Assembly: GCA_045863195.1 (NCBI GenBank) | Contig: BTUI01000009.1 | Location: 51,951-115,950, forward strand | DNA: 64,000 nt | Source of the DNA: Chloroflexota bacterium | GTDB taxonomy: Bacteria > Chloroflexota > Dehalococcoidia > UBA2979 | Direction: 5' to 3' | Shown here: one piece after another, positions 1-64,000 of the stretch | How the letters are laid out: each line of letters starts with the position of its first letter | Position numbering within the stretch: the first letter of the stretch is position 1 | The notes under the pieces: generated by a model | The model's database searches: none | Told to the model about the DNA's origin: nothing | Seen by the model: the letters and a program-made list of their open reading frames with translations, nothing else | Made by a program: the position numbers and the translations under genes

Positions 1-1
1 C

Positions 2-1072
2 AACAACGGCGAACGCTACATTCCGGTCGGTTCCCAGTTCGTCTACTCGTGGGAACTCACGGACGCGGACGGGACGGTCCACACCCTGCCGGAGGAGTCG
101 TTCACCTTCCTCGATGGCCGCTACCAGTGGCAGGAGCGCACCGAGGGCGACGTGACGGTCTTCTGGTACGGCAACAGCGACCAGCAGGCGGCGCTGGCGT
201 TGCAGGCGACGGCGGACGCGATCACGGACATGGAGACGCTGCTCCAGGTCCAGATGCCGTATCCGGTGCGCCTGGTCGTCTACCGCAGCGAGTCCGAGGG
301 CGAGATGGCGCAGCGGCCCCGCGGTGGCTCCTTCGACTCGCAGGTGGTGACCGGGGGCGCGCGCGTCGCGACCGACCTCCTCCACGTGTACGACGCGCTG
401 GGCGGCTTCGTGGACGTGACGCGCCACGAGGCGGCCCACCTGGTCACGAAGGTCGCGGGCGACGGCCCGTTCACCTCGATCCCGTCATGGCTGGACGAGG
501 GCGTCGCCGTGTACGCGCAGAACGACCCTGGCGCCGGCTACCGGGGCGCGGTGGAGACGGCGATCCGCCTCGACCGCACGCTGCGCCTGCGCTCTCTCGC
601 CGGCCCGGTCAACGAGGCGTCCCAGGTCAACATCTTCTACGGCCAGTCGTGGGCGGTCGTGAAGTTCATGATCGACTCCTATGGCGAGGAGGCGTTCGCC
701 GAGGTGTTCCGCATCGTGAAGGCGGGCCAGCCGATCGACGCCGCCCTCGGCGAGGTCTACGGCCTCAACCAGGACACGCTCTACAACGCGTGGCGGGAGA
801 GCGTGGGGCTGGCGGCGATCGACTTCAGCCTGATCCCGGACGCCACGGCCGTCCCGCAGGCGGAGGGCACCCGAGCGCCGCTGGGCATCCCGACCTCGGT
901 CGCTGGGAGTGGCGGCGCTACGCCGGCGCCCGTGGGTGGCAGCGCCGGAGCCGCGAGCCCGTCGTCCGGGGGCAACTCCAACGCGACGACCGCGGCGATC
1001 ATCGGCGCGGTGACGCTACTGCTCGCGGGTGGCCTCGGCGGCCTCGGCTTCCGGATGCTGCGGAAGCGGTAG
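2..1072 (+). CDS. 5'-truncated putative zinc metallopeptidase (HExxH, MA-clan-like) with a Gly/Ser/Ala-rich linker and a C-terminal TM anchor
   Basis: The frame is open from the window start, so the true start lies upstream. HEAAH motif (TRHEAAHLV). C-terminal hydrophobic segment AAIIGAVTLLLAGGLGGLGF followed by RMLRKR. Confidence 0.5.
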   Translation, partial: NNGERYIPVGSQFVYSWELTDADGTVHTLPEESFTFLDGRYQWQERTEGDVTVFWYGNSDQQAALALQATADAITDMETLLQVQMPYPVRLVVYRSESEGEMAQRPRGGSFDSQVVTGGARVATDLLHVYDALGGFVDVTRHEAAHLVTKVAGDGPFTSIPSWLDEGVAVYAQNDPGAGYRGAVETAIRLDRTLRLRSLAGPVNEASQVNIFYGQSWAVVKFMIDSYGEEAFAEVFRIVKAGQPIDAALGEVYGLNQDTLYNAWRESVGLAAIDFSLIPDATAVPQAEGTRAPLGIPTSVAGSGGATPAPVGGSAGAASPSSGGNSNATTAAIIGAVTLLLAGGLGGLGFRMLRKR

Positions 1073-1078
1073 CGTCCG

Positions 1079-1891
1079 TCAGGGGACGATCAGGCCGGAC
1101 GTGGTGCGGCCGCCTGGCGGTACCGGCGGCGGCTGCGAGGCCATCGCGCGCGCCTGCGCCTCGCTGATGTAGGGCGCGGTGAACACGCGGTCGCGCACCA
1201 CCGGTTCGTCGTCGTCGGTGAGTACGCGGCCGATCTGCTCCATCAGCGTGCTCTCGTTCCACAGCCCCACGGAGCGACGGCCGTTGATGCTGATCACCGG
1301 CACCTCGCTCACCATCCGCTGCTCCGCGAGCCGCTCGAACTCCGCGATCTCGATGATGCGGACGTGGACGTGCTTGCTCTCCACCGCGAGCGCGCCGAGC
1401 AGCCGCGTCATCTGCACCGAGAACGGGTCGTACGGCGTGACCAGCGCCTCGATCGACAGCGGCGCCTCCAGCGTGCCGAGGGCGGCGCGCGAGGCCGGGG
1501 TGAGCGACGACTGCCCGCTGGAGATGAGCCAGATCAGGTCGAGGAGCCCCTGGAAGAGCGCCCCCGAGAAGTAGCCGACGAGGTGGATCGAGCGGCCGGT
1601 GGAGCGCAGCACCGTGGTCGGGGACATGGTGATCCCCGCCTCGCGCGCGCGGTCGGCGTGGCGGTCCAGGTCGTACGGCGTGACGGTGAGGGCGGGATGC
1701 AGCGCGCAGATCTGGCGGATCAGGCCGGCCACGTCCTCCGCGTGGATGCCCGGGTCGCGCTCGGGCGTCAGCACCGGCCCCGGCGTGCGCGTCCACACGT
1801 CGAACGCGACGCGGCGGCTGATGCGCTCCGAGAGGAGCCGCTGCACGTTGGCGAGTTCGGGACGGGAGAGCGGGCCCTTCACGACCGGCAT
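1079..1891 (-). CDS. thioredoxin-like-fold protein (AhpF N-terminal-domain/glutaredoxin-like, no CxxC)
   Basis: Its ATG overlaps the TGA of the upstream pgsA-like gene (TGATG). Segment HVRIIEIAEFERLAEQRMVSEVPVISINGRRSV resembles the AhpF-NTD / Grx-like fold. The longer 1079..2188 frame is a read-through extension. Confidence 0.4.
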   Translation of the reverse strand: MPVVKGPLSRPELANVQRLLSERISRRVAFDVWTRTPGPVLTPERDPGIHAEDVAGLIRQICALHPALTVTPYDLDRHADRAREAGITMSPTTVLRSTGRSIHLVGYFSGALFQGLLDLIWLISSGQSSLTPASRAALGTLEAPLSIEALVTPYDPFSVQMTRLLGALAVESKHVHVRIIEIAEFERLAEQRMVSEVPVISINGRRSVGLWNESTLMEQIGRVLTDDDEPVVRDRVFTAPYISEAQARAMASQPPPVPPGGRTTSGLIVP

Positions 1892-2544
1892 CAGCGGCCA
1901 CCCTTCGGCGCGTCTTCCTCGATCAGCATGCGCGCGGCGATCCACGTGCGCTGGGCGGCCGTGAACAACGTGAGCACCGCGAGCACCCAGAGCGCGGCGG
2001 TCACGAACCCGAGGATGAGCGCCACGCCCGTCAGCACCACGCGCTCCGAGCGCGTGAACAGCCCATCCTTCAGCGCCAGCCCCAGGCCCTCCGCGCGCGC
2101 CCGGACGTAGGAGACCATGAGCGACCCCACGACCGCGGCGAACGCCAGCAGCGCCTCCGTGTCGTGGCCGCCGTCGATCGCCCACCACGTGAGCCCGAAC
2201 AGCACCACCGCCTCCGACACGCGGTCGAGGACGGAGTCGTAGAGCGCGCCGAACCGGGAGGCCCGCCCCGTGGAGCGCGCCAGCGCGCCGTCCAGCATGT
2301 CCAGCGCGCTGAAGAACAGCACGAGGATGCCGCCGAGGAGGAACTCCCCCCGTGCGACGAAGACCGCTGCGAGCCCGTTCCCGAGGAAGCCGAGCGTGGT
2401 GAGCGCGTCCGGGCTGACCCCGGCGCTCGCCAGCACCCGGACGATGGGGTCCAGCACAGCCGCGGGGGCGCGGCGAGGGAGGAGGGCACGGCTCATTGGC
2501 GGCGACTCATTCCGTGCGTGCCAGCCGTCGCTGGCGGGTGTCAT
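1891..2544 (-). CDS. pgsA: CDP-alcohol phosphatidyltransferase (PgsA1 / phosphatidylinositol-phosphate synthase-like)
   Basis: Motif ALDMLDGALAR...G...DSVLDRVSE = D(x2)DG(x2)AR...G(x3)D(x3)D; multi-TM. An alternative start at 2496 (MSRALLP) would remove the 38-nt overlap with pimA. Confidence 0.8.
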   Translation of the reverse strand: MTPASDGWHARNESPPMSRALLPRRAPAAVLDPIVRVLASAGVSPDALTTLGFLGNGLAAVFVARGEFLLGGILVLFFSALDMLDGALARSTGRASRFGALYDSVLDRVSEAVVLFGLTWWAIDGGHDTEALLAFAAVVGSLMVSYVRARAEGLGLALKDGLFTRSERVVLTGVALILGFVTAALWVLAVLTLFTAAQRTWIAARMLIEEDAPKGGR

Positions 2545-3691
2545 GCATCACGCGCTGCTGATCGAGCAGCCGTTCGTAGTAGGAGATCACCTGCTGGGCC
2601 ACGCGCGGCCAGGAATACTCCTCCACCCGCTGCCGGCCCTCCACCACCAGGCGGATGCGGCGCTCCGGGCTGCGCACCAGTTCGGTGAGCGCGTCCGCCA
2701 GCGCCATCGCATCGTTGGGACGGACGAGCAGGCCGTCCACCCCGTGGGTGATGACGGAAGCGTACCCGTCGATGTTGGAGGCGACGACCGGCAGGCCGGA
2801 CGCCATCGCCTCCAGCAGCACATAGCCCTGCGACTCGTGACCGAGGGCCGGCGAGCAGAACACGTGGGCGCTGCGGTGATAGCGAGGCAGGTCCTGATAG
2901 GTGATGCCACCCTCCGGCGCCTGGACGAACGTGATCCCTCGGAGCCCGCGCGCGGCCACGGCGCGCTCGTAGCGGGCGCGGGTGGGCGAATCCGGCCCGA
3001 CGATGATCAGGCGGGTGTCCGGGACGCGTGCGTTCACCACGCCGAACGCGCGGATGAGGACGGCCAGGCCCTTCCGCTTCTCGGCGCGGCCCACGTACAG
3101 GATGTTCGTGGTGCCCTCGAACTCCGGCAGCGGCTCCACCGCCGGGTTCGCCCAGTGCGCGATATCGATGCCATTCGGGATCACGTTGTAGAAGCCCGGG
3201 AAGTAGCGGGCGACGTACTGCGCGGCGGGCGGCGAGACGGCGATCTTCCCGTGCAACTCGCGGAACCAGCGGTGCAGCAGCCGGCGGCCATACGAGTAGA
3301 GGCGGTTTCCGCCGTCCTTGCGTGCATGGAAGGTGCCCACGTTGATGACGTTGGGATTCGCGGCGCGTGAGTGACGGAGCACCTGGATCGGCAGCACCGG
3401 CATCAGCGGCTCGTGCACGTGCACCACGTCGAACTGCTCGCGGTCCAGCACCTCCCGCACCTGTCGCCCCAGGCGAGGGTTGACCGGGATGCGCACCACG
3501 GAGCCAGACGCCGACACCGGGATCGGCCGGCCGATGGTGACCACGCCGGGGGTGGCCAGCGGCTCGCTGCTCGGCGCGATGATCATCGCCTCGTGGCCGC
3601 GGGCGCGGAGTTCGTCCGCCATCACCGCCACGTGGCGGTTCACCCCACCGGGGTGCTTCCAGTCGTATGGAGAGACCAGCGCCACCTTCAT
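2507..3691 (-). CDS. pimA: GT4 glycosyltransferase, PimA-like (phosphatidylinositol alpha-mannosyltransferase)
   Basis: MKVALVSPYDW..PGGVNRHV, DVVHVHEP, KIAVS, IPNGID and E..MASGLPVV motifs, as in mycobacterial PimA. The ATG at 3689-3691 forms an ATGA overlap with the stop of the upstream PHP gene. Confidence 0.85.
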   Translation of the reverse strand: MKVALVSPYDWKHPGGVNRHVAVMADELRARGHEAMIIAPSSEPLATPGVVTIGRPIPVSASGSVVRIPVNPRLGRQVREVLDREQFDVVHVHEPLMPVLPIQVLRHSRAANPNVINVGTFHARKDGGNRLYSYGRRLLHRWFRELHGKIAVSPPAAQYVARYFPGFYNVIPNGIDIAHWANPAVEPLPEFEGTTNILYVGRAEKRKGLAVLIRAFGVVNARVPDTRLIIVGPDSPTRARYERAVAARGLRGITFVQAPEGGITYQDLPRYHRSAHVFCSPALGHESQGYVLLEAMASGLPVVASNIDGYASVITHGVDGLLVRPNDAMALADALTELVRSPERRIRLVVEGRQRVEEYSWPRVAQQVISYYERLLDQQRVMHDTRQRRLARTE

Positions 3692-4470
3692 CGTGCCGCC
3701 CGTGCCTCGCGCCAGCGTTCGATGCGCCCGCCGATCACCTTGCGCGGCGTCACGGAGAGCCCGCGGACCTGCTGGAGCACCAGGCGCCTCGCACCGATCT
3801 CCCGGTACGGCGTCGTGCGGACCAGCACGCCGGCGGTCCGCCGCTCGAGGATGGCACGGCGCAGGTCCTCCGCGGTGCGGCCGGGGAACTGCGTGTACGC
3901 CGTCCCCACCGTTTCGCAGAAGTGCGCGTCCGAACCGCCGGTCTCGGCGAGGTGCCACCGCTCGCGGTTGCCGCGCTCGGCACGCTCCCCCACGTCCCAC
4001 CCGCGCATCATCGGGTTCGCGAGTTCGATGCCGTCCGGGTGGGTGGCGGGGTCCTCGATGCGCATGACGCGGTCCAGGGTGCGACGTCCGACCGAGCGGG
4101 TGAGCAGCGAGAACGGGTGGGGCACCACGGCCAGGCCACCGGCCTGGTGGATCGCGGCGATGGTGTCCTCGATGCGCTTGAACGAGGCGACCGGGCGGTC
4201 GACCCAGAGCGCCAGCAGGTGGCCGTGCAGGGTGGTCACCTCGATGCCGGTCACCAGGTCGAAGTGGTAGCCGCCGCGCGCATGCACCTCGCGCGCCTCC
4301 AGGGCACCGCGGACATCGTCGTGGTCGGTGACGGCGACGACGTCGAGTTCAGCGCGGGCCTCGACGTGGTCGAAGACGCTGCGGGCGCTGTCCATGCCGT
4401 CGCCGTAGGCGGTGTGGACCTGCAGGTCAGCGCGCCCGAAGCGCGGCGGTCGAGGGGCAGCGTCAGTCAT
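3688..4470 (-). CDS. PHP-domain (polymerase/histidinol-phosphatase family) metal-dependent phosphoesterase
   Basis: HTAYGDGMDS...VVAVTDHDDV...HPF...GGSDAH His/Asp ladder of the PHP family. Translationally coupled to pimA by an ATGA overlap. Confidence 0.7.
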   Translation of the reverse strand: MTDAAPRPPRFGRADLQVHTAYGDGMDSARSVFDHVEARAELDVVAVTDHDDVRGALEAREVHARGGYHFDLVTGIEVTTLHGHLLALWVDRPVASFKRIEDTIAAIHQAGGLAVVPHPFSLLTRSVGRRTLDRVMRIEDPATHPDGIELANPMMRGWDVGERAERGNRERWHLAETGGSDAHFCETVGTAYTQFPGRTAEDLRRAILERRTAGVLVRTTPYREIGARRLVLQQVRGLSVTPRKVIGGRIERWREARAAR

Positions 4471-4593
4471 CGCCAGCGATCATAGCCCTCGGGCAGGTCC
4501 TATGCGCTCACCGGCCGGCGACGTTCGGGCCTTCCCGTCAGGTTCGCGAGTGTGCCTAACGAAGTCTGATCACGGCGCACCCAGCATGGGGAC

Positions 4594-5859
4594 ATGAGCA
4601 CACTCGCCACCCCTCCCGCGTCATCTGTCCTCATCACGAACGCCACGGTCGTCCTGCCGGATGAGTCGGTTCCACATGGCGCCGTCGCGGTGGTCGACGG
4701 GCGTATCGCGGAGGTCGGCACGGCCGAGACGCTGCGTGGTGGCGGCCTCCCCGTGGTCGATGCCGGCGGCGCCTACTGCCTGCCGGGCCTCGTGAACCTC
4801 CACGATGACGAGATCGAGACCGAGGTCAATCCGCGCGTCGGTGCGAACCTGCCCCTGCGGTTCGCGCGACGTAACTACGTGCAGCGCGCGGTCGGCGCCG
4901 GCGTGACGACCGCCTTCATGGCAGTCGCCTACGCCGACCTGGCCTTCACGATCGCCAACCCTCGGACGCTGGCCGCCGCGCTGGCGATCGGCGGCGAGAT
5001 CGAGCGCGACCGCAGCATGGGCGGGCTGGACCAGCACCTGCTCCCGCGCTTCGCGATCGACCGGCCGGAGATCGTCCGTGACGTGATCCTGCCGCTGCTC
5101 GACCAGCAGCCGGTGCGGGCGCTCGCCTTCCTCGGCGCGGGGTACTCGCGATTCAAGGACGACGACGCCATGGTGGCTCGGCTTCGGTCGATCTACCCCG
5201 ACCCCGCCGGGTGCGTGGCGCTCCAGGAGCGGTACTTCGCCGGTGACACCGGCGCGCGTGACGCGCTGCTGGCCCGCGAACCGCACGGCCTCGCGCCCGA
5301 GGAACTGGTGCCGTACCTGCTCTGCCTGCTCCAGCGGGAGCAGGAGCGCGCTCCCTTCGCCCTCTCCACGCACGATGACGAGAGCGCCGAGAAGGTGTCG
5401 CTGATGCACGCCGTCGGCGCGAACATCTGCGAGATGCCCGTCGAGATCGTCGCGGCGGAACGCGCGCGCGAACTAGGGATGTACGTGAGCGTGGGTGCAC
5501 CGAACATCGCCCGGGGCGGCTCCACGCGCGGGCGGCTCGCCGCCTCCGACCTGGTGGCACGCGGGCTGGCGGACATCATCGTCGCGGACTACCACGCCCC
5601 GTCGCTGCTCTACGCGCTGTTCGAGGTGGTCCGCCTCGGTGCGATCGATCTGCCGGGCGCGGTGCGACTCTGCGCGACCCATCCGGCAGCCGCGATGGGG
5701 ATGGCGGACCGGGGGCAGATCCAGCCCGGGCGTCGGGCCGACCTCGCTCTCGTCGGACTGGAGGACGGCGTGCCGGAGTGCCGCGCGACCTTCCTGGAAG
5801 GCGTGATGCGCTACTCCACGCTCCCGGTTGACGCGCGCGTGCCGGTCGGGGTCGCCTGA
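4594..5859 (+). CDS. amidohydrolase-superfamily protein (PhnM/cyclic-amidase-like)
   Basis: N-terminal beta-sandwich (ITNATVVLPDE..AVAVVDGRIAEVG) and an LPGLVNLHDDE metal-binding His-x-Asp start; 421 aa. GGGGA RBS lies before the ATG. Confidence 0.55.
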   Translation: MSTLATPPASSVLITNATVVLPDESVPHGAVAVVDGRIAEVGTAETLRGGGLPVVDAGGAYCLPGLVNLHDDEIETEVNPRVGANLPLRFARRNYVQRAVGAGVTTAFMAVAYADLAFTIANPRTLAAALAIGGEIERDRSMGGLDQHLLPRFAIDRPEIVRDVILPLLDQQPVRALAFLGAGYSRFKDDDAMVARLRSIYPDPAGCVALQERYFAGDTGARDALLAREPHGLAPEELVPYLLCLLQREQERAPFALSTHDDESAEKVSLMHAVGANICEMPVEIVAAERARELGMYVSVGAPNIARGGSTRGRLAASDLVARGLADIIVADYHAPSLLYALFEVVRLGAIDLPGAVRLCATHPAAAMGMADRGQIQPGRRADLALVGLEDGVPECRATFLEGVMRYSTLPVDARVPVGVA

Positions 5860-6776
5860 GACCAGATGGGCGAGAGCGGGAACCACTGGCCGGGCCAGCG
5901 GCGGATCCCCGCCTCCAGCGCAGACGTGAGTGCCGCCATCCCCGACTCGAGGTCGCCCTCGCGGTCGCCGGTGGGCGGCGGTAGCGGGAGCGGCTCGATG
6001 AGGACGCGGAAGCGGCCCGCGCCCGCCCTCGGTGCCCACGCGATGAACACGGGCGCCCCGGTGCGGCGGGCGAGTTCCACCGCGCCCGTCGGCAGGGGCG
6101 CGCGCTCGAGGAAGAACAGGCGTTGAGGCGCTGTGCCGAGGACATCGCGGTCGACGAGCATTGCGAGGATGCCACCGCCGCGCAGGTGCTCGATGGTTGC
6201 GCGCAGGCCCGCGGTCGTCGCGGGGATGAACCGCACGCCCTCACGGCCGCGGATGCGGTGCACGAACTCGTGGACACGCGGTGGTGACAGCGGCTCCGTG
6301 ACCGCCGCCAGCGGAAGTCCGAGGGAGGCGGCGGCTCGGATCACCATCTCCGGGTTCCCCAGGTGTGCGCCGACCACGATCACCCCGTGGCCGGCCGCAT
6401 GCGCCTCCCGCACCGCCTCGAGGCCCCGTACCTCCAGGATTGCGCCGGACACCGTCTCCGGGCTTGCTCCCGCGCGCGCGAAGTCGGCGTAGTAGCGGGC
6501 CACGCTGCGGGCGCACTCGCGCGCGGCGGCCTGGACACGCGCGCGGGGCGCACCGGGGCCCAGCACGTGGCGCATGTGGTCGGTGGTGACCTCCTGGATG
6601 CGGCGGGAGGCGTACCACGTGGCGGTGCCGGCCGCGGCCGCCAGCGCATCCAGCGCGCCCGCGGGGAGCCGCCCCACGACATGCACCAGGCTCCAGAGGA
6701 ACGCGAGCCGCAGCACCGGAGGCGTCAGGAGGCCGGGACGCGGTCTGCGACCCAGAGGTGTCGGAAGATGTACCAC
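5811..6776 (-). CDS. LpxL/HtrB-family lysophospholipid acyltransferase (PIM acyltransferase PatA-like), copy 1
   Basis: Lipid A biosynthesis acyltransferase fold with ..HLGNPEM.. and ..ILAMLVDRD.. blocks. Its 3' end overlaps the convergent amidohydrolase by 49 nt. Its start overlaps copy 2, so the true start may be internal. Confidence 0.7.
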   Translation of the reverse strand: MVHLPTPLGRRPRPGLLTPPVLRLAFLWSLVHVVGRLPAGALDALAAAAGTATWYASRRIQEVTTDHMRHVLGPGAPRARVQAAARECARSVARYYADFARAGASPETVSGAILEVRGLEAVREAHAAGHGVIVVGAHLGNPEMVIRAAASLGLPLAAVTEPLSPPRVHEFVHRIRGREGVRFIPATTAGLRATIEHLRGGGILAMLVDRDVLGTAPQRLFFLERAPLPTGAVELARRTGAPVFIAWAPRAGAGRFRVLIEPLPLPPPTGDREGDLESGMAALTSALEAGIRRWPGQWFPLSPIWSQATPTGTRASTGSVE

Positions 6777-7627
6777 TGGGACGGATCGCGTCGCACCAGG
6801 TCTTCCAGCGCCCGGAAGACCGCCTGTGTCAGGTCGCGGGCGTCGCGCTCGGCGTCGCCGCTGGGGGAGAAGGCGACCGGGGCCAGGTCCACGCCCACTC
6901 GGTCGCTCCAGGCGGAGAGGCGCGGGAGCGTGGCGGCGACCACGTTCGACCCGGCCCGAAGCGCGATGCGGGCCGGGCCGTCCGAGACGGCGATCGTCGC
7001 GCCGAAGAACTCCACCTCCACGCCGCCCTCGGGCTGCGGCACGTCGATCAGCATCGCGACGACGTCGTTGCCGCGGAGGGCGCGCAGGATGCCTGGCCCG
7101 AGCCGGTCCGCCTGGATGATCTTCATGCCGAGGTGCTCGCGGGAGCCGATCACCAGGCGGTTCACGCGCTCATTGGCGAACGAGTCCGCGATCGCCGAGA
7201 TCGGGAATTCGTTGATCGCGAGGACGGCGGCACCCAGGTCCCAGTTTCCGAAGTGCATCGTCAGGAACACGATCCCGTTGCCCTGCCGCTGCTCACGGAG
7301 CGCCGTCCACGTGCGCTCTCGGTCGAACACCACGCGCGCCTCCACACCCTCGCTCGTGAGTGAGAGGAAGCGGAAGAAGTCCACGAGGTAGACGACGTAG
7401 TTGGCGAAGGATCGGCGCGCGTGCCGCCTCGCGGCGCGGAGGTCGCCGCCGGTGACGTGCGCCATGTTCTGGATGCAGCGCCGCCGGCCGCCCGGCCAGG
7501 CGTAATAGGCGAGGGTGCCCGCGAGGCGGGCGAGCGCGTAGGACGCGCGGAGGGGGACGAAGCGGGCAAGCACGGTGGCTGCCCGGACGGCGATGTAGAG
7601 CGCCAACCTCGTCCCCCTCCCGGTCAT
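6725..7627 (-). CDS. LpxL/HtrB-family acyltransferase, copy 2 (tandem paralogue)
   Basis: ..MHFGNWDL..VVAMLIDVPQ..DPSQWYIFRHLW is typical of HtrB/MsbB C-termini. Confidence 0.7.
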   Translation of the reverse strand: MTGRGTRLALYIAVRAATVLARFVPLRASYALARLAGTLAYYAWPGGRRRCIQNMAHVTGGDLRAARRHARRSFANYVVYLVDFFRFLSLTSEGVEARVVFDRERTWTALREQRQGNGIVFLTMHFGNWDLGAAVLAINEFPISAIADSFANERVNRLVIGSREHLGMKIIQADRLGPGILRALRGNDVVAMLIDVPQPEGGVEVEFFGATIAVSDGPARIALRAGSNVVAATLPRLSAWSDRVGVDLAPVAFSPSGDAERDARDLTQAVFRALEDLVRRDPSQWYIFRHLWVADRVPAS

Positions 7628-7654
7628 TCCCGTGAGGGAGAGCCTAACGTCCGG

Positions 7655-8725
7655 CTAGCCGCGGATGAAGGCCTCCACGCCATCACGGGCGTCCTCGTCC
7701 AGCATCTGGCGGGGCGGGGACTTCATCAGGTAGGCGGAAGCGTCGTACACCGGGCCACCGTGGCCGCGGTCGAGCGCGATCTTCGCGAGGCGCACCGCGT
7801 CGATGACGACACCGGCGGAGTTCGGGCTGTCCCAGACCTCGAGCTTGGTCTCGAGCGTCAGCGGGACGTTGCCGAACGTGGTGCCCTCAATGCGGATGTG
7901 GCACCACTTGCGGTCCTTCAGCCACGGCACGTAGTCGGAGGGGCCCACGTGCACGTCCGCGGCCGGCAGGTCGTATTCGATCTGGCTGGTGACCGCGGAG
8001 GTCTTGGAGATCTTCTTGGACTCCAGGCGCTCGCGCTCCAGCATGTTCATGAAGTCGGTGTTGCCGCCGAAGTTCAGCTGGTAGGTGCGGTCGATCTTCA
8101 CGCCGCGGTCCTGGAAGAGGCGGACGAGCACGCGGTGGAGGATGGTGGCGCCGACCTGCGACTTGATGTCGTCGCCGATGATCGGGAGGCCCTTCTCCTC
8201 AAAGCGGGACGCCCAGTAGTTCTCCTTGGCGATGAACACCGGGATGCAGTTGATGAAGGCACAGCCGGCCTGCAGCACCTGCTCCACGTACCACTTGGTC
8301 GCCTCTTCGGAGCCGACCGGCAGGTAGTTGATGACGACGTGGGTGTTCGTCTCCTTCAGGATCTTCACGATGTCCGCGGTCTCGCCGGGGGCCTTCGTGA
8401 TCACCTGGGAGAGGTACTTGCCGATGCCGTCGTGCGTCATGCCGCGGTGCACGGTCACGCCGGAGTTCGGGACATCCGTGAACTTCACGGTGTTGTTCTG
8501 GCCGGCGAAGATCGCCTCAGACAGGTCCTTGCCCACCTTCTCCACGTCCACGTCGAACGCGGCGGTGAAGTTGATGTCGCGGATGTGGTACTGGCCGAGC
8601 ACCGGGTGCATCAGTCCCGGGATCTCGTCGCCGGATTCGGCGTTCTTGTAGAACTCCACGCCCTGCACGAGCGATGAAGCGCAGTTCCCCACGCCGATGA
8701 TGGCGACGTTGATCTTGTCTGACAT
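7655..8725 (-). CDS. ino1: myo-inositol-1-phosphate synthase (bacterial/archaeal short type)
   Basis: [22 protein letters not shown] Rossmann start, [11 protein letters not shown] and the conserved Lys-rich catalytic region. Codon usage is noticeably less GC-biased than in neighbouring genes. Confidence 0.9.
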
Positions 8726-8833
8726 GTTCTGGAGGTTCCCCTCGGGCTGCGGTGCGGCGGTCGCCCTCCATCTTGCGGCCGACGATTCGATTCGTCTAGC
8801 CTCTCAATCGTATGTGTTACATTGTGAACGCTT

Positions 8834-9763
8834 ATGAATGAGCGTCACGAGGCCCCCGCGTTCCCGTTTCACGCCCAGCAACTCGCCTGCCTGCGCGAGG
8901 TGGAGCGCGCCGGCACCTTCACCGCGGCCGCCGACCGGCTTGGCGTCAGCCAGCCCGCCCTCTCCCAGTCACTCGCCGACCTCGAACGCCGCCTCGGCGT
9001 GCCGCTCTTCGAGCGGCAGGGCCGCCTGCGCGTGCTGACCGAGGCGGGACGGGAGGCGGCGAGGTTCGCCTCGGAGGTGCTGGGACGCGCGGAGGACCTG
9101 CGCGGCTGGATCGACGCCTATCGCGATGGCGCGGGCGGCACACTGGCGGTGGGGATGATCGACGCCGCGAGCCTCTATGCCTTCCCGGAAGCGGTGCGGG
9201 CGTTCCGGGAGGCGTACCCCGGCGTCACGCTGCGGCTGGTCGTGGACGCGAGCAGCGCGCTGGCGGAGCGGCTGCGGCGGTACGAACTGGACCTGGCGAT
9301 CCTCGTCGGCCCCGCGCCCGCCGACCTCGACGCCGTCGAGGTCGCGCGCGAGCCGCTGCACATCTACGCGCCGGCCGGGGCGTCCGGTGCCGCGGCGGAG
9401 GCGGACTGGGTGCTGTATCCGGCCGCCTCCCACACGCGCGCGCAGATCGAGGAGGGGCTCGCCCGCCTCGGCATCACGCCTCGGGTGGTGCTGGAGTCCG
9501 GCAACCCGGAGGTGCTGCGCCAGATGGTCGCGCTCGGCTTCGGCTGGAGCGTGCTGCCGGCCGCCGTGGCGGACGCGGAACGCGCCGGTGGTGTGGAGCA
9601 GCGACAGGTGGTGGCGGAGCGCACGCTGCTCGGCGTGCGACGGCCGGGGGCGGCCTCCGACCCGCGCGCCGAGGCGTTCCTGCGTCTGGCCCGCGCGCAC
9701 GCCTGGGAGCGGCGCGGCCCGGAGACGGAGCGCGCCGCCCGGGTGGGGCGGCGCGGCTCGTAG
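8834..9763 (+). CDS. LysR-family transcriptional regulator, divergent from ino1
   Basis: N-terminal HTH: LREVERAGTFTAAADRLGVSQPALSQSLADLERRLGVPLFER, followed by a LysR substrate-binding domain. Confidence 0.85.
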   Translation: MNERHEAPAFPFHAQQLACLREVERAGTFTAAADRLGVSQPALSQSLADLERRLGVPLFERQGRLRVLTEAGREAARFASEVLGRAEDLRGWIDAYRDGAGGTLAVGMIDAASLYAFPEAVRAFREAYPGVTLRLVVDASSALAERLRRYELDLAILVGPAPADLDAVEVAREPLHIYAPAGASGAAAEADWVLYPAASHTRAQIEEGLARLGITPRVVLESGNPEVLRQMVALGFGWSVLPAAVADAERAGGVEQRQVVAERTLLGVRRPGAASDPRAEAFLRLARAHAWERRGPETERAARVGRRGS

Positions 9764-9781
9764 GTCACTGCGGGCGAGGGC

Positions 9782-9928
9782 TTACGCCTTCGCGGCGCCG
9801 ATCTTGAACATGCGGGTCTTGCAGACGGGGCAGGTGCCCTCCGTCGCCGGCTTCCCATTCTTCATGGTGATCGGCGTGGGCTTCACCATCTCTCGCTTCT
9901 CACGGCACTTCAGGCAGTAGGCTTCCAC
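9782..9928 (-). CDS. 48-aa zinc-ribbon mini-protein (CxxC-x24-CxxC), not in the ORF track
   Basis: GTG start preceded by GGGAGGGA 4 nt upstream. Translation: VEAYCLKCREKREMVKPTPITMKNGKPATEGTCPVCKTRMFKIGAAKA. Lies immediately downstream of truB. Confidence 0.55.
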   Translation of the reverse strand: MEAYCLKCREKREMVKPTPITMKNGKPATEGTCPVCKTRMFKIGAAKA

Positions 9929-10037
9929 AGAATCCCTCCCATGGCGGTTGGATCCGCCGGTTGACGCCGCGAGACTGCCCCCGCCCTCTCGCGACGTGCG
10001 GTGTACCTACAGTGCTACGCGAGTGCGGGAGCCAGTG

Positions 10038-10984
10038 TCAACGCGGGCGCGACACGGGCTGAGATTGCGTCTCAGGTGGGAACACCCGGAACGGGTGCCA
10101 CAATCCGAGGCCGGTGGCGGGTTCCAGCAGGGCGATCAGGTCACCGTCCGGCCCGTAGCACCTCATCCGGGACGCCGTGGCGGGGTCCGCCGGGGCCGCT
10201 CCCGGGACGATCAGCACGTCCATCCCCTGCCGGACGCGCGCCGCCTCCCTCGCTTCGAGGGTGACCGCGGGCCAGCCGCCGAGCACGATGTCCGGTGGCT
10301 GCACCAGCCCGGCGGCCTCACCCGCCTCCAGCAGCCGCACCGCCTCGTCCAGCGGCGTCGCCTCATCGGCGAGGAACGGGCCGACCTGCGTGCGCCGCAA
10401 CTCCGCGAGGTGCGCCCCCACGCCCAGTGTCTGGCCGGCGTCGTGCGCGAGCGATCGGACATAAAACCCACGCCCGCACCGCACATCGAGGACGGCGCGC
10501 GGCCGCGACGGGTCTGACGCGTCCCACGAAACGACCTCGACGCCGTAGATCGTGACCGGGCGTTCCTCCAGGTCGAGCGGCTCACCGCGGCGGGCGGCGC
10601 TGTAGGCGGTGACGCCCGCGCGCTTCACCGCGCTGAAGGCGGGCGGGCGCTGCATGATCTCGCCGTGGAACGGCGCAAGCGCCGCCTCCACCGCCTCGCG
10701 CGTCACGCCGGAGGCATCGTGCTCCTCGGTGACCTGGCCGTCCACGTCGTAGGAGTCGGTGGCGACGCCGAAGACGACCTCCGCGAGGTAGCGCTTGCGG
10801 GCGTCCATCAGTTCATCGACGAGGCGGGTCGCCTCGCCCAGGGCGACGGGGAGGACGCCGGTGGCGTTGGGGTCCAGGGTGCCGGCGTGGCCGACCCTGC
10901 GGATGCCGGCGGCGCGCCGCACGCGGCGCACCACGTCGAAGGAGGTGATCCCCTTCGGCTTGTTGATGTTGATGAAGCCGCGCA
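10038..10984 (-). CDS. truB: tRNA pseudouridine(55) synthase TruB
   Basis: ..GHAGTLDP.. catalytic Asp motif. The open frame extends upstream of the track's start (..LRGFININKPKGITSFDVV..) with no ATG/GTG/TTG, so the start is probably a CTG at about 10984 overlapping the rbfA stop. Confidence 0.85.
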
Positions 10985-10987
10985 GGA

Positions 10988-11428
10988 CTAGAGCTCCCGG
11001 CCCTCGGAGTGGGCCACATCCCGCAACAGGCGGGTCATGCGGTCCGCTTCTTCCATCGACTCGTCGAGGACGAAGGTGAGCTGGGGGACGCGCCGCATCC
11101 GCAGTTCGTGGTTCAACTCCCGGTGGAGGAACGGCGCGGAACGGGTGAGGGCGGCGATGACCTCGGTCTTCTGGGTGTCGTCGCCCATCACGGAGACCTT
11201 CACGCGCGCGTGGGCCAGGTCCGGGGAGACGTCCACCTCCGTGAAGGAGAAGAACGCGCCGTCCAGGCCGCGGTCTTTGACCCGCAGCCGCACCACGTCC
11301 GCCAGGGCGGCCTGGATGACGTCTCCGACCTTCTCCGTCCGCCTGCTCAGCGCACCTGCTCCATGTGGTGGGTCAGGATCTGGTCGCCCTCTTCGAACCC
11401 GTCGAAGTTGGAGATCATGATGCCGCAC
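10988..11428 (-). CDS. rbfA: ribosome-binding factor A
   Basis: SRRTEKVGDVIQAALADVV..DGAFFSFTEVDVSPDL.. matches the RbfA KH-like fold. The annotated ATG would overlap infB by 82 nt, so the real start is probably near 11350 (non-ATG). Confidence 0.8.
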   Translation of the reverse strand: MRHHDLQLRRVRRGRPDPDPPHGAGALSRRTEKVGDVIQAALADVVRLRVKDRGLDGAFFSFTEVDVSPDLAHARVKVSVMGDDTQKTEVIAALTRSAPFLHRELNHELRMRRVPQLTFVLDESMEEADRMTRLLRDVAHSEGREL

Positions 11429-13125
11429 TCCAGGCCGGCGTTGACCTCGCGCGCGTCCTCGTTCAGGCGCTTCAGCGACTCGATGATGCCCTCGTGGATC
11501 ACCTTGCCACCGCGCATGACGCGGCAGCGGGAGCCGCGGGTGACGCTGCCCTCGCGCACGTAGGAGCCGGCGATGGCGTTGCGGCGGCTGACGCGGAAAA
11601 TCTGGCGGACCTCCACCATGCCGTCCTGGACCTCCTTGTAGATGGGCTCCAGGAGGCCCTTCACGGCCTTCTCCACGTCCTCGATGATGTCGTAGATGAT
11701 CCGGTAATCGCGGATCTCGATCTTCTCGTGGTCCGCCAAGCGGCGCGCGCCCGGCTCCGTCGTCACGTTGAAGGCGACGATGACGCCCTTCGAGGCGACC
11801 GCGAGCTGCACGTCCGACTCCGTCACGGAGCCGACCGAGGCGTGGATCACGCGGACGTTGACCTCGTCCACGCTTAGTTCCTCGAGCGACTGCACGAGCG
11901 GGTCGATGGAGCCCTGGACGTCCGTCTTCAGGATCAGGTTGAAGTCGGTGACGTTGCCCTTGTGGATCTCGCCGAAGAGCGAGTCCAGGGTGACGCCGGT
12001 GGCCTGCTGCTGCCCGGCCGCGATCGCGCGCTCGCGGGTGTCCGCCTCCGCGCGCGCTTCCTTTTCGTTCTTGCGGACGACGAAGCGCTCGCCCGCCGGG
12101 GGCACGTCGTTCAGGCCGAGGATCTCGACCGGCGTGCTCGGGCCGGCCTCCGCCAGCCGCTGGCCGGAGGCGTCCGTCATCGCCTTCACGCGCCCGTAGG
12201 CGAGGCCGGCGAGGATCGTGTCGCCGGCGCGCAGCGTGCCGGTCTGGACGAGGACGGTGGCGACGACGCCGCGGTGGCGGTCCGTCTTCGCCTCCAGCAC
12301 CACGCCCACAGCGTCCTGGTCCGGGTTGGCGCGGAGGTCCTGCAGTTCGGCGACGACCTGCACGTTCTCCAGCAGCGTGTCGATGCCCTCGCCCTTCAGG
12401 GCGGAGATCGGGACGACGATCTGGTCGCCGCCGTACGCCTCCGGCACCAGCCCGACCTCGGTCAGTTGCTGCATGACGCGGTCCACATTGGCGTTGTTGG
12501 CGTCGATCTTGTTGACCGCGATCACCATCGGCACCTGCGCGGCCTTCACGTGGGCGAACGCCTCGCGCGTCTGCTGCATGATGCCGTCGTCCGCGGCGAC
12601 CACGATGATCGCCACGTCCGTGACCATGGCGCCGCGCGCCCGCATCTGGGAGAAGGCCTGGTGGCCGGGGGTGTCGATGAACGTGATCAGGCGGCCGTCC
12701 GGGCCCTTCGCCTGGTACGCACCGATGTGCTGCGTGATGCCGCCGGCCTCGCCGCCGGCGACGTTCGCGTGACGGATGCGGTCCAGCAGCGTGGTCTTGC
12801 CGTGGTCGACGTGGCCGAGCACCGTGACGACCGCCGGGCGGGGCGCCAGCCCGGCGCCCTCCTCCACGATGCGGAGCGTGCGAGGCGCGTCCGGGGACGC
12901 GTCCGCTTCCGCAGCCGGCGCTGCGGTCTCGAACTCCTCCGGGGAGAAGCCCAGGTCGGCGGCGACGATGGCGGCGGTGTCGAAGTCGATGGTCTGCGTG
13001 ATGGTGGCCATCACGCCGTTCTTCATCAGTTCCTTGATGATGTCGATGGCGGTGACGCCGAGGAGCTCAGCGAGCTCGCCGACGACGATGGCCGGGGGGA
13101 TCCTCACGACCTGCTGGTTCGTCAT
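11347..13125 (-). CDS. infB: translation initiation factor IF-2 (short form, 592 aa, no long N-terminal domain)
   Basis: G-domain GHVDHGKTTLLD, DTPGH, NKID; C-terminal beta-barrels. Confidence 0.95.
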   Translation of the reverse strand: MTNQQVVRIPPAIVVGELAELLGVTAIDIIKELMKNGVMATITQTIDFDTAAIVAADLGFSPEEFETAAPAAEADASPDAPRTLRIVEEGAGLAPRPAVVTVLGHVDHGKTTLLDRIRHANVAGGEAGGITQHIGAYQAKGPDGRLITFIDTPGHQAFSQMRARGAMVTDVAIIVVAADDGIMQQTREAFAHVKAAQVPMVIAVNKIDANNANVDRVMQQLTEVGLVPEAYGGDQIVVPISALKGEGIDTLLENVQVVAELQDLRANPDQDAVGVVLEAKTDRHRGVVATVLVQTGTLRAGDTILAGLAYGRVKAMTDASGQRLAEAGPSTPVEILGLNDVPPAGERFVVRKNEKEARAEADTRERAIAAGQQQATGVTLDSLFGEIHKGNVTDFNLILKTDVQGSIDPLVQSLEELSVDEVNVRVIHASVGSVTESDVQLAVASKGVIVAFNVTTEPGARRLADHEKIEIRDYRIIYDIIEDVEKAVKGLLEPIYKEVQDGMVEVRQIFRVSRRNAIAGSYVREGSVTRGSRCRVMRGGKVIHEGIIESLKRLNEDAREVNAGLECGIMISNFDGFEEGDQILTHHMEQVR

Positions 13126-13478
13126 GCGTCGCCTTCTCTCTCGTCGCCGCCGGTGCGGTCGGCGTCGTCTGTCTGCGTGGTGAAGCGCTCGGCGTGGGCC
13201 AGCAGGGCCGCGCGGTCCGCTTCGGTGATGGTGGCGCGCAGGCTGGCCGCCAGCGCGCCCTTCAATGCCCGGGTCCAGCAGGAGGCCTGCCGGCAGAGGT
13301 AGGCACCGCGCCCAGGGGCACGTCGCCGGCCTTCGTCGACGACGACCGGGCCTTCGGGCGACCGGACGAGGCGGACGAAGGAGGACTGGTCACCGCTTCG
13401 CCGGCACGCCACGCAGGTGCGCTGCGGAGCGGGCCGGTCGGTCCCGGGCCTAGTAGTCGTCCTCGTCGTCGCCCTCAT
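13122..13478 (-). CDS. ylxR: YlxR/DUF448 family protein (nusA-infB operon RNA-binding protein)
   Basis: RTCVACR..FVRLV..GRGAYLC..C pattern; sits between nusA and infB. ATGA overlap with the infB start. Confidence 0.8.
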   Translation of the reverse strand: MRATTRTTTRPGTDRPAPQRTCVACRRSGDQSSFVRLVRSPEGPVVVDEGRRRAPGRGAYLCRQASCWTRALKGALAASLRATITEADRAALLAHAERFTTQTDDADRTGGDEREGDA

Positions 13479-15081
13479 CGTCGTCCAGGAAGTCGTCGCC
13501 CTTCAGCGCGGCTTCGATCTCCTCGTCGTCGACCTCGAACCGACGGCCAGCGCCACCGCGCTGCGGGCCAGCGGCACGCACGCGCTGGGCCGGGCCGGGC
13601 CGGCGCGCCTTGCGCTTCGCCGCCGCACCGCGCCGGAGCGCGTCCGGGTCTTCTTCTTCGATGCGCAGTTCGCCGATCTCCTCGGCGAAGCGGAGGCCGG
13701 TGGGGGACTCGCGCTCGCGGCGCGGGGCCGCCGGCGTCTCGACCGCGGGGGCCGCCGCCACCGGCTCCTCGTCCTCCTCCACGAACGCCGCCAGCACCTC
13801 CTGCTCGGGGGTGAGGCGCACGTCCTCCTCTTCCTCCTCGTGCTTCGGCGCGACGGGGCGAGGCGTGAGCGGGGCGCGCTCGCCGGGCAGGCCCGGGCGG
13901 GCGTAGGCCGCCTGGGATGGCGCGACGATGTCCGGTAGCGGGGCAACCTCCGCGGCCGCGGCCGCAGCGCGCTCCACCGGGATCGCGTCCATGTTCGGCT
14001 CCGGGGGCGGGTAGAGGTCGTCCCCGGCGGAGATGACCGCGCTCTCCGCGCGGATGTCGATGCGGCGGCCGGTCAACTGGGCGGCCAGGCGGGCGTTCTG
14101 CCCCTCCTTGCCGATCGCCAGGCTCAACTGCTTGTCCGGCACGGCGAGGAACGCGGTGTTGGTGTCCCGGTCGATGCGGACGGAGACGACCTCCGCCGGG
14201 CTCAGGGCGTTGGCGACGTACGCCTCCTCCACCGGGTCCCAGCGGATGATGTCCAGGCGCTCGCCGCCCAGTTCGTTCACGATGTTCTGGATGCGCGAGC
14301 CGCGCACGCCCACGCACGCACCGATCGGGTCGATGCCGTGCTGGCGGGAGATGACCGCGATCTTCGCGCGGTGGCCGGCGTCACGGGCGATGCCCATGAT
14401 CTCGACCGCGCCGCGCGCGATCTCCGGGATCTCGAGTTCGAACAACCGCCGCAGCAGGTTCGGGTGGGAGCGGGAGACCACGACCTGCGGGCCCTTGGAG
14501 GCCTTGTAGACCTCCTTCACGTACACGCGCAGGCGCTGGCCCACGCGGTAGTGCTCCGCGCGGACCTGCTCCGCGGACGGCAGGACGGCCTCCGTGCGGC
14601 CCAGGTCCAGGATCACCTGGCGGCGGCCGCCCTCTACGCGCAGCACCGTGCCGGAGACGAGTTCGCCTTCCTTGCCGGTGAAGTCCTCGAAGACCGACTC
14701 GCGCTCCGCCTCGCGCAGGCGCTGCAGCACGACCTGCTTCGCGGTCTGCGCGGCGATGCGCCCGGCCTGCGCCGAGGCCTGCACCTCCTCGAGGACGAAG
14801 TCGCCGACCTTCTTGCCCGGGAAGCCCATGGCGGCGGCGCGCTCCGGCGAGACCTGGATCTCGTCGTCCTCGATGTCGTCGTCGTTCATGACCTCGTACT
14901 GGCGGAAGTACTTGATGTCACCGGAGTCCCGGTTGATCTGGACCTTCACGTCCGCGTACTGCAGGTCGTCCTTCTTGAGCGCGGACGCCATGGCGGCTTC
15001 GACCGCGGCGAACACCGTTGCCGTGTCGAGGTTCTTCTCCGCCGACAACTGGCTGATGGCGATCACGAACTCGTTCTTCAT
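13450..15081 (-). CDS. nusA: transcription termination/antitermination factor NusA with a long acidic Ala/Pro-rich C-terminal extension
   Basis: MKNEFV..; S1 and KH domains; C-terminal ..DDEGDDEDDY tail. Confidence 0.95.
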   Translation of the reverse strand: MKNEFVIAISQLSAEKNLDTATVFAAVEAAMASALKKDDLQYADVKVQINRDSGDIKYFRQYEVMNDDDIEDDEIQVSPERAAAMGFPGKKVGDFVLEEVQASAQAGRIAAQTAKQVVLQRLREAERESVFEDFTGKEGELVSGTVLRVEGGRRQVILDLGRTEAVLPSAEQVRAEHYRVGQRLRVYVKEVYKASKGPQVVVSRSHPNLLRRLFELEIPEIARGAVEIMGIARDAGHRAKIAVISRQHGIDPIGACVGVRGSRIQNIVNELGGERLDIIRWDPVEEAYVANALSPAEVVSVRIDRDTNTAFLAVPDKQLSLAIGKEGQNARLAAQLTGRRIDIRAESAVISAGDDLYPPPEPNMDAIPVERAAAAAAEVAPLPDIVAPSQAAYARPGLPGERAPLTPRPVAPKHEEEEEDVRLTPEQEVLAAFVEEDEEPVAAAPAVETPAAPRRERESPTGLRFAEEIGELRIEEEDPDALRRGAAAKRKARRPGPAQRVRAAGPQRGGAGRRFEVDDEEIEAALKGDDFLDDDEGDDEDDY

Positions 15082-15149
15082 TCGGTCATCCGTACCCGGG
15101 GGGTGCTCCCGGCTGCGCGGGCCGCCGACACGGCTACCCGGTGCGACTC

Positions 15150-15178
15150 AACAAAAAACGTGGGCACCGGGCCCACGT
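15150..15178 (-). terminator. GC-rich hairpin plus U6 tract in the nusA 5' leader (candidate attenuator / intrinsic terminator)
   Basis: The minus-strand RNA reads ACGUGGGC-CCGGU-GCCCACGU followed by UUUUUUGUU, about 70 nt upstream of the nusA ATG. No rimP gene lies in between. Confidence 0.5.
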
Positions 15179-15319
15179 CTCGATGAGAGGCGCTGCGAGG
15201 AACATCGTACCAGTCTTACCGCGCTGCCCTCAAGCATTCCGGACACCGGCCGATGATCCCCGTATCCCACCGGCGCGCCCTGTGCGCCGCCGCGTCTGGA
15301 TCGAGGAAGGCAGCCGCCC

Positions 15320-16543
15320 GTGCGACGCGTCTACCTGGACGACCCGCTCGTGGAGGGCGCCACCCTGGCCCGCGACATCGTCGGGCCCGGCGGCGACCCG
15401 ATCGCCCGCGCCGGGCACCGCCTGGCCGGGCGCGCGCTCCGGGCGCTGGCGGAGCGGGGCGCCACCGTCTGCTACGTGGAGGACGAGGCTGGCGCCGGCG
15501 TGGACGCGGCCCCGCTCCCCGACCACCCGGCCGTGGAGGCCACCCGGAACGCCCTGTCGGAGTTGTGCCGCGTCCTTGCGCGCGACCTCGGGCCCCTCCA
15601 GCGCCACCCCACCTCCCGGGCGTTGGAGGAGATCAAGAACGCGCGGCCGTTGAAGACGGCGGCGTTCGCGCTGGACGGCGTCCGGGCCACCGCGCCCGCG
15701 TTGGCTGGCGCCGCACGGAATGTGTCCGGCGCGGCCGGGCTCCTGTTCGACCGCCATCCCACCGATGACCTGGTGGGGCACTCCGTCCACGTTGCCGTCA
15801 TCGCCGGCCGCCTCGGCGCGGCGATCGGCTTCTCCGAGAACGACCTGGCGACGACGGTGTTCGCGGCCCTGCTCCACGACCTCGGCCTGCTGGCCGTGCC
15901 GGACGAGGTCCGGCGGACGCCCGAGGCGCGGCGGAGCCCCGCGGAGCAGCGGCGGTGGGAGGACCACACGCTCCTGGGCGAGATGATCCTCGGCCCGGCC
16001 TCGCTCCGCACGCCAGCGGTGCCGATCGTCGCGGTCGAGCACCACGAGTCGCAGAACGGCGCCGGGTTCCCGCGCGGCCTGACCGGCGGCAACCGCATCC
16101 TGCGAGCCGCGGAGCACGCCGCCGACCGCACCCGCATCGCCCTGGTCTCCGAGGTCATCGCCACGGCCGACCGCTACGAGCGCCTGGTGGCGCCGGCCGT
16201 GGGGACACGGCCGCTCAGCGCCGCGGCCGCACGCACCGTGCTCACCGTGGAAGCCGGCGCGGTGCTGAACGCGGAGGTGGTGGCGCGCATGCTCGATGTG
16301 ATCCCGGCGTGGCCGCTGGGGAGCGAGGTGCGGCTGCACGGCGGTGAGCATGACGGCGCGCACGCGGTGGTCACGGGCTTCGACGCACGGCTCCCCGAGC
16401 GTCCAGCGGTGCGCGTCTTCGCGGACGCCTCGCGACGCCCGGTGGAGCCGGTCGACCTGGACCTGCGCGAGGCGCCGGCGCTGATGCTGGAGCCGGTCGA
16501 CCTGCCCTCGCAGGCGCCGGGTCTCGCGGCGGGACGCGCCTAG
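15320..16543 (+). CDS. HD-GYP domain protein (metal-dependent phosphohydrolase, c-di-GMP PDE family)
   Basis: LHDLG (HD) and VEHHESQNGAGFPRGL (HHExxDGxGYP-like) motifs; GTG start. Confidence 0.7.
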   Translation: MRRVYLDDPLVEGATLARDIVGPGGDPIARAGHRLAGRALRALAERGATVCYVEDEAGAGVDAAPLPDHPAVEATRNALSELCRVLARDLGPLQRHPTSRALEEIKNARPLKTAAFALDGVRATAPALAGAARNVSGAAGLLFDRHPTDDLVGHSVHVAVIAGRLGAAIGFSENDLATTVFAALLHDLGLLAVPDEVRRTPEARRSPAEQRRWEDHTLLGEMILGPASLRTPAVPIVAVEHHESQNGAGFPRGLTGGNRILRAAEHAADRTRIALVSEVIATADRYERLVAPAVGTRPLSAAAARTVLTVEAGAVLNAEVVARMLDVIPAWPLGSEVRLHGGEHDGAHAVVTGFDARLPERPAVRVFADASRRPVEPVDLDLREAPALMLEPVDLPSQAPGLAAGRA

Positions 16544-18312
16544 CGGGCGCGGGCCCGGCGCTCCGCGGCGTCCACCGTCAGCGCCTCGATCAGCCCGCGC
16601 TTCGCCGCCAGCACGCGTTCGACCACCTCCGCGCGCGGCAGGTTCTCGCCCTCGCCCGTGGCGCGCACCTTGAACTCGACGACGCCTGCCGCCGTGTTGC
16701 GGCTGGAGACGGTGAGGCGCAGCGGCATGCCGATCAGGTCGGCGTCGTTGAACTTCACGCCCGGTCGCTCGTCGCGGTCGTCGAAGATCACCTGCAGCCC
16801 GGCGGCGCGCAGCTCGTCGTAGAGCGCTTCCGCATCCGCGCGTGCCGCCTCGTCACGGTCGAGCCCAATGCCCACCATGTGCACGTCGTACGGCGCGATC
16901 GAGGCGGGCCAGCAGATGCCGGCGTCGTCATGGTTCGCCTCCACCGCGGCGGAGAGCACGCGCTCCACGCCGATGCCGTAGCAGCCCATTGTGGGCATGA
17001 CCTGGCCGCCGTCCTGGCCGAGGACGTTCACGTTGAACGCCTTCGTGTAGACGTACTGCAGGCGGAAGACGTGGCCCATCTCGATGCCGCGGGAGGACTG
17101 GAGCGTGCCGCCGCAGCGGGCGCAGCCATGCCCGGCGCGCGCGCTCGCGATGTCCGCCACCGGTGCCTGCCAGTCCCGCCCGAAGTTCACGTTGCGCAGG
17201 TGCCAGCCGGGCCGGTTCGCGCCGGCCACGAGGTTCGGCGACCCCTCGAGCGAGAGGTCCGCGATCACGCGCACGCCGTCACGCACGCCGATCGGCGAGG
17301 CGTAGCCGGCGACCAGCCCGTACTCCGCCACCTCCGCGTCCAGCATCGGCCGCAGGTCGACGTTGCCGCCGAGCGCGTTCATCAACTTGACCTCGTTCAC
17401 CTCGAGGTCGCCGCGCACCACGGCGAAGACGGGCGTGCCGCGCTTGCCGTCCTTCGGCGTCGCCATCATGAAGACGGCCTTCGCCGTCTGCTTCGGCTCG
17501 ATCCCGAGGAACGCGGCGAGGTCCTCGATGGTGGTGACGCCGGGCGTCTCGACCTCCTCGGTCGGGAGCGGCTCACCCGCGACGGCGGTGGGGCGGACGA
17601 ATTCCGCCTTCTCGGTGTTCGCCGCGTAGTCGCAGGAGTCGCAGTAGACGATCGTGTCCTCGCCGTACTCGGTGAAGAAGATGAACTCCTGCGACCCCTT
17701 GCCGCCGATGGCGCCGGAGTCAGCCTCCACCGCCACCGTCGGCACGCCGCAGCGCGCGAAGATGCGGCGGTACGCCTGGAACATCGCCGCGTAGGAGCGG
17801 TCGAGGCCGGCGTCGTCCGCGTCGAAGGAGTAGGCGTCCTTCATCGTGAACTCGCGCACGCGCACCAGGCCCCCGCGGGGGCGAGCCTCGTCGCGGAACT
17901 TCCGCTGCAGCTGGTACAGGGTGGCGGGCAGGTCGCGGTAGGACTGGGCGTGGTCCTGGAAGAGGCGCGTCACGACCTCCTCGTGCGTCGGCCCCAGGGC
18001 CAGGCCGCGCTCGCGGCGGTCGCGGAGGTGGAAGAGCACGTCGCCCAGGGCGGCCTCGCGGCCGGACTGCTCCCAGAGTTCGACCGGCTGCAGCGCGGGG
18101 AGGTACACCTCCTGCGCGCCGGCGGCGTCCATCTCCTCGCGGATGACCTGCTCGATCTTCAGGCGCGCGCGGTTGCCCAGCGGCAGGAAGGAGTAGACGC
18201 CCGACATCAACTGGTCGATGTACCCGCCGCGCAGCAGCAGGCCGTGGGCCGGCGTCTCCGCCTCGTTGGGGAACTCGCGCAGGGTGTGGCCGAACAGTCG
18301 TGACATTCGCAT
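16540..18312 (-). CDS. proS: proline--tRNA ligase (bacterial type with INS editing domain)
   Basis: Class II aaRS motifs; 590 aa; MRMSRLFGHTLREFP start. Confidence 0.95.
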   Translation of the reverse strand: MRMSRLFGHTLREFPNEAETPAHGLLLRGGYIDQLMSGVYSFLPLGNRARLKIEQVIREEMDAAGAQEVYLPALQPVELWEQSGREAALGDVLFHLRDRRERGLALGPTHEEVVTRLFQDHAQSYRDLPATLYQLQRKFRDEARPRGGLVRVREFTMKDAYSFDADDAGLDRSYAAMFQAYRRIFARCGVPTVAVEADSGAIGGKGSQEFIFFTEYGEDTIVYCDSCDYAANTEKAEFVRPTAVAGEPLPTEEVETPGVTTIEDLAAFLGIEPKQTAKAVFMMATPKDGKRGTPVFAVVRGDLEVNEVKLMNALGGNVDLRPMLDAEVAEYGLVAGYASPIGVRDGVRVIADLSLEGSPNLVAGANRPGWHLRNVNFGRDWQAPVADIASARAGHGCARCGGTLQSSRGIEMGHVFRLQYVYTKAFNVNVLGQDGGQVMPTMGCYGIGVERVLSAAVEANHDDAGICWPASIAPYDVHMVGIGLDRDEAARADAEALYDELRAAGLQVIFDDRDERPGVKFNDADLIGMPLRLTVSSRNTAAGVVEFKVRATGEGENLPRAEVVERVLAAKRGLIEALTVDAAERRARAR

Positions 18313-18391
18313 GGGCGTGAGTCTACGTTCGGGCCGGTGAGCGGGCTAGGGAGCGCTCCCTCCAGTACGCTCGATCCGAGGAGCAGCGCGC

Positions 18392-18883
18392 ATGACCGAC
18401 ACCACCGAGGCGACCGCGAACCCGCCCGTCCCGCCCTCCCGGCGGCCGCGCGACGAGTTCGGGCGGCCGTTGCCGGCCGGCTCAGCGAGCCGCCTCGCGC
18501 TCCCCGACTTCGACGCCATGACGATGGACGTGGCCCACCTGGAGGCGATCCGCCTCTTCGACGAGGGCAACTACTTCGGCGCGCACGAGGCGTGGGAGAC
18601 GTGCTGGGCGCTCAGCAAGGACAGCCACGAGGAGGAGTTCTTCAAGGGGCTGGCGCAACTGGGCGCGGGGTACACCCACTGGATGCGCGGCAACGCGCAC
18701 GGCGTGGTCGCGCTCCTCGGGCGCGCGCTCGACCGCATCGGCCTCATGGGGTCGCCGTACGGTGGCGTGGACATCGAGGCGTTCATCGCACAGGTGTCGG
18801 AGGTGCGGGCGCTGGCGCAGGGCGCGGAGGCCGCCGGCGCGCCGCTCCCCAATCTTCCTCGACGCCCCGTCCCGCGCGCCTGA
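18392..18883 (+). CDS. DUF309-domain protein
   Basis: ..LFDEGNYFGAHEAWETCW..FFKGLAQLGAGYTHWMRGN.. is the DUF309 signature. Confidence 0.6.
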   Translation: MTDTTEATANPPVPPSRRPRDEFGRPLPAGSASRLALPDFDAMTMDVAHLEAIRLFDEGNYFGAHEAWETCWALSKDSHEEEFFKGLAQLGAGYTHWMRGNAHGVVALLGRALDRIGLMGSPYGGVDIEAFIAQVSEVRALAQGAEAAGAPLPNLPRRPVPRA

Positions 18884-18901
18884 CGGAGGCGGTCGACCGG
18901 G

Positions 18902-19867
18902 CTACTCGCCGGCGACGATCCCGGCGTCGATGAGGAGACGCAGGCCGCGCGCCACGTCCTCGTCCGGCTCGTGCTGGTCGATCTCGAAGGTGCGGAGGGC
19001 GTCCGGGTTCGCGCGGCGGATACGCTCGGCCAGCCACGCGAAGTCCACGTCGCCGTTGCCGGGCGCGCGGTGGTCGGTCAGGCCGCGCACGTCGTGCAGG
19101 TGCAGCAGCACCAGCCGGTCGCCGAGCAGATCCCACCACGCGCCTCGGTCGGTCACCCCCAGCCGGTGGTGGACCTCGGCGTGGCCGACATCGTGCAGGT
19201 AGCCCGCCACCGCCACCGGGTACGGCGCGAGGAGCGTCACGAGTTCCTGCGGCAGCGGGATCTCGTGGTAGTGCAGCCGCGTCTCGATCGCGAGCGTCAC
19301 GCGCGCCCGCGCCGCGCCCTCCACGAGGGCGTCGAGGCTGCGCGCGGCCGCTTCCAACCACGGCCCGGCTTTCGCGGCGCGCTCGCGGACGGTGGCGTCC
19401 ACGGTGCGGTCCCACTCCTCGCGCATCACCTCGCGCCGCTCGTACATCGAGCGCAGCCGGCGCTCGCCATCGAGCAGCCGCGCACCGACGCCGCCGAGGT
19501 GGACCGCGACGACCGAGGCGCCCGCCTGCGCGGCGAGCGCGATCGAGCGCAGGTGGTAGTCCACCGCGAGGGTGCGCTCGGCCTCGTCCGTGGCGGCGAG
19601 GTTCAGTTCACGGTTCCAGCCGCGCGCCGGGTGCCGCTCCAGCGGGGCAGGGGCGTGCACGCTGGTCGTCGGGAGCGAGCGGTAGGCGAGGATCGCGCCG
19701 GCCTGCTCCGCGTCCATGGAGTGGTTGATCTCCACGCCGCGGTATCCGAGTTCGTCCGCGCGCTCCATGAAGCGCTGCAGGTCGCGCTCGAAGCGCGGCT
19801 GCACCGCCCACATCGTGGACAGCGCCGGCCGGGGCGGCGTGGCGGGGTGCTCGGCGGCGGGGGGCAT
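18902..19867 (-). CDS. sugar phosphate isomerase/epimerase (xylose-isomerase-like TIM barrel)
   Basis: ..YRGVEIN..AVHLGG..LAIETR..LHLHD.. AP-endonuclease-2 / XylA-like barrel. Start taken at MPPAAEHP, 6 nt after the ispG stop; the longer frame is an overlap artefact. Confidence 0.65.
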   Translation of the reverse strand: MPPAAEHPATPPRPALSTMWAVQPRFERDLQRFMERADELGYRGVEINHSMDAEQAGAILAYRSLPTTSVHAPAPLERHPARGWNRELNLAATDEAERTLAVDYHLRSIALAAQAGASVVAVHLGGVGARLLDGERRLRSMYERREVMREEWDRTVDATVRERAAKAGPWLEAAARSLDALVEGAARARVTLAIETRLHYHEIPLPQELVTLLAPYPVAVAGYLHDVGHAEVHHRLGVTDRGAWWDLLGDRLVLLHLHDVRGLTDHRAPGNGDVDFAWLAERIRRANPDALRTFEIDQHEPDEDVARGLRLLIDAGIVAGE

Positions 19868-19872
19868 GAGGG

Positions 19873-21039
19873 TCAGGCGCCGGCCTTCGCCAGCCCGCGC
19901 TCCTCGATCACCCGGTCGAGCAGGATGCGCGCCTGGGCCAGCACCTGGTCGTAGGGGAAGTGGCCCACGACCTCTTCGCCGTGCTTCAGGTTTACGCCCA
20001 GCGGGCCGCACCAGAGGCCGATGTCGGCGTCGTCCGTCTCGCCGGGGCCGTTCACGCGGCAGCCCATGACGGCGATGGTGACCTGGTAGTCCTTCGCATA
20101 CGCCGTCATCTCCTTCATGTCCTGCGCGAGTTCGATGAACGCCTCGTTCTCCACGCGGGAGCAGGACGGGCAGGAGATGATGTTCAGGCCCTCGCCGAAG
20201 TTGGCCGGGACGGATCGGAAGCGGCCGGCCTGGATGTCCGCGATGATCTCGCGGCCCACCGTGACCTCCTGGCCCTTGTCCTCGAACGGCAGGGTGAGCG
20301 AGACGCGGATCGTGTCGCCGATGCCCTCCGCGATCAGCTGCTCGAAAGCGATGCGCGTCTTGATGATGCCGTCCGGCGGCATCCCCGCCTCCGTCACGCC
20401 GAGGTGGAGCGGCACGTCCGGGCGCTGCGCGGAGAAGCGCCGGTTGCCCTCCACCACCTTGCGCCAGTCGGAGTCCTTCAGCGAGACGACGTACCGGTGG
20501 AAGCCCAGGTCGTCCAGCATCTGCGCGTGTTCAAGCGCGCTCTCCACCATCGCGCCCACGTCGTCGTGGCCGAACTTCGCGGTCTTCTCCGGGTCCACGG
20601 AGCCGCAGTTCACGCCCACGCGCAGCGCGATGTCGTGCTTCACCGCGATCTCCGCGATGTAGGCGACCTTGTCGCGGATCGACTTCTCGCGCTCGTGGTG
20701 CCAGAGGTGGCCGGGGTTGTACCGGATCTTGTCCACGTGCGGCGCCACGATCTCGGAGAGCCGGTAGTTCTCCTGGAGGTCGACCGACAGGTTCGGGGCG
20801 ATGGTGTCCTTGAGGCGTGCACGGATCTCGGCGAGCGCCTCCACGTCCTTGCGCGAGTCGCAGGCGATACGGATCACGTCCGCGCCGGCGGCGTGGATCA
20901 ACTGCACCTGCCGGGTCGTCGCCTCGATGTCCTGTGTCTTCGTCGCGGCCATCGACTGCACGGCGATGGGTGCGCCGCCGCCGATCTGGGCGGAGCCGAC
21001 GCGGACGGCGCGGGTGGGCTTGCGACGGATGGGTGCCAT
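19873..21039 (-). CDS. ispG: 4-hydroxy-3-methylbut-2-enyl diphosphate synthase (flavodoxin)
   Basis: ..VQSMAATKT..; Cys ligands in the C-terminal domain ([10 protein letters not shown], ..[10 protein letters not shown]). Confidence 0.95.
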
Positions 21040-21125
21040 GGCTGCCTTGCCTCCGACCGGGGCCGCTGCGCCCCGCCTACCTCATCACGATATCGCGCCG
21101 CCCATGCGGCGTCCGAGTGGCCGCC

Positions 21126-22367
21126 TTAACGGAACACCGATTCGCCCGCGGCGATGCGGGAGATATCGAAGAACGTCACCACGATCGCCAGGCCGATGAA
21201 CATGACGAAGCCGACCATGTGCACCAGCGCCTCGCGTTCCGGCGCGATCCGGCGGCCGCCACGCAGCACCTCGATCACCACGAAGAACATGCGCCCGCCG
21301 TCCAGCATCGGCAGCGGGAGCAGGTTAAGGATGCCGAGGTTGATCGAGAGCAGCGCCGCCAGTTCCAGCAACGGCGAGATTGCCCCGGCCGCGCTCTCCG
21401 AGGACCGCGCGACCTCGCCGGTGGTCTGCGCGATACCGACGGGGCCCTGGAACTCCGGGCTGCCCGCGCCGCGGAACCACGAGATCACCTCGTTCCGCGC
21501 GAGGATGACGGTGTCCCACGTCATGCGGGAGGCCTGCGGGATCGCCTCCCACGGCGGGAGTGCCACCGTGATGGTGAACGGGCGTCCGTCCGGCGCGAGC
21601 ACGGCCGGCGCGATCGTGATGCCGGTCGGCCCCTCGCCGGCCGGGGGCGCCCAGCGCGACATGACCGGGACGGTCAGTTCCTCGCCGTTGCGGCGCACGG
21701 TGATGTCGATTTCGCGACCACGGTAGATGCGGACGAGGCGGCTCGCCTCCGGCAGGTTCTTCGCGTCGCGGCCCTCGATGGCGAGGATGACGTCGCCCGC
21801 CTGCAGGCCGGCCTCCGCGGCGGGCGCGCCGGCGATCGCCTCCTGGATGACGGCGCGGCCTTCCACCTCCTGGTGCGGCACCATCAGCGCGGCCGAGAAG
21901 AGGACGAGCGGCAGGACGAGGTTGATGGCGGCGCCGGAGCCCAGCACGATCAGCCGCTGCCACGCCGGGCGCGCGGCGAGCGAGCGCGGGCCGGTCGGGT
22001 TCTCCTCGCCCTCCAGGCGGACGAAGCCGCCGAGGGGGAGCCAGTTGATCGTGTACTCGGTCTCGCCGAAGCGCTTGCCCCAGATGCGGGGCGGGAAGCC
22101 GAAGGCGAACTCGTGGACGCGGATCCCGAACGCCTTGGCCGTCAGGAAGTGCCCGAGTTCGTGCATCATGACGATGCCGAGCAGGATCACGAAGAACAGC
22201 AGCGCGCTGGTCACCGCGTCCCGTGCGACGAAGAAGCCCGCCACGATCGCCACGAAGACGATCGCGGCGGTGATCTGCGAGCGCAGCGGCGGGCGGCCGC
22301 CGGCGGGCGGCACCGCGCCCGGCTCGCCGCGCTCGGCGCTGTCATCCATCCAGCGGTTGTCCATCAC
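21126..22367 (-). CDS. rseP: RIP site-2 metalloprotease RseP (M50) with PDZ domain
   Basis: HELGHFL (HExxH) in TM1, PDZ (..GLQAGDVILAIEG..), LDG motif. Confidence 0.9.
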   Translation of the reverse strand: MMDNRWMDDSAERGEPGAVPPAGGRPPLRSQITAAIVFVAIVAGFFVARDAVTSALLFFVILLGIVMMHELGHFLTAKAFGIRVHEFAFGFPPRIWGKRFGETEYTINWLPLGGFVRLEGEENPTGPRSLAARPAWQRLIVLGSGAAINLVLPLVLFSAALMVPHQEVEGRAVIQEAIAGAPAAEAGLQAGDVILAIEGRDAKNLPEASRLVRIYRGREIDITVRRNGEELTVPVMSRWAPPAGEGPTGITIAPAVLAPDGRPFTITVALPPWEAIPQASRMTWDTVILARNEVISWFRGAGSPEFQGPVGIAQTTGEVARSSESAAGAISPLLELAALLSINLGILNLLPLPMLDGGRMFFVVIEVLRGGRRIAPEREALVHMVGFVMFIGLAIVVTFFDISRIAAGESVFR

Positions 22368-23524
22368 ACCCTCGCTGCTACGGCCTCGTCCACGAAGCGG
22401 CGGCCCCAGGCCTCTGCCGCGAGCAACGTGTCGAGGTCGGGACGCGCGGTGGGAGCGTGCGCCTCGAGTGCGCGCCCGAGCAGGGGCGCGATGCTGGTGA
22501 AGGGGATGCGGCCGGCGAGGAAATGCTCCACCGCCGCCTCGTCCGCGCCGGCCACGGCCGCCGCGCTCGTATCGTCGCGCCGTCCCGCCTCGAGCGCGAT
22601 GCCGAGCGCGGGGAAGCGGTCCGCGTCCACGGTCCCGAAGTGGAGCGCGCCCCGCGCCGCGAGGTCGAGCGGCGGCGCCGGCTGTGCCGGGGCGCGGTCC
22701 GGGTAGCTGAGCGCGACCTGGATCGGCAGGCGCATGTCCGGCTCGCCGAGTTGCGCCTTGATCGACCCGTCACGGAACTGCACGAGCGAGTGGATGACGC
22801 TCTCGCGGTGCTGGAGCACGTCCACGCGCTCCAGCGGGATGTCGAACAGCCAGCGCGCCTCGATCGCCTCGAGTCCCTTGTTGAACAGGGTGGCGCTGTC
22901 GATCGTGATCTTCGGGCCCATCTTCCACGTCGGGTGGGCCAGCGCCTGCTCCGGCGTCACGGCGTCCAGCGCGGCGAGGTCGTAGTCGCGGAACGCGCCG
23001 CCAGAGGCGGTGAGGATGAGGCGGTCGATGCTCTCCGCCGGCTCGCCCCAGAGGCACTGCCAGATCGCCGAGTGCTCGGAGTCGACCGGGCGCAGTTCCG
23101 CGCCGGCGGCGCGGCCCGCCTCCAGCGCCTCACGCACCGCGTGGCCGCCGACGACGAGCGTCTCCTTGTTGGCGATGGCGACGGGCTTCCCGGCGCGCAG
23201 CGCCGCGATCGTCGGGTGCAGGCTGGCGAGACCGCTCGTCGCGACCAGCAGCACGTCCACGTCGTCGCGGACGGCGATCTCCTCGAGCGGCTGCCACTCG
23301 CCGAGGCCGGCCGCGCGCAGGGCGTCGGCGTCCGCGCTCGGGCGCGCGTAGAGGGCGCGGGGGTGGAACTCGCGGGCCTGCTCGGCCAGGCGGGCGGCGT
23401 TGCCGCCGGCTGCAAGCGCGACGACCTGGAACCGGTCGGGGAGCCCGCGGACCACGTCCAGCGCCTGCTCGCCCACCGACCCCGTGGAGCCGAGGATCGC
23501 GACGCGGATCGGGTCTACAGCCAT
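22364..23524 (-). CDS. dxr: 1-deoxy-D-xylulose 5-phosphate reductoisomerase
   Basis: MAVDPIRVAILGSTGSVG..; ..DSEHSAIWQCL..; NKG..E. ATGA overlap with rseP. The longer 22364..24091 ORF is a frame extension. Confidence 0.95.
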   Translation of the reverse strand: MAVDPIRVAILGSTGSVGEQALDVVRGLPDRFQVVALAAGGNAARLAEQAREFHPRALYARPSADADALRAAGLGEWQPLEEIAVRDDVDVLLVATSGLASLHPTIAALRAGKPVAIANKETLVVGGHAVREALEAGRAAGAELRPVDSEHSAIWQCLWGEPAESIDRLILTASGGAFRDYDLAALDAVTPEQALAHPTWKMGPKITIDSATLFNKGLEAIEARWLFDIPLERVDVLQHRESVIHSLVQFRDGSIKAQLGEPDMRLPIQVALSYPDRAPAQPAPPLDLAARGALHFGTVDADRFPALGIALEAGRRDDTSAAAVAGADEAAVEHFLAGRIPFTSIAPLLGRALEAHAPTARPDLDTLLAAEAWGRRFVDEAVAARV

Positions 23525-24303
23525 CTCACCATCCAGTATAGGCAGACCCCCACGACCAGCAGCGAATCCAGCCGGTCGAGCAGTCCACCGTGGCCCGGCA
23601 GCAGGTGGGACATGTCCTTCACGTCCATCCGCCGCTTCAGCGCGGACTCCACCAGGTCCCCGGCGATCGCCCCGACCGGGAGCACGAGCGCGAGCGCGGC
23701 GAGGCGCACCGCCGGCACCTCCAGCCCGAGCGCGAGCACGGCGCCGACGCCGGCAACGCCGCCGAACAGCAGGCCGCCGGCGGCTCCTTCCCACGTCTTC
23801 TTCGGCGAGATGCGCGGAGCGAACAGGTGGCGGCCGAGCAGCCGGCCGATGGCGTACGCGCCGGTGTCCGTGGCGAACGTCGCCGCGAGGAGTACGAGCA
23901 GCCAGTCGCGGCCCTCGGGCAGCCCGCGCAGCAGGACCAGGTGCGCGCCGAATGCGCCGGTGTAGAGGACCGCGGTGAGCCACCAGCCGCCGAGCGATGC
24001 AACCAGCCAGCCGCTCACCATCAGCGTCAGCGCCACCACGGTCATCGCGACGAACGCCCACAGCGGGAAGTCCGGCCACTCGGGCGGCCACGCCCGCGCC
24101 GTCGCCACCAGCAGGGCGCTCGCGGCGGCCGCGCCCACGGCGAGGGTGAGCGGCCGGTGCGGGTCGAGCGCGCGCACCATCTCGAACGCGGCGGCGGCGA
24201 GGATCACCTGGACAGTGGCAGCGAAGAGCGGCTCAGGGAGCAGCAGCAGGCCCGCGAGGAGCGGCAGGCCGATGGCGGCGACGAGGAGGCGCTGCGAGAG
24301 CAT
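23515..24303 (-). CDS. cdsA: phosphatidate cytidylyltransferase
   Basis: ISPKKTWEG..GHGGLLDRLDS signature; multi-TM. Confidence 0.9.
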   Translation of the reverse strand: MLSQRLLVAAIGLPLLAGLLLLPEPLFAATVQVILAAAAFEMVRALDPHRPLTLAVGAAAASALLVATARAWPPEWPDFPLWAFVAMTVVALTLMVSGWLVASLGGWWLTAVLYTGAFGAHLVLLRGLPEGRDWLLVLLAATFATDTGAYAIGRLLGRHLFAPRISPKKTWEGAAGGLLFGGVAGVGAVLALGLEVPAVRLAALALVLPVGAIAGDLVESALKRRMDVKDMSHLLPGHGGLLDRLDSLLVVGVCLYWMVRWL

Positions 24304-24309
24304 CCGCCG

Positions 24310-25077
24310 CTACCCGGCCGTCCCGGCATCCTCCACGCCATCGCTGGGGACGAGCCCGAACCGGCGGTTGCGTCGGGCGAACTCGATGAGGGCGGCGTCC
24401 ACCTGCGCGGCATCGAAGTCCGGCCAGTAGACGTCCGTGAAGTACAACTCCGCGTACGCGGCCTGCCAGACCAGGAAGTTGGAGACCCGGTGCTCGCCGC
24501 CGGTGCGGACGAGCAGGTCCACCTCCGGCAGCCCGGCCGTGGCCAGATGCGAGGCGATGGCCTCCTCCGTGATCTGGGACGGCTTCACGCCTTCCGCGAG
24601 GAGGGTGGCGGCGGCCTGCACGATGTCGGCCCGGCCGCCGTAGTTGAAGGCCAGGTTCACGACCATGCGGTTGTTGCCGGCGGTGCGGTCCACCGCCTTC
24701 TGGACGCGCCGCCGCAGCCAGACCGGCAGCCGCTTCGCATCGCCCAGGTGCTGCAGGCGGACGCCGTTTCGGTCCAGTTCGTCCGTGTAGGTGTCGATGA
24801 ACTCGGCGCCGAGCTTCAGGATCGTCTCCACCTCGGTGGTGGGGCGGCCCCAGTTCTCCGTCGAGAAGCCGAAGAGCGTGAGGACGCCGACGCCGTGCGC
24901 GCCGAGGCGTTCGATGACCGGGCGGATCGCCTGCGCGCCGGCGCGGTGACCCTCCGAGCGGCTGAGGCCGTGCGCCTTCGCCCAGCGGCCGTTGCCGTCC
25001 ATGATGATGGCCACGTGGGCGGGCCGGACGGCCAGCGCCGGCAGCGGGAGGGAGGCGGGCGCGGGGTTCACCACCAC
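24310..25077 (-). CDS. uppS: isoprenyl transferase (undecaprenyl-diphosphate synthase family)
   Basis: HVAIIMDGNGRWA; ..FSTENW.. Confidence 0.9.
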   Translation of the reverse strand: MVVNPAPASLPLPALAVRPAHVAIIMDGNGRWAKAHGLSRSEGHRAGAQAIRPVIERLGAHGVGVLTLFGFSTENWGRPTTEVETILKLGAEFIDTYTDELDRNGVRLQHLGDAKRLPVWLRRRVQKAVDRTAGNNRMVVNLAFNYGGRADIVQAAATLLAEGVKPSQITEEAIASHLATAGLPEVDLLVRTGGEHRVSNFLVWQAAYAELYFTDVYWPDFDAAQVDAALIEFARRNRRFGLVPSDGVEDAGTAG

Positions 25078-25083
25078 GGTGCG

Positions 25084-25647
25084 CTACACCTCCAGGAGCT
25101 CGCGCTCCTTCTCCTTCGCCAGCGCCTCGATCTTGCCGACGTACTCCTGGGTGAGCTTCTCCACCTGCTCGGCAGCGCGGCGCTCGTCGTCCTCGGAGAG
25201 TTCGCCCTCGCGCGCGGCCTTCTTCAGGTCGTCGTTGGCGTGGCGGCGGATGTTGCGGACGGCGATGCGGCCCTCCTCCGTCTTCGCGTGGACCTGTTTC
25301 ACGAGTTCCTTGCGGCGCTGCTCGGTGAGCGGCGGGACGGGAAGCCGGATCGTCCGCCCGTCGTTGGAGGGGGTGATGCCGATGTCGCTCATCTGGATGG
25401 CGCGCATGATCGCGTCCATCGTGGAGCGGTCGAACGGGGTGATGGTGATCAACTGCGCTTCGGGCGTGGCCAGGTTGGCCAGCTGGATGAGCTGCATCTT
25501 GGAGCCGTACACGTCCACCGTCAGGTGCTCGACGATCGCCGTCGAGGCGCGGCCGGTGCGGAGCGTCTGGAAGTCGCGCCGGGCGGCGGCGACCGCCGAC
25601 TCCATGCGCTCTTCCGCCTCCAGGAGGATCTCGTCGCTCACGGTCAT
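25084..25647 (-). CDS. frr: ribosome recycling factor
   Basis: 187 aa; ..RTGRASTAIVEHLTVDVYG..; GGAGG RBS. Confidence 0.95.
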   Translation of the reverse strand: MTVSDEILLEAEERMESAVAAARRDFQTLRTGRASTAIVEHLTVDVYGSKMQLIQLANLATPEAQLITITPFDRSTMDAIMRAIQMSDIGITPSNDGRTIRLPVPPLTEQRRKELVKQVHAKTEEGRIAVRNIRRHANDDLKKAAREGELSEDDERRAAEQVEKLTQEYVGKIEALAKEKERELLEV

Positions 25648-25737
25648 CCTCCGATCAGTCCGTGCGAGGGGAACCGGTTCACGATAGCGCGAGGCCGGGG
25701 ACGCGGCGAGCGCCCCCGGCCTCGGGTGGGTCGTCCG

Positions 25738-26250
25738 TTAGTCCCGCCCGAGCTCGAAGCGGGCGAACTTGGCGATGCGGATGTTCTCGCCGGTCTGGGC
25801 GATGGCGGCCTTGATCAGGTCGCCGACCGTCTTGCTGCCGTCCTTGATGAAGGTCTGGGTCAGCAGGGCGTTGTCCTTCGCCTCGCCGGGGGCGTCCGCC
25901 GGGACGTCCTCCGGGTTGAGGGCGAGCGGGCTCATCGCGGCGACCTGCATCGCCACGTCCTTCGCCAGCGCCTTGAAGGTGTCCGTGCGGGCGACGAAGT
26001 CCGTCTCGCAGCGGAGGTCCACCAGCGCGCCGATGCGGCCCTGGCCGTGGATGTACGCCTCCACGATGCCCTGGGAGGTCTCGCGCTCAGAGCGCTTCGC
26101 CGCGGCGGCGACGCCCTTCTCGCGGAGGATCTCCTTCGCCTGGGCGAAGTTGCCGCCCGCCTCGTCCAGCGCGCGCTTGGCGTCCATGACGCCCGCGCCG
26201 GTCTCCTCGCGGAGCCGCTTCACGTCTTCAGCGGTGACTGCCACGTTCAT
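25738..26250 (-). CDS. tsf: elongation factor Ts (unusually short, 170 aa)
   Basis: N-terminal UBA-like LREETGAGVMDAKRAL; ..DLRCETDFVARTD.. core. Confidence 0.85.
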   Translation of the reverse strand: MNVAVTAEDVKRLREETGAGVMDAKRALDEAGGNFAQAKEILREKGVAAAAKRSERETSQGIVEAYIHGQGRIGALVDLRCETDFVARTDTFKALAKDVAMQVAAMSPLALNPEDVPADAPGEAKDNALLTQTFIKDGSKTVGDLIKAAIAQTGENIRIAKFARFELGRD

Positions 26251-26287
26251 ACTCCTCGTGATCGTCGGTTGGGTGGAGGTGGGCGGA

Positions 26288-27046
<759 letters not shown>

Positions 27047-27209
27047 GGTCGTCAGTCCTGTTCTCTTGCCTGCCGGCGCATAGATTTACCCCCGCTGGCG
27101 GCGAGGGCAGGCGTCGGCCCCTCTGTTCTCGGATCTCCGTGCCTCGAAGAGACACCCGGCCAGTATGACACCCGGCCGCCGCAGCGGCCAACTCCCCCGG
27201 ACGCCGCCG

Positions 27210-27239
27210 TTGTTCGCGCCGTGGCCCCGTCCGTACAAT
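27210..27239 (+). promoter_or_regulatory. sigma-70-like promoter candidate for the fmdB-dtd unit (TTGTTC-N18-TACAAT)
   Basis: AT-rich hexamers in a GC-rich intergenic region, about 75 nt upstream of the GTG start. Confidence 0.3.
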
Positions 27240-27315
27240 CACGGTTCGGGGCCGCCGAGGCCCCACCCCGCCGACTGGCCCGATGCATCTGTTCGTGACC
27301 CACGGGAGGCGCAAC

Positions 27316-27657
27316 GTGCCCCGCTACGACTACCGCTGCGAAGCCGGACATAAGTACGAACTGACCGAGCCGTTCGGCTCGCCGGCCCAGCATCCCTGCA
27401 AGAAGTGCGGCAAGCCCGCGCTCCGCGTCCTCGTCGCGCCGCCGCTCGTCTTCAAGGCCGGCGGCTACTACAAGACCGAGAGCCGTGGCGGCTTCACCCG
27501 CTCCGACCGGGATGACACCCCCTCCGAGTCCACCTCGAAGGCGAAACCGAAGGCCGAGAAGGCGCCGAAGGCCGAACAGGCCGAGAAGCCGGCCGCGAAG
27601 GCTGAGAAGGCGGCCAAGCCCGCGAAGCCGGCCAAGCCCGCCGCCTCCGCGGACTAG
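27316..27657 (+). CDS. FmdB-family zinc-ribbon protein with a Lys/Ala/Pro-rich histone-H1-like C-terminal tail
   Basis: [21 protein letters not shown] (CxxC-like ribbon). GGGAGG lies 7 nt before the GTG. Tail: [39 protein letters not shown]. Confidence 0.65.
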
Positions 27658-27667
27658 CCCCGCCCCG

Positions 27668-28129
27668 ATGCGCGCGGTCGTCCAGCGGGTCGCCCGCGCA
27701 CGCGTCACGGTGGAGGGCGAGACGACCGGCGAGATCGGCCCCGGGCTCCTCGTCTACCTCGGCATCGGGCCGGGGGACGGCCCTCGCGAGGTCGAGTGGG
27801 CCGCCCGCAAGGTCGCCGAGATGCGCATCTTCCCGGACGAGGCCGGCCGCTTCGACCGCTCCGTCGAGGAGACCGGCGGCGCGGTGCTCGTCGTCTCGCA
27901 GTTCACGCTCTACGCCGACACCCGCAAGGGGCGCCGCCCCGCCTTTACCGACGCCGCGCCGCCCGAGGTGGCGGCGCCGCTCGTCGAGGCGGTGATCGGG
28001 GCGCTGCGCGCGCGCGGGCTACCGGTGGAGGGCGGTCGCTTCGGCGCCCACATGCTCGTGGACGCCGTGAATGACGGCCCGGTCACGATCATGCTCGACT
28101 CGACCGACCTCGACCGCCCGCGGGGCTAG
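27668..28129 (+). CDS. dtd: D-aminoacyl-tRNA deacylase
   Basis: MRAVVQRV..; SQFTL..D; ..GPVT..; 153 aa. Confidence 0.9.
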
Positions 28130-28680
28130 CGTCCGATCGGCTGCGCCGGGTCGATAAACAGCGCGAGCCCGCGCGACACCACGTCCTGCACGCGGTCGGC
28201 GGTCACCCACGCGTCCGCGTCCTCGGTGGTGTCGAGGACGGCGCCGGGCATGGAGGCGGCACGCACCGCGCCCGTGATCTCGGCGTGCACCTCCCGCACG
28301 CGGTCCGGGATCGAGTGGTCGCGCAGCGCGTCGCGTCGCAACGTCTCCTCGATGCTCGGGAGCAGCGTGACCAGGTGGACCGGCACGCCGATGCCGTGCA
28401 GCGCCGTGTAGTAGTGCTCGATCGCCGGGCCGAGGATGACGTCCGTGATCACCACCGCGTACCGCATCGCGATGCTCTCGCGAGCGATGGCGGAGGCGTT
28501 GCGGACGGCAAGCTCCAACTGCTCCTCCGCCTGGTGGTCGCCCGCCCACGGGTGGCGGTAGCCAGCCTTCACCCAGTGGCGGAGGTGGTCCACCTCGACG
28601 TGGATCATCCGGTCGAAGCGCTCGCAGAGCGCTTCCGCCACGGAGGACTTGCCGGAACCCGGCGGGCCGGAGATGAGCAT
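28126..28680 (-). CDS. P-loop NTPase/kinase (AAA_33 / zeta-toxin / CPT-like small kinase) translationally coupled to nadC
   Basis: Walker [10 protein letters not shown]. 184 aa. The start is 8 nt after the nadC stop, or an alternative GTG overlaps it. Confidence 0.6.
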
Positions 28681-28688
28681 CACCTGGT

Positions 28689-29579
28689 TCACGCGGGCCG
28701 GACCTCCAGCGACAGGTCGAGGGCGGGTGCGGAGTGCGTGAGCGCGCCGCACGAGATCAGGTCTACGCCGGTGGCGGCGACCTCCTTGATCGTGTCGAGG
28801 GTGATCCCGCCGGACGCCTCGAAGAGCACGCGCGCGTAGGCGGGGTTCGCGCGCGCCTCCGTCACGATGCCGCGCATCATGTCGGGCGTCATGTTGTCCA
28901 GCAGGATGACGTCCGCGCCGCCTTCCAGCGCCTCGCGCGCCATCTCCGGCGTCGTCACCTCGATCTCGATGCGCAGCGTGTGCGGCACCCGCTGGCGCAC
29001 CTCCGCGAGGAGCACGCGGATGCCGACGCCGCGCGCCGCGGCGGCGGCGAGGTGGTTGTCCTTGATCAGCACGCCGTCCTCGAGGGTGTTGCGGTGGTTG
29101 GCCGCGCCGCCCGTCCGCACGGCGTACCGCTCCAGCGCGCGCAGGCCGGGCGTGGTCTTCCGCGTGTCCACCACGCGCGCCGGGCCGCCATCGCGCGCCT
29201 TGTCCTGGTACTGCTGCGCGAGCGTGGCGATGCCGGACATGCGCTGCACGAGGTTCAACGCCACGCGCTCGGCGGAGAGGATCGCCGCGAGCGGGCCGGC
29301 GATCTCCGCGACCGTCATCCCGGCCTTCACCCACTGCCCCTCGTCGACGAGGAGTTCCACCTCCACGTCCGGGGAGACCTGCGCGAACGCCTCCGCGAAC
29401 ACCACCAGGCCGCAGATCACGCCGGACTGCTTCATCAGCAGCGTCGCCTCGCCCGGCTGGTCAGGCGGCACGGTCGCGCGGGTCGTGACGTCGAACCCGA
29501 CGCGGTCCTCCGCGAGGGCCAGCGCGACGATCTCGGCGACCGTCTCGGTGGCGGGGTGGTGCGGATTCTCGTCGGTCAT
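28689..29579 (-). CDS. nadC: nicotinate-nucleotide diphosphorylase (carboxylating)
   Basis: QPRTase fold; ..LLDNM..; 296 aa. Confidence 0.9.
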   Translation of the reverse strand: MTDENPHHPATETVAEIVALALAEDRVGFDVTTRATVPPDQPGEATLLMKQSGVICGLVVFAEAFAQVSPDVEVELLVDEGQWVKAGMTVAEIAGPLAAILSAERVALNLVQRMSGIATLAQQYQDKARDGGPARVVDTRKTTPGLRALERYAVRTGGAANHRNTLEDGVLIKDNHLAAAAARGVGIRVLLAEVRQRVPHTLRIEIEVTTPEMAREALEGGADVILLDNMTPDMMRGIVTEARANPAYARVLFEASGGITLDTIKEVAATGVDLISCGALTHSAPALDLSLEVRPA

Positions 29580-29589
29580 GTGCGTGCTC

Positions 29590-31152
29590 CTACGCCGGGC
29601 GGCCGGCGTCCTTGCGGAAGACGATGTGGCGACGCCACGCCTCGCGCGGCTCCGGGAAGTCGGTGCGGTAGTGCGCCCCGCGCGATTCCTCGCGCATCAA
29701 CGCGGCCTCCGAGGCCAGTCGAGCGCAGGTGATGATCGAGCGCAACTCGTAGCCCTCGCGGTCGGTCGGGCGGGGGACGGAGGCGGCCCAGCGGCGGAGC
29801 GTGGCGACGGCGCGCGTGAGGCTCTCCGCGCTCCGCACGATGCCCACGTCCTGCCACATCAGTTCCTTCACCTCGGCGGCCTGGGGGACGTGCCCGTCCG
29901 GCGTGAGCGGGAGCAGTTCGATGGCGTCTGCGGACCGGACAGGTGGCGGCGGGACGGGCTGGGGCGGGTTCAGCAGGCGCTCCACGGCCCGGTGCGCGAA
30001 CACGATCGTCTCGAGGAGCGAGTTGCTCGCGAGGCGGTTCGCGCCGTGGACGCCCGTGCAGGCCGCCTCGCCCACCACGTAGAGGCCGGGCAGCGTCGTC
30101 TCGCCCCAGGTGTTCGTGCGCACGCCACCCATCGTGTAGTGCGCGGCCGGTGAGACGGGCACGCGGTCGCGCGCCATGTCCAGGCCCGCTTCGAGGCACT
30201 TCGCGTAGATCTGAGGGAAGCGCGCGGCCAGCCAGCCCTCGTCGCGGTCGGTGATGTCCAGCAGGACGTGGTCCGCGCCCGTCTCCGCCATCTCACGCAC
30301 GGCGGCGCGCGCGACCACATCGCGCGGGGCGAGTTCGGCGCGCTCGCGGTCGTACTTCGTCATGAAGCGCTCGCCGCGCGTGTTGAAGAGCAGCGCGCCC
30401 TCACCGCGCACCGCCTCCGAGATCAGGAACACCGGCCTCCCCGGGATCACGAGGGCGGTCGGGTGGAATTGCGTGAACTCCATGTCCACGACCTCCGCGC
30501 CCGCCTCGTAGGCGATCGCGACACCGTCGCCGGTCGAGATCGGAGGGTTCGTGGTGGTGCGGTAGATCTGGCCCGCTCCGCCGGTGGCGAGGACGACCGT
30601 GCGCGCGGTGAAGATGCGGTGCTCGCCCGTGGTGCGCGTGAACACCTCCACGCCCGCGATCCGCCCGTCCTCCACCAGCAGCCGGTCCGCGAGGGTGTGT
30701 TCGAGGATCACGACCTCGCGCTGGGCGAGTGAGGAGAGCGAGAGTTCGATCTCCAGCCCGGTCGCGTCGCCGCGTGCGTGCAGGATGCGGGAGCGCGAAT
30801 GCGCCGCCTCGCGGCCCAGAGACACCTCGCCGTTCGTCGAGTCGAACTGCACCCCGTAGCGCACGAGGTCGGCGATGCGGTCGGCAGCCTCCTCCACGAG
30901 GATGCGCGCCGCCTCCTCGTTCACCAGGCCGGCGCCGGCCTCGATCGTGTCGTTGAGGTGGAAGGCGGGCGAGTCGCCGTCCCCGACGGCGGCGGCGATA
31001 CCGCCCTGGGCGTAGCGGGTGCTCGCCTCGCCGATGCCGGCCTTGGTGACGACGAGGACGCTGGCGCCCGACTCCTTCGCCTGGATCGCCGCGTACAGCC
31101 CGGCGATGCCGGAGCCGACGACGATGAGGTCGTAGTCGGAACGGCTGGTCAT
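29590..31152 (-). CDS. nadB: L-aspartate oxidase
   Basis: DLIVVGSGIAGL FAD motif; ..RYAQGGIAA..; 520 aa. Confidence 0.9.
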   Translation of the reverse strand: MTSRSDYDLIVVGSGIAGLYAAIQAKESGASVLVVTKAGIGEASTRYAQGGIAAAVGDGDSPAFHLNDTIEAGAGLVNEEAARILVEEAADRIADLVRYGVQFDSTNGEVSLGREAAHSRSRILHARGDATGLEIELSLSSLAQREVVILEHTLADRLLVEDGRIAGVEVFTRTTGEHRIFTARTVVLATGGAGQIYRTTTNPPISTGDGVAIAYEAGAEVVDMEFTQFHPTALVIPGRPVFLISEAVRGEGALLFNTRGERFMTKYDRERAELAPRDVVARAAVREMAETGADHVLLDITDRDEGWLAARFPQIYAKCLEAGLDMARDRVPVSPAAHYTMGGVRTNTWGETTLPGLYVVGEAACTGVHGANRLASNSLLETIVFAHRAVERLLNPPQPVPPPPVRSADAIELLPLTPDGHVPQAAEVKELMWQDVGIVRSAESLTRAVATLRRWAASVPRPTDREGYELRSIITCARLASEAALMREESRGAHYRTDFPEPREAWRRHIVFRKDAGRPA

Positions 31153-31607
31153 GACCGCTCGGTCCGTGCCGGTTCGGCCTCGAACACCTCGACCTCGGCC
31201 TCGAACGACTGAATGGCGCGCACGATGGCGTCCCAGTCGGCCGGCGTCTCCGGGCGGCCCGTGCTCGCGTTCAGGTAGGCGTAGCGGTGTGTGAACTGTG
31301 CCACCGTGCGGCCGTCGCTCGCCGCCAGCACCTCGCAGGCGAAGGTGAGGCGGCCCGGCCGCACCTCGGTGCAGCGGAGGCGCACGACCGCCGCGTCATC
31401 CCAGCGCAGCGGCGAGCGGTAGCGCACCTCGGACGAGACCTGGAAGCGCAGGACGTCGCGGTGGCTGGGGATGCCGGCCTCGCGGTCGTACGCGTCGAGG
31501 GCGATCTCGGTGAGCGCCAGCAGCACGCCGCCGTGCACGAACGGGGTGCCGCCGAAGGAGTCGGTGTGGCGGAGGGGGTAGCGCCCCTCGAAGCGGAACT
31601 CGGGCAT
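31149..31607 (-). CDS. hotdog-fold acyl-CoA thioesterase (4HBT/YbgC-like) embedded in the nad operon
   Basis: ..FVHGGVLLALTEIAL..; 152 aa. ATGA overlap with nadB. Confidence 0.6.
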   Translation of the reverse strand: MPEFRFEGRYPLRHTDSFGGTPFVHGGVLLALTEIALDAYDREAGIPSHRDVLRFQVSSEVRYRSPLRWDDAAVVRLRCTEVRPGRLTFACEVLAASDGRTVAQFTHRYAYLNASTGRPETPADWDAIVRAIQSFEAEVEVFEAEPARTERS

Positions 31608-31647
31608 GGCCGTCCTCGACCGGTGGTGGGGTGGGTGAGGTCGCGGA

Positions 31648-32865
31648 CTACTTCAGCGCGAGCATCCGGTCGAGCGCGACCTTCGCGTCCCGGCGGTGGT
31701 GCTCCGGCACCTGCAGCCGGTTCACCACGTGCCCCTCCACGAGTGCCTCCAGCACCCACGCGAGGTAGGCGGGGTGGACGCGGTACATCGTGCTGCACGG
31801 GCAGACGACGGGGTCCAGGCAGAACACGGTCTTGTCCGGGTGCTCCTTCGCCAGGCGGGAGACCAGGTTGATCTCCGTGCCCACGCCGATCACGGAGCCC
31901 GGCGGCGCCTGCTCGATGTACTTCACGATGTAGCCGGTGGAGCCGTTCGCGTCCGCCGCCTGCACCACGTCATACCGGCACTCCGGGTGGACGACGATCT
32001 TTACGTCCGGGTTGGCGGCGCGGGCCTGCTCGATCTGCTGCACCGTGAAGCGCTGGTGCACGGAGCAGTGGCCCTGCCACAGGATGATGCGGGAGCGCTC
32101 CAGCGCCTCGGCGGACGCGCCGCCGAGGTTCCCGGCGGGCATCCGCCAGTTCCAGAGCACCATCTCCTCCAGCGGGATGCCCATCGCGTGGCCGGTGTTA
32201 CGGCCCAGGTGCTGGTCCGGGAAGAAGAAGACGCGCTTGCCGCGCTCGAACGCCCAGTCCAGCACCTTGGTCGCGTTGGAGGAGGTACAGACCACGCCGC
32301 CGTTGGCCCCGCAGAACGCCTTCAGGCTGGCGGCGGAGTTCATATAGGTGACGGGGATGACGTCCTCGGTGGTGCCGAAGAACTCCTTGAGTTCCGCCCA
32401 GGCGCGGTGGACATCCGGCTCGGCGGCCATGTCCGCCATCGAACAGCCGGCGGCCATGTTCGGCAGGATCACCTGCTGGTGGTCGGCGCGGAGCACGTCC
32501 GCGGCCTCCGCCATGAAGTGCACGCCACAGAATACGATGAACTCGGACTCGCCCCGGTTCGCGGCGTACTGCGCCAGCTGGAAGGAGTCCCCGCGCTCGT
32601 CCGCGAAGGCGATGATGTCCTCGCGCTGGTAGTGGTGGCCGAGGATCACGACCCGCTCGCCGAGCGTGGCCCGCGCAGCGTGGATCCGCCGCGTCAGTTC
32701 GTCCGCGCCGAGGTCCATGTACGCCTCGGGGATGTCGTTCTGCCAGGAGCGGAACGCGACCTCCTCGCTCAGCGGGATGGTGGCGATGCCGGTGTCGGTC
32801 TCGCACTGCAACTGGGCGATGGGGTAGCGGTCCGCCGTGAGGGCGATGGTGCTGCTCGGTGCCAT
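31648..32865 (-). CDS. nadA: quinolinate synthase NadA (long type)
   Basis: ..VVILGHHYQ..FCGVHFMAE..VVHPEC.. with Cys ligands. GAGGTGG RBS before the ATG at 32865. The track ORF is 27 codons longer. Confidence 0.9.
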   Translation of the reverse strand: MAPSSTIALTADRYPIAQLQCETDTGIATIPLSEEVAFRSWQNDIPEAYMDLGADELTRRIHAARATLGERVVILGHHYQREDIIAFADERGDSFQLAQYAANRGESEFIVFCGVHFMAEAADVLRADHQQVILPNMAAGCSMADMAAEPDVHRAWAELKEFFGTTEDVIPVTYMNSAASLKAFCGANGGVVCTSSNATKVLDWAFERGKRVFFFPDQHLGRNTGHAMGIPLEEMVLWNWRMPAGNLGGASAEALERSRIILWQGHCSVHQRFTVQQIEQARAANPDVKIVVHPECRYDVVQAADANGSTGYIVKYIEQAPPGSVIGVGTEINLVSRLAKEHPDKTVFCLDPVVCPCSTMYRVHPAYLAWVLEALVEGHVVNRLQVPEHHRRDAKVALDRMLALK

Positions 32866-32926
32866 GTGCCACCTCGGAGGGGACGGCGCGCGGGATGCTC
32901 GGACGGGCAGGCGCTGCGCGGTCGAC

Positions 32927-32954
32927 TTTGCGTATCTAGTACGCAAACTGGTTT
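32927..32954. promoter_or_regulatory. AT-rich 21-bp palindrome TTTGCGTA-TCTAG-TACGCAAA plus overlapping CAAAC-TG-GTTTG dyad upstream of nadA (candidate NrtR operator)
   Basis: Perfect 8-bp arms, 70-90 nt upstream of the nadA ATG, in an otherwise GC-rich spacer. The only copy in the window. Confidence 0.5.
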
Positions 32955-32985
32955 GTGTTCACCTTACGCTCAGCCCCCGGGGGTG

Positions 32986-34308
32986 TCAACGCGCGCCCGG
33001 CGTCTCCTCGGGCGGTGCGGGCGGCGGCAACGGACGTGCGAGGAGCACGACCGCCGCGGCGACGAGCGTGATGCTGGCGGTGATGGTGAAGGAGGTGGTG
33101 TAGGAGCCGGTGCGGTCGTCCAGCAGGCCGATCGCGAACGGCCCGAAGCCGGACGACATCTGCCCGACCATGCTGATGATCCCGAACACCGCGCCGAACG
33201 ACACCACGCCGTAGATCTCGCTCACCAGCAACGACTGCATCATGTAGACGTTCCCAATGGTCATGCCGAAGAGCAGGATGAACAGGTAGGTCGCCCACGC
33301 GCTCTCCACGCGCAGCACCAGCAAGACCGCGACCGCCTGCACCACGAACACGCCCACCGTCAGCCAGCGCTTGTCCATCTCGTCCGCCACCACCCCCATC
33401 GCCAGCCGCGCGACGATGCTGCCGAACGCGGTGATCGAGAGCGCCCGCGCCGCCGCGCTCTGCGAGCCGAGGCGCTCCTCCAGGAACGCGATCTGGTGGA
33501 TGACGAACCCTGTCTGCGCCATCAGCACGAGCGCGAACGCCACGATGATCGCCCAGAACGGCACCGTCGCCATCGCCTGCCGGAGCGTCCACTTGCGTCG
33601 CTGGGTCGCCTCGCCCAGCGCGGAGTTCTGAGGGCGCTTCGCGAGCGCCTCCTCCTCGCTGCGGTCGCCGTCCGGGAGCATCCCCACGTCCCGCGGGTCG
33701 AAGACGAGCACCCAGATCACGATCGGGATCGTCACGAGGAACACCAGCGAGCCGAGCACCGGGGTGGCGAGCGCGAGCCCGCCCCGTTCCACGAGCGCGG
33801 CGCCGAGCGGCGCGAGGATCACACCACCCCAGGAGACGCCGGTGCTGGAGACGCTCATCGCCCGCGCGCGGCGGCGGATAAACCAGCGCGACATGATCGC
33901 GTTGATCGCCACGCCGGAGGCGAACCCGGAGCCGAGCGCGAGCGTGATGTAGACCGCGTACAACTGCCACAACGCGTCCACGTACCCGACCGAGGCAGCC
34001 GTGATGCCGATCAGCGTGAAGCCGATCAACTGGAACCGCTTCGGCCCGTACTTGTCGATCTGCGGGCCGATCAGCGCCGTCCACACCCCCGACATCACGA
34101 AGTACATCGAGGTCGCGCCGGAGACGGCCGCGTTCGACCAGCCGTGCTCCTCCTGTAGCGGCTTCAGGAACACCGCCAGGCCGTAGTAGCCGACCCCCGC
34201 CGTCACCATCCCCATCACCGCCGCCGCCACGGCGATGTTCCAGCCGTAGAAGTAGCGCTTCGGCAGCAACCGCACGCCGAGGGGGAGGCGGGACGGGGCG
34301 ACGCTCAC
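32986..34308 (-). CDS. MFS transporter (possible NiaP-like niacin/NAD-precursor permease by context)
   Basis: 12-TM MFS topology. The GTG start forms a GTGA overlap with the LLM gene stop. The 715-aa track ORF is a read-through artefact. Confidence 0.7.
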   Translation of the reverse strand: MSVAPSRLPLGVRLLPKRYFYGWNIAVAAAVMGMVTAGVGYYGLAVFLKPLQEEHGWSNAAVSGATSMYFVMSGVWTALIGPQIDKYGPKRFQLIGFTLIGITAASVGYVDALWQLYAVYITLALGSGFASGVAINAIMSRWFIRRRARAMSVSSTGVSWGGVILAPLGAALVERGGLALATPVLGSLVFLVTIPIVIWVLVFDPRDVGMLPDGDRSEEEALAKRPQNSALGEATQRRKWTLRQAMATVPFWAIIVAFALVLMAQTGFVIHQIAFLEERLGSQSAAARALSITAFGSIVARLAMGVVADEMDKRWLTVGVFVVQAVAVLLVLRVESAWATYLFILLFGMTIGNVYMMQSLLVSEIYGVVSFGAVFGIISMVGQMSSGFGPFAIGLLDDRTGSYTTSFTITASITLVAAAVVLLARPLPPPAPPEETPGAR

Positions 34309-35234
34309 CGGGCACCGCCGTGTCGCGCCTGCAGCGCGGGGATGACGTCTGTCGCCACGCGCGTGAGTTGCATCAGCCGGTCGCCGCCGGCGAAGACGAT
34401 GTTGATGTGACGGACGCCCGCATCGATGAACTCGCCGAGGCGCTCCATCCACATGCCGGCGTCGCCGTAGACCGTGTACCGCTCGAAGCGGTCGAACGGG
34501 ACGCGATAGGTGCTCTCGATGCGGGCCGCGATCGTCGGCAGCGCCTCGGCGAGGTCGTCGTCGAACTGGCCCCACAACTGCAACGCTGGGCGGATGGCGT
34601 CCGGGTCGCGGCCGAGGGCGGCCGCCTGCTCGCGCACGTTCGCCCAGCCCTCCGCGAACCGCTCCGGGGTGATGACGAAGGGCATCCAGGCGTCGCCGTA
34701 CCGCGCCGCGCGGCGCTGCGCCGCCGGAGCGCGGCCGCCGACCCACACGGGGATGCGCGGCTCCGGCACCAGGTCCAGGCGCGCCTCGGTCACGTCGATC
34801 TGGCGATTGTGGAGCGTGACCGGCTCGCCCGACCAGAGCGCGGCGAGCGCCTCCAGCGTCTCGTCCAGCGCGCGCCCGCGCTCCGCCAGCGGCACCCCAG
34901 ACGCCTCGAACTCCTTCGCGTACTCGCCGCCGACGCCGACGCCGAGGCGGAAGCGGCCGCCGGACATCCACTGGAGCGTCGCCGTCTCCTTCGCGAGCGG
35001 CGCGGGGCGGCGCAGCGCCGCCAGCAGCACACCCGTGCCGAGGCCGATCCGCTCGGTCACGGCGCTGGCGGCGGCCAGCATCGTGAGCGGCGCCGGCCAG
35101 AAGACCGGCCAGAGCACGTGGTCGCCGACCCACGCGGAGTCGTACCCCAGCGCCTCCGCCGTCTGCACGGCGGCGAGGAACTCCTGCGGGGTGCTACCGC
35201 CCGGGAGGACGCCAAAGGTGAGGTCGTGAGGCAT
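34305..35234 (-). CDS. LLM-class (luciferase-like) F420/flavin-dependent oxidoreductase
   Basis: ..LGYDSAWVGDH.. TIM-barrel LLM signature; 309 aa. Confidence 0.75.
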   Translation of the reverse strand: MPHDLTFGVLPGGSTPQEFLAAVQTAEALGYDSAWVGDHVLWPVFWPAPLTMLAAASAVTERIGLGTGVLLAALRRPAPLAKETATLQWMSGGRFRLGVGVGGEYAKEFEASGVPLAERGRALDETLEALAALWSGEPVTLHNRQIDVTEARLDLVPEPRIPVWVGGRAPAAQRRAARYGDAWMPFVITPERFAEGWANVREQAAALGRDPDAIRPALQLWGQFDDDLAEALPTIAARIESTYRVPFDRFERYTVYGDAGMWMERLGEFIDAGVRHINIVFAGGDRLMQLTRVATDVIPALQARHGGAR

Positions 35235-35272
35235 CGCGCGAGTCTACCGGACGCCGGTCAACCGTGGCCCGG

Positions 35273-35944
35273 CTACAGGAAGACGGGCTCGCGGCTGGCG
35301 AAGCGGTAGAGCGTGGCGGGGCGGTGCGCGCCTTCGCGCCGGGTTTCCCCGGTCGCCTCGATCAGTCCGGTGGAGAGCATGCGCTTGCGGAAGTTGCGGC
35401 GGTCCAGGTCTTCGCGCAGCACCGCCTCGTACGCGGTCTGGAGTTCGCGCAGCGTGAACTGCTCCGGCAGCAGGCCGTAGGCGATGTTGGTGTAGTCCAG
35501 TTTCGCGCCCACGCGCCGCACGGCCTGGTCGATCACGCGGTTGTTGTCGAACGCAAGCGGAGGGAGGTCGTCCACCGCGTGCCACGCCGGCCGCCACGCC
35601 TCCTCCTGCCGCAGCCGCACCTTCGCCGCCTCCACCAGCGCGAAGTAGGCGACCGCCACCGAGGGCTGCCGGGGGTCGAGGCCGGAGGTCGTGAACAGCT
35701 GCTCGAGGTACAGGTCTGCCACGCCGGTCTCCCGCACCAGGTTGCGGTGCGCGGCCTGCTCCAGCGACTCGTCGCCGCGCCAGCGGCCGCCGGGGAGCGC
35801 CCAGCGCTCCCGCTCCGGCTCCGCGGAGCGGTGCACGAGCAGCACCTGCAGCCGCTCTCCGATCACCGCGAGGATGACGACGATCGTCGCGACCACGGGC
35901 GTGCCGTCAGGGCCGTCGGGCGAAGTGCGGCGGGCGGGTGCCAT
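35273..35944 (-). CDS. nrtR: Nudix-domain transcriptional regulator, NrtR-like (Nudix + C-terminal winged HTH)
   Basis: Degenerate Nudix box LPGGRWRGDESLEQAAHRNLVRETGV. C-terminus ..FTLRELQTAYEAVLREDLDRRNFRKRMLSTGLIEATGE..RPATLYRF matches the NrtR DNA-binding domain as I remember it. Confidence 0.6.
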   Translation of the reverse strand: MAPARRTSPDGPDGTPVVATIVVILAVIGERLQVLLVHRSAEPERERWALPGGRWRGDESLEQAAHRNLVRETGVADLYLEQLFTTSGLDPRQPSVAVAYFALVEAAKVRLRQEEAWRPAWHAVDDLPPLAFDNNRVIDQAVRRVGAKLDYTNIAYGLLPEQFTLRELQTAYEAVLREDLDRRNFRKRMLSTGLIEATGETRREGAHRPATLYRFASREPVFL

Positions 35945-35968
35945 GCGTCGAGGGTAGCGGAGCGGCCG

Positions 35969-37285
35969 CTACAGGACGGCGAGCGCCAGGTCGCCGGCCA
36001 GGTGGCCCTGCAGCGACCATGGCGTGACCTGCGAGATGGTCACGTCCACCAGTTCGCCCAGCCGGCCGCGCCCGTCGAAGTGGACGATCTGGCCGCGGCG
36101 CGTGCGCCCGCTGGCGCGACCCTCCTCCTCGCGCTCCACGAGCACCTCCACGGTGCGCCCGAGGAGCGCCTGGTTGATGCGGTCGGAGGAGGCGCGGTGG
36201 ATGCCTTCGACCACCTGCAGGCGCTGCTTCTTCACCTCGGCAGGCACGTCGTCCGCGAGGTGGCGGGAGGCGTAGGTGCCGGGGCGCGGCGAGTAGGCCG
36301 CCACGTGCACCGTGTCGAACTGGATGCGCTCCAGGAGGTCCACGGTCGCCTGGAACTCCGCCTCCGTCTCGCCGGGGCACCCGACGATGACGTCCGTGAC
36401 GATCGCCGCGTCCGGCATCCGGCTGCGGATGCGCGCCACGCGATCCTCGAAGTCCGCCACGGTGTATCCGCGGCGCATCCGCTCCAGCATGGAGTCGGAG
36501 CCGGACTGCACCGGGATGTTGAAGTACTCGCACACCTTCGGCTGGTCGGCCACGGCGTCGATGATGCGGTCGGTCATGTCCTTCGGGTAGGAGGTCAGGA
36601 AGCGGACGCGCGTGATCCCGTCGATCGCGTCGATGCCCTCGAACAGCGTCGCGAGGTCGGGGCGGTCTGGCAGGTCGTGGCCGTACGCCTCCACGGTCTG
36701 GCCGAGGAGCGTGATCTCGCGCACGCCGTGCCCGGCGAGGAACCGCACCTCGTCCAGGATGTCGGCGGCGGGTCGGGACGCCTCGCGTCCGCGGCGGAGC
36801 GGGACGATGCAGTAGGTGCAGAACTTGTCGCAGCCGTGGATCACCGGCACGTATGCCGTGGGGCCGGTCGGTAGGCCGTAGGTGTTGCGCATCCCGCCAC
36901 CGACGAGCGCGCCGAGTTCGCCGCCGGACACGTCCCGCGCCTCGGCGGCCATCGAGAGGATGCCGTCGAACTCCTGAGGGCGGGCCCACACGTCCACGTA
37001 CGGGAAGCGCTTGCGGAGGTCGTCCGTCTTCGGGCCGACCATGCAGCCCATCACCACGATCTTCTGCTGTGCGCCCTCGGTGCGGCGCTTCCGCAGGATG
37101 CCGAGGCGGGAGTAGGCGCGGTCCTCCGCGTGCTGGCGGACGGAGCAGGTGTTGATCACCACCACGTCCGCCTCCGTGTCCTCGTCCACGGCGCGGTAGC
37201 CCAGCCGCTCCAGGCCGGCGGCGAGTTTGAGGGAGTCGGCCTGGTTCATCTGGCAGCCAAGCGTCCAGATGTGGAAGGTGGACAC
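35969..37285 (-). CDS. miaB: tRNA methylthiotransferase MiaB (radical SAM, TRAM domain)
   Basis: ..WTLGCQMNQADS.. and CTYCIVP radical-SAM cluster; 438 aa. Confidence 0.85.
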   Translation of the reverse strand: MSTFHIWTLGCQMNQADSLKLAAGLERLGYRAVDEDTEADVVVINTCSVRQHAEDRAYSRLGILRKRRTEGAQQKIVVMGCMVGPKTDDLRKRFPYVDVWARPQEFDGILSMAAEARDVSGGELGALVGGGMRNTYGLPTGPTAYVPVIHGCDKFCTYCIVPLRRGREASRPAADILDEVRFLAGHGVREITLLGQTVEAYGHDLPDRPDLATLFEGIDAIDGITRVRFLTSYPKDMTDRIIDAVADQPKVCEYFNIPVQSGSDSMLERMRRGYTVADFEDRVARIRSRMPDAAIVTDVIVGCPGETEAEFQATVDLLERIQFDTVHVAAYSPRPGTYASRHLADDVPAEVKKQRLQVVEGIHRASSDRINQALLGRTVEVLVEREEEGRASGRTRRGQIVHFDGRGRLGELVDVTISQVTPWSLQGHLAGDLALAVL

Positions 37286-37355
37286 GGTGCGTGCTCCCTG
37301 CTGCGGGGTGGTCGCCCGCGGTCGGCCTCCGGGGTGGTCTACCCGGGCGGCCTGG

Positions 37356-37447
37356 TGGCGGAGGGGGAGGGATTCGAACCCTCGGTCCCGGAAACCCGAG
37401 ACAAGCGCTTAGCAGGCGCCCGCACTAGACCACTATGCGACCCCTCC
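37356..37447 (-). tRNA. tRNA-Ser (anticodon GCU), long variable arm, CCA encoded
   Basis: Manual fold: acceptor GGAGGGG/CCCCUCC, anticodon stem GGCGC/GCGCU, loop CUGCUAA, 6-bp variable-arm stem, T-arm GAGGG-UUCGAAU-CCCUC. Confidence 0.85.
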
Positions 37448-37498
37448 AGAGCCGGATCGTGATCGTAGGCGGGCGTCCCACCCGCGGGCAATCGAGGG

Positions 37499-37852
37499 CT
37501 ACCCCCCCGCCGGCGGTGACGGCGTGTCGTCCGCCGTCCCCGGTTCGAACTCCTCGACGACCACGACCACCCGCGGCGCGCCGGAGCGCCACGCGGCACG
37601 GCCGAGGACGTAGCCGCTGATCGGCGCGGTGAGCAGGAAGAAGGCGATCCCGGCGATGGCGCGCGACGCCACGGCGGTGTCGCGCGAGGCGATCGCCGCG
37701 GCCCCGAGGACGACCGCCGCGCCGAGCGTGACCGCCTTCCCCGTGGCCGAGAGACGCCCGAAGGAGTCCGGCATCCGGAACAGCGCCAGCGCCGCCAGCA
37801 GCAAGAACGACGCGCCGAGGAGCGCGACCAGCGCGGCGATCAGGTCAATCAT
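37499..37852 (-). CDS. mrpG: Na+/H+ antiporter subunit G
   Basis: 117 aa, 3 TM, MrpG/MnhG-like. Confidence 0.8.
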   Translation of the reverse strand: MIDLIAALVALLGASFLLLAALALFRMPDSFGRLSATGKAVTLGAAVVLGAAAIASRDTAVASRAIAGIAFFLLTAPISGYVLGRAAWRSGAPRVVVVVEEFEPGTADDTPSPPAGG

Positions 37853-38123
37853 CGGGACGCCTCCGCTCCACGAAGGAGGCGAACGCCACCGTCCCGCAGA
37901 ACGCGACGAGGGCCACCGCCAGCGCCACGTCCAGCATGGTGGGGTCGTCGTTCTCCAGCGCCATCAGCGCCGCCCCCGCGACCGTCACCGCGGCGATCAC
38001 CTCGAGCGCGATCACCCGGTCGAGGAGGCTCTTCGCCTTCAGCAGGAACGCGACCGACCCCAGCAGCGCGGCCACCGTCACCGCCTCCACCGCGATCAGG
38101 AGGGCGTCCGTGATCGCGGTCAT
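37845..38123 (-). CDS. mrpF: Na+/H+ antiporter subunit F
   Basis: 92 aa, 3 TM. Confidence 0.8.
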   Translation of the reverse strand: MTAITDALLIAVEAVTVAALLGSVAFLLKAKSLLDRVIALEVIAAVTVAGAALMALENDDPTMLDVALAVALVAFCGTVAFASFVERRRPDD

Positions 38124-38596
38124 CGCACCGCCTCCAGCACCCGCCGCACGATGCCGTTCTGGATCTCGCTCCGGGCTGCCTCCACGTCCCCGTCCGGCAG
38201 GTTCGTCAGATGCACCACCATCGCGCCGTCACGGGCGACCTCGAGCACGGTCGATCCGGGCGTCACGGTGATGAACGCGACCACGAGCACGCGCTCCAGG
38301 TCCGTCCGTGCGTCGGTGGGGAGGACGATGATCGCGGAGTGCAGTCGCGTCCCCCGGACCAGGTCACGCGTGACGCGCAGGTTGGCCCGCCACACGTCCA
38401 TGAGGAAGAACGCCGCCAGCGCGAGGATCGTCCAGGTCCGCCGGGAGTAGCCGGGCACGCCCGGCACGCTCCGCACGAGCGAGAGCGCGACGAAGCCGGC
38501 CACGAGCCCCGCGCCGAAGTTGAGCGGGGTGAACGATCCGGTGATCGCCGTCCACAGCAGGGCCAGCAGGATGTTGGCGATCGCGGCGTTGTTCAT
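38120..38596 (-). CDS. mrpE: Na+/H+ antiporter subunit E
   Basis: MNNAAIANILLALLWTAI..; 158 aa. ATGA overlap with mrpD. Confidence 0.8.
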   Translation of the reverse strand: MNNAAIANILLALLWTAITGSFTPLNFGAGLVAGFVALSLVRSVPGVPGYSRRTWTILALAAFFLMDVWRANLRVTRDLVRGTRLHSAIIVLPTDARTDLERVLVVAFITVTPGSTVLEVARDGAMVVHLTNLPDGDVEAARSEIQNGIVRRVLEAVR

Positions 38597-40080
38597 GGCG
38601 CGCGGCTCCCGAGGACGGCCTCGACGTACGCGGCGGGCGACGCGATCGCCGCCCCGGCCTCCACCGCCATCTCCACCAGTGGCGCGCCGACGATCCCCAT
38701 GCCGGCGCTCACCAGCGCGAGCGCCGCGCCCGGCAGCAGGAAGCGCCGCGCGGGCTGCTGCCACGTCTCGCCCTCCGGGGCGACCTTCCAGAACGCCTCG
38801 GTCCAGATCTTCACCATCGAGAGCAGCGTCAGCAGGCTCACCGCTAGCGAGACGCCGACGAGGAGCCACGCCTCCGACTCCACGCCGGCGCGCGCCAGCG
38901 TGAACTTCGCGATGAACCCGGCGAACGGCGGGATGCCGGCCAGCGCGAAGGCCGCGACGAGGAACACCGCCGCCGTTGGCGCGTCCTGCCGGTAGAGGCC
39001 ACCGAGGCGCCTCAACTGCCCTGTCCCTGCGCCGCGCTCGATGAACCCGGCCACCAGGAAGAGCGCGGTCTTCGTGATCATGTGCTGCATCATGTAGAAC
39101 GTCGCGCCGGCCAGCGCGAGCGGCGTCGTCAGGCCGATGCCCATCAGCATGTAGCCCACCTGGCTTGAGATGTGGAACGAGAGCAGCCGCCGCAGTTCGT
39201 ACTGCGCGAGCGCGCCCAGCACACCCACCACCATGGTGAGCCCGGCGATGACGAGCACGGCGGTGCGGACCGCCTCGTCGCCCGGGAAGAGCAACGTCAC
39301 CGTCCGCGCGACCGCGTATACGCCGACCTTCGTGAGCAAGCCGGAGAACAGCGCCGACACGTCCGTGCCGGGGGTGTGGTAGGAGGCCGGCAGCCACGCG
39401 GCGAACGGGAACGCCGCCGACTTCGTGATGAACGCGCCGAGGAGCAACAGCGCCAGCGCCAGCACCAGGGCGCGGTTCTCCACCAGCGCGAGGCGCTCGG
39501 ACAGGTCGGCGAAGTTCAGCGTCCCGGCGAGCGCGTACGCGAGGCCGGCGCCGACGAGGAAGGTGGCGGACGCGATCAGGTTCAGCGTCACGTACACCGC
39601 TGCCCCGCGCGCCTGCCTCGGTGCGTGGCCGACCGAGAGCAGGACGAAGGAGGCGATCAGCATCACCTCGAACGCCACATAGAGGTTGAACAGGTCGCCG
39701 GTCAGGAACGCCGCCGCCACCGCCGCGAGCAGGACGTTCGTGAAGACGAAGTAGCCGTGGCCCGACCGTTCGGCCTCCACGTGCATGGCGGCGAATGCGA
39801 GGGAGGCGAGGCCGGCGACGGCGCCCGCGAGCAGGACGAGCGCGGCGAACTGGTCGGCGACGAGCGAGATGCCGAACGGGGCGGGCCAGTCGCCGGCCTG
39901 CAGGACCAGCGTGCCGTGCGTGTTCACCTGCCGCAGGAGCATGACCGCGGCGAGCGTCTGCACGACCGCCCCTGCCAGCCCGGCCGCCACCTGCACGCGG
40001 TGGCGCGACATGAACGGGATCGCCGCCGCCGCGGCCACCAGCGGCCCGCCGAGGGCGAGGAGCAGCCATGTCCCGGTCAT
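38593..40080 (-). CDS. mrpD: Na+/H+ antiporter subunit D (NuoN/ND2-like)
   Basis: 495 aa, 14 TM, complex-I antiporter-like subunit. Confidence 0.85.
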   Translation of the reverse strand: MTGTWLLLALGGPLVAAAAAIPFMSRHRVQVAAGLAGAVVQTLAAVMLLRQVNTHGTLVLQAGDWPAPFGISLVADQFAALVLLAGAVAGLASLAFAAMHVEAERSGHGYFVFTNVLLAAVAAAFLTGDLFNLYVAFEVMLIASFVLLSVGHAPRQARGAAVYVTLNLIASATFLVGAGLAYALAGTLNFADLSERLALVENRALVLALALLLLGAFITKSAAFPFAAWLPASYHTPGTDVSALFSGLLTKVGVYAVARTVTLLFPGDEAVRTAVLVIAGLTMVVGVLGALAQYELRRLLSFHISSQVGYMLMGIGLTTPLALAGATFYMMQHMITKTALFLVAGFIERGAGTGQLRRLGGLYRQDAPTAAVFLVAAFALAGIPPFAGFIAKFTLARAGVESEAWLLVGVSLAVSLLTLLSMVKIWTEAFWKVAPEGETWQQPARRFLLPGAALALVSAGMGIVGAPLVEMAVEAGAAIASPAAYVEAVLGSRAP

Positions 40081-40433
40081 CGCGCGGCCTCCTCGGTGTC
40101 CGGGATCGCATCCACGTCGTCCGAGCCGGTGAGGCGGTACACGCGGTAGGAGAGCGTGATGAAGAACGCGAGCAGGCCGAAGCCGATCACGATCGCAGTC
40201 AGAATCAGCGCCTGCGGGACCGGATCGGCGGCGTCAGACGGCGGGATCACCTCGCCGGCCCGCACCAGCGGCGCGGGGCCGTCGCCGAGGCCGGCGGCGA
40301 CGAAGATGAACAGGTTCGCGGCGTTCGAGAGCAGCGCGAGGCCGATGATCGCCTGCCCGCGCGAGCGCTGCAGCAGGAGATAGATCGCGCACCCGAACAG
40401 CAGGCCAATGACCGGGGCGAAGAGCGCTTCCAT
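40077..40433 (-). CDS. mrpC: Na+/H+ antiporter subunit C (NuoK-like)
   Basis: [21 protein letters not shown]..; 118 aa. Confidence 0.8.
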   Translation of the reverse strand: MEALFAPVIGLLFGCAIYLLLQRSRGQAIIGLALLSNAANLFIFVAAGLGDGPAPLVRAGEVIPPSDAADPVPQALILTAIVIGFGLLAFFITLSYRVYRLTGSDDVDAIPDTEEAAR

Positions 40434-43135
40434 CAGCGCTCCTCCAGCAACGCCGTGGCCAGCGCACTCGCCACGCCCAGCACCACCAGCAGCACGCCGA
40501 GGTCGAAGATCACTGGCGTCCCCAGTTTCGCCTCGGTCCCGCCGAGGGTGGCGTACCACCAGGTGCCGGTGAAGATCGGGTCGCCGGACAGCATCGGGAT
40601 CAGCGCGCTCAGGAGGGCGATCAGCAGGCCCGCGCCGATCAGCGTTGCTGGGGAGACGCGCAGCAGGCGTCGGGCGGTCGCTGCGTCGTACGCGATCGCG
40701 TACAGCGCGATGCCGGCAGCGGCGACAAGGCCGGCGACGAAGCCGCCGCCCGGGTAGTCATGGCCTCGCCAGAACAGGAACAGCGAGAACAGCAGCAGAA
40801 CCGGGAGCGTCGCGCGGACCGCCGCCCGCAGGACGCCAGCCGAGGAGGTCGCGTCCCAGGTGGACGCGGACGGCCGCCCGGCCAGCCGCAGCAGCGCGAG
40901 GATGCCGAGCGCGGCGACGGCCAGCACCGTGATCTCGCCCATCGTGTCCAGCGCTCGGAAGTCCACGAGGATCGTGTTCACCACGTTCCGCCCCTTCGCC
41001 TCCGGGTAGGCGGCCGCATCGAAGAACTCGTGCAGCACCGGCGGCGCGGGCGTGACGCCGGCGGCGAGCGCGATCGTGGTCATTCCCACGCCGCCCGCGG
41101 CCGCGATCAGCACCGTCGCCCGCTGGCGGCGTGAACTCGTGGAGGGCGGGCGCAGCGGCAGGAACCGGAACGCGAAGATGAACAGGACCACCGTTAGCGT
41201 TTCCACCAGCACCTGCGTCATCGCCAGGTCGGGCGCGCCGAAGCGCATGAACGTCCACGTCATCCCGAACCCGGCCGCGCCCAGCGCCGCCACCGCCCGC
41301 AGACGCGAGGTAGAGGTGGCCGCCGCCAGCGCGCCGAGCGCGATCACCAGCGCTCCCGCCGCCGCCATCAGGTCGAATTCGGGCGTTAGCGAGACGTCGG
41401 CCAGCGCGGCGACGCCGAGGACGGCGAGCGGCACCGTCACGAGCAGCATCGTGGTCGCGATGTGCCCGGGGAGTGAGTCGTGTTGCACCGTCGCGGTCAG
41501 GCGGGCCGCGCCGGCGGCGAGGCCGTCGAGGATGCCGCCCGTCACCGCCTCGGAGCGGACGGGCAGCCACGGCAGGCGTCCCGCCTCGCGGTGGCGGAGC
41601 GCGAGGATCGCGCCGCCGGCGATGGCGACGGCGCTCATCGCCAGCACCCGGTCGAGGCCGGCCCACAGGTAGAGCGACACCTTCGCCGGCGCGCCGAACG
41701 CGGCCGACACCGCCGGCGCGATCGCGTCGCCCAGCCAGCCCGTGGCGAGCGGCCCGGCGGCGAGGCCCGCGACCGCGAGGAGTGCGGGTGGCCCCCACAG
41801 CGCGAGGGGGCCCTCGTGCGGGTGCTTCGGCGTCTCCGTGGGGCGGCCGAGGAACGGCGCGACGCCTGCGACGTAGGCGGCCACGAGGGTCAGCGCGCCC
41901 GCGACCACGACCGCCGCGACCGGCAGCCACGAGGCGGGCTGCGCGAAGCCCGCTGCCAGCGCCGTCTCCTTCGCGAGGAAGCCGATCGCCGGCGGCAGGC
42001 CCGCCATGGAGAACGCGGCCAGCCCGGCGGCGATGCCGAGGCGAGGCATGCTCACGAACAGCCCGCCGAGGGCGAGGCGGTCGCGCGTCCCCGTCTCGTG
42101 GTCGATCGCCCCGGCGACCATGAACAGCGCCGCCTTGTAGCAGGCGTGGGCGAGGATCGTGACGATGAGCGCCTTCATCGCCGCCTCGGTGCCGAGCCCG
42201 GCGAGGAAGATCATGGTGCCGAGCGCGCTGACCGTGCTGTAGGCGAGCACGCGCTTCAGGTCCGACTCGCGCACCGCGAGCACCGCGCCGAGCAACATCG
42301 TGACGCCGCCGGCGACCGGCAGGACCGCCTCCCACACCGCCACGTCACCGAGCGCGGGGTGCATCCGCGCGACCAGGTAGACGCCGAGTTTCACCATCGT
42401 CGCGGAGTGCAGGTACGCGGAGATCGGCGTCGGCGCGGCCATCGCGCCCGGGAGCCAGCCGTGGAACGGCCACTGGGCCGACTTCGTGAGCGCGCCGAGG
42501 AGCACGAGCACCGTGGCCGCCGTCACCAGTGCGGCATCCGCGCCCGCGACCGCCTCGCCGGTGATCGCGGAGAGGCGCGTCTCGCCGGTGATCCCGGTCA
42601 GCAGCACGAGGCCGCCGAGGAGCGCCAGCCCGCCCGCGCCGGTGATGAACAGCGCCTGGCGCGCCGCCTCGCGCGCCTCCTCCCGGTCGTGCGCGTAGCC
42701 GATGAGCAGGAACGAGGCGACCGAGGTCAGTTCCCAGCCGACGAACAGCAGCACGGCGTCGTCCGCGAGCACGGCGATGAGCATGCCGGCCTGGAAGAGC
42801 AGCAGCGGCGTGAACAGCCGCGCGAGGCGGGCGTCCGGGCCGAAGTAGCCCATCGCGTACCAGGCGATGAGCGCGCCGATGCCCGTGATGAGCAGCGCGA
42901 ACAGGAGCCCGAGGCCGTCCGCGCGCAGGGCCACCTCCCACCCCAGCGCTGGGACCCACGCCCGCGACCACTCCGCGACCTCGCCGTCCATCGCGCCCGG
43001 CACGAGCGAGGCGAGCCACGCGAAGGAGGCGGCGGAGAGCGCGAGCATCACCAGCGCCGATGCACGGCGCACGCCGGCCACTGCCGGGATGGCGGCGGCG
43101 GCGAGCAGCGGGGCGCAGGCGATCACGGCCAGCAT
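40433..43135 (-). CDS. mrpA: Na+/H+ antiporter subunit A with fused MrpB-like C-terminal domain (900 aa)
   Basis: NuoL-like N-terminal domain plus extra C-terminal TMs. No separate mrpB gene lies between mrpA and mrpC. Confidence 0.85.
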
Positions 43136-43338
43136 GGCGGAGGTCCCGTCAGGGGTTGGTCATGGCGTCTCGGTCAGGCCGGGGTGCCCTCGGCGGGCGG
43201 AAGCGCTGCTAGCGGCCGTCCGGCGGACGCCGCCTCCGGAACGCGCCAAGCCGTGATCGGCGGCGCTGCGCTCGGGTGGTGGTGAGCCTGATCTCCACGT
43301 GTCCAACATACACGATCCCGGCCCGCGTCCCGGACGCA

Positions 43339-43364
43339 GACGGGGCGCCCGAAGGCGCCCCGTC
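43339..43364 (-). terminator. perfect 11-bp GC hairpin (GACGGGGCGCC-cgaa-GGCGCCCCGTC) 25 nt downstream of the sucD stop
   Basis: Seen directly in the sequence. No clean U tract. Confidence 0.4.
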
Positions 43365-43391
43365 GTCTCATCGAACTCACCGCCGCGCCGG

Positions 43392-44273
43392 TTACGCGAG
43401 GCCGCGCTCCTTCAGGACGCGCTGCATCGTGCTGCCGATGTCGCCGGGGTTCTGCACCACCGCCGCGCCGGCGGCGCGGAGCGCCTCCTGCTTCGCGGCG
43501 GCCGTCCCGGCCGCGCCGGCGATGATCGCGCCGGCGTGGCCCATCCGGCGGCCCGGAGGCGCCGTCGCGCCGGCGATGAACGCCACCACCGGCTTCGACA
43601 TCGTCTTGATGAACTCGGCGGCCTCCTGCTCGGCCGTGCCGCCGATCTCACCGATCAGCACCACCGCCGCCGTGTCCGGGTCCGCCTCGAACATCTCCAG
43701 CGCCTGGCGCTGAGAGGTGCCGATGATCGGGTCGCCGCCCACGCCCACCGAGCCCGACTGGCCGATGCCGAGGCGGGTCAACTGGTCCACCGTCTCGTAC
43801 ACCAGCGTGCCGGAGCGCGAGATCACGCCCACGTTGCCCGGCAGGTACACGTCCACCGGCATGATGCCGGCGCGGGAGTTGTGCATCGGCGAGATCACGC
43901 CGGGGCAGTTCGGGCCAATGAGGACGGACTTGCTGCCCGTCATCGCCCGCTTCACGCGCATCATGTCCAGGACCGGGACGCCCTCCGTGATGCAGATGAT
44001 CACGGGGACCTCCGCGTCCACGGCTTCGAGGATCGCGTCCGCCGCGCCCGGCGCGGGGACGAAGATCAGCGACACGTTGGCGCCGAACTCCTGCACCGCC
44101 TCGCGGACGGTGTTGCGGATCGGGAAGCCCTCGATCTCCTGGCCACCGCGGCCCGGGGTGACGCCGCACACCACCTGCGTGCCGTAGGCGCGGCTCGTCT
44201 TCGCCTCGCGCTGCCCGGCGGCGCCGAAGCCCTGGATGACCACGCGGCTGTTGCTGTCCATCAGGACGGCCAT
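43392..44273 (-). CDS. sucD: succinate--CoA ligase [ADP-forming] subunit alpha
   Basis: [16 protein letters not shown]..; GxxGHAGA phosphohistidine loop ([10 protein letters not shown]). Confidence 0.95.
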
Positions 44274-44305
44274 GGCTGCTTGCCTTTCTTCCGGTGTCGC
44301 CCGGG

Positions 44306-45469
44306 CTATTTCGCGGCCGCGACCGCCTTCGTGGCGGCCTCCGCGAACCCGTCCGCGCGGATGAGGTCGTTGATGCCGGACTCGTCGAGGATCTTCAGGC
44401 CCAGGTCCACGTTCGTGCCGGCCAGCCGCACCACCGTCGGCTGCGTCACGTGGCCGCCCTTGATCGCCTGCACCACGCCCTCCGCGATGATGTCGGTGCG
44501 CGCCAGGCCGCCGAAGATGTTGACCAGCACGGCCTTCACATCCGGGTCGGAGCCGATGATCCGCAGCGCGGCCACGACCGCCTCCGGGTTGTTCGCGGTG
44601 CCGATGTCCAGGAAGTTCGCCGGGTTGCCGCCCGCGAACTTGATCGCGTCCATCGTCGCCATCGCCAGGCCGGCGCCGTTCACCAGGCAGCCGATGTTGC
44701 CGTCCAGCTTCACGTAGTTCTGGATGCCGGCGTCGTGCGCCTCGAGCTCCTTCTCCGCCTCCTGCGAGCGGTCGCGGAGGGCGGCGAGCGCCTTTTGGCG
44801 GTAGTCCGCGTTGTCGTCGATGGAGAACTTGGCGTCGGCGGCCAGGATGCGGCCGTCCTTCGTCACCACCACCGGGTTGATCTCCACGATCGACCCGTCG
44901 CTCTCCAGGAACGCGCGGGCGACGCTGCCGATCAGCGCCGTGGCCGCCGCGAGGTGGTCGCCGCCGAGGCCCACGGCGTACGCGAGCTGCCGGCCCTGGA
45001 ACGGCTGGAAGCCGCACGCGGGGTCGATCCAGGTCTTGTGGATCGCCTCCGGCGTCTTCGCCGCGACCTCTTCGATGTCCATGCCGCCCTGCGCGGAAGC
45101 GATCAGCACCGGCTTGCCGGGGGAGTTGTCGATGGCGGCGGAGAGGTAGATCTCCCGCTCGATCTCGATCGCCTCTTCGACGAGGACAGAGTGGACCGGG
45201 AGGCCCTGCGGGCCGGTCTGGTGGGTGACCAGGGTCATGCCGATGATGGCGGCGGCGTGCGCCTTCGCCTCCTCCGGGGTGGCGGCCACCTTCACGCCGC
45301 CGGCCTTGCCGCGCGCGCCGGTGTGGGCCTGAGCCTTGATGACCACGCGGCCGCCCAGTTCGCGGGCGATCGCCTCCGCCTCCTCCGGGGTCGTCGCGAC
45401 GCGCCCCTTCGGCACCGGCACGCCGAAGCGGGCCAGCAGCTCCTTCGCCTGGTACTCGTGCAGTTTCAT
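44306..45469 (-). CDS. sucC: succinate--CoA ligase [ADP-forming] subunit beta
   Basis: [12 protein letters not shown].. ATP-grasp fold; 387 aa. Confidence 0.95.
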
Positions 45470-45593
45470 GACGCCTCGATCCCCTCGGGGTGCGTGTTCG
45501 CTCGGTCGCTCGGACGTGGAAGGGGCCGCCGATGGCGGCCCGGGCGATGGTACTACGGCGCAGGTTGGGGGCTAGGCGGGAGGGGCCGCGCCG

Positions 45594-46427
45594 CTACCGG
45601 GCTTTCTCAAAGACATGAAGGCTGCGCCCGAGTGGCGAGTCCTCGAGGAACCAGATGACCTCCTCGCCCTCGACGGTTCGAACGACCGCCTTAGCGAACA
45701 GTTCGTTGAACAACCCGCGAATCCGAAGCGCCGTGTCTTGGGCTCCGCTCCTGACGGGGATCGCGTCGAATGGGACGATGAAAGTGACGACGGCGGTCGT
45801 CTCATCAATGAGATACGGTTGGCCGTCCCGGTGGTTCTGTGCAGCTTCAACACGGCTTTGCAGAGTGCCGCTGCGGAATCGTCCGGCCACGTGCCGAATC
45901 GAATATCCCCCGAACCAATCCTCGACCTGGTCAAGCACCCGCTGTTCGTAGGCTGCATCGGTCTCGCCGTCGATGCGCGGGATCAGGGTATCGAGCTGCC
46001 GTGCCCCGATCTCGCCTAGGCGCTGCCGCAAGCTGTCCGTGTAAAACAGGTCGTCGAGCGCGGCGCGCAGTTGGGCTTCCCTCGTGAGGGGCAGGAGGAA
46101 CTCGAAGATCGAGACATGGCCGTACGTTCGCGGAGCGAACGAGCCGTACGGACGTCGCTTCTGGGAGGAGTGCTCGATGAACTGCTCAACGGTGACCCGA
46201 CGAAACTCTGGCAGTACTTCAACGCTTTGGCCGTGATGTCGAAGCCAACCCTGCCAGTACTTCGTGATGTTTGTGTAGGCCGTGCCCGGCTTCCACCCTG
46301 CCGCTGCGTCGATTTCCGAGATGTCGAAAGACTGGTTGGGCGTCTTCGTCTTCAGGAATTCGAACGCCTTCTCCTGTCGTTCATGTTTCCGCAAAGCGGC
46401 CCCCAATCCACCGGATATCACGTGCAT
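45594..46427 (-). CDS. hypothetical protein, low-GC orphan (about 57% GC in a roughly 70% GC background)
   Basis: Long ORF with atypical composition (GC estimated by eye from 100-nt blocks). No family recognised. A longer start at 46484 would overlap the divergent PEBP start. Confidence 0.5.
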   Translation of the reverse strand: MHVISGGLGAALRKHERQEKAFEFLKTKTPNQSFDISEIDAAAGWKPGTAYTNITKYWQGWLRHHGQSVEVLPEFRRVTVEQFIEHSSQKRRPYGSFAPRTYGHVSIFEFLLPLTREAQLRAALDDLFYTDSLRQRLGEIGARQLDTLIPRIDGETDAAYEQRVLDQVEDWFGGYSIRHVAGRFRSGTLQSRVEAAQNHRDGQPYLIDETTAVVTFIVPFDAIPVRSGAQDTALRIRGLFNELFAKAVVRTVEGEEVIWFLEDSPLGRSLHVFEKAR

Positions 46428-46471
46428 GGTACGCGGAGGTGCGTCGACCTGGGTACCGCTATCCTCACCCC

Positions 46472-47158
46472 ATGACCCACTCACACCTCCCCCGCCGCCA
46501 CCTCATCGCCGCGCTCGCCGCGCTAGCCGCGCTAGCCGCGCTCGGGCTGCTGCTCGCTGCGTGCGGGGGCGGGACGTCCGAGGCAGACCGGGACGCCGAG
46601 GCGACGCCGAGCGCGGAGGCGACCGCCGCCGAGACGGCCGCTGCGACCGTGACCGCGACGCCGGATGCGGGCGGGGCGGGGACGCCCTCGGGCGGGCCGG
46701 GCGGGATGCCGCCGGCGCCGTTCGCGGTGACCTCCGCGGCGTTCGAGCCGGGCGGGGCGATCCCGGTGGAGTTCACCTGCGACGGCGCGGACACCAGCCT
46801 GCCGCTGGAGTTCACCCGCTTCGACGCGCGCACGCAGACCCTCGCGATCATCTTCGAGGACCCGGACGCGCCGGGCGGCACCTTCGTCCACTGGACGGCG
46901 TGGAACATCCCGCCCGGCAACATCGAGGCCGGCGCGCTGCCCGCGGGCTCCGTGGAGGGCGTGAACGACACCGGCGCGACCGGCTACGCCGGCCCCTGCC
47001 CGCCGGAGGGCCAGTCCCACCGCTACATCGTCACCGCGTACGAGGTCGACACCACGATCGCCCTCGGCGAGTTCGCGATCGTCGACGAACTGCGCGCGGC
47101 GCTGGAGGGCCACATCGTCTCCGAGGCGCGGTACGAGGGCGTCTACCCGGCGCGATAG
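46472..47158 (+). CDS. PEBP-family (YbhB/YbcL) lipoprotein
   Basis: Signal peptide plus lipobox LLLAAC; ..DPDAPGGTFVHW..GPCPP..HRY.. PEBP motifs. Confidence 0.8.
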   Translation: MTHSHLPRRHLIAALAALAALAALGLLLAACGGGTSEADRDAEATPSAEATAAETAAATVTATPDAGGAGTPSGGPGGMPPAPFAVTSAAFEPGGAIPVEFTCDGADTSLPLEFTRFDARTQTLAIIFEDPDAPGGTFVHWTAWNIPPGNIEAGALPAGSVEGVNDTGATGYAGPCPPEGQSHRYIVTAYEVDTTIALGEFAIVDELRAALEGHIVSEARYEGVYPAR

Positions 47159-47197
47159 CGGCCTCGCGGCTGCCGTGGAGCCCGCTAGACTCCGCGC

Positions 47198-47974
47198 ATG
47201 ACCCACACCCGTCGCCTCCTCTTCGCATCCCTCGCCGCGCTCGGCGTGCTGCTCGCCGCCTGTGGCGGGGGCGAGGACGCCGAGGGCATCACCGCCGAGG
47301 AGAACCTGGCGATCCGCAATACCATCGACGTGACCGCGTGGGCGCTGATGCTCGTGCTCCCGGACGCGGCGACGGTGGAGGCGCACACGGGCATCGCGCC
47401 CGCGGCGTTCCACGTCCTGGAGTACGACGCCGGCGGACGCCTGCTCGCCGCCGCCGTGGACATCGAGGGCGTGCCAGTCGCCACGTTCGACCTCCACCTG
47501 GCCGCCGGCGCCGCCGCAGAGCGGGCGGAGGGGGCCATGACGCTCGGCCGGTTCAGCGTCGCCACCACCGTGCACGCCGGCGAGATGCCGGAGGCGGCCG
47601 CGGGCGCGCTCAACCTCGCCGCGCTCGTGAACGCGCAGCGCATCATCGACATCAACTACACGCCGCCCGCCACGCCGGCCTCGCTGGACGTGGGCCTCAA
47701 CCTCCTCGACGCGTTCGAGGCGGCCGGGCGCGAGTGGCAGACGGCGCTCGCGGCCGGGGACGCCTCCCACGAGCCGCGCGTCCTGGGCACGTGCGAGGAG
47801 ACCCGCCAGTTCGAGCGCGGCCTCTGGATGTTCATCGCGCGGCCGTGCCTGGAGTACGGGCGCGGCGATGCCCTCCTCTCCGCCGGCGACACCGAGGCCG
47901 CCCTGGTCGCCGTCCGGGAGGCGGTGGAGCGCACCGTGGCGGTCAGCGCCTCGATGCGCGCGGCCCTCGACTAG
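47198..47974 (+). CDS. hypothetical lipoprotein
   Basis: MTHTRRLLFASLAALGVLLAACGGG lipobox. Its signal peptide is almost identical to that of the PEBP gene. Confidence 0.55.
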   Translation: MTHTRRLLFASLAALGVLLAACGGGEDAEGITAEENLAIRNTIDVTAWALMLVLPDAATVEAHTGIAPAAFHVLEYDAGGRLLAAAVDIEGVPVATFDLHLAAGAAAERAEGAMTLGRFSVATTVHAGEMPEAAAGALNLAALVNAQRIIDINYTPPATPASLDVGLNLLDAFEAAGREWQTALAAGDASHEPRVLGTCEETRQFERGLWMFIARPCLEYGRGDALLSAGDTEAALVAVREAVERTVAVSASMRAALD

Positions 47975-48052
47975 GCGGACGTCACCTGCGACCCCGCCGC
48001 CGGGCGCCCCTCGGTCGCCCGTAGGCGGCGAGGCGTGTCACACTGCCGCCCT

Positions 48053-48568
48053 ATGGCGCGCATCGTGGTCGTTGGCGACACCCATGTCCGGTACTGGGAT
48101 GAGATCCCGGAGGCGCTCCGCGCGGCCATGCGCGAGGCGGACATCGCCGTGCACTGCGGCGACTGGGTCGGCATCGACGCCGTCGAAGGCTTCCTCCGCG
48201 AGCACCCCGGGGGCGTGGCCGTCCACGGCAACTCCGACCCGGTGGAGGTGCGCCAGCGGCTGCCGTACCGCGCGCTCTTCGAGGTAGATGGCGTGCGCAT
48301 CGGCGTGACGCACCCCGCGTGGGGGCGGGAAGAACCGCCACCGCCGGCGCTCTTCGGGGACTTCCCGGAGGTGGAGGAGGGCACCGTGGACATCATCTGC
48401 TACGGCCACATCCACGTGCCGATGAACGAGGTGCACCAGGGGGTGCGCTTTGTGAACGGCGGGCAGGGGTACCCCTCGTTCCGCGTCCCCGGTACCTACG
48501 CGCTGATCGAGACCGCCCCCGGCGGCCACTTCACCGTCTCGATCGAGGAGTTCGCGCCCGCCCGCTAG
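48053..48568 (+). CDS. metallophosphoesterase (YfcE/MJ0936-like)
   Basis: VVVGDTHV..; GDWV; ..CYGHIH.. Confidence 0.75.
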   Translation: MARIVVVGDTHVRYWDEIPEALRAAMREADIAVHCGDWVGIDAVEGFLREHPGGVAVHGNSDPVEVRQRLPYRALFEVDGVRIGVTHPAWGREEPPPPALFGDFPEVEEGTVDIICYGHIHVPMNEVHQGVRFVNGGQGYPSFRVPGTYALIETAPGGHFTVSIEEFAPAR

Positions 48569-49998
48569 CGCCCGGCAGCGATGGCCTCGGCGCGCCGCGC
48601 GATCCGTTCCGTCATACGGCCGAAGATGGCGGCGTGCACGGGGATGAGCGGGATCCAGTAGAGCAGTCCCAGGATGCCCGCCGGGTGGAAGTAGGCGGTG
48701 GTCGTCAGGCGCGATCCGCCGTCCGGCCTCGGCGTCACCTCGTACTCCAGCACGGCGGAGCCCGGCAACATCATCTCGGCGACCAGCGTGAGGCGCCGTC
48801 CCGGCTCCACACCCGCGACGCGCCACCAGTCGATGGCGTCGCCCACGCGCACCTCCGTCGGGTGCCGGCGTCCTCGGCGCATCCCCGTGCCGCCGATCAG
48901 CCGGTCGAGGATGCCGCGGGCGCGCCAGAGCGGGTTGAACGCGTACCAGCCGTTGCGCCCGCCCACGCCGGAGACCACGCCCCACAGCGCCTCTGCGCTG
49001 GCGGTGCAGTCGCGCGTCGCGCCCGCCCGTTTGGAGTAGAACGCCACGTCCGAGCGGTAGCCGCGGTAGAGCAGCGCCCCCTCCGTCCAGCGCGCCGGGA
49101 CCGCCTCCGCCCGCTCCGCCTCGATCGCCGCGGTCACCGCCTGGCGGTAGGTGTGGAGGGGGATCGGGATGAGCGCGCGGATCGCCGTGTCGTCCGCGAG
49201 CAGGTCGTGCTTCAGGCCGTCGATGAGCGGCTTCGCGATGTTCCTCGGCACGGCCGTGACGAGGTCGAGCCAGTAGGAGGAGATGCGGGGCGAGAGCACG
49301 GGGACGGGGATGATCGTCACCCGACGCCCGTTCACCTCCGCGAACTGCTTGATCATCGACTCGTACGACAGCACCTCCGGCCCGCCGACATCGAACGTGC
49401 CGCCCGCGGTGGACGGGGTGTCGAGCAGCCGCACGAGGTACGCGAGCAGGTCGCCGAGCGCGATCGGCTGCGTGCGCGAGCGTACCCAGCGGGGCGTGGT
49501 CATCACCCGCAGGTGCAGCGCCAGGTCGCGGATCACCTCGAACGCCGCGCTCCCGGCCCCCACGATGATGCCGGCGCGGATCTCGGTCACCGGGACCGGG
49601 CCGTCCCGCAGCACGTCGCCGGTCTCGGCGCGGGAGGAGAGGTGCTCGGAGGTGTCGCCGCCCGGCTGCAGCCCGCCGAGGTAGACGATCCGCTGCACGC
49701 CGGCGCGTTCCGCCGCCCGCCGGAAGTGGCGCGCAGCCTGCCGGTCCAGCCGCGCGAAGTCATGCCCCGCCGCCATGGAGTGGACCAGGTAGTACGCCAC
49801 CTCGATGCCCTCGAGCGCGGCGTCCAGCGACCCCTCGTCCTGCGCGTCCGCGGCGACGACCTCCACCCCCGCCCACCCGCGGGCGCGCAGCACCTCCGCG
49901 CGGCGCGCGCTCGCCCGCACCTCGTGCCCCGCGGCCGTGAGGTGCGGGACCAGGTGGGTGCCGATGTAGCCGCTGGCGCCGAAGACGAGCACGCGCAT
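48565..49998 (-). CDS. NAD(P)H-binding SDR/NmrA-like protein with C-terminal DUF2867 domain
   Basis: MRVLVFGASGYIGTHL Rossmann; 477 aa. Confidence 0.75.
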   Translation of the reverse strand: MRVLVFGASGYIGTHLVPHLTAAGHEVRASARRAEVLRARGWAGVEVVAADAQDEGSLDAALEGIEVAYYLVHSMAAGHDFARLDRQAARHFRRAAERAGVQRIVYLGGLQPGGDTSEHLSSRAETGDVLRDGPVPVTEIRAGIIVGAGSAAFEVIRDLALHLRVMTTPRWVRSRTQPIALGDLLAYLVRLLDTPSTAGGTFDVGGPEVLSYESMIKQFAEVNGRRVTIIPVPVLSPRISSYWLDLVTAVPRNIAKPLIDGLKHDLLADDTAIRALIPIPLHTYRQAVTAAIEAERAEAVPARWTEGALLYRGYRSDVAFYSKRAGATRDCTASAEALWGVVSGVGGRNGWYAFNPLWRARGILDRLIGGTGMRRGRRHPTEVRVGDAIDWWRVAGVEPGRRLTLVAEMMLPGSAVLEYEVTPRPDGGSRLTTTAYFHPAGILGLLYWIPLIPVHAAIFGRMTERIARRAEAIAAGR

Positions 49999-50064
49999 GG
50001 GGAGCCTCCACGTTCCAGCCTATCGCCGGTGCGACCAGGGGCGAGCGCGGAGTAGGGTGCACTC

Positions 50065-51129
50065 ATGCGCTACCTCCACCTCGCCCGTGTCCCGGCCCTG
50101 GCGCTCGCCCTGCTCCTCGTCGCGTGCGAGGCGGAGCCGTCGCGCGGCACCGCAGCGGACGCCGAGCCCTCACCGACGGTCACGCCCGCGCCCGACGGGC
50201 CAGACGGCCCCGCGTACGGCATCGCCGGGCTGGTCCCGCCGCACCACCCCGCGCCGCAGGAGGCGGACTACCTCGCCTTCTTCGAGGCGCTGGAAGGCCT
50301 CGGCGGGTGGGTCGGGACCTACGTCGCGTGGACGCCGGAGGAGGGCGTGCCGGAGGCCGTCCGCACGCAGCCGGAGGTGGGCCGGCGGTACGGCTACCGC
50401 ACGCTCCCGATCGTCGGGTTCCACCGCGATGTCGCCGGTGGCGTGGCGCTCACCGTGGACTTCGCCGACCCCGCGCAGGTGGACGCTTACACCGACGCGC
50501 TGGTCGACCTCGTGCAGACGCTCCAGCCGCCGTTCCTCGGCGTGGGGAACGAGGTCAACCGCATCTGGGAGGACGACCCCGCCGGGTACGAGGCGTGGGT
50601 GCGGGCGCTGCCCGGGATCACGGACGCGGTCCGTGCCGCCTCGCCGGACACGCGCGTCTTCGTGACGTTCCAGTACGAGTTCCTGCGCGGCGCGGGGGCG
50701 ATCTCCGGCGAGGCACGGGAGCCCCAGTGGGCGCTGCTCGATGGTGTCCGCGATGCGCTCGACCTGATCGCGTTCACGACTTACCCGTACTTCGACTTCG
50801 GGACACCCGATGCGATCCCGGCGGACTACTACGCGGAGGCCGCGGCCCGCGCGGGGACCCCCGTCGCCTTCACCGAGGTGGGGTGGCCCTCCGCGCCGCT
50901 GGCGGTCGCGACCGCCTCTCCGCTCGGCGGGACACCGGAGGAGCAGGCGGCGTTCATCGAGCGGCTGTCGTTGCTCCTCGACGGGGTCGAGCCGGCGTTC
51001 GTGATGTGGGTGTGGGCGTACGACTCGCCCGCGACGGGCCCGCTGTTCGAGTCGCTCGGCCTCTCGACGAACGATGGCACCCCGAAGCCCGCGCTGGACG
51101 CGTGGCGACGGTTCCTCGGCGTGCGGTGA
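50065..51129 (+). CDS. lipoprotein with clan GH-A (GH5-like) glycoside-hydrolase TIM barrel
   Basis: Lipobox LLLVAC. ..LGVGNEVN.. (acid/base Glu) and ..FTEVGWPS.. (nucleophile Glu) spacing. Confidence 0.5.
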   Translation: MRYLHLARVPALALALLLVACEAEPSRGTAADAEPSPTVTPAPDGPDGPAYGIAGLVPPHHPAPQEADYLAFFEALEGLGGWVGTYVAWTPEEGVPEAVRTQPEVGRRYGYRTLPIVGFHRDVAGGVALTVDFADPAQVDAYTDALVDLVQTLQPPFLGVGNEVNRIWEDDPAGYEAWVRALPGITDAVRAASPDTRVFVTFQYEFLRGAGAISGEAREPQWALLDGVRDALDLIAFTTYPYFDFGTPDAIPADYYAEAAARAGTPVAFTEVGWPSAPLAVATASPLGGTPEEQAAFIERLSLLLDGVEPAFVMWVWAYDSPATGPLFESLGLSTNDGTPKPALDAWRRFLGVR

Positions 51130-51142
51130 GGGGCTGGGCCGC

Positions 51143-52111
51143 CTAGCGGCCGCCGGCGGCGTTCTCGATGAACGCCGCGACCTTCTGCAGAATGCCGTCC
51201 AGCCCGCCGCTCTGCGTGAGCGCAGGGCCGACCGGCGGCTCGGACCACTCGCGCCCGGCCTGGTCGCGCTTGAGGGGCGTCTCGTAGCCGTCCGTGATGC
51301 CGTAGGCGCGCGCGTACATGCGCGCCCGCACCACGTGGGCGGTGACGCTCCGCGGGTCGGGCAGGTGGTTCACATCGAACTGGTGGCCGGCCACGGCGTC
51401 CGCGAGATCGGACGGGAAGTTCCAGTGCAGCGCCAGCGCGCCGCCCAGTTCCGCGTCCGTGAAGCCGAGGACGGCCCGCTGCGCTTCCGCGATCGGGAGG
51501 CCGCGCTGCTGCGCGAGGATGCGAGAGGCGGCGAGTTCGCGCGGCCGCTGCTGGTCGAGCGCGAGCCGGCCGATGTTGTGGATGATGCCGGCGGTGAACG
51601 CCTCGTCCTGGTGCAACTTCGTCGCGCGCGCCATCACCTCCGCGAGCAGGCCGACCGTCACCGAGAAGCGCCACGCTTCCACCGGGTCCAGCACCTCGCC
51701 GCCCGGCAGCGTGTCGATGACGCACGAGGCGAGCGTGGCGGAACGCACGGCCCGGAAGCCGAGCAGCACCACGGCATCGCGGACGGTGGTGATGCGCCGC
51801 GGGAACCCGTAGTAGGCGCTGTTGGAGAGCCGGAGCACCTTCGCGGTCAGCGCCTGGTCGGTGGCGATGGCCTGCGCGAGTTCATGCGCTGAGAACCGCT
51901 CGCCCTCGGCGATTTCGAGGACGCGCACGGCGACCATCGGGAGGGGGCGCAGTTCCGCCACCTCCGCGATCACCAGGTCCAGGGCCGGGTTCGGCTCCAC
52001 CGGTCGCGCTCCACTCGCCCCTCGAACGACGGCATATGTCTTGTGTTCATCATCGGCGGGGCGGGCGAGTCCACGATGGGGGGAACCCTGACAGTTCCCG
52101 CACAAGTTCAC
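51143..52111 (-). CDS. HDOD-domain signalling protein
   Basis: ..LLAEVMARATKL..AGIIHNIGRLAL.. HDOD signature; start uncertain. Confidence 0.65.
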   Translation of the reverse strand: MNLCGNCQGSPHRGLARPADDEHKTYAVVRGASGARPVEPNPALDLVIAEVAELRPLPMVAVRVLEIAEGERFSAHELAQAIATDQALTAKVLRLSNSAYYGFPRRITTVRDAVVLLGFRAVRSATLASCVIDTLPGGEVLDPVEAWRFSVTVGLLAEVMARATKLHQDEAFTAGIIHNIGRLALDQQRPRELAASRILAQQRGLPIAEAQRAVLGFTDAELGGALALHWNFPSDLADAVAGHQFDVNHLPDPRSVTAHVVRARMYARAYGITDGYETPLKRDQAGREWSEPPVGPALTQSGGLDGILQKVAAFIENAAGGR

Positions 52112-52189
52112 GTGCCGGAAATCGAGGCGTCACCGCGCCGTCATTCGCGTCCGTCAGGATGCAAATGAAGGGAGCGGACGATGACTCGA

Positions 52190-52320
52190 ATCCTCATGCG
52201 CCGGTGTGACGACTGCGACACGGCCCCGGAGTCGGTGCGCCACGCGCCCGAGGCGACCCGCTGCTCGCACGGCCGCCGGCTCCGCGTGACGGTGCGGCTG
52301 GAGCGCCCTCGCACCCGGTA
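52190..52320 (+). CDS. possible 43-aa Cys-containing mini-protein (MTRILMRRCDDCDTAPESVRHAPEATRCSHGRRLRVTVRLERPRTR)
   Basis: GGGAG lies 7 nt upstream of the ATG. Not in the ORF track (under 60 aa). Weak. Confidence 0.25.
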
Positions 52321-52414
52321 GCGCCCCGTGGTGGCGCGCCGGTCGCGCAGGCCGCATGATCGGCGCCTCCGGTGACCGGTCGGGGCGGCGCGACCGCCCG
52401 AGGGCGGGTGACGC

Positions 52415-52726
52415 GTGGCGTGGGAAGACCTGGTGCTCGCCGCGGGCGGGTTCATCATCTCGTTCGGGATCATCCCGACCATCCGCGGCCCGGTGAAGCC
52501 ACCGCTGATCACCACGCTCACGTTCGTGGGCGTGCTCACCGCCTCGTTCGTCGCGTTCGTGTCGCTCGGGCTGTGGCTGACGGCGGTGGGGATCGGCGCG
52601 CAGGCGATCCTCTGGGCGGTGATCATGGCGCAGACGCTCATGATCCGCCGCAACGCGCAGGCGCTCACCCACCCGACCGTGGCGACGCCGGACCTGGGGT
52701 TCGAGGAGTACCGGCCCGCCGACTAA
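52415..52726 (+). CDS. small 3-TM membrane protein
   Basis: GTG start with GAGGGCGGG upstream; hydrophobic. Confidence 0.4.
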   Translation: MAWEDLVLAAGGFIISFGIIPTIRGPVKPPLITTLTFVGVLTASFVAFVSLGLWLTAVGIGAQAILWAVIMAQTLMIRRNAQALTHPTVATPDLGFEEYRPAD

Positions 52727-52746
52727 CGGAGGCAGGCGGGGCCGTC

Positions 52747-52836
52747 TGGCGGAGGGGGTGGGATTCGAACCCACGGGCCCCTCGCGGGGCCGGTCGTTTT
52801 CAAGACGACTGCGTTCAACCGCTCCGCCACCCCTCC
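52747..52836 (-). tRNA. tRNA-Ser (anticodon UGA), long variable arm, CCA encoded
   Basis: Manual fold: acceptor GGAGGGG; anticodon stem GUCGU/ACGAC with loop CUUGAAA; variable-arm stem GGCCCC/GGGGCC; T-arm GUGGGUUCGAAUCCCAC. Confidence 0.8.
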
Positions 52837-52905
52837 GAGCGCCGGTGGCTCCAGCCTACGCCACGCCCTCGCCGTTCCGCACGGCCCGTGTCGCGTCGTG
52901 CCGCC

Positions 52906-54003
52906 CTAGCCCTGGCCGGTGCCGGCGGGCCTCCGCCGGATGTCGACGTAGGCCCACAGCGCGAGCGCGATCGCGAGCACCGCGAAGGTCGCGCGGATCG
53001 CGTCCGCGGCGCGCTCGCCCGCGCCCTCGGATGCGGTGGCGTCCACGTACAGGTAGAGGACATAGGCGGCGTAGAGGGCGATGAACAGCACGCCATTGAG
53101 GCGGGTGATGATGGAGCCCGTCATGAACACCGGCAGGCAGATCACCGCCACGCCGATCATCACGATGATGTCGACGTTGATCGCCGTCGCGGACACGGGG
53201 ATGCCGCCCTCCACCACCAGGCTGCTGGCGCCGACCACGGCGAGGATGTTGAAGATGTTGCTCCCAACGACGTTGCCGACGGCGATGTCGCGCTCGCCCC
53301 GGATGCTCGCGACGACCGAGGTCGCCAGTTCGGGCATCGACGTGCCTGCGGCCACCACCGTGAGCCCGATCACCAGTTCGCTCACGCCCAGCGCCTCAGC
53401 CGCTTCCGTCGCGCCGTCCACGAACCATCGTGAGCCGAGGATGAGCAGCCCGAGGCCGGCCGCGACACGGACCGCGTCGTAGGCGAGTTGCGAGGCCGAC
53501 CGGCGCTCCGCGCCGAACGCCTCGCCGTACTCGGCGGCGATCGCCTTCCCCTCGCGGCGGCTGGAGACGATCGCCCAGCCGGTGTAGGCGACGATGCCCG
53601 CGAACAGCAGCGCCCCCTCCAGCCGGCTCACCACCCCGCCGATCGACACCAGCAGGAGCGCCGCGGAGGCCGCGATCATGAGCGGCACGTCCAGGCGGAT
53701 GAGCTGGCTCGTCACCACCAGCGGCGCGACCACCGCCGAGACACCGAGGATGAACAGCACGTTGAAGATGTTGCTGCCCACCACGTTGCCGATCGCGACG
53801 TCCGCGCTTCCATCGAGCGCGGACGAGACGCTAACGGCGAACTCCGGTGCACTGGTGCCGAACGCGACGATCGTGAGCCCGACGACCAGCGGCGAGATGC
53901 CGAGCGTGGTAGCGATGCGGGACGCTCCCCGGACCAGCGCCTCCGCCCCCACCACCAGCAGCACCAGGCCGGCGACGAACAGAACCACCGTGAGCGGATC
54001 CAT
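52906..54003 (-). CDS. Ca2+/Na+ antiporter (CaCA family, YrbG-like)
   Basis: Two alpha-repeats GTSAPEF.. and GTSMPEL..; 365 aa. Confidence 0.9.
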   Translation of the reverse strand: MDPLTVVLFVAGLVLLVVGAEALVRGASRIATTLGISPLVVGLTIVAFGTSAPEFAVSVSSALDGSADVAIGNVVGSNIFNVLFILGVSAVVAPLVVTSQLIRLDVPLMIAASAALLLVSIGGVVSRLEGALLFAGIVAYTGWAIVSSRREGKAIAAEYGEAFGAERRSASQLAYDAVRVAAGLGLLILGSRWFVDGATEAAEALGVSELVIGLTVVAAGTSMPELATSVVASIRGERDIAVGNVVGSNIFNILAVVGASSLVVEGGIPVSATAINVDIIVMIGVAVICLPVFMTGSIITRLNGVLFIALYAAYVLYLYVDATASEGAGERAADAIRATFAVLAIALALWAYVDIRRRPAGTGQG

Positions 54004-54095
54004 GGGGGCGTGCGGCTTTCTCTAGAGGTGAGCAGACACGCCTATTCTCCGCCCGCGTGGAACTCCGCGCACTCGGCCTCCGGTTGCCGGGCGTG

Positions 54096-54136
54096 CTCGT
54101 GGCCCGGAGGGCGCTCAGCGCTCTCTGGGCCACGAG
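54096..54136 (-). terminator. 10-bp stem (CTCGTGGCCC/GGGCCACGAG) enclosing a second inner palindrome, 5 nt downstream of the copB stop
   Basis: Nested dyad symmetry read directly from the sequence. Confidence 0.35.
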
Positions 54137-54140
54137 CGCC

Positions 54141-56387
54141 TTACCGATCCGTGCCCGGCCGCAGGTCGAGCCGGCGGAGCAACTGGGCGTTCACGGCCAC
54201 GATGATCGTCGAAAGGCTCATGAACACCGCGCCGAGCGCCGGAGGCATGACGACCCCGGCCCAGGCCAGCGCGCCGGCCGCGAGCGGGATCGCCACCACG
54301 TTGTAGCCCGTCGCCCACGCCAGGTTCTGCACCATCTTGCGGTAGGAGGCCGCGGACAGCCGGATCACACCTACGACGGATCGCGGGTCGTCCGAGGCAA
54401 GCACGACACCCGCCGACTCGATCGCGACGTCCGTGCCCGCGCCGATCGCTAGGCCCACGTCCGCCTGTGCGAGCGCCGGCGCATCGTTGACGCCATCACC
54501 GACCATCGCCACTCGCAGACCGCGCCGCTGGAGGGCGACGACCTGCTCCGCCTTGTGCTCAGGGAGGACCTCCGCGAACACCTCGTCGATGCCGAGGTCG
54601 GCCGCGACCGCCTCCGCCACGCTGCGCGCGTCGCCGGTCACCATCGCGACCTTCACACCGAGCGCGTGGAGCGCCTCGACGGCCTCGCGCGACTTGGGGC
54701 GGACCTCGTCCTCCAGGGCGAGCGATCCGGCCACGCTGCCGTCACGCAGCAGGTAGAGCACGGTGGCACCACGGCGCTGCCACTGTGTAATCGCCGAGGC
54801 GGCACCGGCCGGGATCTCGATCGCCCGTTCGCGGAGCCGTCTCGGCCCCACGACCTCGACGTTTGCGCCCTCGACGATGCCGCGGACGCCCCGACCGGGG
54901 TCGGCGGCGAACGCCGACACCGGCGGGAGCGTGCCCGCGGCCCGGGCGCGCTCCACGATGGCGCGGGCGAGGGGGTGCTCCGATTCCGCCTCCACCGCTC
55001 CGGCGAGGCGGAGCATCCCCGCCTCGTCGCTGTCGGCTGCCCAGACCCCGGTCACCCGCGGACGGCCGAGGGTTAGTGTGCCGGTCTTGTCGAACAGCAC
55101 GATGTCCAGGCGCCGCGTCCGCTCCAGCGCCAGGCGGTCCTTCACCAGGATGCCGTTTCGCGCCGACACTTCCGTCGAGATCGCGATCACGAGCGGGATT
55201 GCAAGCCCCAGCGCATGAGGGCAGGCGATCACAAGCACCGTGACCGTGCGCGCGATCGCTTCGTCGACGTTGCCGAGGAGTGACCACGCGACGAACGTCA
55301 CGAGGCCAGCCCCAATGGCGACGTAGAAGAGCACCGCGGCCGCCCGGTCGGCGATCGCCTGCGCGCGCGAGCGTGACTGCTGCGCCTGCGCGACCAGGCG
55401 TTGGATGCCGGCGAGAGCCGTGTCGTCGCCGACCGCATCCACACGGACACGGACGGCCGAGCCGAGCGCGACCATGCCGGCAGCGACTCGGTCGCCCTGC
55501 TGGCGGAGTATCGGACGGGACTCGCCCGTGAGCATGGACTCATCGAAGTCGGCCTGTCCCGCCTCGACCGTCCCGTCCGCCGGCACCCGGCCGCCCGGCC
55601 GCACGAGCACCACGTCGCCGGCCTGCAGGTCCGCCAGCGACACGAGGCGCGTGGTGTCGCCCTCAATGCGCTCCGCCTCGTCGGGCAACAGTTCGGCGAG
55701 TGCCGCCAGCGCCCCCCGGGTCAGCCCCAGGGCGCGCATCTCCTGCCAGTGGCCGAGGAGCATCACGGTCACCAACGCCGCGAGTTCCCACCAGAAGTCG
55801 AGGTCAACCCAGCCAAACTCGTGCGCGACCGATGAGACAAACGCGACCGCGATCGCCAGCGAGATGAGCAACATCATCCCGGGCTGACGCAGCCTGACCT
55901 CGTCCCACCCGCCACGGAGGAACACCCGTCCGCCGTACAAGAACACCGCGGAGCCGAGGGCAGGTGAGACCAGTGCGTGTCCGGGCACCCGGGCGAGTGA
56001 GTATCCGAGCCAGTGCTGCACCATCTCGCTGAACGCAATGGCCGGAACCGTCAGGATCAGTGAGAGCCAGAACAGGCGTCGGAACGCCTCCGGGTCATGC
56101 CCGGCGTGCTTGTCATGCCCGCTGTGCGCGCCGTGACCGGCATGCTCCGGCTCCTGGTGGTGTTCACCGTGACTGCTGTGTGCCCCGTGAACCGGTGCCG
56201 GGTGGTGGCCGCCGTGCTCGCCGTGGCTCGCGTGCTCTGAGCTGCCAGCGGTGACGGCGGGCGCGTTCCCGGACCGTTCCGGCTCCACGTGGCAACCGCC
56301 CGATGCGGAGTGCCCATCGTGGTCGTGGGGCCCGTCACCGGTGCGGGGCGGAGCGGGATGCTTCGAGTGGTCGTGTGGCGCTGGCAT
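54141..56387 (-). CDS. copB: P1B-type heavy-metal ATPase, CopB-like (His-rich N-terminus, CPH motif)
   Basis: N-terminal H-rich metal-binding region (no CxxC HMA); TM6 IACPHALGLA; DKTGTLT; GDGVNDAPAL. Confidence 0.9.
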   Translation of the reverse strand: MPAPHDHSKHPAPPRTGDGPHDHDGHSASGGCHVEPERSGNAPAVTAGSSEHASHGEHGGHHPAPVHGAHSSHGEHHQEPEHAGHGAHSGHDKHAGHDPEAFRRLFWLSLILTVPAIAFSEMVQHWLGYSLARVPGHALVSPALGSAVFLYGGRVFLRGGWDEVRLRQPGMMLLISLAIAVAFVSSVAHEFGWVDLDFWWELAALVTVMLLGHWQEMRALGLTRGALAALAELLPDEAERIEGDTTRLVSLADLQAGDVVLVRPGGRVPADGTVEAGQADFDESMLTGESRPILRQQGDRVAAGMVALGSAVRVRVDAVGDDTALAGIQRLVAQAQQSRSRAQAIADRAAAVLFYVAIGAGLVTFVAWSLLGNVDEAIARTVTVLVIACPHALGLAIPLVIAISTEVSARNGILVKDRLALERTRRLDIVLFDKTGTLTLGRPRVTGVWAADSDEAGMLRLAGAVEAESEHPLARAIVERARAAGTLPPVSAFAADPGRGVRGIVEGANVEVVGPRRLRERAIEIPAGAASAITQWQRRGATVLYLLRDGSVAGSLALEDEVRPKSREAVEALHALGVKVAMVTGDARSVAEAVAADLGIDEVFAEVLPEHKAEQVVALQRRGLRVAMVGDGVNDAPALAQADVGLAIGAGTDVAIESAGVVLASDDPRSVVGVIRLSAASYRKMVQNLAWATGYNVVAIPLAAGALAWAGVVMPPALGAVFMSLSTIIVAVNAQLLRRLDLRPGTDR

Positions 56388-56444
56388 GCGTCGGCTCCTT
56401 TCGAGGACCTGTGTGCCTCTGTAGACGCAGCCGCCCCTACGGGA

Positions 56445-57011
56445 TTACACCGCCGGCGCCGTCTTGCAGGTGCAGTCGAGACAACCGTGGTCGGCGCAGA
56501 TGCGGCAGGTCGCCTCGAGCGACTCGCGCAGGGCGCGGCGAGCGCGGTGCCGCCGGACGTTCAGGTTGTTGACCGTCAGTCCCAACTCCCCGGCCACCTC
56601 CTGAGGCGACCGCTCATCGAGGTCGACCGCGGAGAGGACGGCGGCGTATTCGGGTCGGAGCGCCGGGAGCAGGTCCCGAAAGCACTCGCAGAGGGTGCGC
56701 TCGTCCGCTTCGGAGAGATCGGGGACGTCGTGGTTCTCCCCGAGACGCTCGGTTCGCCGCGCGTGGACGTCCTGCCGTCGGTACGTATCCACGATCGCAT
56801 TCCGGAGCACCCGGTAGAACCACGCCGCGAGCCGCTCCCCGTCCTCAATGTCTGGTGCAGATCGCAGGGCGCGCAGGAGCGCGTCCTGGAGGATGTCCTC
56901 GGCGAGGTCGGGATCCGCAATGCGGCGTCGGACGAACGCGAGGTACTGGCCGCGCGCCGCGCTGAGGGCTTCGGCGACCGGGGAGTGGGTATTGTGGTCG
57001 TGGACGGTCAC
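56445..57011 (-). CDS. ECF sigma factor with C-terminal Cys-rich extension (CorE-like)
   Basis: Sigma2/sigma4 regions followed by TLCECF...TCRICADHGCLDCTCK. GTG start. Lies directly upstream of copB on the same strand. Confidence 0.7.
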   Translation of the reverse strand: MTVHDHNTHSPVAEALSAARGQYLAFVRRRIADPDLAEDILQDALLRALRSAPDIEDGERLAAWFYRVLRNAIVDTYRRQDVHARRTERLGENHDVPDLSEADERTLCECFRDLLPALRPEYAAVLSAVDLDERSPQEVAGELGLTVNNLNVRRHRARRALRESLEATCRICADHGCLDCTCKTAPAV

Positions 57012-57052
57012 CGGTCGACCTGATCCGCTTCCGTGGCTCGCCTGGCCTCGCG

Positions 57053-57487
57053 CTACTTCTCGCGGGCGGCGGCCTGCGCGGCGGCGAGCTGCTTGCGGAG
57101 GTCTCGGAGTTCGTTGAACGTCTCCGTCGCGTCGCGCAGCACGGCCACGGCGAGGAGGCCGTGCTCCGGGTGCTGCACCATCTGCAGGGTGAACTCCACG
57201 GAGACGCGCGAACCATCCTTGCGGAGCGCCGGCACCTTCAGCATCTCGCGACGGCCATACCGGGACGGCTGCCCGTCCACCATCACCCGGTCGTAGCCCT
57301 CCCAGTGCCGCGCTCGGAGGTTCTCCGGGATGATCAGGTCCAGGCTCTGGCCCAGTGCTTCCTCGGCCGTAAAGCCGAGGACCTCGTGCGCCGCCTCGTT
57401 CCAGTAGCGGATGATCCCGTCCGCGCCGGCCCAGACGGTCGCCTCGGGCGATCCGTCCATGATCGTGCGGTAGATGTCGTCGGACAT
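57053..57487 (-). CDS. stand-alone PAS domain protein
   Basis: ..AGADGIIRYWNEAAHEVLGFTAEEALGQSLDLIIP..; 144 aa. Confidence 0.75.
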   Translation of the reverse strand: MSDDIYRTIMDGSPEATVWAGADGIIRYWNEAAHEVLGFTAEEALGQSLDLIIPENLRARHWEGYDRVMVDGQPSRYGRREMLKVPALRKDGSRVSVEFTLQMVQHPEHGLLAVAVLRDATETFNELRDLRKQLAAAQAAAREK

Positions 57488-57547
57488 GGCGCGCTCCCTC
57501 CGTGCCCGGCCAGCCTACGCCACGAGGCAACTCGCCTGGGCGAGGGG

Positions 57548-58213
57548 CTAGTGGGTGAACGCGCCGTAGTGGTAGGCGTTGCACACGCCACACAGGCCGT
57601 GGCTCGTGTTCGCCGGTGAGATGTGGACCCATCGAGGGACCCAGTCCCACCGCTCGACCTCGGATTCCCCGCGCTGGAACCGCACCCGCCGGCAGTGCGC
57701 GCACTGGATCACCTGTCCGTGCTCGTTCCGGTACGCCTCCTCCACCTGCGGTGGGACCTCCACCGCCGCGCCTGGCGGCGACTCGCAGGCCGCGAGCAGG
57801 GAGTTCACGACCAGGACGCCGCGTCCGTCCAGCAGGCCGTACACGGTCATGCGGAAGATGCGCGTGACGGTCGGACTGGAGCATTCGTACGTGTGCGACC
57901 AGGGCTGGCCGGACTCGCGGGCCCACTCCATGCCCTCCCGGTAGAAGCGGTCGAGGACGGGAGGGATCGCCCGCCAGAGGTTCGACTCGAGCGCGCCTTC
58001 CTCGCCAAGGTCGGGGTCGCCGTTCTCCCGAGCGAAGGTGCGCCACGCCTCGTTGACGTAGCCCAGGCGTCCATCCGACCAGGCGCCGTAGATCACGTTG
58101 GCGGAGCGGTCCAGGTCGTCCAGGTCGAACGCCGCGAGGAGCGGTGCGAACTCAGGGTCGAGGTGCATCGGGCCGCCTCCATGCCGCATGACACGCCCGT
58201 CCGGCGTCACCAT
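57548..58213 (-). CDS. PAS-like protein with C-terminal CxxC...CxxC zinc ribbon
   Basis: ..NVIYGAWSDGRLGYVNEAWRTF.. PAS-like block; CAHCRRV...CGVC. Confidence 0.45.
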   Translation of the reverse strand: MVTPDGRVMRHGGGPMHLDPEFAPLLAAFDLDDLDRSANVIYGAWSDGRLGYVNEAWRTFARENGDPDLGEEGALESNLWRAIPPVLDRFYREGMEWARESGQPWSHTYECSSPTVTRIFRMTVYGLLDGRGVLVVNSLLAACESPPGAAVEVPPQVEEAYRNEHGQVIQCAHCRRVRFQRGESEVERWDWVPRWVHISPANTSHGLCGVCNAYHYGAFTH

Positions 58214-58251
58214 AGCGGCCGGATGGGGAGGTGGCACATGATTCGAGGCGG

Positions 58252-59076
58252 TCACGCCTCGGGCGGGAGTCCCGGGCGGATGAGGCGGTCGTACAGGAGG
58301 CCGCCGGCGAGCCCGCCGATGAGCGGCCCCGCGAGGTAGACCCAGAAGCCGCCACGCGGGCCGGGGATCGCGATCTCGCCCCACCCCGCCGCGAGCGCGA
58401 CGAGCCTTGGCCCGAGGTCGCGCGCCGGATTCCACCCGGCCTGTGTCGCGGGCGCGAACAGGCTGATGAGTACGGCCACCGTGAAGCCGATGAAGAACGG
58501 GGCGAGCCACTTCGGCCGGACGCCGTTCCGGGGCTCGGTCAGGGCGAAGATCATGCACACCAGCACAGCCGTCCCGAACGCCTCGATGCCTGCGGCCATC
58601 AGCGGGGAGACCAGTGCTTCCGCCTCCGGCCCCGTGCCGAAGATCGCCGGGTTCGGGAAGTACTCGCCGAAGACCATCGCGGAGCGCTCGGAGCCGGGCG
58701 CGCCGCGCTCGATCCCCTCGGCGGCCTCGAACCGCTCGATGAACGGGTGGAAGGTGGCGAGGACGACCGCGCCCGCGAGCGCCGCGCCCGCGAGTTGCGC
58801 TCCCCAGTAGGGAAGGACGCGCGACCTCGGGAAGGTGTCCGGTCGCAGGACGGCGACAGCGAGCGTCACCGCCGGGTTCAGGTGCGCTCCGGACACGGCG
58901 GCGGTCGCGTAGATCGCGAGCGTGACGCCGAAGCCCCAGACCACGGCCACCTGCCAGAGGCCGACCTGGGCGCCGGTCACCACCGCGGCGGCGACTGACC
59001 CGGTGCCGAACAACACCAGCAGGAAGGTTCCGACGACCTCCGCGGTGCAGGCGCGTGCGAGCGAGGTCGAGGTCAC
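58252..59076 (-). CDS. MIP-family aquaglyceroporin (AqpS/GlpF-like)
   Basis: Two NPA boxes (HLNPAV, NPARD). The GTG start forms a GTGA overlap with the upstream arsC-like stop. Confidence 0.85.
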   Translation of the reverse strand: MTSTSLARACTAEVVGTFLLVLFGTGSVAAAVVTGAQVGLWQVAVVWGFGVTLAIYATAAVSGAHLNPAVTLAVAVLRPDTFPRSRVLPYWGAQLAGAALAGAVVLATFHPFIERFEAAEGIERGAPGSERSAMVFGEYFPNPAIFGTGPEAEALVSPLMAAGIEAFGTAVLVCMIFALTEPRNGVRPKWLAPFFIGFTVAVLISLFAPATQAGWNPARDLGPRLVALAAGWGEIAIPGPRGGFWVYLAGPLIGGLAGGLLYDRLIRPGLPPEA

Positions 59077-59714
59077 CGGCCCACCGGCTGGTGCGACTCG
59101 ACCGCGATCCCGAGTTCCGCGAGCAGCCACATGACGCGGTCGCGGATCTCGTCACGGATGCGGCGCACCACCTCGATCCCCTGTCCGGCCGGGTCGTCTA
59201 GTTCCCAGTCCAGGTAGCGCTTACCGGGGTAGATGGTGCACGCGTCGCCGCAGCCCATGGTGATCACCACGTCCGCCGCCTCCACGAGTTCGTCCGTGAG
59301 CGGCTTTGGGAACTCCTGGTCGAGCGAGAGCCCGAGCTCCGCCATCGCCTCGCGCACCACGGGGTTGATCTCCCACGCCGGCGCGGAGCCGGCGGAGCGG
59401 ACGTGCACCCGGTCGCCGCCAAGGGCCGCCGTCAGAACCGCCGCCATCTGCGACCGGCCCGCATTGTGGACGCAGACGAACAGGACTTCCGGGACGTCCT
59501 TCCGGATCGTGCCGCGGGCCTGTGCCAGCGCCGTCAGGCGCTCGCGCGCCGTGCGCCGCGCGAAGAGCGGCACGAACGCGTCGATGCGCGCTCGGGCGAA
59601 GTGCTCCGTCGCCTGCTCCATGTACCGCAGCACGGTCTCGCGGCTCACCTGGCCGGCGAACTCCGCCGCCAGCAGTTCCGCTTCGTGCCGCAGTCGCTCG
59701 TCACGGTCGTCCAT
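59073..59714 (-). CDS. arsC: LMW-PTP-family arsenate reductase (Trx-coupled ArsC type) with about 75-aa N-terminal helical extension
   Basis: P-loop CVHNAGRS; second/third Cys in TMGCGDAC; 213 aa. Confidence 0.7.
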   Translation of the reverse strand: MDDRDERLRHEAELLAAEFAGQVSRETVLRYMEQATEHFARARIDAFVPLFARRTARERLTALAQARGTIRKDVPEVLFVCVHNAGRSQMAAVLTAALGGDRVHVRSAGSAPAWEINPVVREAMAELGLSLDQEFPKPLTDELVEAADVVITMGCGDACTIYPGKRYLDWELDDPAGQGIEVVRRIRDEIRDRVMWLLAELGIAVESHQPVGR

Positions 59715-59715
59715 C

Positions 59716-60420
59716 TCACTCCCCCGCCTGCGGCACGCGGTGCCGCGTCCGTGGCCGCACGTGCTGGGCGAGCGTGCTGACACGCGCTTCCAGCCGGTGC
59801 AGCGCCGCTTCGAAGTCCTCCGGTCGCCCGCCCGCCGCCGGGTCAGGCACCGACCAGTGCAGGTCCGCCGGGGGCGCGCCGCGTTCCTCGTGCGCCTGGT
59901 CGCACACCGTGACCACGAGGTCACCGGGACGCGCGACCGCACCGAGTTCGGCCGGGGCGTGGTCGAGGTCCAGGCCGGCGCGCTCCGCCGTCGCGCGTGC
60001 CAGCGGATGCACCTCGGGCGCCGGGTGCGTGCCGGCGCTCGCGACGCCGACGGCGGCGCCGGAGCGACGCCAGAGCGCCTCCGCCAGCGGCGAGCGCGCC
60101 GAGTTCGCCGTGCAGACAAAGAGCACCCGGTCTGCCTCCAGCGGCGCGCCCCGCTCCGGCAGCATCGCGCGTCCCGCCTCGGTCAGCACGAGGTAGCGAC
60201 GGCGATGGTCGCCCGCGGAGACGCGGCGCTCGATGAGCCCGGCCGCCTCCAGGGTGCGGAGGTGGTGGGCGAGCAGGTTGGACGGCACCGCCAACGCCGC
60301 TTCCACCTCGGACGGGGCGAGGTCGGTGAGCGCGAGCGCCTCGACGATCGCCAGCCGGAGCGGTTCGCCGAGGGCGGCGTGCGCGGCCGCGCGGGCCGTG
60401 AGGGCGGCGGTGAACTCCAT
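59716..60420 (-). CDS. arsR: ArsR-family HTH regulator fused to an LMW-PTP/ArsC-like domain
   Basis: N-terminus LRLAIVEAL..LLAHHLRTLEAAGLIERR (ArsR wHTH); C-terminus VLFVCTANSARS (CX5R P-loop) and VTVCDQAHEE. Confidence 0.75.
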   Translation of the reverse strand: MEFTAALTARAAAHAALGEPLRLAIVEALALTDLAPSEVEAALAVPSNLLAHHLRTLEAAGLIERRVSAGDHRRRYLVLTEAGRAMLPERGAPLEADRVLFVCTANSARSPLAEALWRRSGAAVGVASAGTHPAPEVHPLARATAERAGLDLDHAPAELGAVARPGDLVVTVCDQAHEERGAPPADLHWSVPDPAAGGRPEDFEAALHRLEARVSTLAQHVRPRTRHRVPQAGE

Positions 60421-60434
60421 GCGGCGAGGCTAGT

Positions 60435-60448
60435 ATCTCGCAAGAGAT
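60435..60448. promoter_or_regulatory. dyad ATCTC-GCAA-GAGAT in the AT-rich arsR / ferredoxin divergent region (candidate ArsR operator)
   Basis: Seen in the sequence, 15 nt upstream of the arsR start. Confidence 0.3.
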
Positions 60449-60598
60449 TGAGTCAAGATGTATCGAGTGATAGCACGCCAGCCGAGGGGCGCACGCCCCC
60501 GCTGCCGAGGGGCATTAGACCTCGGGCGGGAGTCTCGGTAGGATTCTGCCGGACTCTGCCCCGACGGCGCGTGCCGTCCGCGCGGAAAGGCTCAGCGC

Positions 60599-61795
60599 GT
60601 GGCGTTCGTCATTACCGAGACCTGCATCGACACGCGGGACCAGGCGTGTGTGGACGTTTGCCCGGTGGATTGCATCCACTTCGAAGATGGCAAAGACCGC
60701 ATGCTCTACATCAACCCTGCGGAATGCATCGACTGCGGGGCGTGCCAGCCGGCCTGCCCCGTCAGCGCGATCTTCCCGGAGGGTGACGTCCCGGCGAACC
60801 TGAACCGGTTCATCGAGATCAACTCGCTCTGGTACGAGAACGCGGACGCCGCCCGCGCCAAGGTCGGCGGTGGCGGTGGTGCCGCCGCGCCGGCCGCTGC
60901 TCCGGCGGCCGCGCCCGCCGAGGGCGGTGAAGCGCCGGCCGAGGCCCCCGCTGCTGCGGAGGCCGCGCCCGTTGCCGCTGCCGCCGCGCCCGCGGCCCCG
61001 GCCGCGAAGGCCGCCCCGGTGGCGGCGGTACAGCAGGTGCCCGCGGTTCCGGTCGGAAGCCACGGCGGCGTCCAGGCCTCGAAGTACCGCCTCCCGAAGG
61101 CGACCGGTGTCGCCTCCCTCGCCGCGTTCGCGGCGGCGGTGTATGTGATGTTCGTCTTCCCCGGCCCAACCTGGATCGAACTGTCCTGGGCGGAGGGGTT
61201 GTTCAAGGCGATCGGCATCGACAACGGTGGCGGCGTGGGCATCACGGTGGCGCTGCTGCTGCCGCTGGCGCCGCTGCTGCTCCTCGTCCACCTCGCGATC
61301 CAGTTCGGCGACTTCAACAAGTTCGCCGCCTCGCACGAGCGCAACCTCGCCAAGTGGCGGGCGCGCGGCCCGCAGTGGCGGCGCAACGAGGAGTCCCGCC
61401 GCTACCTGCTCGCGGAGACGGTCGCCGCGATCGCCAAGGACCGCTTCGACTACACGCCCGAGGTCGGCGTGAAGACGTACGTGAACCTCCCGGAGCCCCA
61501 GATGGGCGTGGAGGTCCGCGGCACGGGCGACAAGGTCTTCCCGGACATCGTTACGCTGCGCCCCGGCAACCAGCCGGTCGCCATCGTGCAGGTGGAGACG
61601 AAGGAGACGGTCACGCGCGACCAGGCGGCGTACGTCTGGGCGATGCTGGAGAACCGCACCTGCCCGCTCTACATTTACGTCCCCGCCGGCATGCTCCGCC
61701 GCGCGAAGGACTACGCGAAGGCGGTCGGGCTGAAGAACGTGAAGTTCCGCACCTGGCGCTGGAGCCCCAACGGCATGGTCGTGAAGGAGGCGTAG
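60599..61795 (+). CDS. 7Fe (FdxA-type) ferredoxin domain fused via Ala/Pro-rich linker and a TM segment to a C-terminal PD-(D/E)xK-like domain
   Basis: N-terminus CIDTRDQACVDVCPVDCI...CIDCGACQPACP (3Fe-4S/4Fe-4S pattern); linker AAAPAAAPAAAPAEGG..; TM helices; C-terminus ..PDIVTLRPGNQPVAIVQVETKE.. (PD...ExK). Confidence 0.6.
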   Translation: MAFVITETCIDTRDQACVDVCPVDCIHFEDGKDRMLYINPAECIDCGACQPACPVSAIFPEGDVPANLNRFIEINSLWYENADAARAKVGGGGGAAAPAAAPAAAPAEGGEAPAEAPAAAEAAPVAAAAAPAAPAAKAAPVAAVQQVPAVPVGSHGGVQASKYRLPKATGVASLAAFAAAVYVMFVFPGPTWIELSWAEGLFKAIGIDNGGGVGITVALLLPLAPLLLLVHLAIQFGDFNKFAASHERNLAKWRARGPQWRRNEESRRYLLAETVAAIAKDRFDYTPEVGVKTYVNLPEPQMGVEVRGTGDKVFPDIVTLRPGNQPVAIVQVETKETVTRDQAAYVWAMLENRTCPLYIYVPAGMLRRAKDYAKAVGLKNVKFRTWRWSPNGMVVKEA

Positions 61796-61822
61796 TCCTC
61801 CACACCCTCGGCGATGACAGAC

Positions 61823-61852
61823 GGCCCCGGCACCTGCCGGGGCCGTTTCGTT
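61823..61852 (+). terminator. intrinsic terminator GGCCCCGGC-acct-GCCGGGGCC followed by GTTTCGTT
   Basis: 9-bp GC stem plus T-rich tail immediately after the ferredoxin-fusion stop. Confidence 0.55.
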
Positions 61853-61940
61853 GGCGCTCGTTGTGGGCCGGTGGGTGCGGCCAGGAGACGCGTAGGATCG
61901 GGCCGCGTTCGTTGCGTGCTGCATCCAGGGAGGTGCCCCC

Positions 61941-62336
61941 ATGCCGCGGTTCGTCGTCGACGCTGGCGTCGTGCTCCACCTGGCCAGCACCGGCTTCGAG
62001 GTCGGCACGGATCACCGCCTGCTCGCGCCCACGCTGCTGCGCTCGCAGGTGCTGTCCGTGCTGCACGAGGCGGTCCAGCGAGGCGACCTGCCCGCAGACG
62101 TTGCTCGAGGCCAGCTCAAGCGGGTGGGGAAGATGCCGATCCGGCTCCTTGGCGACGCGGTCCTGCGCGAGCGGGCCTGGCAGGTAGCGGACCAGCTGGG
62201 GTGGCCGTCGACCTACACGGCGGAGTACATCGCGTTGACGCAGTTGCAGGCGGACGCGTTCGTCACCCTCGATGCGGATCTCGCGCTGAGCGTGCGCGGG
62301 CTGGTGGCGACCGCGTCCGTCGACGACCTGCGCTGA
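61941..62336 (+). CDS. PIN-domain protein (VapC-like), no adjacent antitoxin ORF
   Basis: MPRFVVDAGVVL..D..; ..TLDADL.. acidic residues in PIN spacing; GGGAGG RBS. Confidence 0.65.
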   Translation: MPRFVVDAGVVLHLASTGFEVGTDHRLLAPTLLRSQVLSVLHEAVQRGDLPADVARGQLKRVGKMPIRLLGDAVLRERAWQVADQLGWPSTYTAEYIALTQLQADAFVTLDADLALSVRGLVATASVDDLR

Positions 62337-62358
62337 CGGCTGGTGACGGGGGCGCCCT

Positions 62359-63078
62359 CTACGGGATCGAGGCGATGCGGCCCGCCTTCAGGACGTTCTT
62401 GAGCGCCTCGCGCTTGCTGAGGGGGCTGAGGCGGTCCGCGTGCGCCGTCACGTACCGCACCACCTCGTCCGGGTCGGTCCAGGCGTACTGGCGGAGCGCC
62501 CAACCGATCGCCTTGCGGATGAAGAACTCGCGGTCGCCCAGATTCGGCTCGATGCAGTCGTACAGCAGGCGCAGGTCGGTCGCCTGCTTGTGCTTCAACT
62601 GGCAGATGATGGCAGCGCGCCGCTTCCACATCTCGGGCGCGGTGCTCCACTCGCGCATGCGGGCCGCCGTCCAGTCGGGCTCGCGTTGGTGCAGTTCGTC
62701 GAGCAGATTGCCGGCGGTCTCGTCGACCAGGTCCCACCACGCGCCGGTGACCACGAACTCCTCGTACATCGGGAATGCCGCGCGCGTCCGGTGCCCCCGG
62801 TAGAGGCGGTGCTGCGCCAGCGCGAGCGTCGCGTATCGTTCCTCGCGGTGGGTCGCCTCGCGCCACAGGGCGAGCACGGTGTCGCGCCAGTCATCGAACC
62901 CGTCGAGGGGATGCGTGGCGAAGACCTCGCGGAAGATGCGTTGCACCTGCGGGAGCGTGACGCCGTAGTAGGGCATCGTGGACTTCATGTAGTGCTGCAT
63001 CTGCGGCGCTTTCGCCGGGTCGGCGGCGGCCTGCAGCGCCTCGCGGACGGCGGCGATGAGCACGCGGTCGGCGGTCAC
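62359..63078 (-). CDS. DNA alkylation repair protein (AlkC/AlkD HEAT-like repeat family)
   Basis: ..QMQHYMKSTMPYYGV..; ..REFFIRKAIGWALRQY.. typical AlkD. The GTG start forms a GTGA overlap with the DUF488 gene. Confidence 0.75.
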   Translation of the reverse strand: MTADRVLIAAVREALQAAADPAKAPQMQHYMKSTMPYYGVTLPQVQRIFREVFATHPLDGFDDWRDTVLALWREATHREERYATLALAQHRLYRGHRTRAAFPMYEEFVVTGAWWDLVDETAGNLLDELHQREPDWTAARMREWSTAPEMWKRRAAIICQLKHKQATDLRLLYDCIEPNLGDREFFIRKAIGWALRQYAWTDPDEVVRYVTAHADRLSPLSKREALKNVLKAGRIASIP

Positions 63079-63437
63079 GACGCCCCGCTCAGCCGCTCCC
63101 GGATGACCGCGGCCAGCACGGCGCGGTGGCACGCCGTCTCGTCCGCGGCCTCGCCGAGCAACACCACGCCCGTCCCGGCGGCCATCCGTGCGGCCCACGC
63201 CACGAGGTTGGCGCGCCCCGCCAGCTCCTCCCGGTAGCGCGCCTCGAACGTCGCGGGGTCGAGCGCCCCGGCGTCGCGCGCCGCCTCGAGGGCAACGCTG
63301 GGCGCGAGGTCGGGCTCCCACTGGTCGACCGCGCGGCGGTCGATGCCGGCGGGCCAGCGCCGTGTGGTCAGCAGGCGCGGCAGGGGATCCTCGGGCGGTG
63401 CGTGGACGCTTCCGAGGACGATGCGCGCTTCGCTCAA
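63075..63437 (-). CDS. DUF488-family protein
   Basis: ..WPAGIDRRAVDQWEPDLAPS..LR..F..DP.. pattern. TTG start overlapping the upstream stop (TTGA). Confidence 0.6.
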   Translation of the reverse strand: MSEARIVLGSVHAPPEDPLPRLLTTRRWPAGIDRRAVDQWEPDLAPSVALEAARDAGALDPATFEARYREELAGRANLVAWAARMAAGTGVVLLGEAADETACHRAVLAAVIRERLSGAS

Positions 63438-64000
63438 CGCGTGGCCGCCATCGTGTGCGCGAGCGCGCCCGGCAGCCCGAGGTCGGGGGCGCCCGCGAGC
63501 GATCCGACCGACTGCAGCTCGCCGGCGTGCGAGAAGACGTGCGCGGCGCTTCGGGCGACCTGCACGCCGATGGGGCCGCGAGTACGACCGGCCTCGATCG
63601 CCGCGCCGAGCGCTGCTGCGTCGAGGCTGGCGAGCCACGCGTCGGCCGTTGCGAGCGTGCGCCCCATCGCATCGAGCACCTCGGACGGCGGCACCGGCGC
63701 GGGCGGGGCTCGGAAGTCGAACGAGCCGACGAACGGGTCGGCGTCGCGGCGCTGCGCGAGCACGTTCCAGAAGCGGTCCTCGCGCGCGAGGGTGTGGAGG
63801 GCGGTGTAGGAGCCGGGGTTGAGCGACACGATCTCGCCGGTCAACGCCGGCAGCGGCAGCGCCGCGAACGTCCGCCGGAGTTCCACGTAGCCATCGCGCA
63901 GCAGCGCCGCCACCATCGATGCGGAGGCATCGTCGGTGTCGATACCCTCGGTGGTGCGGGTGAGCGGGCCGGGGAGCCCGAGGTCTCCCGCGCCGGCGAG
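63434..64000 (-). CDS. DinB_2/DUF664-like protein; the frame stays open to the window edge (5'-partial or tandem repeat)
   Basis: 160-aa ORF from 63916. The same frame upstream to 64000 has no stop and repeats the motif LAGA(P/G)DLGLPG(A/P)L. Confidence 0.45.
   Translation of the reverse strand, partial: LAGAGDLGLPGPLTRTTEGIDTDDASASMVAALLRDGYVELRRTFAALPLPALTGEIVSLNPGSYTALHTLAREDRFWNVLAQRRDADPFVGSFDFRAPPAPVPPSEVLDAMGRTLATADAWLASLDAAALGAAIEAGRTRGPIGVQVARSAAHVFSHAGELQSVGSLAGAPDLGLPGALAHTMAATR

Follow-up and report, generated by a model that had tools for sequence, protein, structure and literature searches.

Two adjacent genes on this Chloroflexota contig, one for an ECF sigma factor and one for a P-type ATPase, likely make up a cassette for copper detoxification whose sigma factor doubles as its own sensor. 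The whole module lies on the minus strand of the window (the entire 64-kb stretch of DNA analyzed), where the original prediction had placed a CorE-like sigma gene beside a gene for a His-rich CPH ATPase; the features were all found, and the pairing holds up in the translations, the Pfam and NCBIfam matches, the Cys positions, and the motifs. Gene structures, motifs and their conservation, gene linkage, and promoter-motif enrichment were established directly, by reference to 80 related loci from more than 10 phyla and to 32 sigma homologues (50%–85% identity). The linkage of sigma factor and ATPase recurs in 43 of the 80 related loci, with a P1B ATPase gene within 8 kb. Genes for HMA, YHS, and cupredoxin proteins are also linked to the sigma gene in related loci, which marks a metal-related neighborhood, and in close Chloroflexota relatives cupredoxin and HMA genes lie upstream of it. 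The cassette is a clear further example of the known CorE-type system and no new type of system. Its features, all on the minus strand, are as follows:

57053..57487, minus: stand-alone PAS protein gene, 144 aa (Pfam PAS, NCBIfam sensory_box), ending 41 nt before the sigma gene
56445..57011, minus: ECF sigma gene, CorE-like (ECF44/ECF238-type), GTG start, 188 aa (translation, Pfam, NCBIfam)
56682..56690, minus: codons of the CxC motif C108-E-C110 at the start of sigma4, in AlphaFold-predicted helix 101–117
56466..56507, minus: codons of the CRD core C169-R-I-C172-A-D-H-G-C177-L-D-C180-T-C182, conserved spacing
56423..56449, minus: predicted sigma-dependent copB promoter TGTAATC-N15-CGTCT, ECF-type, in the 57-nt sigma-copB spacer
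56395..56400, minus: copB Shine-Dalgarno sequence AAGGAG, 7 nt before the ATG, conserved in close relatives
54141..56387, minus: copB, predicted P1B-3-type (CPH) copper-exporting P-type ATPase, 748 aa (NCBIfam, Pfam, motifs)
56073..56387, minus: N terminus of CopB (residues 1–105), His-rich and putatively metal-binding
55215..55223, minus: transmembrane CPH motif of CopB, residues 389–391, in VIACPHALGLA
54095..54137, minus: perfect nested hairpin that follows the copB stop codon by 3 nt, outer stem 11 bp, inner stems 3 bp and 4 bp

The sigma factor and its cysteines

The sigma gene is at present annotated as encoding a “hypothetical protein.” NCBI lists an identical 188-aa protein, from a Chloroflexota MAG, and this entry, like many homologues of 180–190 aa, bears out the start and length. 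Pfam places Sigma70_r2 (PF04542) at residues 22–81 and Sigma70_r4_2 (PF08281) at residues 109–161 and finds no other domain, and an AlphaFold model confirms the two-domain fold, with low confidence for residues 178–188 of the tail. As a proxy for assignment to an ECF group, the best NCBIfam match is SigZ (TIGR02959; 106 bits, E 2e-30), at a score below the equivalog cutoff of 169 bits, followed by the next specific family at 63 bits. Dependence on a ZAS-type anti-sigma factor, which the original prediction had named as an outcome that would count against it, is not indicated by these scores: the ZAS-partnered SigH_actino model reaches only 43 bits compared with 106 for SigZ, an ECF238 member. 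SigZ of Bacillus subtilis, from the wider ECF238 group, resembles the protein in that it lacks an anti-sigma factor and ends in a short extension with Cys, but it has only two of these C-terminal Cys, as opposed to five in the tail here (PMC7826278), and about 85% of ECF238 members are without a CxC motif (PMC8999054).

The translation contains the string TLCECF and ends in ATCRICADHGCLDCTCKTAPAV followed by the stop codon. It holds exactly seven Cys, arranged as C108-x-C110 and C169-x2-C172-x4-C177-x2-C180-x-C182, the last five in a Cys-rich extension (CRD) of 27 residues (162–188) that follows sigma4.2. All seven are invariant in the 32 homologues; among the related loci, every sigma factor (80/80) has the CxC motif, and 78 keep the CRD spacing exactly. 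Judged by published residue numbers and not by a sequence alignment, each Cys falls at a CorE position (120, 122, 181, 184, 189, 192, and 194) minus 12 (PMC3107203; PMC4937300). The expectation of a Cys-rich, CorE-like C terminus was thereby borne out, with spacing identical to that of CorE and conserved across more than 10 phyla. A CorE-like CRD has been defined as 21–50 residues with four invariant Cys, CorE 181, 184, 192, and 194 (PMC3107203; PMC6851896); these are matched by C169, C172, C180, and C182, and C177 additionally corresponds to CorE C189. In CorE and CorE2, the CxC motif (C120/C122 and C108/C110, respectively) and the CRD are essential for activity, and activation depends mainly on C189 (PMC3107203; PMC4937300).

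CorE of Myxococcus xanthus (MXAN_3426), the founder of ECF44, likewise consists of sigma2 and sigma4.2 only, with a CxC motif before sigma4.2, a CRD of the same spacing, and Ala after the second CRD Cys; it has no anti-sigma factor, controls a copB P1B ATPase gene, and is not necessarily autoregulated, as we also propose for the protein here (PMC3107203). The two differ in host (Chloroflexota here, Myxococcota for CorE) and in the CRD, which in CorE spans 38 residues with six Cys, whereas the one here has five Cys in 27 residues and no equivalent of C206, a residue with only a minor role in CorE. Because of this shorter tail, the redox on/off behavior of CorE may not transfer. The second M. 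xanthus protein, CorE2 (ECF238s15), also has its CxC at 108/110, its first CRD Cys at 169, a CRD of similar length (28 residues vs. 27), and no anti-sigma factor, but it has one additional residue between the first and second CRD Cys, carries Cys174 where CorE and the sigma factor here carry Ala, and targets a CDF transporter instead of a copper ATPase (PMC4937300). Taken at the level of sequence, the comparison supports the view that the protein has each sequence-testable defining feature of the CorE-like (ECF44, now within ECF238) sigma factors. To our knowledge, only two such proteins have been studied, both from M. xanthus, and no structure exists.

The pump and the metal

The second gene encodes an ATPase whose best NCBIfam match is the copper subfamily ATPase-IB1_Cu (559 bits) and in which Pfam recognizes the E1-E2_ATPase and Hydrolase domains; in the PDB it matches LpCopA (E 4e-123) and the ATP-binding domain of AfCopB (3skx; E 2e-75). 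The catalytic motifs TGES, DKTGT, SEHP, and GDGVND begin at residues 287, 433, 469, and 630. The signatures of P1B-3 pumps are CPH in the metal-translocating transmembrane helix, GYN(x)4P and MSxST in the last two transmembrane helices, and a His-rich N terminus of 30–100 aa that replaces the CxxC HMA domain (PMC5552934). By its sequence, the ATPase carries all of these P1B-3/CopB signatures: besides CPH it has GYNVVAIP (residue 694) and MSLST (residue 723), and residues 1–105 contain 23 His, one Cys, and no CxxC, with no HMA domain found by Pfam. Translation and Pfam thus agree with the earlier description of a His-rich, CPH-type pump without HMA/CxxC, and the possibility that the motif had been misread was dispelled when CPH was read again at residues 389–391. 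The CopB proteins of Archaeoglobus fulgidus and Enterococcus hirae share the CPH, GYN(x)4P, and MSxST motifs, the His-rich N terminus without HMA, and the P-type catalytic motifs, and we noted no structural difference from them (PMC5552934; PMC3475447).

We consider it quite improbable that the module answers another metal (Ag, Cd, or Zn) or that the pump exports another cation. The idea draws on CorE2, which responds to Cd and Zn with a very similar CRD and whose specificity is switched by a single residue, and on the debate over whether the P1B-3 substrate itself is Cu(II) or Cu(I) (PMC4937300; PMC5552934). The residue that separates the copper response from the Cd/Zn response is Ala185 in CorE and Cys174 in CorE2 (PMC4937300), and the protein here has Ala173 at the CorE-equivalent position, directly after the second CRD Cys. 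The 78 relatives with exact spacing carry Ala (73), Ser (4), or Leu (1) there, and the two spacing variants also carry Ala, so that Cys never occurs at this position in the family. Further, the linked genes encode CopB/CopA-type ATPases and HMA, YHS, and cupredoxin proteins, not CDF or ZntA types, and the top NCBIfam match of the pump is a copper subfamily.

A promoter shared across phyla

The predicted copB promoter has its -35 element, TGTAATC, at 56449–56443, overlapping the sigma stop codon TAA (56447–56445), and its -10 element, GCGTCT, at 56428–56423, 35 nt before the copB ATG. It is predicted from a consensus over the related loci, RSTGTAACC-N14/15-CGTCT, and part of the predicted -35 would also serve as the stop codon. 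This site is the sole perfect match in the 64-kb window, where 0.05 are expected, and 50 of the 80 related loci have the motif next to the sigma gene, oriented in the sense direction, against approximately 0.8 expected. One relative (L004) keeps the motif despite a 35-nt insertion after the sigma stop codon, and several motif sites far from the sigma gene lie directly before a displaced ATPase gene (L018, L024, L025, and L036). Among the genes that follow 73 motif sites are those for P1B ATPases (31), DUF4396 proteins (10), the sigma factor itself (nine), YHS proteins (about seven), and HMA proteins (about four). The CorE promoter has AAC in its -35 and a G 16–18 nt downstream, in common with the promoter here. 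The -35 element alone is not diagnostic, since the unrelated BcrS promoters of Brucella described in the literature also have TGTAACC as their -35, but with a different -10.

A search of the window for further target promoters with up to two mismatches gave no credible additional site, so the sigma gene is without such a promoter upstream, and a scan of 52800–58400 found no canonical sigma70 promoters. The regulon of CorE comprises several genes (cuoB, copA, copB, and MXAN_3427), whereas here a single target is predicted in 64 kb, and, unlike in CorE, it lies directly downstream with a -35 element that overlaps the sigma stop codon. Transcripts that read through from the sigma gene could provide a basal level of copB independent of copper. 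In most cases, the CopB genes known so far are under CopY-, CsoR-, or CueR-type regulators, not a sigma factor.

The targets also bear on what the cysteines might sense. The seven Cys could instead coordinate an Fe-S cluster or a structural Zn, and the sigma factor would then answer thiol oxidation or general redox stress; copper would be one of the causes of such stress and not the bound signal. Some sigma factors with other built-in sensors, OrbS for one, do have Cys-rich tails, the CxC and CRD have been noted to resemble ZAS motifs (PMC6851896), one motif site (in L048) is followed by a gene for thioredoxin, and the sigma gene here adjoins one for a PAS sensor of redox state or gas, of the heme type. 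Nonetheless, we judge such a redox sensor unlikely: the predicted targets across phyla are overwhelmingly copper-handling and not thiol-repair genes, the specificity-determining Ala173 is as in CorE, and in CorE itself, for which general oxidative stress was tested, copper itself, in a particular redox state, was concluded to be the control (PMC3107203).

At the other end of the module, the original prediction had placed a nested-palindrome terminator after copB. The palindrome is real and unique in the window, and its region folds at -71.7 kcal/mol (z = -2.7). Intrinsic terminators combine a GC-rich hairpin with a U-tract, and here the hairpin is present but the U-tract absent; without a T-run after it, the hairpin was not called by the consensus scan for U-tract terminators in 52800–58400, which returned two weak terminator-like matches, both inside genes. 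Thus, the palindrome stands but its role as a terminator stays putative, and it is probably either a terminator lacking a U-tract or a transcript-stabilizing stem. Between 50000 and 61000, a search for known RNA families found none besides a tRNA-Ser.

Neighbors, mechanism, and significance

No anti-sigma domain was detected in the flanking genes by Pfam and NCBIfam scans of all neighbors, which include genes for the PAS protein, CopB, a Ca/Na antiporter, and a 206-aa protein without a Pfam match. The gaps between PAS and sigma genes (41 nt) and between sigma gene and copB (57 nt) are too short to hide such a gene, and a six-frame regex scan for the anti-sigma motif gave a single H-x3-C-x2-C match, in the noncoding extension of an HDOD ORF. 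As far as linked genes are concerned, the predicted lack of an anti-sigma gene was therefore confirmed. The prediction had also drawn attention to the PAS gene before the sigma gene. That gene is indeed there, 41 nt upstream, and its product is FixL/DosP-like and probably heme-binding: in a PDB alignment, its His61 lines up with the His proximal to the heme in FixL and EcDOS. It is not a conserved partner: tblastn against the 80 related loci, among them L001, a relative with 85% identity, found no homologue of the PAS protein, and none of the neighboring 213-aa protein, the Ca/Na antiporter, or the aquaporin. We accordingly rejected the view that the PAS protein is a conserved partner or stands in for an anti-sigma factor, since it is not syntenic in any related locus, and its gene is probably a neighbor and not part of the conserved module.

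Control of the sigma factor by a partner, whether the PAS protein encoded next to it or an anti-sigma factor encoded elsewhere, with the Cys motifs needed only for folding, appears very unlikely to us. The PAS gene is on the same strand and may be cotranscribed with the sigma gene, and some ECF groups do use soluble partners (PMC8999054). [quoted passage not shown]

We return to the proposed reading of the sigma factor as its own sensor. By homology to CorE and CorE2, it would bind metal, be specific for copper, and be activated by a change of conformation. Because no target motif lies upstream of its gene, expression of the protein would not rely on a dedicated copper-specific promoter but probably on transcription from upstream genes, and the protein would be inactive in the absence of metal. 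Copper would be bound at a thiolate site formed by C108/C110 at the start of sigma4 and by C169/C172/C177/C180/C182 of the tail, to which the conserved H175 and D179 may add. On binding, sigma4 and the whole protein would adopt a conformation competent for RNA polymerase, and the holoenzyme would recognize TGTAATC-N15-CGTCT in the 57-nt spacer and transcribe copB. CopB, as a CPH/His-rich P1B-3 pump, would export copper from the cytoplasm, and its transcript may be ended or stabilized by the 3' hairpin. The sigma factor would switch off when cytoplasmic copper drops or is reduced, as proposed for CorE.

A wider reading would make this a self-contained, one-protein copper switch that operates across many phyla through a near-universal promoter, TGTAACC-N14/15-CGTCT, with DUF4396 and YHS genes in its regulon, and that here has been placed under a heme-PAS sensor of oxygen or redox state. 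As a whole, we regard this reading as improbable. Its parts differ: the cross-phylum promoter and regulon are well supported and may already be catalogued in the ECF Hub, while the coupling of copper sensing to oxygen or redox state through the PAS protein is speculative and, if true, would echo the Cu(II)-on/Cu(I)-off behavior of CorE. The cross-phylum consensus also predicts a place in copper regulons for DUF4396 proteins, which are uncharacterized membrane proteins, and for small YHS proteins.

The sigma gene could be named as encoding a CorE-like copper-responsive ECF sigma factor. With its relatives, the locus represents a minimal system of one sigma factor, one defined promoter, and one target within 3 kb, and its minimal form, its origin in another phylum, and its shorter sensor tail with five Cys would make it convenient for study. 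It may serve biochemical and structural work, a test of the single-residue rule of metal specificity, and the design of orthogonal copper biosensors.

The sigma factor and its gene row

The window is ~72% G+C, and all relevant genes lie on its minus strand.

Genes of the row, in order of transcription
59716-60420, minus, ArsR-LMWPTP fusion
59073 to ~59714, minus, LMWPTP-type ArsC, the second LMW-PTP, with a Phosphatase-like_N domain
58252-59130, minus, MIP-family channel (aquaporin)
57548 to ~58190, minus, 206-213-aa protein without a Pfam or NCBIfam match
57053-57487, minus, stand-alone PAS protein of 144 aa
56445-57011, minus, ECF sigma factor (Pfam Sigma70_r2 and Sigma70_r4_2)
54141-56387, minus, P1B ATPase (copB) with P1B-3 motifs
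52906-54003, minus, Ca/Na antiporter, 3' of copB
52747-52836, minus, tRNA-Ser

Directly upstream, the fusion of an ArsR-type HTH to an ArsC-like LMW-PTP, the second LMW-PTP and the MIP channel form an arsenic-type cluster (58252-60420, minus); adding copB and the antiporter gives a run of metal(loid)-handling genes as far as tRNA-Ser. Between the aquaporin and PAS genes, the 206-213-aa protein has a PAS-like stretch (DGRLGYVNEAW) in its N-terminal half and a zinc-ribbon-like CxxC...CxxC (CAHC...CGVC) at its C-terminus. On the plus strand, 60599-61795 encodes a 398-aa protein whose N-terminal 2x[4Fe-4S] ferredoxin domain is joined through a long Ala/Pro-rich linker to a C-terminal stretch that matches no family.

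Translation of 56445-57011 returns the 188-aa protein first quoted, with TLCECF and TCRICADHGCLDCTCK; an identical protein from a Chloroflexota MAG is labeled only "hypothetical protein" at NCBI. Pfam detects Sigma70_r2 and Sigma70_r4_2 only, and the top NCBIfam profile is SigZ (106 bits; next specific family, 63 bits), a member of ECF238, the group that took in ECF44 (PMC7826278). [quoted passage not shown] The sigma factor has exactly seven cysteines (108, 110, 169, 172, 177, 180 and 182). Across 32 aligned homologues (50-85% identical) none of the seven varies, and H175 and D179 are (nearly) invariant. Comparison with the published residue numbers of Myxococcus xanthus CorE (Cys120, 122, 181, 184, 189, 192, 194 and 206; PMC3107203, PMC4937300) places every one of the seven cysteines at the CorE position minus 12, so that no gap can fall between the CxC and the fifth CRD cysteine when the two proteins are aligned. 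The sole CorE cysteine missing here is the sixth of the CRD, C206, mutation of which has only a minor effect. The CorE-like identity originally predicted is supported by domain content, CxC, CRD spacing and linkage to metal genes.

The main activating residue, Cys189 in CorE and Cys178 in CorE2 (PMC4937300), corresponds to the invariant C177. A role of the cysteines in binding a structural metal or in redox sensing is judged unlikely. Swapping CorE Ala185 and CorE2 Cys174 exchanges copper and cadmium responsiveness (PMC4937300), and the equivalent residue here, Ala173, is that of CorE, whereas CorE2 has Cys174. A signal metal other than copper is likewise improbable.

The Cys-rich tail is not part of any solved structure. 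In an AlphaFold model based on the 32-sequence alignment, sigma2 and sigma4 form their usual helical domains; the CxC falls within the first helix of sigma4, C169/C172 sit where its last helix ends, and the final 11 residues are unstructured in this metal-free model. Residues 1-8 (56990-57011, minus; V/M-T-V-H-D-H-N-T-H) include an H-D-H stretch. It is conserved (as AHDH) among the closest relatives, those with ~69% identity or more, and not in the wider family, and could contribute further to metal binding or be meaningless.

The CopB pump and conserved linkage

The ATPase carries CPH at residues 389-391, GYNVVAIP (694), MSLST (723), TGES, DKTGT, SEHP and GDGVND. Its first 105 residues hold 23 His and one Cys, and a residue scan and Pfam find neither a CxxC nor an HMA domain in the N-terminus. 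The literature defines P1B-3 pumps by CPH, GYN(x)4P, MSxST and an N-terminus rich in His (PMC5552934), all present here, and the P1B-3 (CopB) type proposed earlier is supported; the catalytic domain and the ATP-binding domain of A. fulgidus CopB match at E 2e-75. The nested palindrome reported 3' of copB (54095-54137) is perfect, folds strongly and occurs once in the window. As a terminator it is putative: no T-run follows, and a consensus terminator scan does not call it.

Scanning a single genome from each species gave 474 encoding loci; the 80 that were fetched span Chloroflexota, Nitrospirota (Manganitrophaceae), Bacteroidota, Ignavibacteria, Calditrichota, KSB1, Spirochaetota, Planctomycetota, Gemmatimonadota, Bradymonadales and others. 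All 80 sigma factors have the CxC and 78 the exact CRD spacing C-x2-C-x4-C-x2-C-x-C; the residue after the second CRD cysteine is Ala (73), Ser (4) or Leu (1) in these 78, Ala in the two spacing variants, and Cys in none of the 80. In 43/80 loci a P1B ATPase is encoded no more than 8 kb away, mostly on the same strand and directly downstream, with the transmembrane motif CPH (~23), CPC (~17) or CPD (3). The CPD pumps (L018 12217-14418, L024 11953-14379, L058 6676-8658) correspond to the rare "P1B-3a" type (PMC5552934). Variant spacing (CAQGNCIGDCTC, C-x3-C for C-x2-C) occurs only in the L014 and L024 sigma factors, which precede CPD pumps, a hint that sensor and pump type co-vary.

Homologues of the PAS protein, the 206-213-aa protein, the antiporter and the aquaporin occur in none of the 80 loci, so the conserved unit is the sigma factor and its target; neither the PAS protein nor an anti-sigma factor encoded elsewhere is likely to control the sigma factor. 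The PAS protein resembles heme-binding oxygen-sensor domains (FixL, EcDOS/DosP), its His61 (...NLRARHWEGY...) aligning opposite their proximal heme histidine, and may be a small O2/redox sensor without an output domain. In close Chloroflexota relatives, sigma is instead preceded by cupredoxin and HMA/Cys-rich protein genes, and copB is followed by a cytochrome c gene.

The predicted spacer promoter and its predicted targets

Aligned sigma-copB spacers of close relatives share the block TGTAATC-N13-TGCGTCT. It is retained in L004 despite 35 nt inserted after the sigma stop codon, so coding constraint does not explain it. The pattern TGTAAYC-N12-15-CGTC has a single match in the window (56424-56449, minus; 0.05 expected), and a scan allowing two mismatches gave no further credible site. 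The predicted -35 element (56449-56443) shares bases with the sigma stop codon and the -10 element extends to 56423; a Shine-Dalgarno AAGGAG lies 7 nt 5' of the copB ATG (56387). No such site lies upstream of the sigma gene in the window, so the sigma factor is probably not autoregulated, which agrees with reports that CorE and CorE2 regulate themselves only in part or not at all.

Sense-oriented sites are enriched beside sigma: 40 loci have one no more than 400 nt past the stop codon, and 10 have one no more than 400 nt ahead of the start codon (50/80, versus ~0.8 expected from pattern density elsewhere). Several "far" sites lie immediately 5' of a displaced ATPase gene (e.g., L018, L024, L025, L036). 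The consensus of 76 distinct sites, RSTGTAACC-N14/15-CGTCT, has typical ECF architecture and fits the published CorE promoters, whose -35 element contains AAC and is followed 16-18 nt further on by a conserved G (PMC3107203). In two Candidatus Manganitrophus loci, one plasmid-borne, the motif stands in tandem, two copies 56 nt apart, before a CPH ATPase (L005 8716-8800, L006 5423-5510); in L006 the first ORF found 3' of the motifs has only 367 aa.

First gene downstream of each of 73 motif sites
P1B ATPases (20 CPH), 31/73
DUF4396 membrane proteins, 10/73
Sigma gene itself, 9/73
YHS proteins, ~7/73
HMA proteins, ~4/73
Thioredoxin, 1/73
Miscellaneous genes, remainder

The DUF4396 proteins (L008, L011, L019, L030, L031, L034, L044, L063, L068, L069) share a conserved HCLTGC motif and are His-rich at their ends, and their rank as second commonest predicted target suggests a role in copper handling.

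The best-supported reading of the locus is a one-protein sensor-regulator: copper would bind the seven-cysteine site and activate the sigma factor, which would direct RNA polymerase to the spacer promoter for transcription of copB, and CopB would export copper. The analysis itself establishes the motifs, their conservation, the gene linkage and the promoter enrichment; that the sigma factor binds metal, is specific for copper and is activated through a change of conformation is extrapolated from CorE and CorE2. Control of copper P1B ATPases by CorE-like sigma factors is established, and ECF238 is a catalogued group; to our knowledge, no CorE-like sigma factor had been characterized from Chloroflexota. 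The locus adds a predicted member from this phylum in a tidy, minimal layout. Useful by-products are a promoter consensus that holds across phyla and the repeated appearance of DUF4396 and YHS genes among the predicted targets.

Follow-up and report, generated by a model that had tools for sequence, protein, structure and literature searches.

We found a real arsenate-detoxification gene cluster on the minus strand of a 64-kb stretch of DNA from an uncultured Chloroflexota bacterium (the window, meaning the whole stretch that was analysed). Read along that strand, five genes encode an ArsR-type HTH fused to an LMW-PTP (LMWP) domain, a three-helix domain fused to a second LMW-PTP domain, a MIP channel, a PAS protein with a Cys4 module, and a further PAS protein (Table 1). 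A single nucleotide (base 59715) separates the stop codon of arsR::LMWP from the ATG of the second gene (59714). The TGA of that gene, arsC1' (59075-59073), runs into the GTG of the channel gene (59076) in a GTGA overlap, by which the channel gene is translationally coupled to arsC1'. GC3 in frame is 0.91-0.93 for all five genes. ORF coordinates and Pfam and NCBIfam profile searches bore out the gene order, strand, spacing and domains given in a first-pass annotation of this DNA, apart from one start codon (see below).

Table 1. Genes and regulatory features of the cluster, with their positions in the window
Feature	Position	Strand	Basis or remark
arsR::LMWP ('arsRC'), 234 aa	59716..60420	minus	ATG 60420 to TGA 59716; Pfam architecture
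arsC1'-type arsenate reductase (predicted), thioredoxin-coupled class, 213 aa	59073..59714	minus	PDB 3T38 and profile matches
GlpF-like MIP channel, 274 aa	58252..59076	minus	Pfam MIP, 6e-48
PAS-fold protein with C-terminal Cys4 (CxHC...CxxC) module, 206 aa	57548..58168	minus	AF2 fold
Stand-alone PAS protein, 144 aa	57053..57487	minus	Pfam PAS, 7e-12; TIGR00229, 1.4e-19
Predicted operator of ArsR::LMWP	60437..60467		family-wide motif match
Predicted promoter	60427..60456	minus	conservation in L081 and L084
ATCTC-N4-GAGAT repeat, earlier candidate operator	60435..60448		14 nt from ATG

The cluster has no arsenite pump gene close by. There was no tblastn match to Acr3, ArsP, ArsA or ArsM in the 64-kb window. 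The large membrane ORFs of the window were also checked by Pfam, and the remaining multi-TM proteins are Mrp subunits, an M50 protease, a CaCA exchanger and a P1B ATPase, none of them ArsB. That is, no Acr3 or ArsB was found within 64 kb. This absence applies to the window, and an Acr3 or ArsB gene may sit elsewhere in the MAG. The first-pass description thus held: the cluster is of the arsenic type, its channel resembles an aquaglyceroporin and no pump gene is nearby, as in the Sinorhizobium arsR-aqpS-arsC-arsH operon (PMC6205960). As with AqpS, the MIP gene lies inside an ars operon and beside arsC, and the operon itself has no ArsB/Acr3.

The second gene product is predicted from its homology to be a thioredoxin-dependent arsenate reductase. 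It contains a Phosphatase-like_N domain (residues 8-64) and an LMWPc domain (residues 77-196), and Corynebacterium glutamicum ArsC1' (PDB 3T38) is a full-length homologue (E 2.8e-55 over residues 12-198). The P-loop C81-VHNAG-R87-S88 aligns with that of 3T38, G-C155-GDA-C159 aligns with GCGDVC of 3T38, and the LDDP general-acid motif is present. In this alignment, C81, C155 and C159 correspond to C88, C162 and C166 of Cg_ArsC1', the residues named as catalytic in that enzyme (PMC6514093). The downstream cysteine pair on which the first-pass annotation had hinged arsenate reduction, rather than tyrosine phosphatase activity, is therefore kept in this protein (C155/C159). The N-terminal extension is a named three-helix dimerisation domain (PF21234, 40.4 bits, cut-off 27; NF046112, 39.9 bits, cut-off 25) with a solved structure (3T38).

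The third gene product is identical to an NCBI entry named 'aquaporin', and its best solved relative is Escherichia coli GlpF (PDB 1FX8; E 7.9e-48, full length). It scored 167 bits with GlpF, 105 with AQP3, 65 with NIP2-1, 63 with AqpM and only about 47-52 with the water channel AqpZ. It thus groups with GlpF and not with strict water channels, a grouping that would have counted against the first-pass reading. Both NPA motifs (NPAV and NPARD) are present, and the Asp after the second NPAR is an aquaglyceroporin signature. The ar/R filter is W/I/A/R, not the W48/G191/F200/R206 of GlpF, and there is a Trp at the position of GlpF M202. These residues are invariant in 120 close relatives of the channel (the third filter position is A or G). 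Because the filter differs, permeability is not simply transferable from GlpF. The arsenite-conducting NIP-I channels of plants have the filter W-V/I-A-R, and this provides a lead. The channel probably serves as the exit for As(OH)3. Its subfamily is found behind arsRC-arsC in four loci (L001, L081, L084 and L092), and in another (L094) it follows two LMWP genes. Further members are not near ars genes (L091, and L093, where the gene is beside pst/phoU). A channel of this kind cannot protect against external arsenite.

The first gene encodes a fusion in which the predicted sensor and the DNA-binding domain are a single protein. The sequence is identical to an NCBI protein from a Chloroflexota MAG. 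HTH_20 (residues 17-66; 30.5 bits, cut-off 27) and LMWPc (residues 99-217) were both found above cut-off, as the first-pass annotation had anticipated, and so was HTH_5 (24.5 bits, cut-off 22); NF033788 was below (37.2 vs a cut-off of 55). In an AF2 model (pLDDT 92, pTM 0.87), the ArsR part folds as a winged helix-turn-helix, with alpha1-alpha4 and a beta-wing. Only a short helix (81-85) occupies the usual place of the dimerisation helix alpha5, before the LMWP domain, so the mode in which ArsR::LMWP would dimerise and bind DNA is uncertain.

Across 120 fusion relatives, N48-L49-x-A51-H52-H53 of the recognition helix is invariant, as are C103-x5-R109-S110, C173-D174, H188-W189 and D193. The equivalents of C103 and C173 are the sole cysteines in 98 of these 120 proteins. 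The ArsR part of the window protein has no Cys in residues 1-95, and a Cys occurs in the HTH part of only 8 of the 120 relatives. That is, the window fusion has no As(III)-binding cysteine cluster inside its ArsR fold. The fused LMWP domain also lacks the pI258-type triad Cys10/Cys82/Cys89, having C103 and C173 alone. The position of Cys89 is Leu in 87 of the 120 relatives and Arg in the window protein; an equivalent of Cys89 is absent in 119, and one relative has another Cys between C173 and H188. PDB 1LK0 is, from its entry title, the Cys10-Cys82 disulfide intermediate of C89L ArsC, and thus the third cysteine is not required for such a disulfide to form. These patterns fit a sensor role for ArsR::LMWP, which is probably both repressor and arsenic sensor. 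The first-pass suggestion that the two LMWP proteins are sensor and catalytic paralogues would fit their cysteine patterns. In the literature that could be searched, we found no functional experiment on ArsR-ArsC fusions.

We found a conserved element upstream of arsR::LMWP that is probably the operator to which this protein would bind. On the plus strand it reads CTCGCAAGAGATTGAGTCAAGATGTATCGAG, 31 bp made of two (C)TCA-N8-TGA(G) inverted repeats with one central base in common. The consensus, CTCA-N8-TGAsTCA-N8-TGAG (also CTC-N9-TGAsTCA-N9-GAG), was derived from the upstream regions of fusion genes. TGAsTCA was present in 56 of 83 such regions, against 1.3 +/- 1.2 when segments were drawn at random from these loci. 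The operator pattern has one match in the 64 kb, with 0 mismatches (0.14 expected by chance), and TTGAsTCAA also has one (0.05 expected). The outer half-sites of the window operator (CTCG and CGAG) each match at three of four positions. A full-text literature search for the core sequence returned unrelated papers only.

The first-pass annotation had proposed a different operator, ATCTC-N4-GAGAT. The repeat is there, and it overlaps the family-wide operator, its right arm covering the 3' GAG half-site. However, repeats of this quality are not above chance (3.1 per 178 bp in the window and 1.6 in shuffles), and this one is not the conserved element: it is not conserved even in L081, an 86%-identical relative. 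We therefore rejected it as the operator. The spacer in which both elements lie is AT-rich, as had been noted (60427-60470, 43% GC vs 72% for the window).

The operator overlaps the -35 region of a predicted arsR::LMWP promoter. This consists of TTGACT (-35; 60456-60451), an 18-nt spacer and TAGCCT (-10; 60432-60427), followed by 6 nt to the ATG (60420). TTGAsT, TA(G/T)CCT and the distance to the ATG are conserved in loci L081 and L084, and the sequence of the spacer differs. A strict scan for sigma-70 consensus promoters and terminators from 56300 to 60700 found nothing, and the promoter proposal is based on conservation instead. No Shine-Dalgarno sequence precedes the ATG. If this probable promoter is used, the arsR::LMWP transcript would be leaderless or nearly so.

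The two genes downstream from the channel gene are treated here as lineage-specific passengers of the operon. The gene for the PAS/Cys4 protein had been placed 38 nt behind the channel gene, starting at ATG 58213. Homologues and the gene calls of relatives start at MHLDPEF (ATG 58168), which has GGAGG 7 nt upstream and leaves a gap of 83 nt to the MIP gene. Thus, 58213 is probably not the start and 58168 is preferred. The protein has no Pfam or NCBIfam match. In its AF2 model (pLDDT 86), the match to PAS domains (NifL 2GJ3, PYP and others) covers the N-terminal ~130 aa, with E down to 3.8e-5 and a probability of 1.0. C96, C156, H158, C159, C193 and C196 are invariant in homologues. A word-index search had made this family appear tiny (17); an exhaustive profile search gave at least 621 clusters at E <= 1e-30. 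The gene is at the same position in L081 and L084, followed there too by the stand-alone PAS gene. It is absent from L001, L092 and L094 and is not beside ars genes in other phyla, and we rejected it as a part of the arsenic system.

In Actinomycetota and Chloroflexota, the combination of a fusion, a second reductase and a MIP channel without a pump is a widespread design. Members of the fusion family number in the thousands, and 588 relatives were confirmed in species-representative genomes. The best 120 relatives are 211-376 aa long, and the precomputed Pfam list gives both domains for all except three of them. For 80 species-level loci, we used tblastn to count the genes lying up to 3 kb from the fusion. 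A second LMW-PTP gene was present in 64. The ArsC1' type was found in 38 (directly downstream in 26); of the 42 loci with no such partner, many have either a short ArsC or none. A MIP gene was present in 45 of the 80 and Acr3 in 6. The set of fusion, ArsC1' and MIP recurs in 22/80, so an N-terminally extended reductase beside the fusion is not the unusual pairing that it was first taken to be. Other ars genes that recur around the fusion in relatives are arsM, arsA, arsP, acr3, arsO-like, arsI-like and GNAT genes. In Actinomycetota, a second MIP subfamily, unrelated to that of the window, adjoins the fusion. That is, two unrelated MIP subfamilies have been recruited to the fusion-reductase design.

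From the gene structure, the homologies, the conserved residues and the conserved operator motif, we infer an active enzyme, a permeable channel, a DNA-binding regulator and, most of all, the sensing step. The reading that we favor, with a probability of roughly two in three, is an arsenate-specific detoxification operon in which ArsC1' reduces arsenate, the MIP channel lets the product out and ArsR::LMWP is repressor and sensor. Arsenate enters the cell as a phosphate analogue. The ArsC1'-type enzyme would reduce it by attack of C81, with C155/C159 resolving the intermediate and thioredoxin recycling the enzyme. The resulting As(OH)3 would leave down its own gradient through the GlpF-like channel, and an ArsB/Acr3 pump would not be needed, as proposed for AqpS in Sinorhizobium. 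The winged helix of ArsR::LMWP would bind the 31-bp double palindrome over the -35 of the leaderless promoter and repress the operon. The fused domain keeps the arsenate-binding P-loop, the nucleophile C103 and one resolving cysteine (C173), with no third. Because the ArsR part has no Cys and the ArsC-like part has two, the fused domain would most likely be the sensor. Turnover of arsenate might leave a C103-C173 disulfide (or bound As(III)), which would alter the protein and release the DNA.

It is possible, if rather unlikely, that the fused LMWP domain is instead another functional arsenate reductase, or that C103 and C173 in it form an As(III) site, such that the inducer is arsenite and the function of the operon is the same. 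The P-loop, nucleophile Cys, resolving Cys and general-acid Asp are invariant, as in an active enzyme. A second reductase would nonetheless be redundant, since a separate complete reductase lies within 3 kb in 64/80 loci, and the domain has no equivalent of Cys89 for hand-over to thioredoxin. Classical ArsR proteins respond to As(III), so arsenite as inducer would be the same response, and two thiols can bind As(III). However, known ArsR As(III) sites use three thiolates and the fusion has only two cysteines. It is also conceivable, as the first-pass annotation had suggested, that the fusion and ArsC1' exchange disulfides in a redox relay, with the regulator reading the oxidation state of the reductase and not arsenic. 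Both proteins have LMWP domains with redox-active cysteines, and their genes lie side by side in the window, where they are translationally coupled, and also in 26/80 loci. The partnership is not obligatory, since 42/80 loci have no ArsC1'-type partner within 3 kb, and the two LMWP domains are just 36.5% identical. We consider a relay very improbable.

Even less probable is a system that has nothing to do with arsenic, in which a channel for glycerol or a similar solute is accompanied by a protein Tyr/Arg phosphatase and by a second such phosphatase that is fused to a transcription factor. The LMWP fold is common to protein phosphatases, and YwlE is the top fold match of the fusion model (E 6.6e-9), level with the ArsC matches. 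The MIP is nearest GlpF, and some of its relatives are not linked to ars genes. In contrast, the second protein matches a characterized arsenate reductase and has its catalytic cysteine triad. The fusion keeps the ArsC-specific Cys82 equivalent and, ~20 residues on, HW-x2-DP, both of which phosphatases lack. We saw neither a glycerol kinase gene nor any other glp gene adjoining the MIP gene, and the neighborhoods of relatives are full of ars genes.

The real interest of the locus is the way in which the fused regulator senses arsenic; the rest is an ordinary ars cluster. One tentative proposal, which we regard as possible but doubtful, is that ArsR::LMWP represents a large class of As(V) sensors in which a reductase-derived domain replaces the As(III)-thiolate site and a single-turnover C103-C173 disulfide, with no third cysteine to hand it on to thioredoxin, releases the conserved 31-bp palindrome. 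As(V) sensing would suit a channel-based system, which is able to deal only with arsenate. Should the fused domain turn out to sense arsenate, the known regulators would be joined by one whose signal is As(V) itself, which could also serve in speciation-specific biosensors. The operator conserved in the family makes binding and induction experiments easy to design.

Described relatives exist for each part of the cluster, namely ArsC1', AqpS-like channels and ArsR-ArsC fusions. Cg_ArsC1' and the window reductase are both 213 aa long, with a three-helix N-terminal domain and an LMW-PTP domain, and the P-loop CVHNAGRS, the GCGDxC pair and LDWEL(D/A)DP are all kept. Cg_ArsC1' is reported to be constitutively expressed, alongside mycothiol-type ArsC1/2 and an Acr3 pump (PMC6514093), whereas the gene for the window reductase comes second in a regulated operon that includes a MIP channel gene and lacks a pump.

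ArsR-ArsC fusions have been noted in Microbacterium sp. A33 (ArsRC2) and Leptospirillum ferriphilum (ArsRC), and clusters C4/C7 of an ArsC network of Actinobacteria hold fusions from many genera as a separate ArsC group (PMC6205960, PMC6514093). As far as their descriptions go, these share the HTH and LMWP architecture of the window protein, which differs from the named ones in coming from Chloroflexota. AqpS-ArsC fusions that confer arsenate resistance in Salinispora and Frankia (Wu, Song and Beitz 2010, as summarized in PMC6205960) couple a MIP channel to an LMWP arsenate reductase in high-GC Gram-positives. According to that summary, the two are a single polypeptide there, whereas in the window they are separate, translationally coupled genes.

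In the arsR-aqpS-arsC-arsH operon of Sinorhizobium meliloti, the aquaglyceroporin AqpS takes the place of ArsB/Acr3; arsenate is reduced inside the cell and As(III) leaves downhill (PMC6205960). The likeness to the window is one of operon context, an aquaglyceroporin-type channel in an ars operon instead of a pump. The S. meliloti operon is proteobacterial and has a separate ArsR and arsH. In contrast, the window regulator joins an ArsR part that has no Cys to an LMWP domain.

We found five tightly packed genes on the minus strand (57053-60420), all with a GC3 in frame of 0.91-0.93, in a window that is 72% GC. The first, arsR::LMWP (arsRC), encodes an ArsR-type HTH fused to an LMW-PTP domain, and its product is identical to an annotated protein of a Chloroflexota MAG. 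The gene order, spacing and domain calls of the first-pass annotation were correct save for one start codon, and its observation is essentially right. It had started the fourth gene at an ATG 38 nt past the MIP stop, which is probably wrong. We favor ATG 58168 because that start (MHLDPEF) is shared by homologues and by the gene calls in two relatives, and a GGAGG lies 7 nt upstream.

Coordinates of the cluster, its predicted control sites, neighboring genes and compared MIP genes
Feature	Coordinates	Strand	Details
arsR::LMWP	60420-59716	-	ATG to TGA; 234 aa
Second gene, LMW-PTP protein	59714-59073	-	ATG to TGA; 213 aa; 1-base spacer after arsR::LMWP
MIP	59076-58252	-	GTG start overlaps second-gene stop as GTGA
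Fourth gene, PAS/Cys4 protein	57548-58168	-	206 aa
Fifth gene, PAS protein	57053-57487	-	144 aa
ATCTC-N4-GAGAT repeat	60435-60448		
Predicted operator, CTC-N9-TGAsTCA-N9-GAG	60437-60467		no mismatch
TTAGAC	60515-60520	+	putative promoter of 398-aa gene
TAGGAT	60539-60544	+	putative promoter of 398-aa gene
Divergent protein	60599-61795	+	398 aa; FdxA-type 2x[4Fe-4S] N-terminus, Ala/Pro-rich linker
SigZ-like ECF sigma factor with Cys-rich C-terminus; P1B ATPase; Ca/Na antiporter	52906-57011	-	
HDOD	51143-52111		
NmrA/DUF2867	48565-49998		
Mrp-type antiporter genes	38593-43135	-	
Divergent actinobacterial MIP, locus L062	1326-2120		among L002-L080
Divergent actinobacterial MIP, locus L047	617-1399		among L002-L080
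Divergent actinobacterial MIP, locus L063	6179-6931		among L002-L080
MIP beside phosphate genes, locus L093	5001-5825		73% identical to window MIP

By sequence, the second gene encodes a known type of enzyme. What had been called a helical extension is a named domain, the three-helix bundle dimerisation domain (PF21234 Phosphatase-like_N; NF046112), and the protein aligns end to end with Cg_ArsC1' of C. glutamicum (PDB 3T38, 213 aa; E 2.8e-55), which is entitled a thioredoxin-dependent arsenate reductase in the PDB entry matched by Foldseek. In this alignment, C81, C155 and C159 match C88, C162 and C166, the catalytic cysteines of Cg_ArsC1' (PMC6514093), so the downstream Cys pair (C155 and C159), whose loss the first-pass annotation had named as an argument against an arsenate reductase, is kept.

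Homology lends good support to the arsenic-type reading of the cluster; there is no support for calling the pairing of a regulator-reductase fusion with an extended reductase unusual. Among 8000 scored candidates, 4909 matched the HTH+LMWPc fusion family at E <= 1e-3, and the best 120 of these were of similar length, nearly all with both domains. At least 588 fusion relatives were confirmed in species-representative genomes; those listed are mostly from Actinomycetota, with some from Dehalococcoidia. For the 80 best loci, we counted genes lying no more than 3 kb from the fusion gene. A second LMW-PTP gene was present in 64, and the long ArsC1' type in 38 (directly downstream in 26). MIP genes were found in 45 loci and Acr3 in only 6; 22 had the full trio of fusion, ArsC1' and MIP. 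Other ars genes recurring in the neighborhood of the fusion were arsM, arsA, arsP, arsO-like, arsI-like and GNAT. ArsR-ArsC fusions of Leptospirillum, Microbacterium and Sinorhizobium are mentioned in reviews, and in a network study such fusions formed ArsC clusters of their own, spread over actinobacterial genera (PMC6205960, PMC6514093); function was reported for none of the fusions described there.

The operator proposed earlier, ATCTC-N4-GAGAT, does exist as a repeat. However, repeats like it number 3.1 per 178 bp of the window and 1.6 in shuffled sequence, and this one is not conserved in L081, a relative with 86% identity. We rejected it as the operator on account of this background frequency and lack of conservation. 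Alignment of the regions upstream of 83 fusion genes instead gave a strong symmetric motif, CTCA-N8-TGAsTCA-N8-TGAG. The core TGAsTCA was present in 56 of the 83 regions, compared to 1.3 +/- 1.2 in random segments. Both CTC-N9-TGAsTCA-N9-GAG and TTGAsTCAA have a single match in the 64 kb. The recognition helix PSNLLAHH is nearly invariant in fusion relatives, consistent with a conserved predicted operator.

The central palindrome of the predicted operator coincides with TTGACT. TAGCCT lies 18 nt downstream of TTGACT and 6 nt before the arsR::LMWP ATG, which has no Shine-Dalgarno sequence; based on these features, the two hexamers are probably a leaderless promoter of arsR::LMWP. A scan with a strict consensus promoter found no site; both hexamers, with their distances, are conserved in L081 and in another relative, L084. 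In many Actinomycetota (L012, L014, L016, L028, L038, L063), the last operator half abuts the start codon (TTGAsTCAATG). There, the predicted repressor site would lie across the start of a leaderless mRNA, as opposed to the -35 in the window.

C103, N106, R109, S110, C173, D174, W189 and D193 are invariant in 120 fusion relatives, 98 of which have exactly two cysteines (C103 and C173). The HTH part is free of Cys in all but 8, so the As(III) thiolate site typical of ArsR is missing from this part. Still present in the fused LMWP part are the nucleophile, a single resolving Cys and the P-loop that binds arsenate; where pI258 has Cys89, 87 of the 120 carry Leu, and only one has a further Cys there. 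A confident AF2 model of the fusion (pLDDT 92, pTM 0.87) has only a short helix at the usual alpha5 place, and no solved structure among the structure matches has this two-domain build. We infer that sensing would fall to the fused LMWP domain; the simplest mechanism would be a C103-C173 disulfide driven by arsenate. A Cys10-Cys82 disulfide is possible without a third Cys, as PDB 1LK0 is, by its title, the disulfide intermediate of C89L ArsC. The predicted operator makes arsenic sensing by this two-Cys regulator directly testable.

The divergently transcribed 398-aa protein, a conserved neighbor of arsRC in L001, L081 and L084, has a long C-terminal part that is not ferredoxin and in which about 2 TM segments are predicted. 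TTAGAC and TAGGAT, conserved with an 18-nt spacer, look like its promoter. On the other side of the cluster, the ECF/ATPase/antiporter block, whose P1B ATPase has a long His-rich N-terminus, separates the PAS gene from the HDOD and NmrA/DUF2867 genes. In L084 and L094, no more than one or two small unannotated genes separate HDOD and NmrA from the ars cluster, so the block looks like an insertion in the window or a loss in those loci. The Mrp-type genes, which include a 900-aa fused MnhA/MbhD/MbhE/MnhB-like subunit, have no relation to the ars finding.

The fourth protein, which matched nothing in Pfam or NCBIfam, has a predicted PAS fold and is stand-alone, with a C-terminal CxHC...CxxC module and a YECSSP strand whose Cys is invariant. 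Its family, for which neither database has a model, is real and widespread: an exhaustive profile search found at least 621 cluster representatives at E <= 1e-30 and 2160 at E <= 1e-10; a word-index search had yielded only 17 members. C96, C156-x-H158-C159 and C193-x2-C196 are invariant. Both PAS genes follow MIP in L081 and L084 and are absent from L001, L092 and L094; elsewhere, the PAS/Cys4 family is not beside ars genes. We treat the two genes as lineage-specific neighbors of the cluster.

Relatives of the window MIP follow arsRC-arsC in L001, L081, L084 and L092, and one follows two LMWP genes in L094. Others are found away from arsC, in an unrelated context (L091) and beside pst/phoU (L093). 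In L093 the gene has a pstSCAB-like phosphate ABC transporter on one side and phoU on the other, a placement that ties this channel type to phosphate/arsenate uptake genes, not arsC. In actinobacteria, the usual neighbor of an ArsR::LMWP gene is a MIP gene of a very divergent subfamily (about 240-260 aa), whose members have NPV/NPA motifs, lack an Arg immediately following the second NPA, and reach a PDB E-value of only 2e-8 at best. These differ from the window MIP, to which they gave only local BLAST matches, so two MIP lineages have been recruited independently to the same fusion module.

The window MIP, proposed earlier as an arsenite exit, is not a strict water channel, since it carries NPA and NPARD and is nearest, over its full length, to GlpF of E. 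coli (E 7.9e-48), far ahead of AQP3, NIP2-1, AqpM and AqpZ. It differs from GlpF in its filter, with W/I/A/R in place of W48/G191/F200/R206 and a Trp at the position of M202. These residues are invariant (the third being A or G) across the 120 cluster representatives nearest to it (71-100% identity).

Follow-up and report, generated by a model that had tools for sequence, protein, structure and literature searches.

What can a ferredoxin be doing in the same polypeptide as a membrane anchor and a domain with the fold of restriction endonucleases (REase fold)? The question is raised by a gene at positions 60599..61795 (+ strand) of the window, i.e. the whole stretch of 64,000 nucleotides of Chloroflexota DNA analysed here. 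Ferredoxins are normally free, diffusible carriers. The initial annotation of this DNA had described the product as a membrane-anchored 7Fe ferredoxin fused to a PD-(D/E)xK-like C-terminal domain, in an architecture that it did not recognise. Each element of this description was upheld, and so was the unfamiliarity: a full-text search of the literature returned no description of a ferredoxin/membrane-hairpin/REase-fold protein, and neither Pfam (2025 copy) nor NCBIfam (release 20) contains a model for the family of the C-terminal domain (hereafter C-domain). The parts are of known kinds, a 7Fe ferredoxin and a member of the PD-(D/E)xK superfamily; it is the combined architecture that appears undescribed. 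The hosts belong to Chloroflexota of the class Dehalococcoidia; most knowledge of them comes from metagenomes, and little is understood of their electron-transfer chains. A lineage-wide core gene chaining a ferredoxin to the membrane would show a hard-wired location of low-potential electron delivery.

The fusion gene and its distribution

The extent of the gene was as first described: according to the ORF list it opens with a GTG and encodes 398 amino acids plus a stop codon, comprising ferredoxin, linker, transmembrane hairpin and REase-fold domain. The sequence GGAAAGG at 60584..60590 (+ strand), 8 nt 5' of the GTG, resembles a Shine-Dalgarno element and may act as one. The DNA around the gene has a GC content of about 70%, with a uniform composition (GC 0.68-0.75) and no compositional break. 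Long ORFs are present in several frames of this GC-rich DNA, for example an antisense ORF of 497 aa at 60515-62008; homologues were found for the + frame of 60599-61795 only, and the long ORFs of the other frames are spurious. In the full-length AF2 model of the 398-aa protein (pLDDT 75), the folded ferredoxin is followed by a disordered stretch (residues 91-163), two helices (168-186 and 215-245), a second disordered stretch (253-261) and a confidently modelled C-domain (264-397).

A search with residues 161-398 returned 61 clusters, nearly all of 370-415 aa and carrying precomputed Fer4 domains. The same architecture is present in about 60 homologous clusters, drawn from NCBI, JGI, ENA and Logan assemblies, and its five parts recur throughout an alignment of 40 sequences (A1). 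All genome matches are Chloroflexota MAGs, mostly Dehalococcoidia. Two members with transmembrane segments and C-domain but apparently no ferredoxin (P0052 and P0003) were rejected as an independent architecture, being frameshifted fusions; at loci L030 and L031 the ferredoxin continues in another frame just upstream, with the shift in or near the low-complexity linker. Among the translated loci, the same ferredoxin subtype occurs in three forms: the fusion (367-410 aa), the free ferredoxin, and a ferredoxin followed by a linker and another small module. The free ferredoxins (L010-L012 and L015-L017) measure 95-100 aa, and not the 100-110 aa that had been given for stand-alone FdxA. In the third form, the low-complexity linker leads to a DUF2795 (E 2.7e-5) at L005, and a linker leads to a zinc-ribbon-like tail at L013, where the gene is placed in the same serS locus as the fusion. 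No established function is known for DUF2795.

The fusion gene is solitary (monocistronic) in each of the long loci, a few kb from a serS block composed of DinB_2, a small ORF, serS, NUDIX, HAD, Polyketide_cyc2, a lysS/aspS-type synthetase and greA. Synteny with this block is kept in orthologues down to about 43% identity (L003 and L004). In the window, the fusion gene is immediately followed by a PIN-like ORF (61941-62336), and then come DNA_alkylation (62362-63072), DUF488 (63072-63437) and DinB_2 (63440-63919), the window ending inside the serS-type block. The initial annotation had pointed to an adjoining orphan PIN protein and to the ars regulator opposite the gene. Both lie where it placed them, but the "PIN" identity finds no Pfam, NCBIfam or PDB support, and the family-wide constant of the neighbourhood is the serS block. 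The PIN ORF and the ars genes were rejected as functional partners: the former is missing from the orthologous loci L021 and L031, and the upstream MIP-LMWPc-ArsR/LMWPc genes are common only to these closest relatives. No methyltransferase, antitoxin, immunity or repair-gene partner was found in the long loci, nor any conserved co-transcribed gene. Guilt by association failed for the C-domain, since the fusion gene is monocistronic and its immediate neighbours are variable. The gene lies outside any defence or mobile island, and is a real, conserved, vertically inherited core gene of a Chloroflexota group.

Ferredoxin, linker and membrane hairpin

Residues 1-87 (60599..60859, + strand) constitute a ferredoxin domain of the 7Fe FdxA type, predicted to bind one [3Fe-4S] and one [4Fe-4S] cluster, according to matches in PDB, NCBIfam and Pfam. 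The Cys pattern is C9-x7-C17-x3-C21-P ... C43-x2-C46-x2-C49-x3-C53-P, which is that of 7Fe FdxA-type ferredoxins, with C9, C17, C21, C43, C46, C49 and C53 as predicted ligands and C25 free. The first motif had been read correctly as C-x7-C-x3-C-P; in the second, C-x2-C-x2-C-x3-C-P, one Cys had been dropped. Against 7Fe ferredoxins of the PDB, residues 1-82 give matches ranging from E 1e-22 to 1e-17, including 2v2k (E 1.3e-22), 1h98 (E 3.2e-22) and 1bc6 (E 6e-21); in the PDB sequence search, the matches to the B. schlegelii protein and to Azotobacter FdI ranged from E 1e-21 to 1e-16. The likeness to M. smegmatis FdxA (2v2k), T. thermophilus Fd (1h98), B. schlegelii Fd (1bc6) and Azotobacter FdI is thus at the level of the fold over residues 1-82, with the same Cys ligands. 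These known 7Fe ferredoxins are soluble, stand-alone proteins of 77-107 aa, whereas the window ferredoxin runs into a linker, a hairpin and a second domain, and ends near residue 87, so that the long C-terminal helix seen in the 106-aa type is missing. Among NCBIfam models FdxA_Actino fits best (E 1.2e-30); the score of 106 bits, over profile positions 1-84 of 107, remains under the equivalog cutoff of 125 bits because the C-terminal part of the model is absent from a domain that ends around residue 87. On sequence criteria the domain is therefore FdxA-like, without equivalog status. In Pfam it matches Fer4 and Fer4_7.

Conservation of this domain is high. Its mean identity between the window protein and the orthologues is 75.5%, and its identity to the free ferredoxins (95-100 aa) found in related Chloroflexota is about 70%. 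Apart from C9, every Cys of the domain is invariant across the 40 orthologues of A1; in 5 of these the called start is an internal Met located beyond C9, which thus falls outside the called protein.

The linker covers residues 88-163 (60860..61087, + strand) and is of low complexity, rich in Ala, Pro and Glu, and predicted to be flexible (pLDDT < 50 for residues 91-163). Its Ala/Pro character had been recognised from the outset, but its length is about 75 aa and not about 90. Among the orthologues it varies from 57 to 96 aa, with an overall composition across the fusion family of 42% A, 15% P and 10% E. Identity to the window protein falls to 49.7% in this segment and to 40.8% in the hairpin.

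The two hydrophobic helices announced by the initial annotation are also present, with Kyte-Doolittle scores of 2.0-2.4. Transmembrane helix 1 (residues 168-190, 61100..61168, + strand; hydropathy about 2.0) coincides with the AF2 helix 168-186, is preceded by a conserved motif Y-x-L-P-S/K-P, and lies in a region that is hydrophobic in all orthologues aligned. Transmembrane helix 2 (residues 211-236, 61229..61306, + strand; hydropathy up to 2.44) coincides with the AF2 helix 215-245. It is followed by a basic juxtamembrane segment (residues 237-263, 61307..61387, + strand), of which residues 253-261 have a low pLDDT; F242, W253 and R254 are invariant there, and R261 and R262 nearly so. The 26 residues after helix 2 hold on average 7.2 Lys and Arg, compared with 0.8 in the inter-helix loop, and this basic segment would mark the cytoplasmic side of the membrane. 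Both ends of the protein are predicted to be cytoplasmic because of this positive-inside bias and because Fe-S domains that lack a signal peptide have to fold in the cytoplasm. Sequence and model together thus predict a two-pass hairpin membrane protein of N-in/C-in topology.

The C-domain and its wider family

The C-domain (residues 264-398, 61388..61792, + strand) belongs to an unnamed family and is assigned to the PD-(D/E)xK fold mainly on its structural model. No match to Pfam or NCBIfam was obtained for it even at E <= 10; the gathering thresholds of the Pfam families Uma2/DUF820, HSDR_N_2, BsuBI_PstI_RE and YaeQ were not reached by the window protein; and sequence searches of the PDB, whether started from the single protein or from two profiles, returned nothing meaningful for it. 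Its AF2 model from an alignment of 26 sequences (pLDDT 82, pTM 0.75) displays in order a helix, three strands, a helix, a strand, a helix and two strands, and as modelled this is the alpha-beta-beta-beta-alpha-beta core of the superfamily. Foldseek comparison with the PDB gave weak matches (best E 3e-3). The nearest structures are NgoMIV (1fiu), N.BspD6I, YaeQ (2g3w), AF1548 (1y88), NucS, TT1808/Uma2 (1wdj) and XisH (2okf), and non-nuclease proteins of REase fold, namely YaeQ, ERCC1 and FAAP24, are also among the closest structural neighbours.

The putative active-site stretch covers residues 315-336 (61541..61606, + strand), from P315-D316 at the start of strand 2 to Q331-V-E333-T-K335-E336 at the end of strand 3. 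With the superfamily the C-domain shares, along with the core topology, a Pro-Asp where strand 2 begins and, 15-17 residues further on, an acidic residue where strand 3 ends. In the AF2 models, P315-D316 immediately precede the strand 317-321, so that core strand 2 has the conserved Asp at its N-terminus, and Q331-V-E333 closes strand 3; D316 and E333 occupy the canonical places of the PD and (D/E)xK elements and are probably the two carboxylates of the metal-binding half of the site. P315, D316, Q331, E333 and E336 are invariant in 40/40 fusion orthologues. The Lys is another matter. Position 335 is occupied by R in 24 of the 40 orthologues, K in 13, and P, W and G in one each; the invariant Lys of (D/E)-x-K in core strand 3 is absent, and the register Q331-x-E333 likewise offers none. 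Since position 335 is not conserved as Lys, the classical catalytic triad is not established. The core reported earlier is thus present, as FPDIV...VQVETKE, and its fold upheld by the model, but the Lys of its "ExK" (K335) is not conserved. As to a non-nuclease fold with unconserved PD/ExK residues, which had been named as the outcome that would speak against a nuclease-like domain, an REase fold is modelled, D316 and E333 are kept, and position 335 is variable.

In the orthologue alignment the C-domain shows a mean identity of 62.8% and more than 25 invariant residues. Besides those of the active-site stretch, W253, R254, E264, R267, R282, N296, Q342, R384, W386 and R387 are invariant in the C-domain and juxtamembrane segment of the fusion clade. 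Conserved Cys or His are absent from the C-domain in the 40 orthologues, and it therefore has no cofactor site of its own. This distinguishes the protein from AddB, Cas4, Dna2 and Exonuclease V, in which a single [4Fe-4S] cluster ligated by four Cys staples the nuclease domain itself. These enzymes likewise combine an Fe-S cluster and an REase fold in one polypeptide; here the clusters would be carried by a distinct dicluster ferredoxin, from which the C-domain is separated by about 75 disordered residues and two membrane helices.

When 1.84 billion representatives were searched exhaustively with a profile, 285 proteins were retrieved at E <= 1e-3 (counted as representatives at 50% identity), including 81 at E <= 1e-10. 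Most of them consist of the domain alone (130-180 aa). Their annotation is "hypothetical" throughout, and candidate division WOR-3 is among their sources. The positions conserved across the family are N296, P315-D316, V332-E333, W347 and V361-P362, with P315, D316 and E333 conserved at 90% or more among 54 members. The position of Q331 is Glu in most stand-alone relatives and A, V or H in several; most thus read E-V-E-T, against Q-V-E-T in the fusion clade, which has E264/E265 where helix 1 begins. The position equivalent to K335 is non-basic in the stand-alone relatives. From its sequences, the family signature is best written PD...(E/Q)xE. It recalls BamHI (ExE) and BglII (ExQ) more than the classical triad. 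When the 54 members were compared to Pfam, sub-threshold matches recurred to BsuBI_PstI_RE (10 members, best E 0.006), HSDR_N_2 (7, best E 0.0012) and Uma2 (6, best E 0.034), all of them REase-fold families; an NCBIfam scan of members gave nothing consistent.

The C-domain family is thus a branch of the REase superfamily that is unnamed and unannotated, with about 285 representatives at 50% identity in diverse uncultured bacteria, and it recurs with membrane hairpins and with tails of DNA-binding appearance. P0079 and P0082 carry a membrane hairpin N-terminal to the domain, and P0089 and P0102 combine the domain with two repeated hairpins. A resemblance of the fusion's hairpin to these duplicated "HMPPPS..." hairpins of P0089 and P0102, with a Cyt_c_ox_IV Pfam match in P0102 (382 aa; E 0.007), was too weak to be used. 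In P0145, P0161, P0165, P0169 and P0189 the domain is extended by long Lys/Ala/Pro-rich, histone-H1-like tails ending in QKRK, and in P0147 it is duplicated in tandem. Four stand-alone relatives located on long contigs have no neighbours in common; their contexts are an AbiEii/HNH island, a ruvABC/type IV pilus region, an nrfD region and a hem-gene region. The target of the C-domain, once known, would annotate hundreds of "hypothetical proteins", and could reveal a new ferredoxin docking system or a redox-linked nucleic-acid activity.

Possible roles of a tethered ferredoxin

Our tentative preference goes to a ferredoxin on a leash, i.e. a membrane-anchored working carrier fixed at the cytoplasmic face of the membrane, a reading that we hold to fall somewhat short of probable. 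The product would be a bitopic-hairpin inner-membrane protein with both termini in the cytoplasm. Its 7Fe ferredoxin would stay a working low-potential electron carrier, hanging by a disordered linker of 57-96 residues from the two-helix hairpin, and the compact REase-fold domain would lie directly beneath the membrane after the strongly basic juxtamembrane segment. Hairpin and C-domain would then hold the ferredoxin at a defined spot, with the linker acting like the Ala/Pro swinging arms of the lipoyl domains of 2-oxoacid dehydrogenase E2. In these complexes, long extended linkers rich in Ala and Pro carry a small cofactor-bearing domain; the analogy concerns mechanics only, with no homology, and here the cargo would be a ferredoxin anchored to the membrane instead of the E2 core. 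The C-domain would be a ligand-, nucleic-acid- or partner-binding module: it could dock a partner, bind nucleic acid or anionic lipid, or at most be a non-classical phosphodiesterase. We read it as a binding module rather than a restriction-type nuclease because D316 and E333 are kept while the conserved Lys is missing and Gln stands for Glu. The electron-carrier function, the mechanics of the leash and the binding target of the C-domain are what we infer from these features, and any membrane electron acceptor or donor for the leashed ferredoxin is pure conjecture.

Several observations are consistent with such a leashed carrier. The ferredoxin part hardly differs from the stand-alone ferredoxins of 95-100 aa, so that there is no sign of a lost carrier function. 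The linker is disordered and variable in length and sequence, and therefore poor for allosteric coupling and suited as a tether. To our knowledge, REase-fold domains do not consume electrons. The attachment of the same ferredoxin to a DUF2795 or to a zinc-ribbon-like tail would fit a pattern of C-terminal address or anchor modules. Natural cases joining a ferredoxin to its partner are CYP51-ferredoxin of Methylococcus capsulatus (PMC7947880) and FdxE-CYP143 of M. tuberculosis (bioRxiv 10.1101/2022.11.02.514812), the partner being a P450 in both. There too a small bacterial ferredoxin is covalently tethered and electron delivery is localised; however, the P450 partners consume electrons, whereas the module fused here has a hydrolase-type fold without a redox cofactor site, and a membrane anchor stands between.

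Other features speak against the leashed carrier. A passive anchor would need far fewer invariant polar residues than are present in the C-domain, which points to a specific activity. REase-fold enzymes are hydrolytic, which makes a redox carrier beside one puzzling. The H1-like Lys/Ala/Pro tails of the relatives would hint at an association with DNA rather than at electron transport. In a first alternative, rather unlikely in our opinion, the protein would be a membrane-anchored, ferredoxin-linked nuclease: a metal-dependent phosphodiesterase with a BamHI-like site (the helix 1 acid, D316, Q331/E333 and E336) would have DNA or RNA at the membrane as its substrate, gated by a ferredoxin serving as redox, O2 or iron sensor or as electron source. 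The REase fold, with PD opening strand 2 and (E/Q)xE closing strand 3, argues for it, as do the conservation of D316 and E333 across the whole family of 285 representatives and the additional invariance of E264, E336 and many Arg and Trp in the fusion clade. The tails, which suggest association with DNA, also count in its favour. Moreover, BamHI has E113 and BglII has Q95 in place of the Lys, and with these enzymes in mind its loss is compatible with catalysis. The lack of a conserved Lys nevertheless counts against the nuclease, as does the first acidic position: the fusion clade invariably has Gln there, and several stand-alone relatives have A, V or H. Direct allosteric control is unlikely across a disordered linker of about 75 aa and a membrane hairpin between the supposed sensor and the effector; the locus is a monocistronic, housekeeping one, without methyltransferase, immunity or repair-gene partner; and the ferredoxin domain is indistinguishable from free carriers.

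The missing catalytic Lys and the Gln at the first acidic position are accommodated by a second alternative, which we consider unlikely: a non-catalytic tether or scaffold between nucleoid and membrane, whose C-domain would bind DNA or another polyanion (e.g. anionic lipid head groups) and place the ferredoxin near the chromosome-membrane interface, or would merely oligomerise the protein. The many invariant Arg and Trp and the very basic juxtamembrane segment are in line with it, and so is the presence of the non-nuclease proteins YaeQ, ERCC1 and FAAP24 among the closest structural neighbours. The zinc-ribbon and DUF2795 tails found on the same ferredoxin could be nucleic-acid binders, and the K/A/P tails of the relatives point in the same direction. 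Against it, the invariant cluster of D316, E333 and E336 makes little sense unless metal or substrate chemistry is involved, and DUF2795 brings no established function to the argument.

A broader proposition, that these proteins represent a new class of membrane-bound, ferredoxin-coupled nucleic-acid enzymes, in which an unnamed PD-(D/E)xK branch with a Lys-less PD...(E/Q)xE site would work on DNA or RNA at the cytoplasmic face of the membrane and have its activity or localisation coupled to redox or iron status by a leashed 7Fe ferredoxin, seems to us clearly unlikely; if true, low-potential electron flow would be linked physically and directly to the processing of nucleic acids in Chloroflexota. 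Finally, an artefactual frameshift joining fdxA to a downstream gene, or a defence/toxin island including the PIN ORF, is barely credible and is refuted by comparative data: GC-rich low-complexity linkers are indeed prone to frameshifts, two database relatives are frameshifted there, and a PIN-like ORF does lie directly downstream in the window, but that ORF has no family support and is missing at L021 and L031, the synteny is with housekeeping genes, the frameshifted relatives lose the fusion instead of making one, and, as the initial annotation had argued from the single open frame and uniform codon usage, the gene is no frameshift product, its composition being uniform (GC 0.68-0.75) and the same open frame recurring in about 60 independent clusters.

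Genomic neighbourhood of the ferredoxin fusion

Throughout the family of ferredoxin fusions, the fusion gene (60599-61795, + strand, in the window) adjoins a syntenic block running from DNA_alkylation to greA. The block opens with DNA_alkylation, DUF488 and DinB_2 genes, followed by a small ORF, serS, NUDIX, HAD, Polyketide_cyc2, lysS and greA; the window stops short of serS. The first three genes (62359-63919, - strand) look like an operon, since they abut or overlap end to end.

Directly downstream of the fusion gene lies an ORF of 131 aa (61941-62336, + strand), described in the initial annotation as an orphan PIN protein. The adjoining ORF is indeed present; its PIN identity has no supporting match in Pfam, NCBIfam or PDB sequence searches. 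In the orthologous loci L021 and L031 this ORF is absent and the DNA_alkylation gene comes straight after the fusion gene. The ORF looks like a lineage-specific insertion.

Upstream, an ars-like cluster (58252-60420, - strand) is divergent from the fusion gene. Its three genes are a MIP/aquaglyceroporin gene at 58252-59130 (- strand), which matches Pfam MIP with E = 7.5e-48; a gene for an LMWPc-type phosphatase/ArsC-like protein at about 59112-59492 (- strand); and one fused gene encoding an ArsR-HTH and a second LMWPc domain (59716-60420, - strand). The latter, divergently transcribed, confirms the ars regulator previously placed opposite the fusion gene. The MIP-LMWPc-LMWPc order upstream of the fusion gene is identical in L031, and L021 has an LMWPc gene in this position; more distant orthologous loci lack the cluster.

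Architectures of related proteins

The C-terminal REase-fold domain (residues 264-398 of the window protein) has relatives of several architectures. Among them, P0145, P0161, P0165, P0169 and P0189 extend beyond the domain by a low-complexity tail, rich in Lys, Ala and Pro, that is 200-270 residues long and terminates in QKRK or QKRR. These tails resemble histone-H1/AlgP-like DNA-binding tails and hint that the domain family may act on DNA. In P0089, P0102 and P0106 the REase-fold domain is N-terminal and precedes a membrane hairpin that occurs once or twice and starts with 'H-(M/L)-P-P-P-S-L-A-P'; P0102 shows weak similarity to Pfam Cyt_c_ox_IV (E = 0.007). A link between hairpins of this type and respiratory membrane complexes is possible. 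The 'L-P-S-P' motif preceding TM1 (residues 168-190 in the window protein) of the ferredoxin fusions is vaguely like the start of these hairpins.

The same Chloroflexota ferredoxin subtype carries other small C-terminal modules, with similar low-complexity linkers: DUF2795 (E = 2.7e-5) in a 229 aa protein (L005, 19-708), and a zinc-ribbon-like CxxC...CxxC tail in a 187 aa protein (L013, 10001-10564), the latter in the very serS-linked locus where the REase-fold fusion lies in other genomes.

Frameshifts, start codons and shadow ORFs

The database entries for 'ferredoxin-less' family members (L030, 4480-5001; L031, 4552-5001) do not represent an independent architecture: both are frameshifted, with the ferredoxin in another frame directly upstream. 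The frameshifts fall within or near the GC-rich low-complexity linker, and the adjoining sulfate transporter of L030 is likewise broken into 3 ORFs. Assembly errors are their likely cause. Five orthologues (P0014-P0018) are annotated from an internal Met ('MDQ/K..CVxVCPVDC'), by which C9, the first cluster ligand, would be lost; the start codons have probably been miscalled, and true 6-Cys variants are the less likely reading. Finally, an antisense ORF of 497 aa (60515-62008, - strand), devoid of homologue support, spans the entire fusion gene. It is a by-product of the 70% GC content, and such shadow ORFs are common across the listed region of the window.
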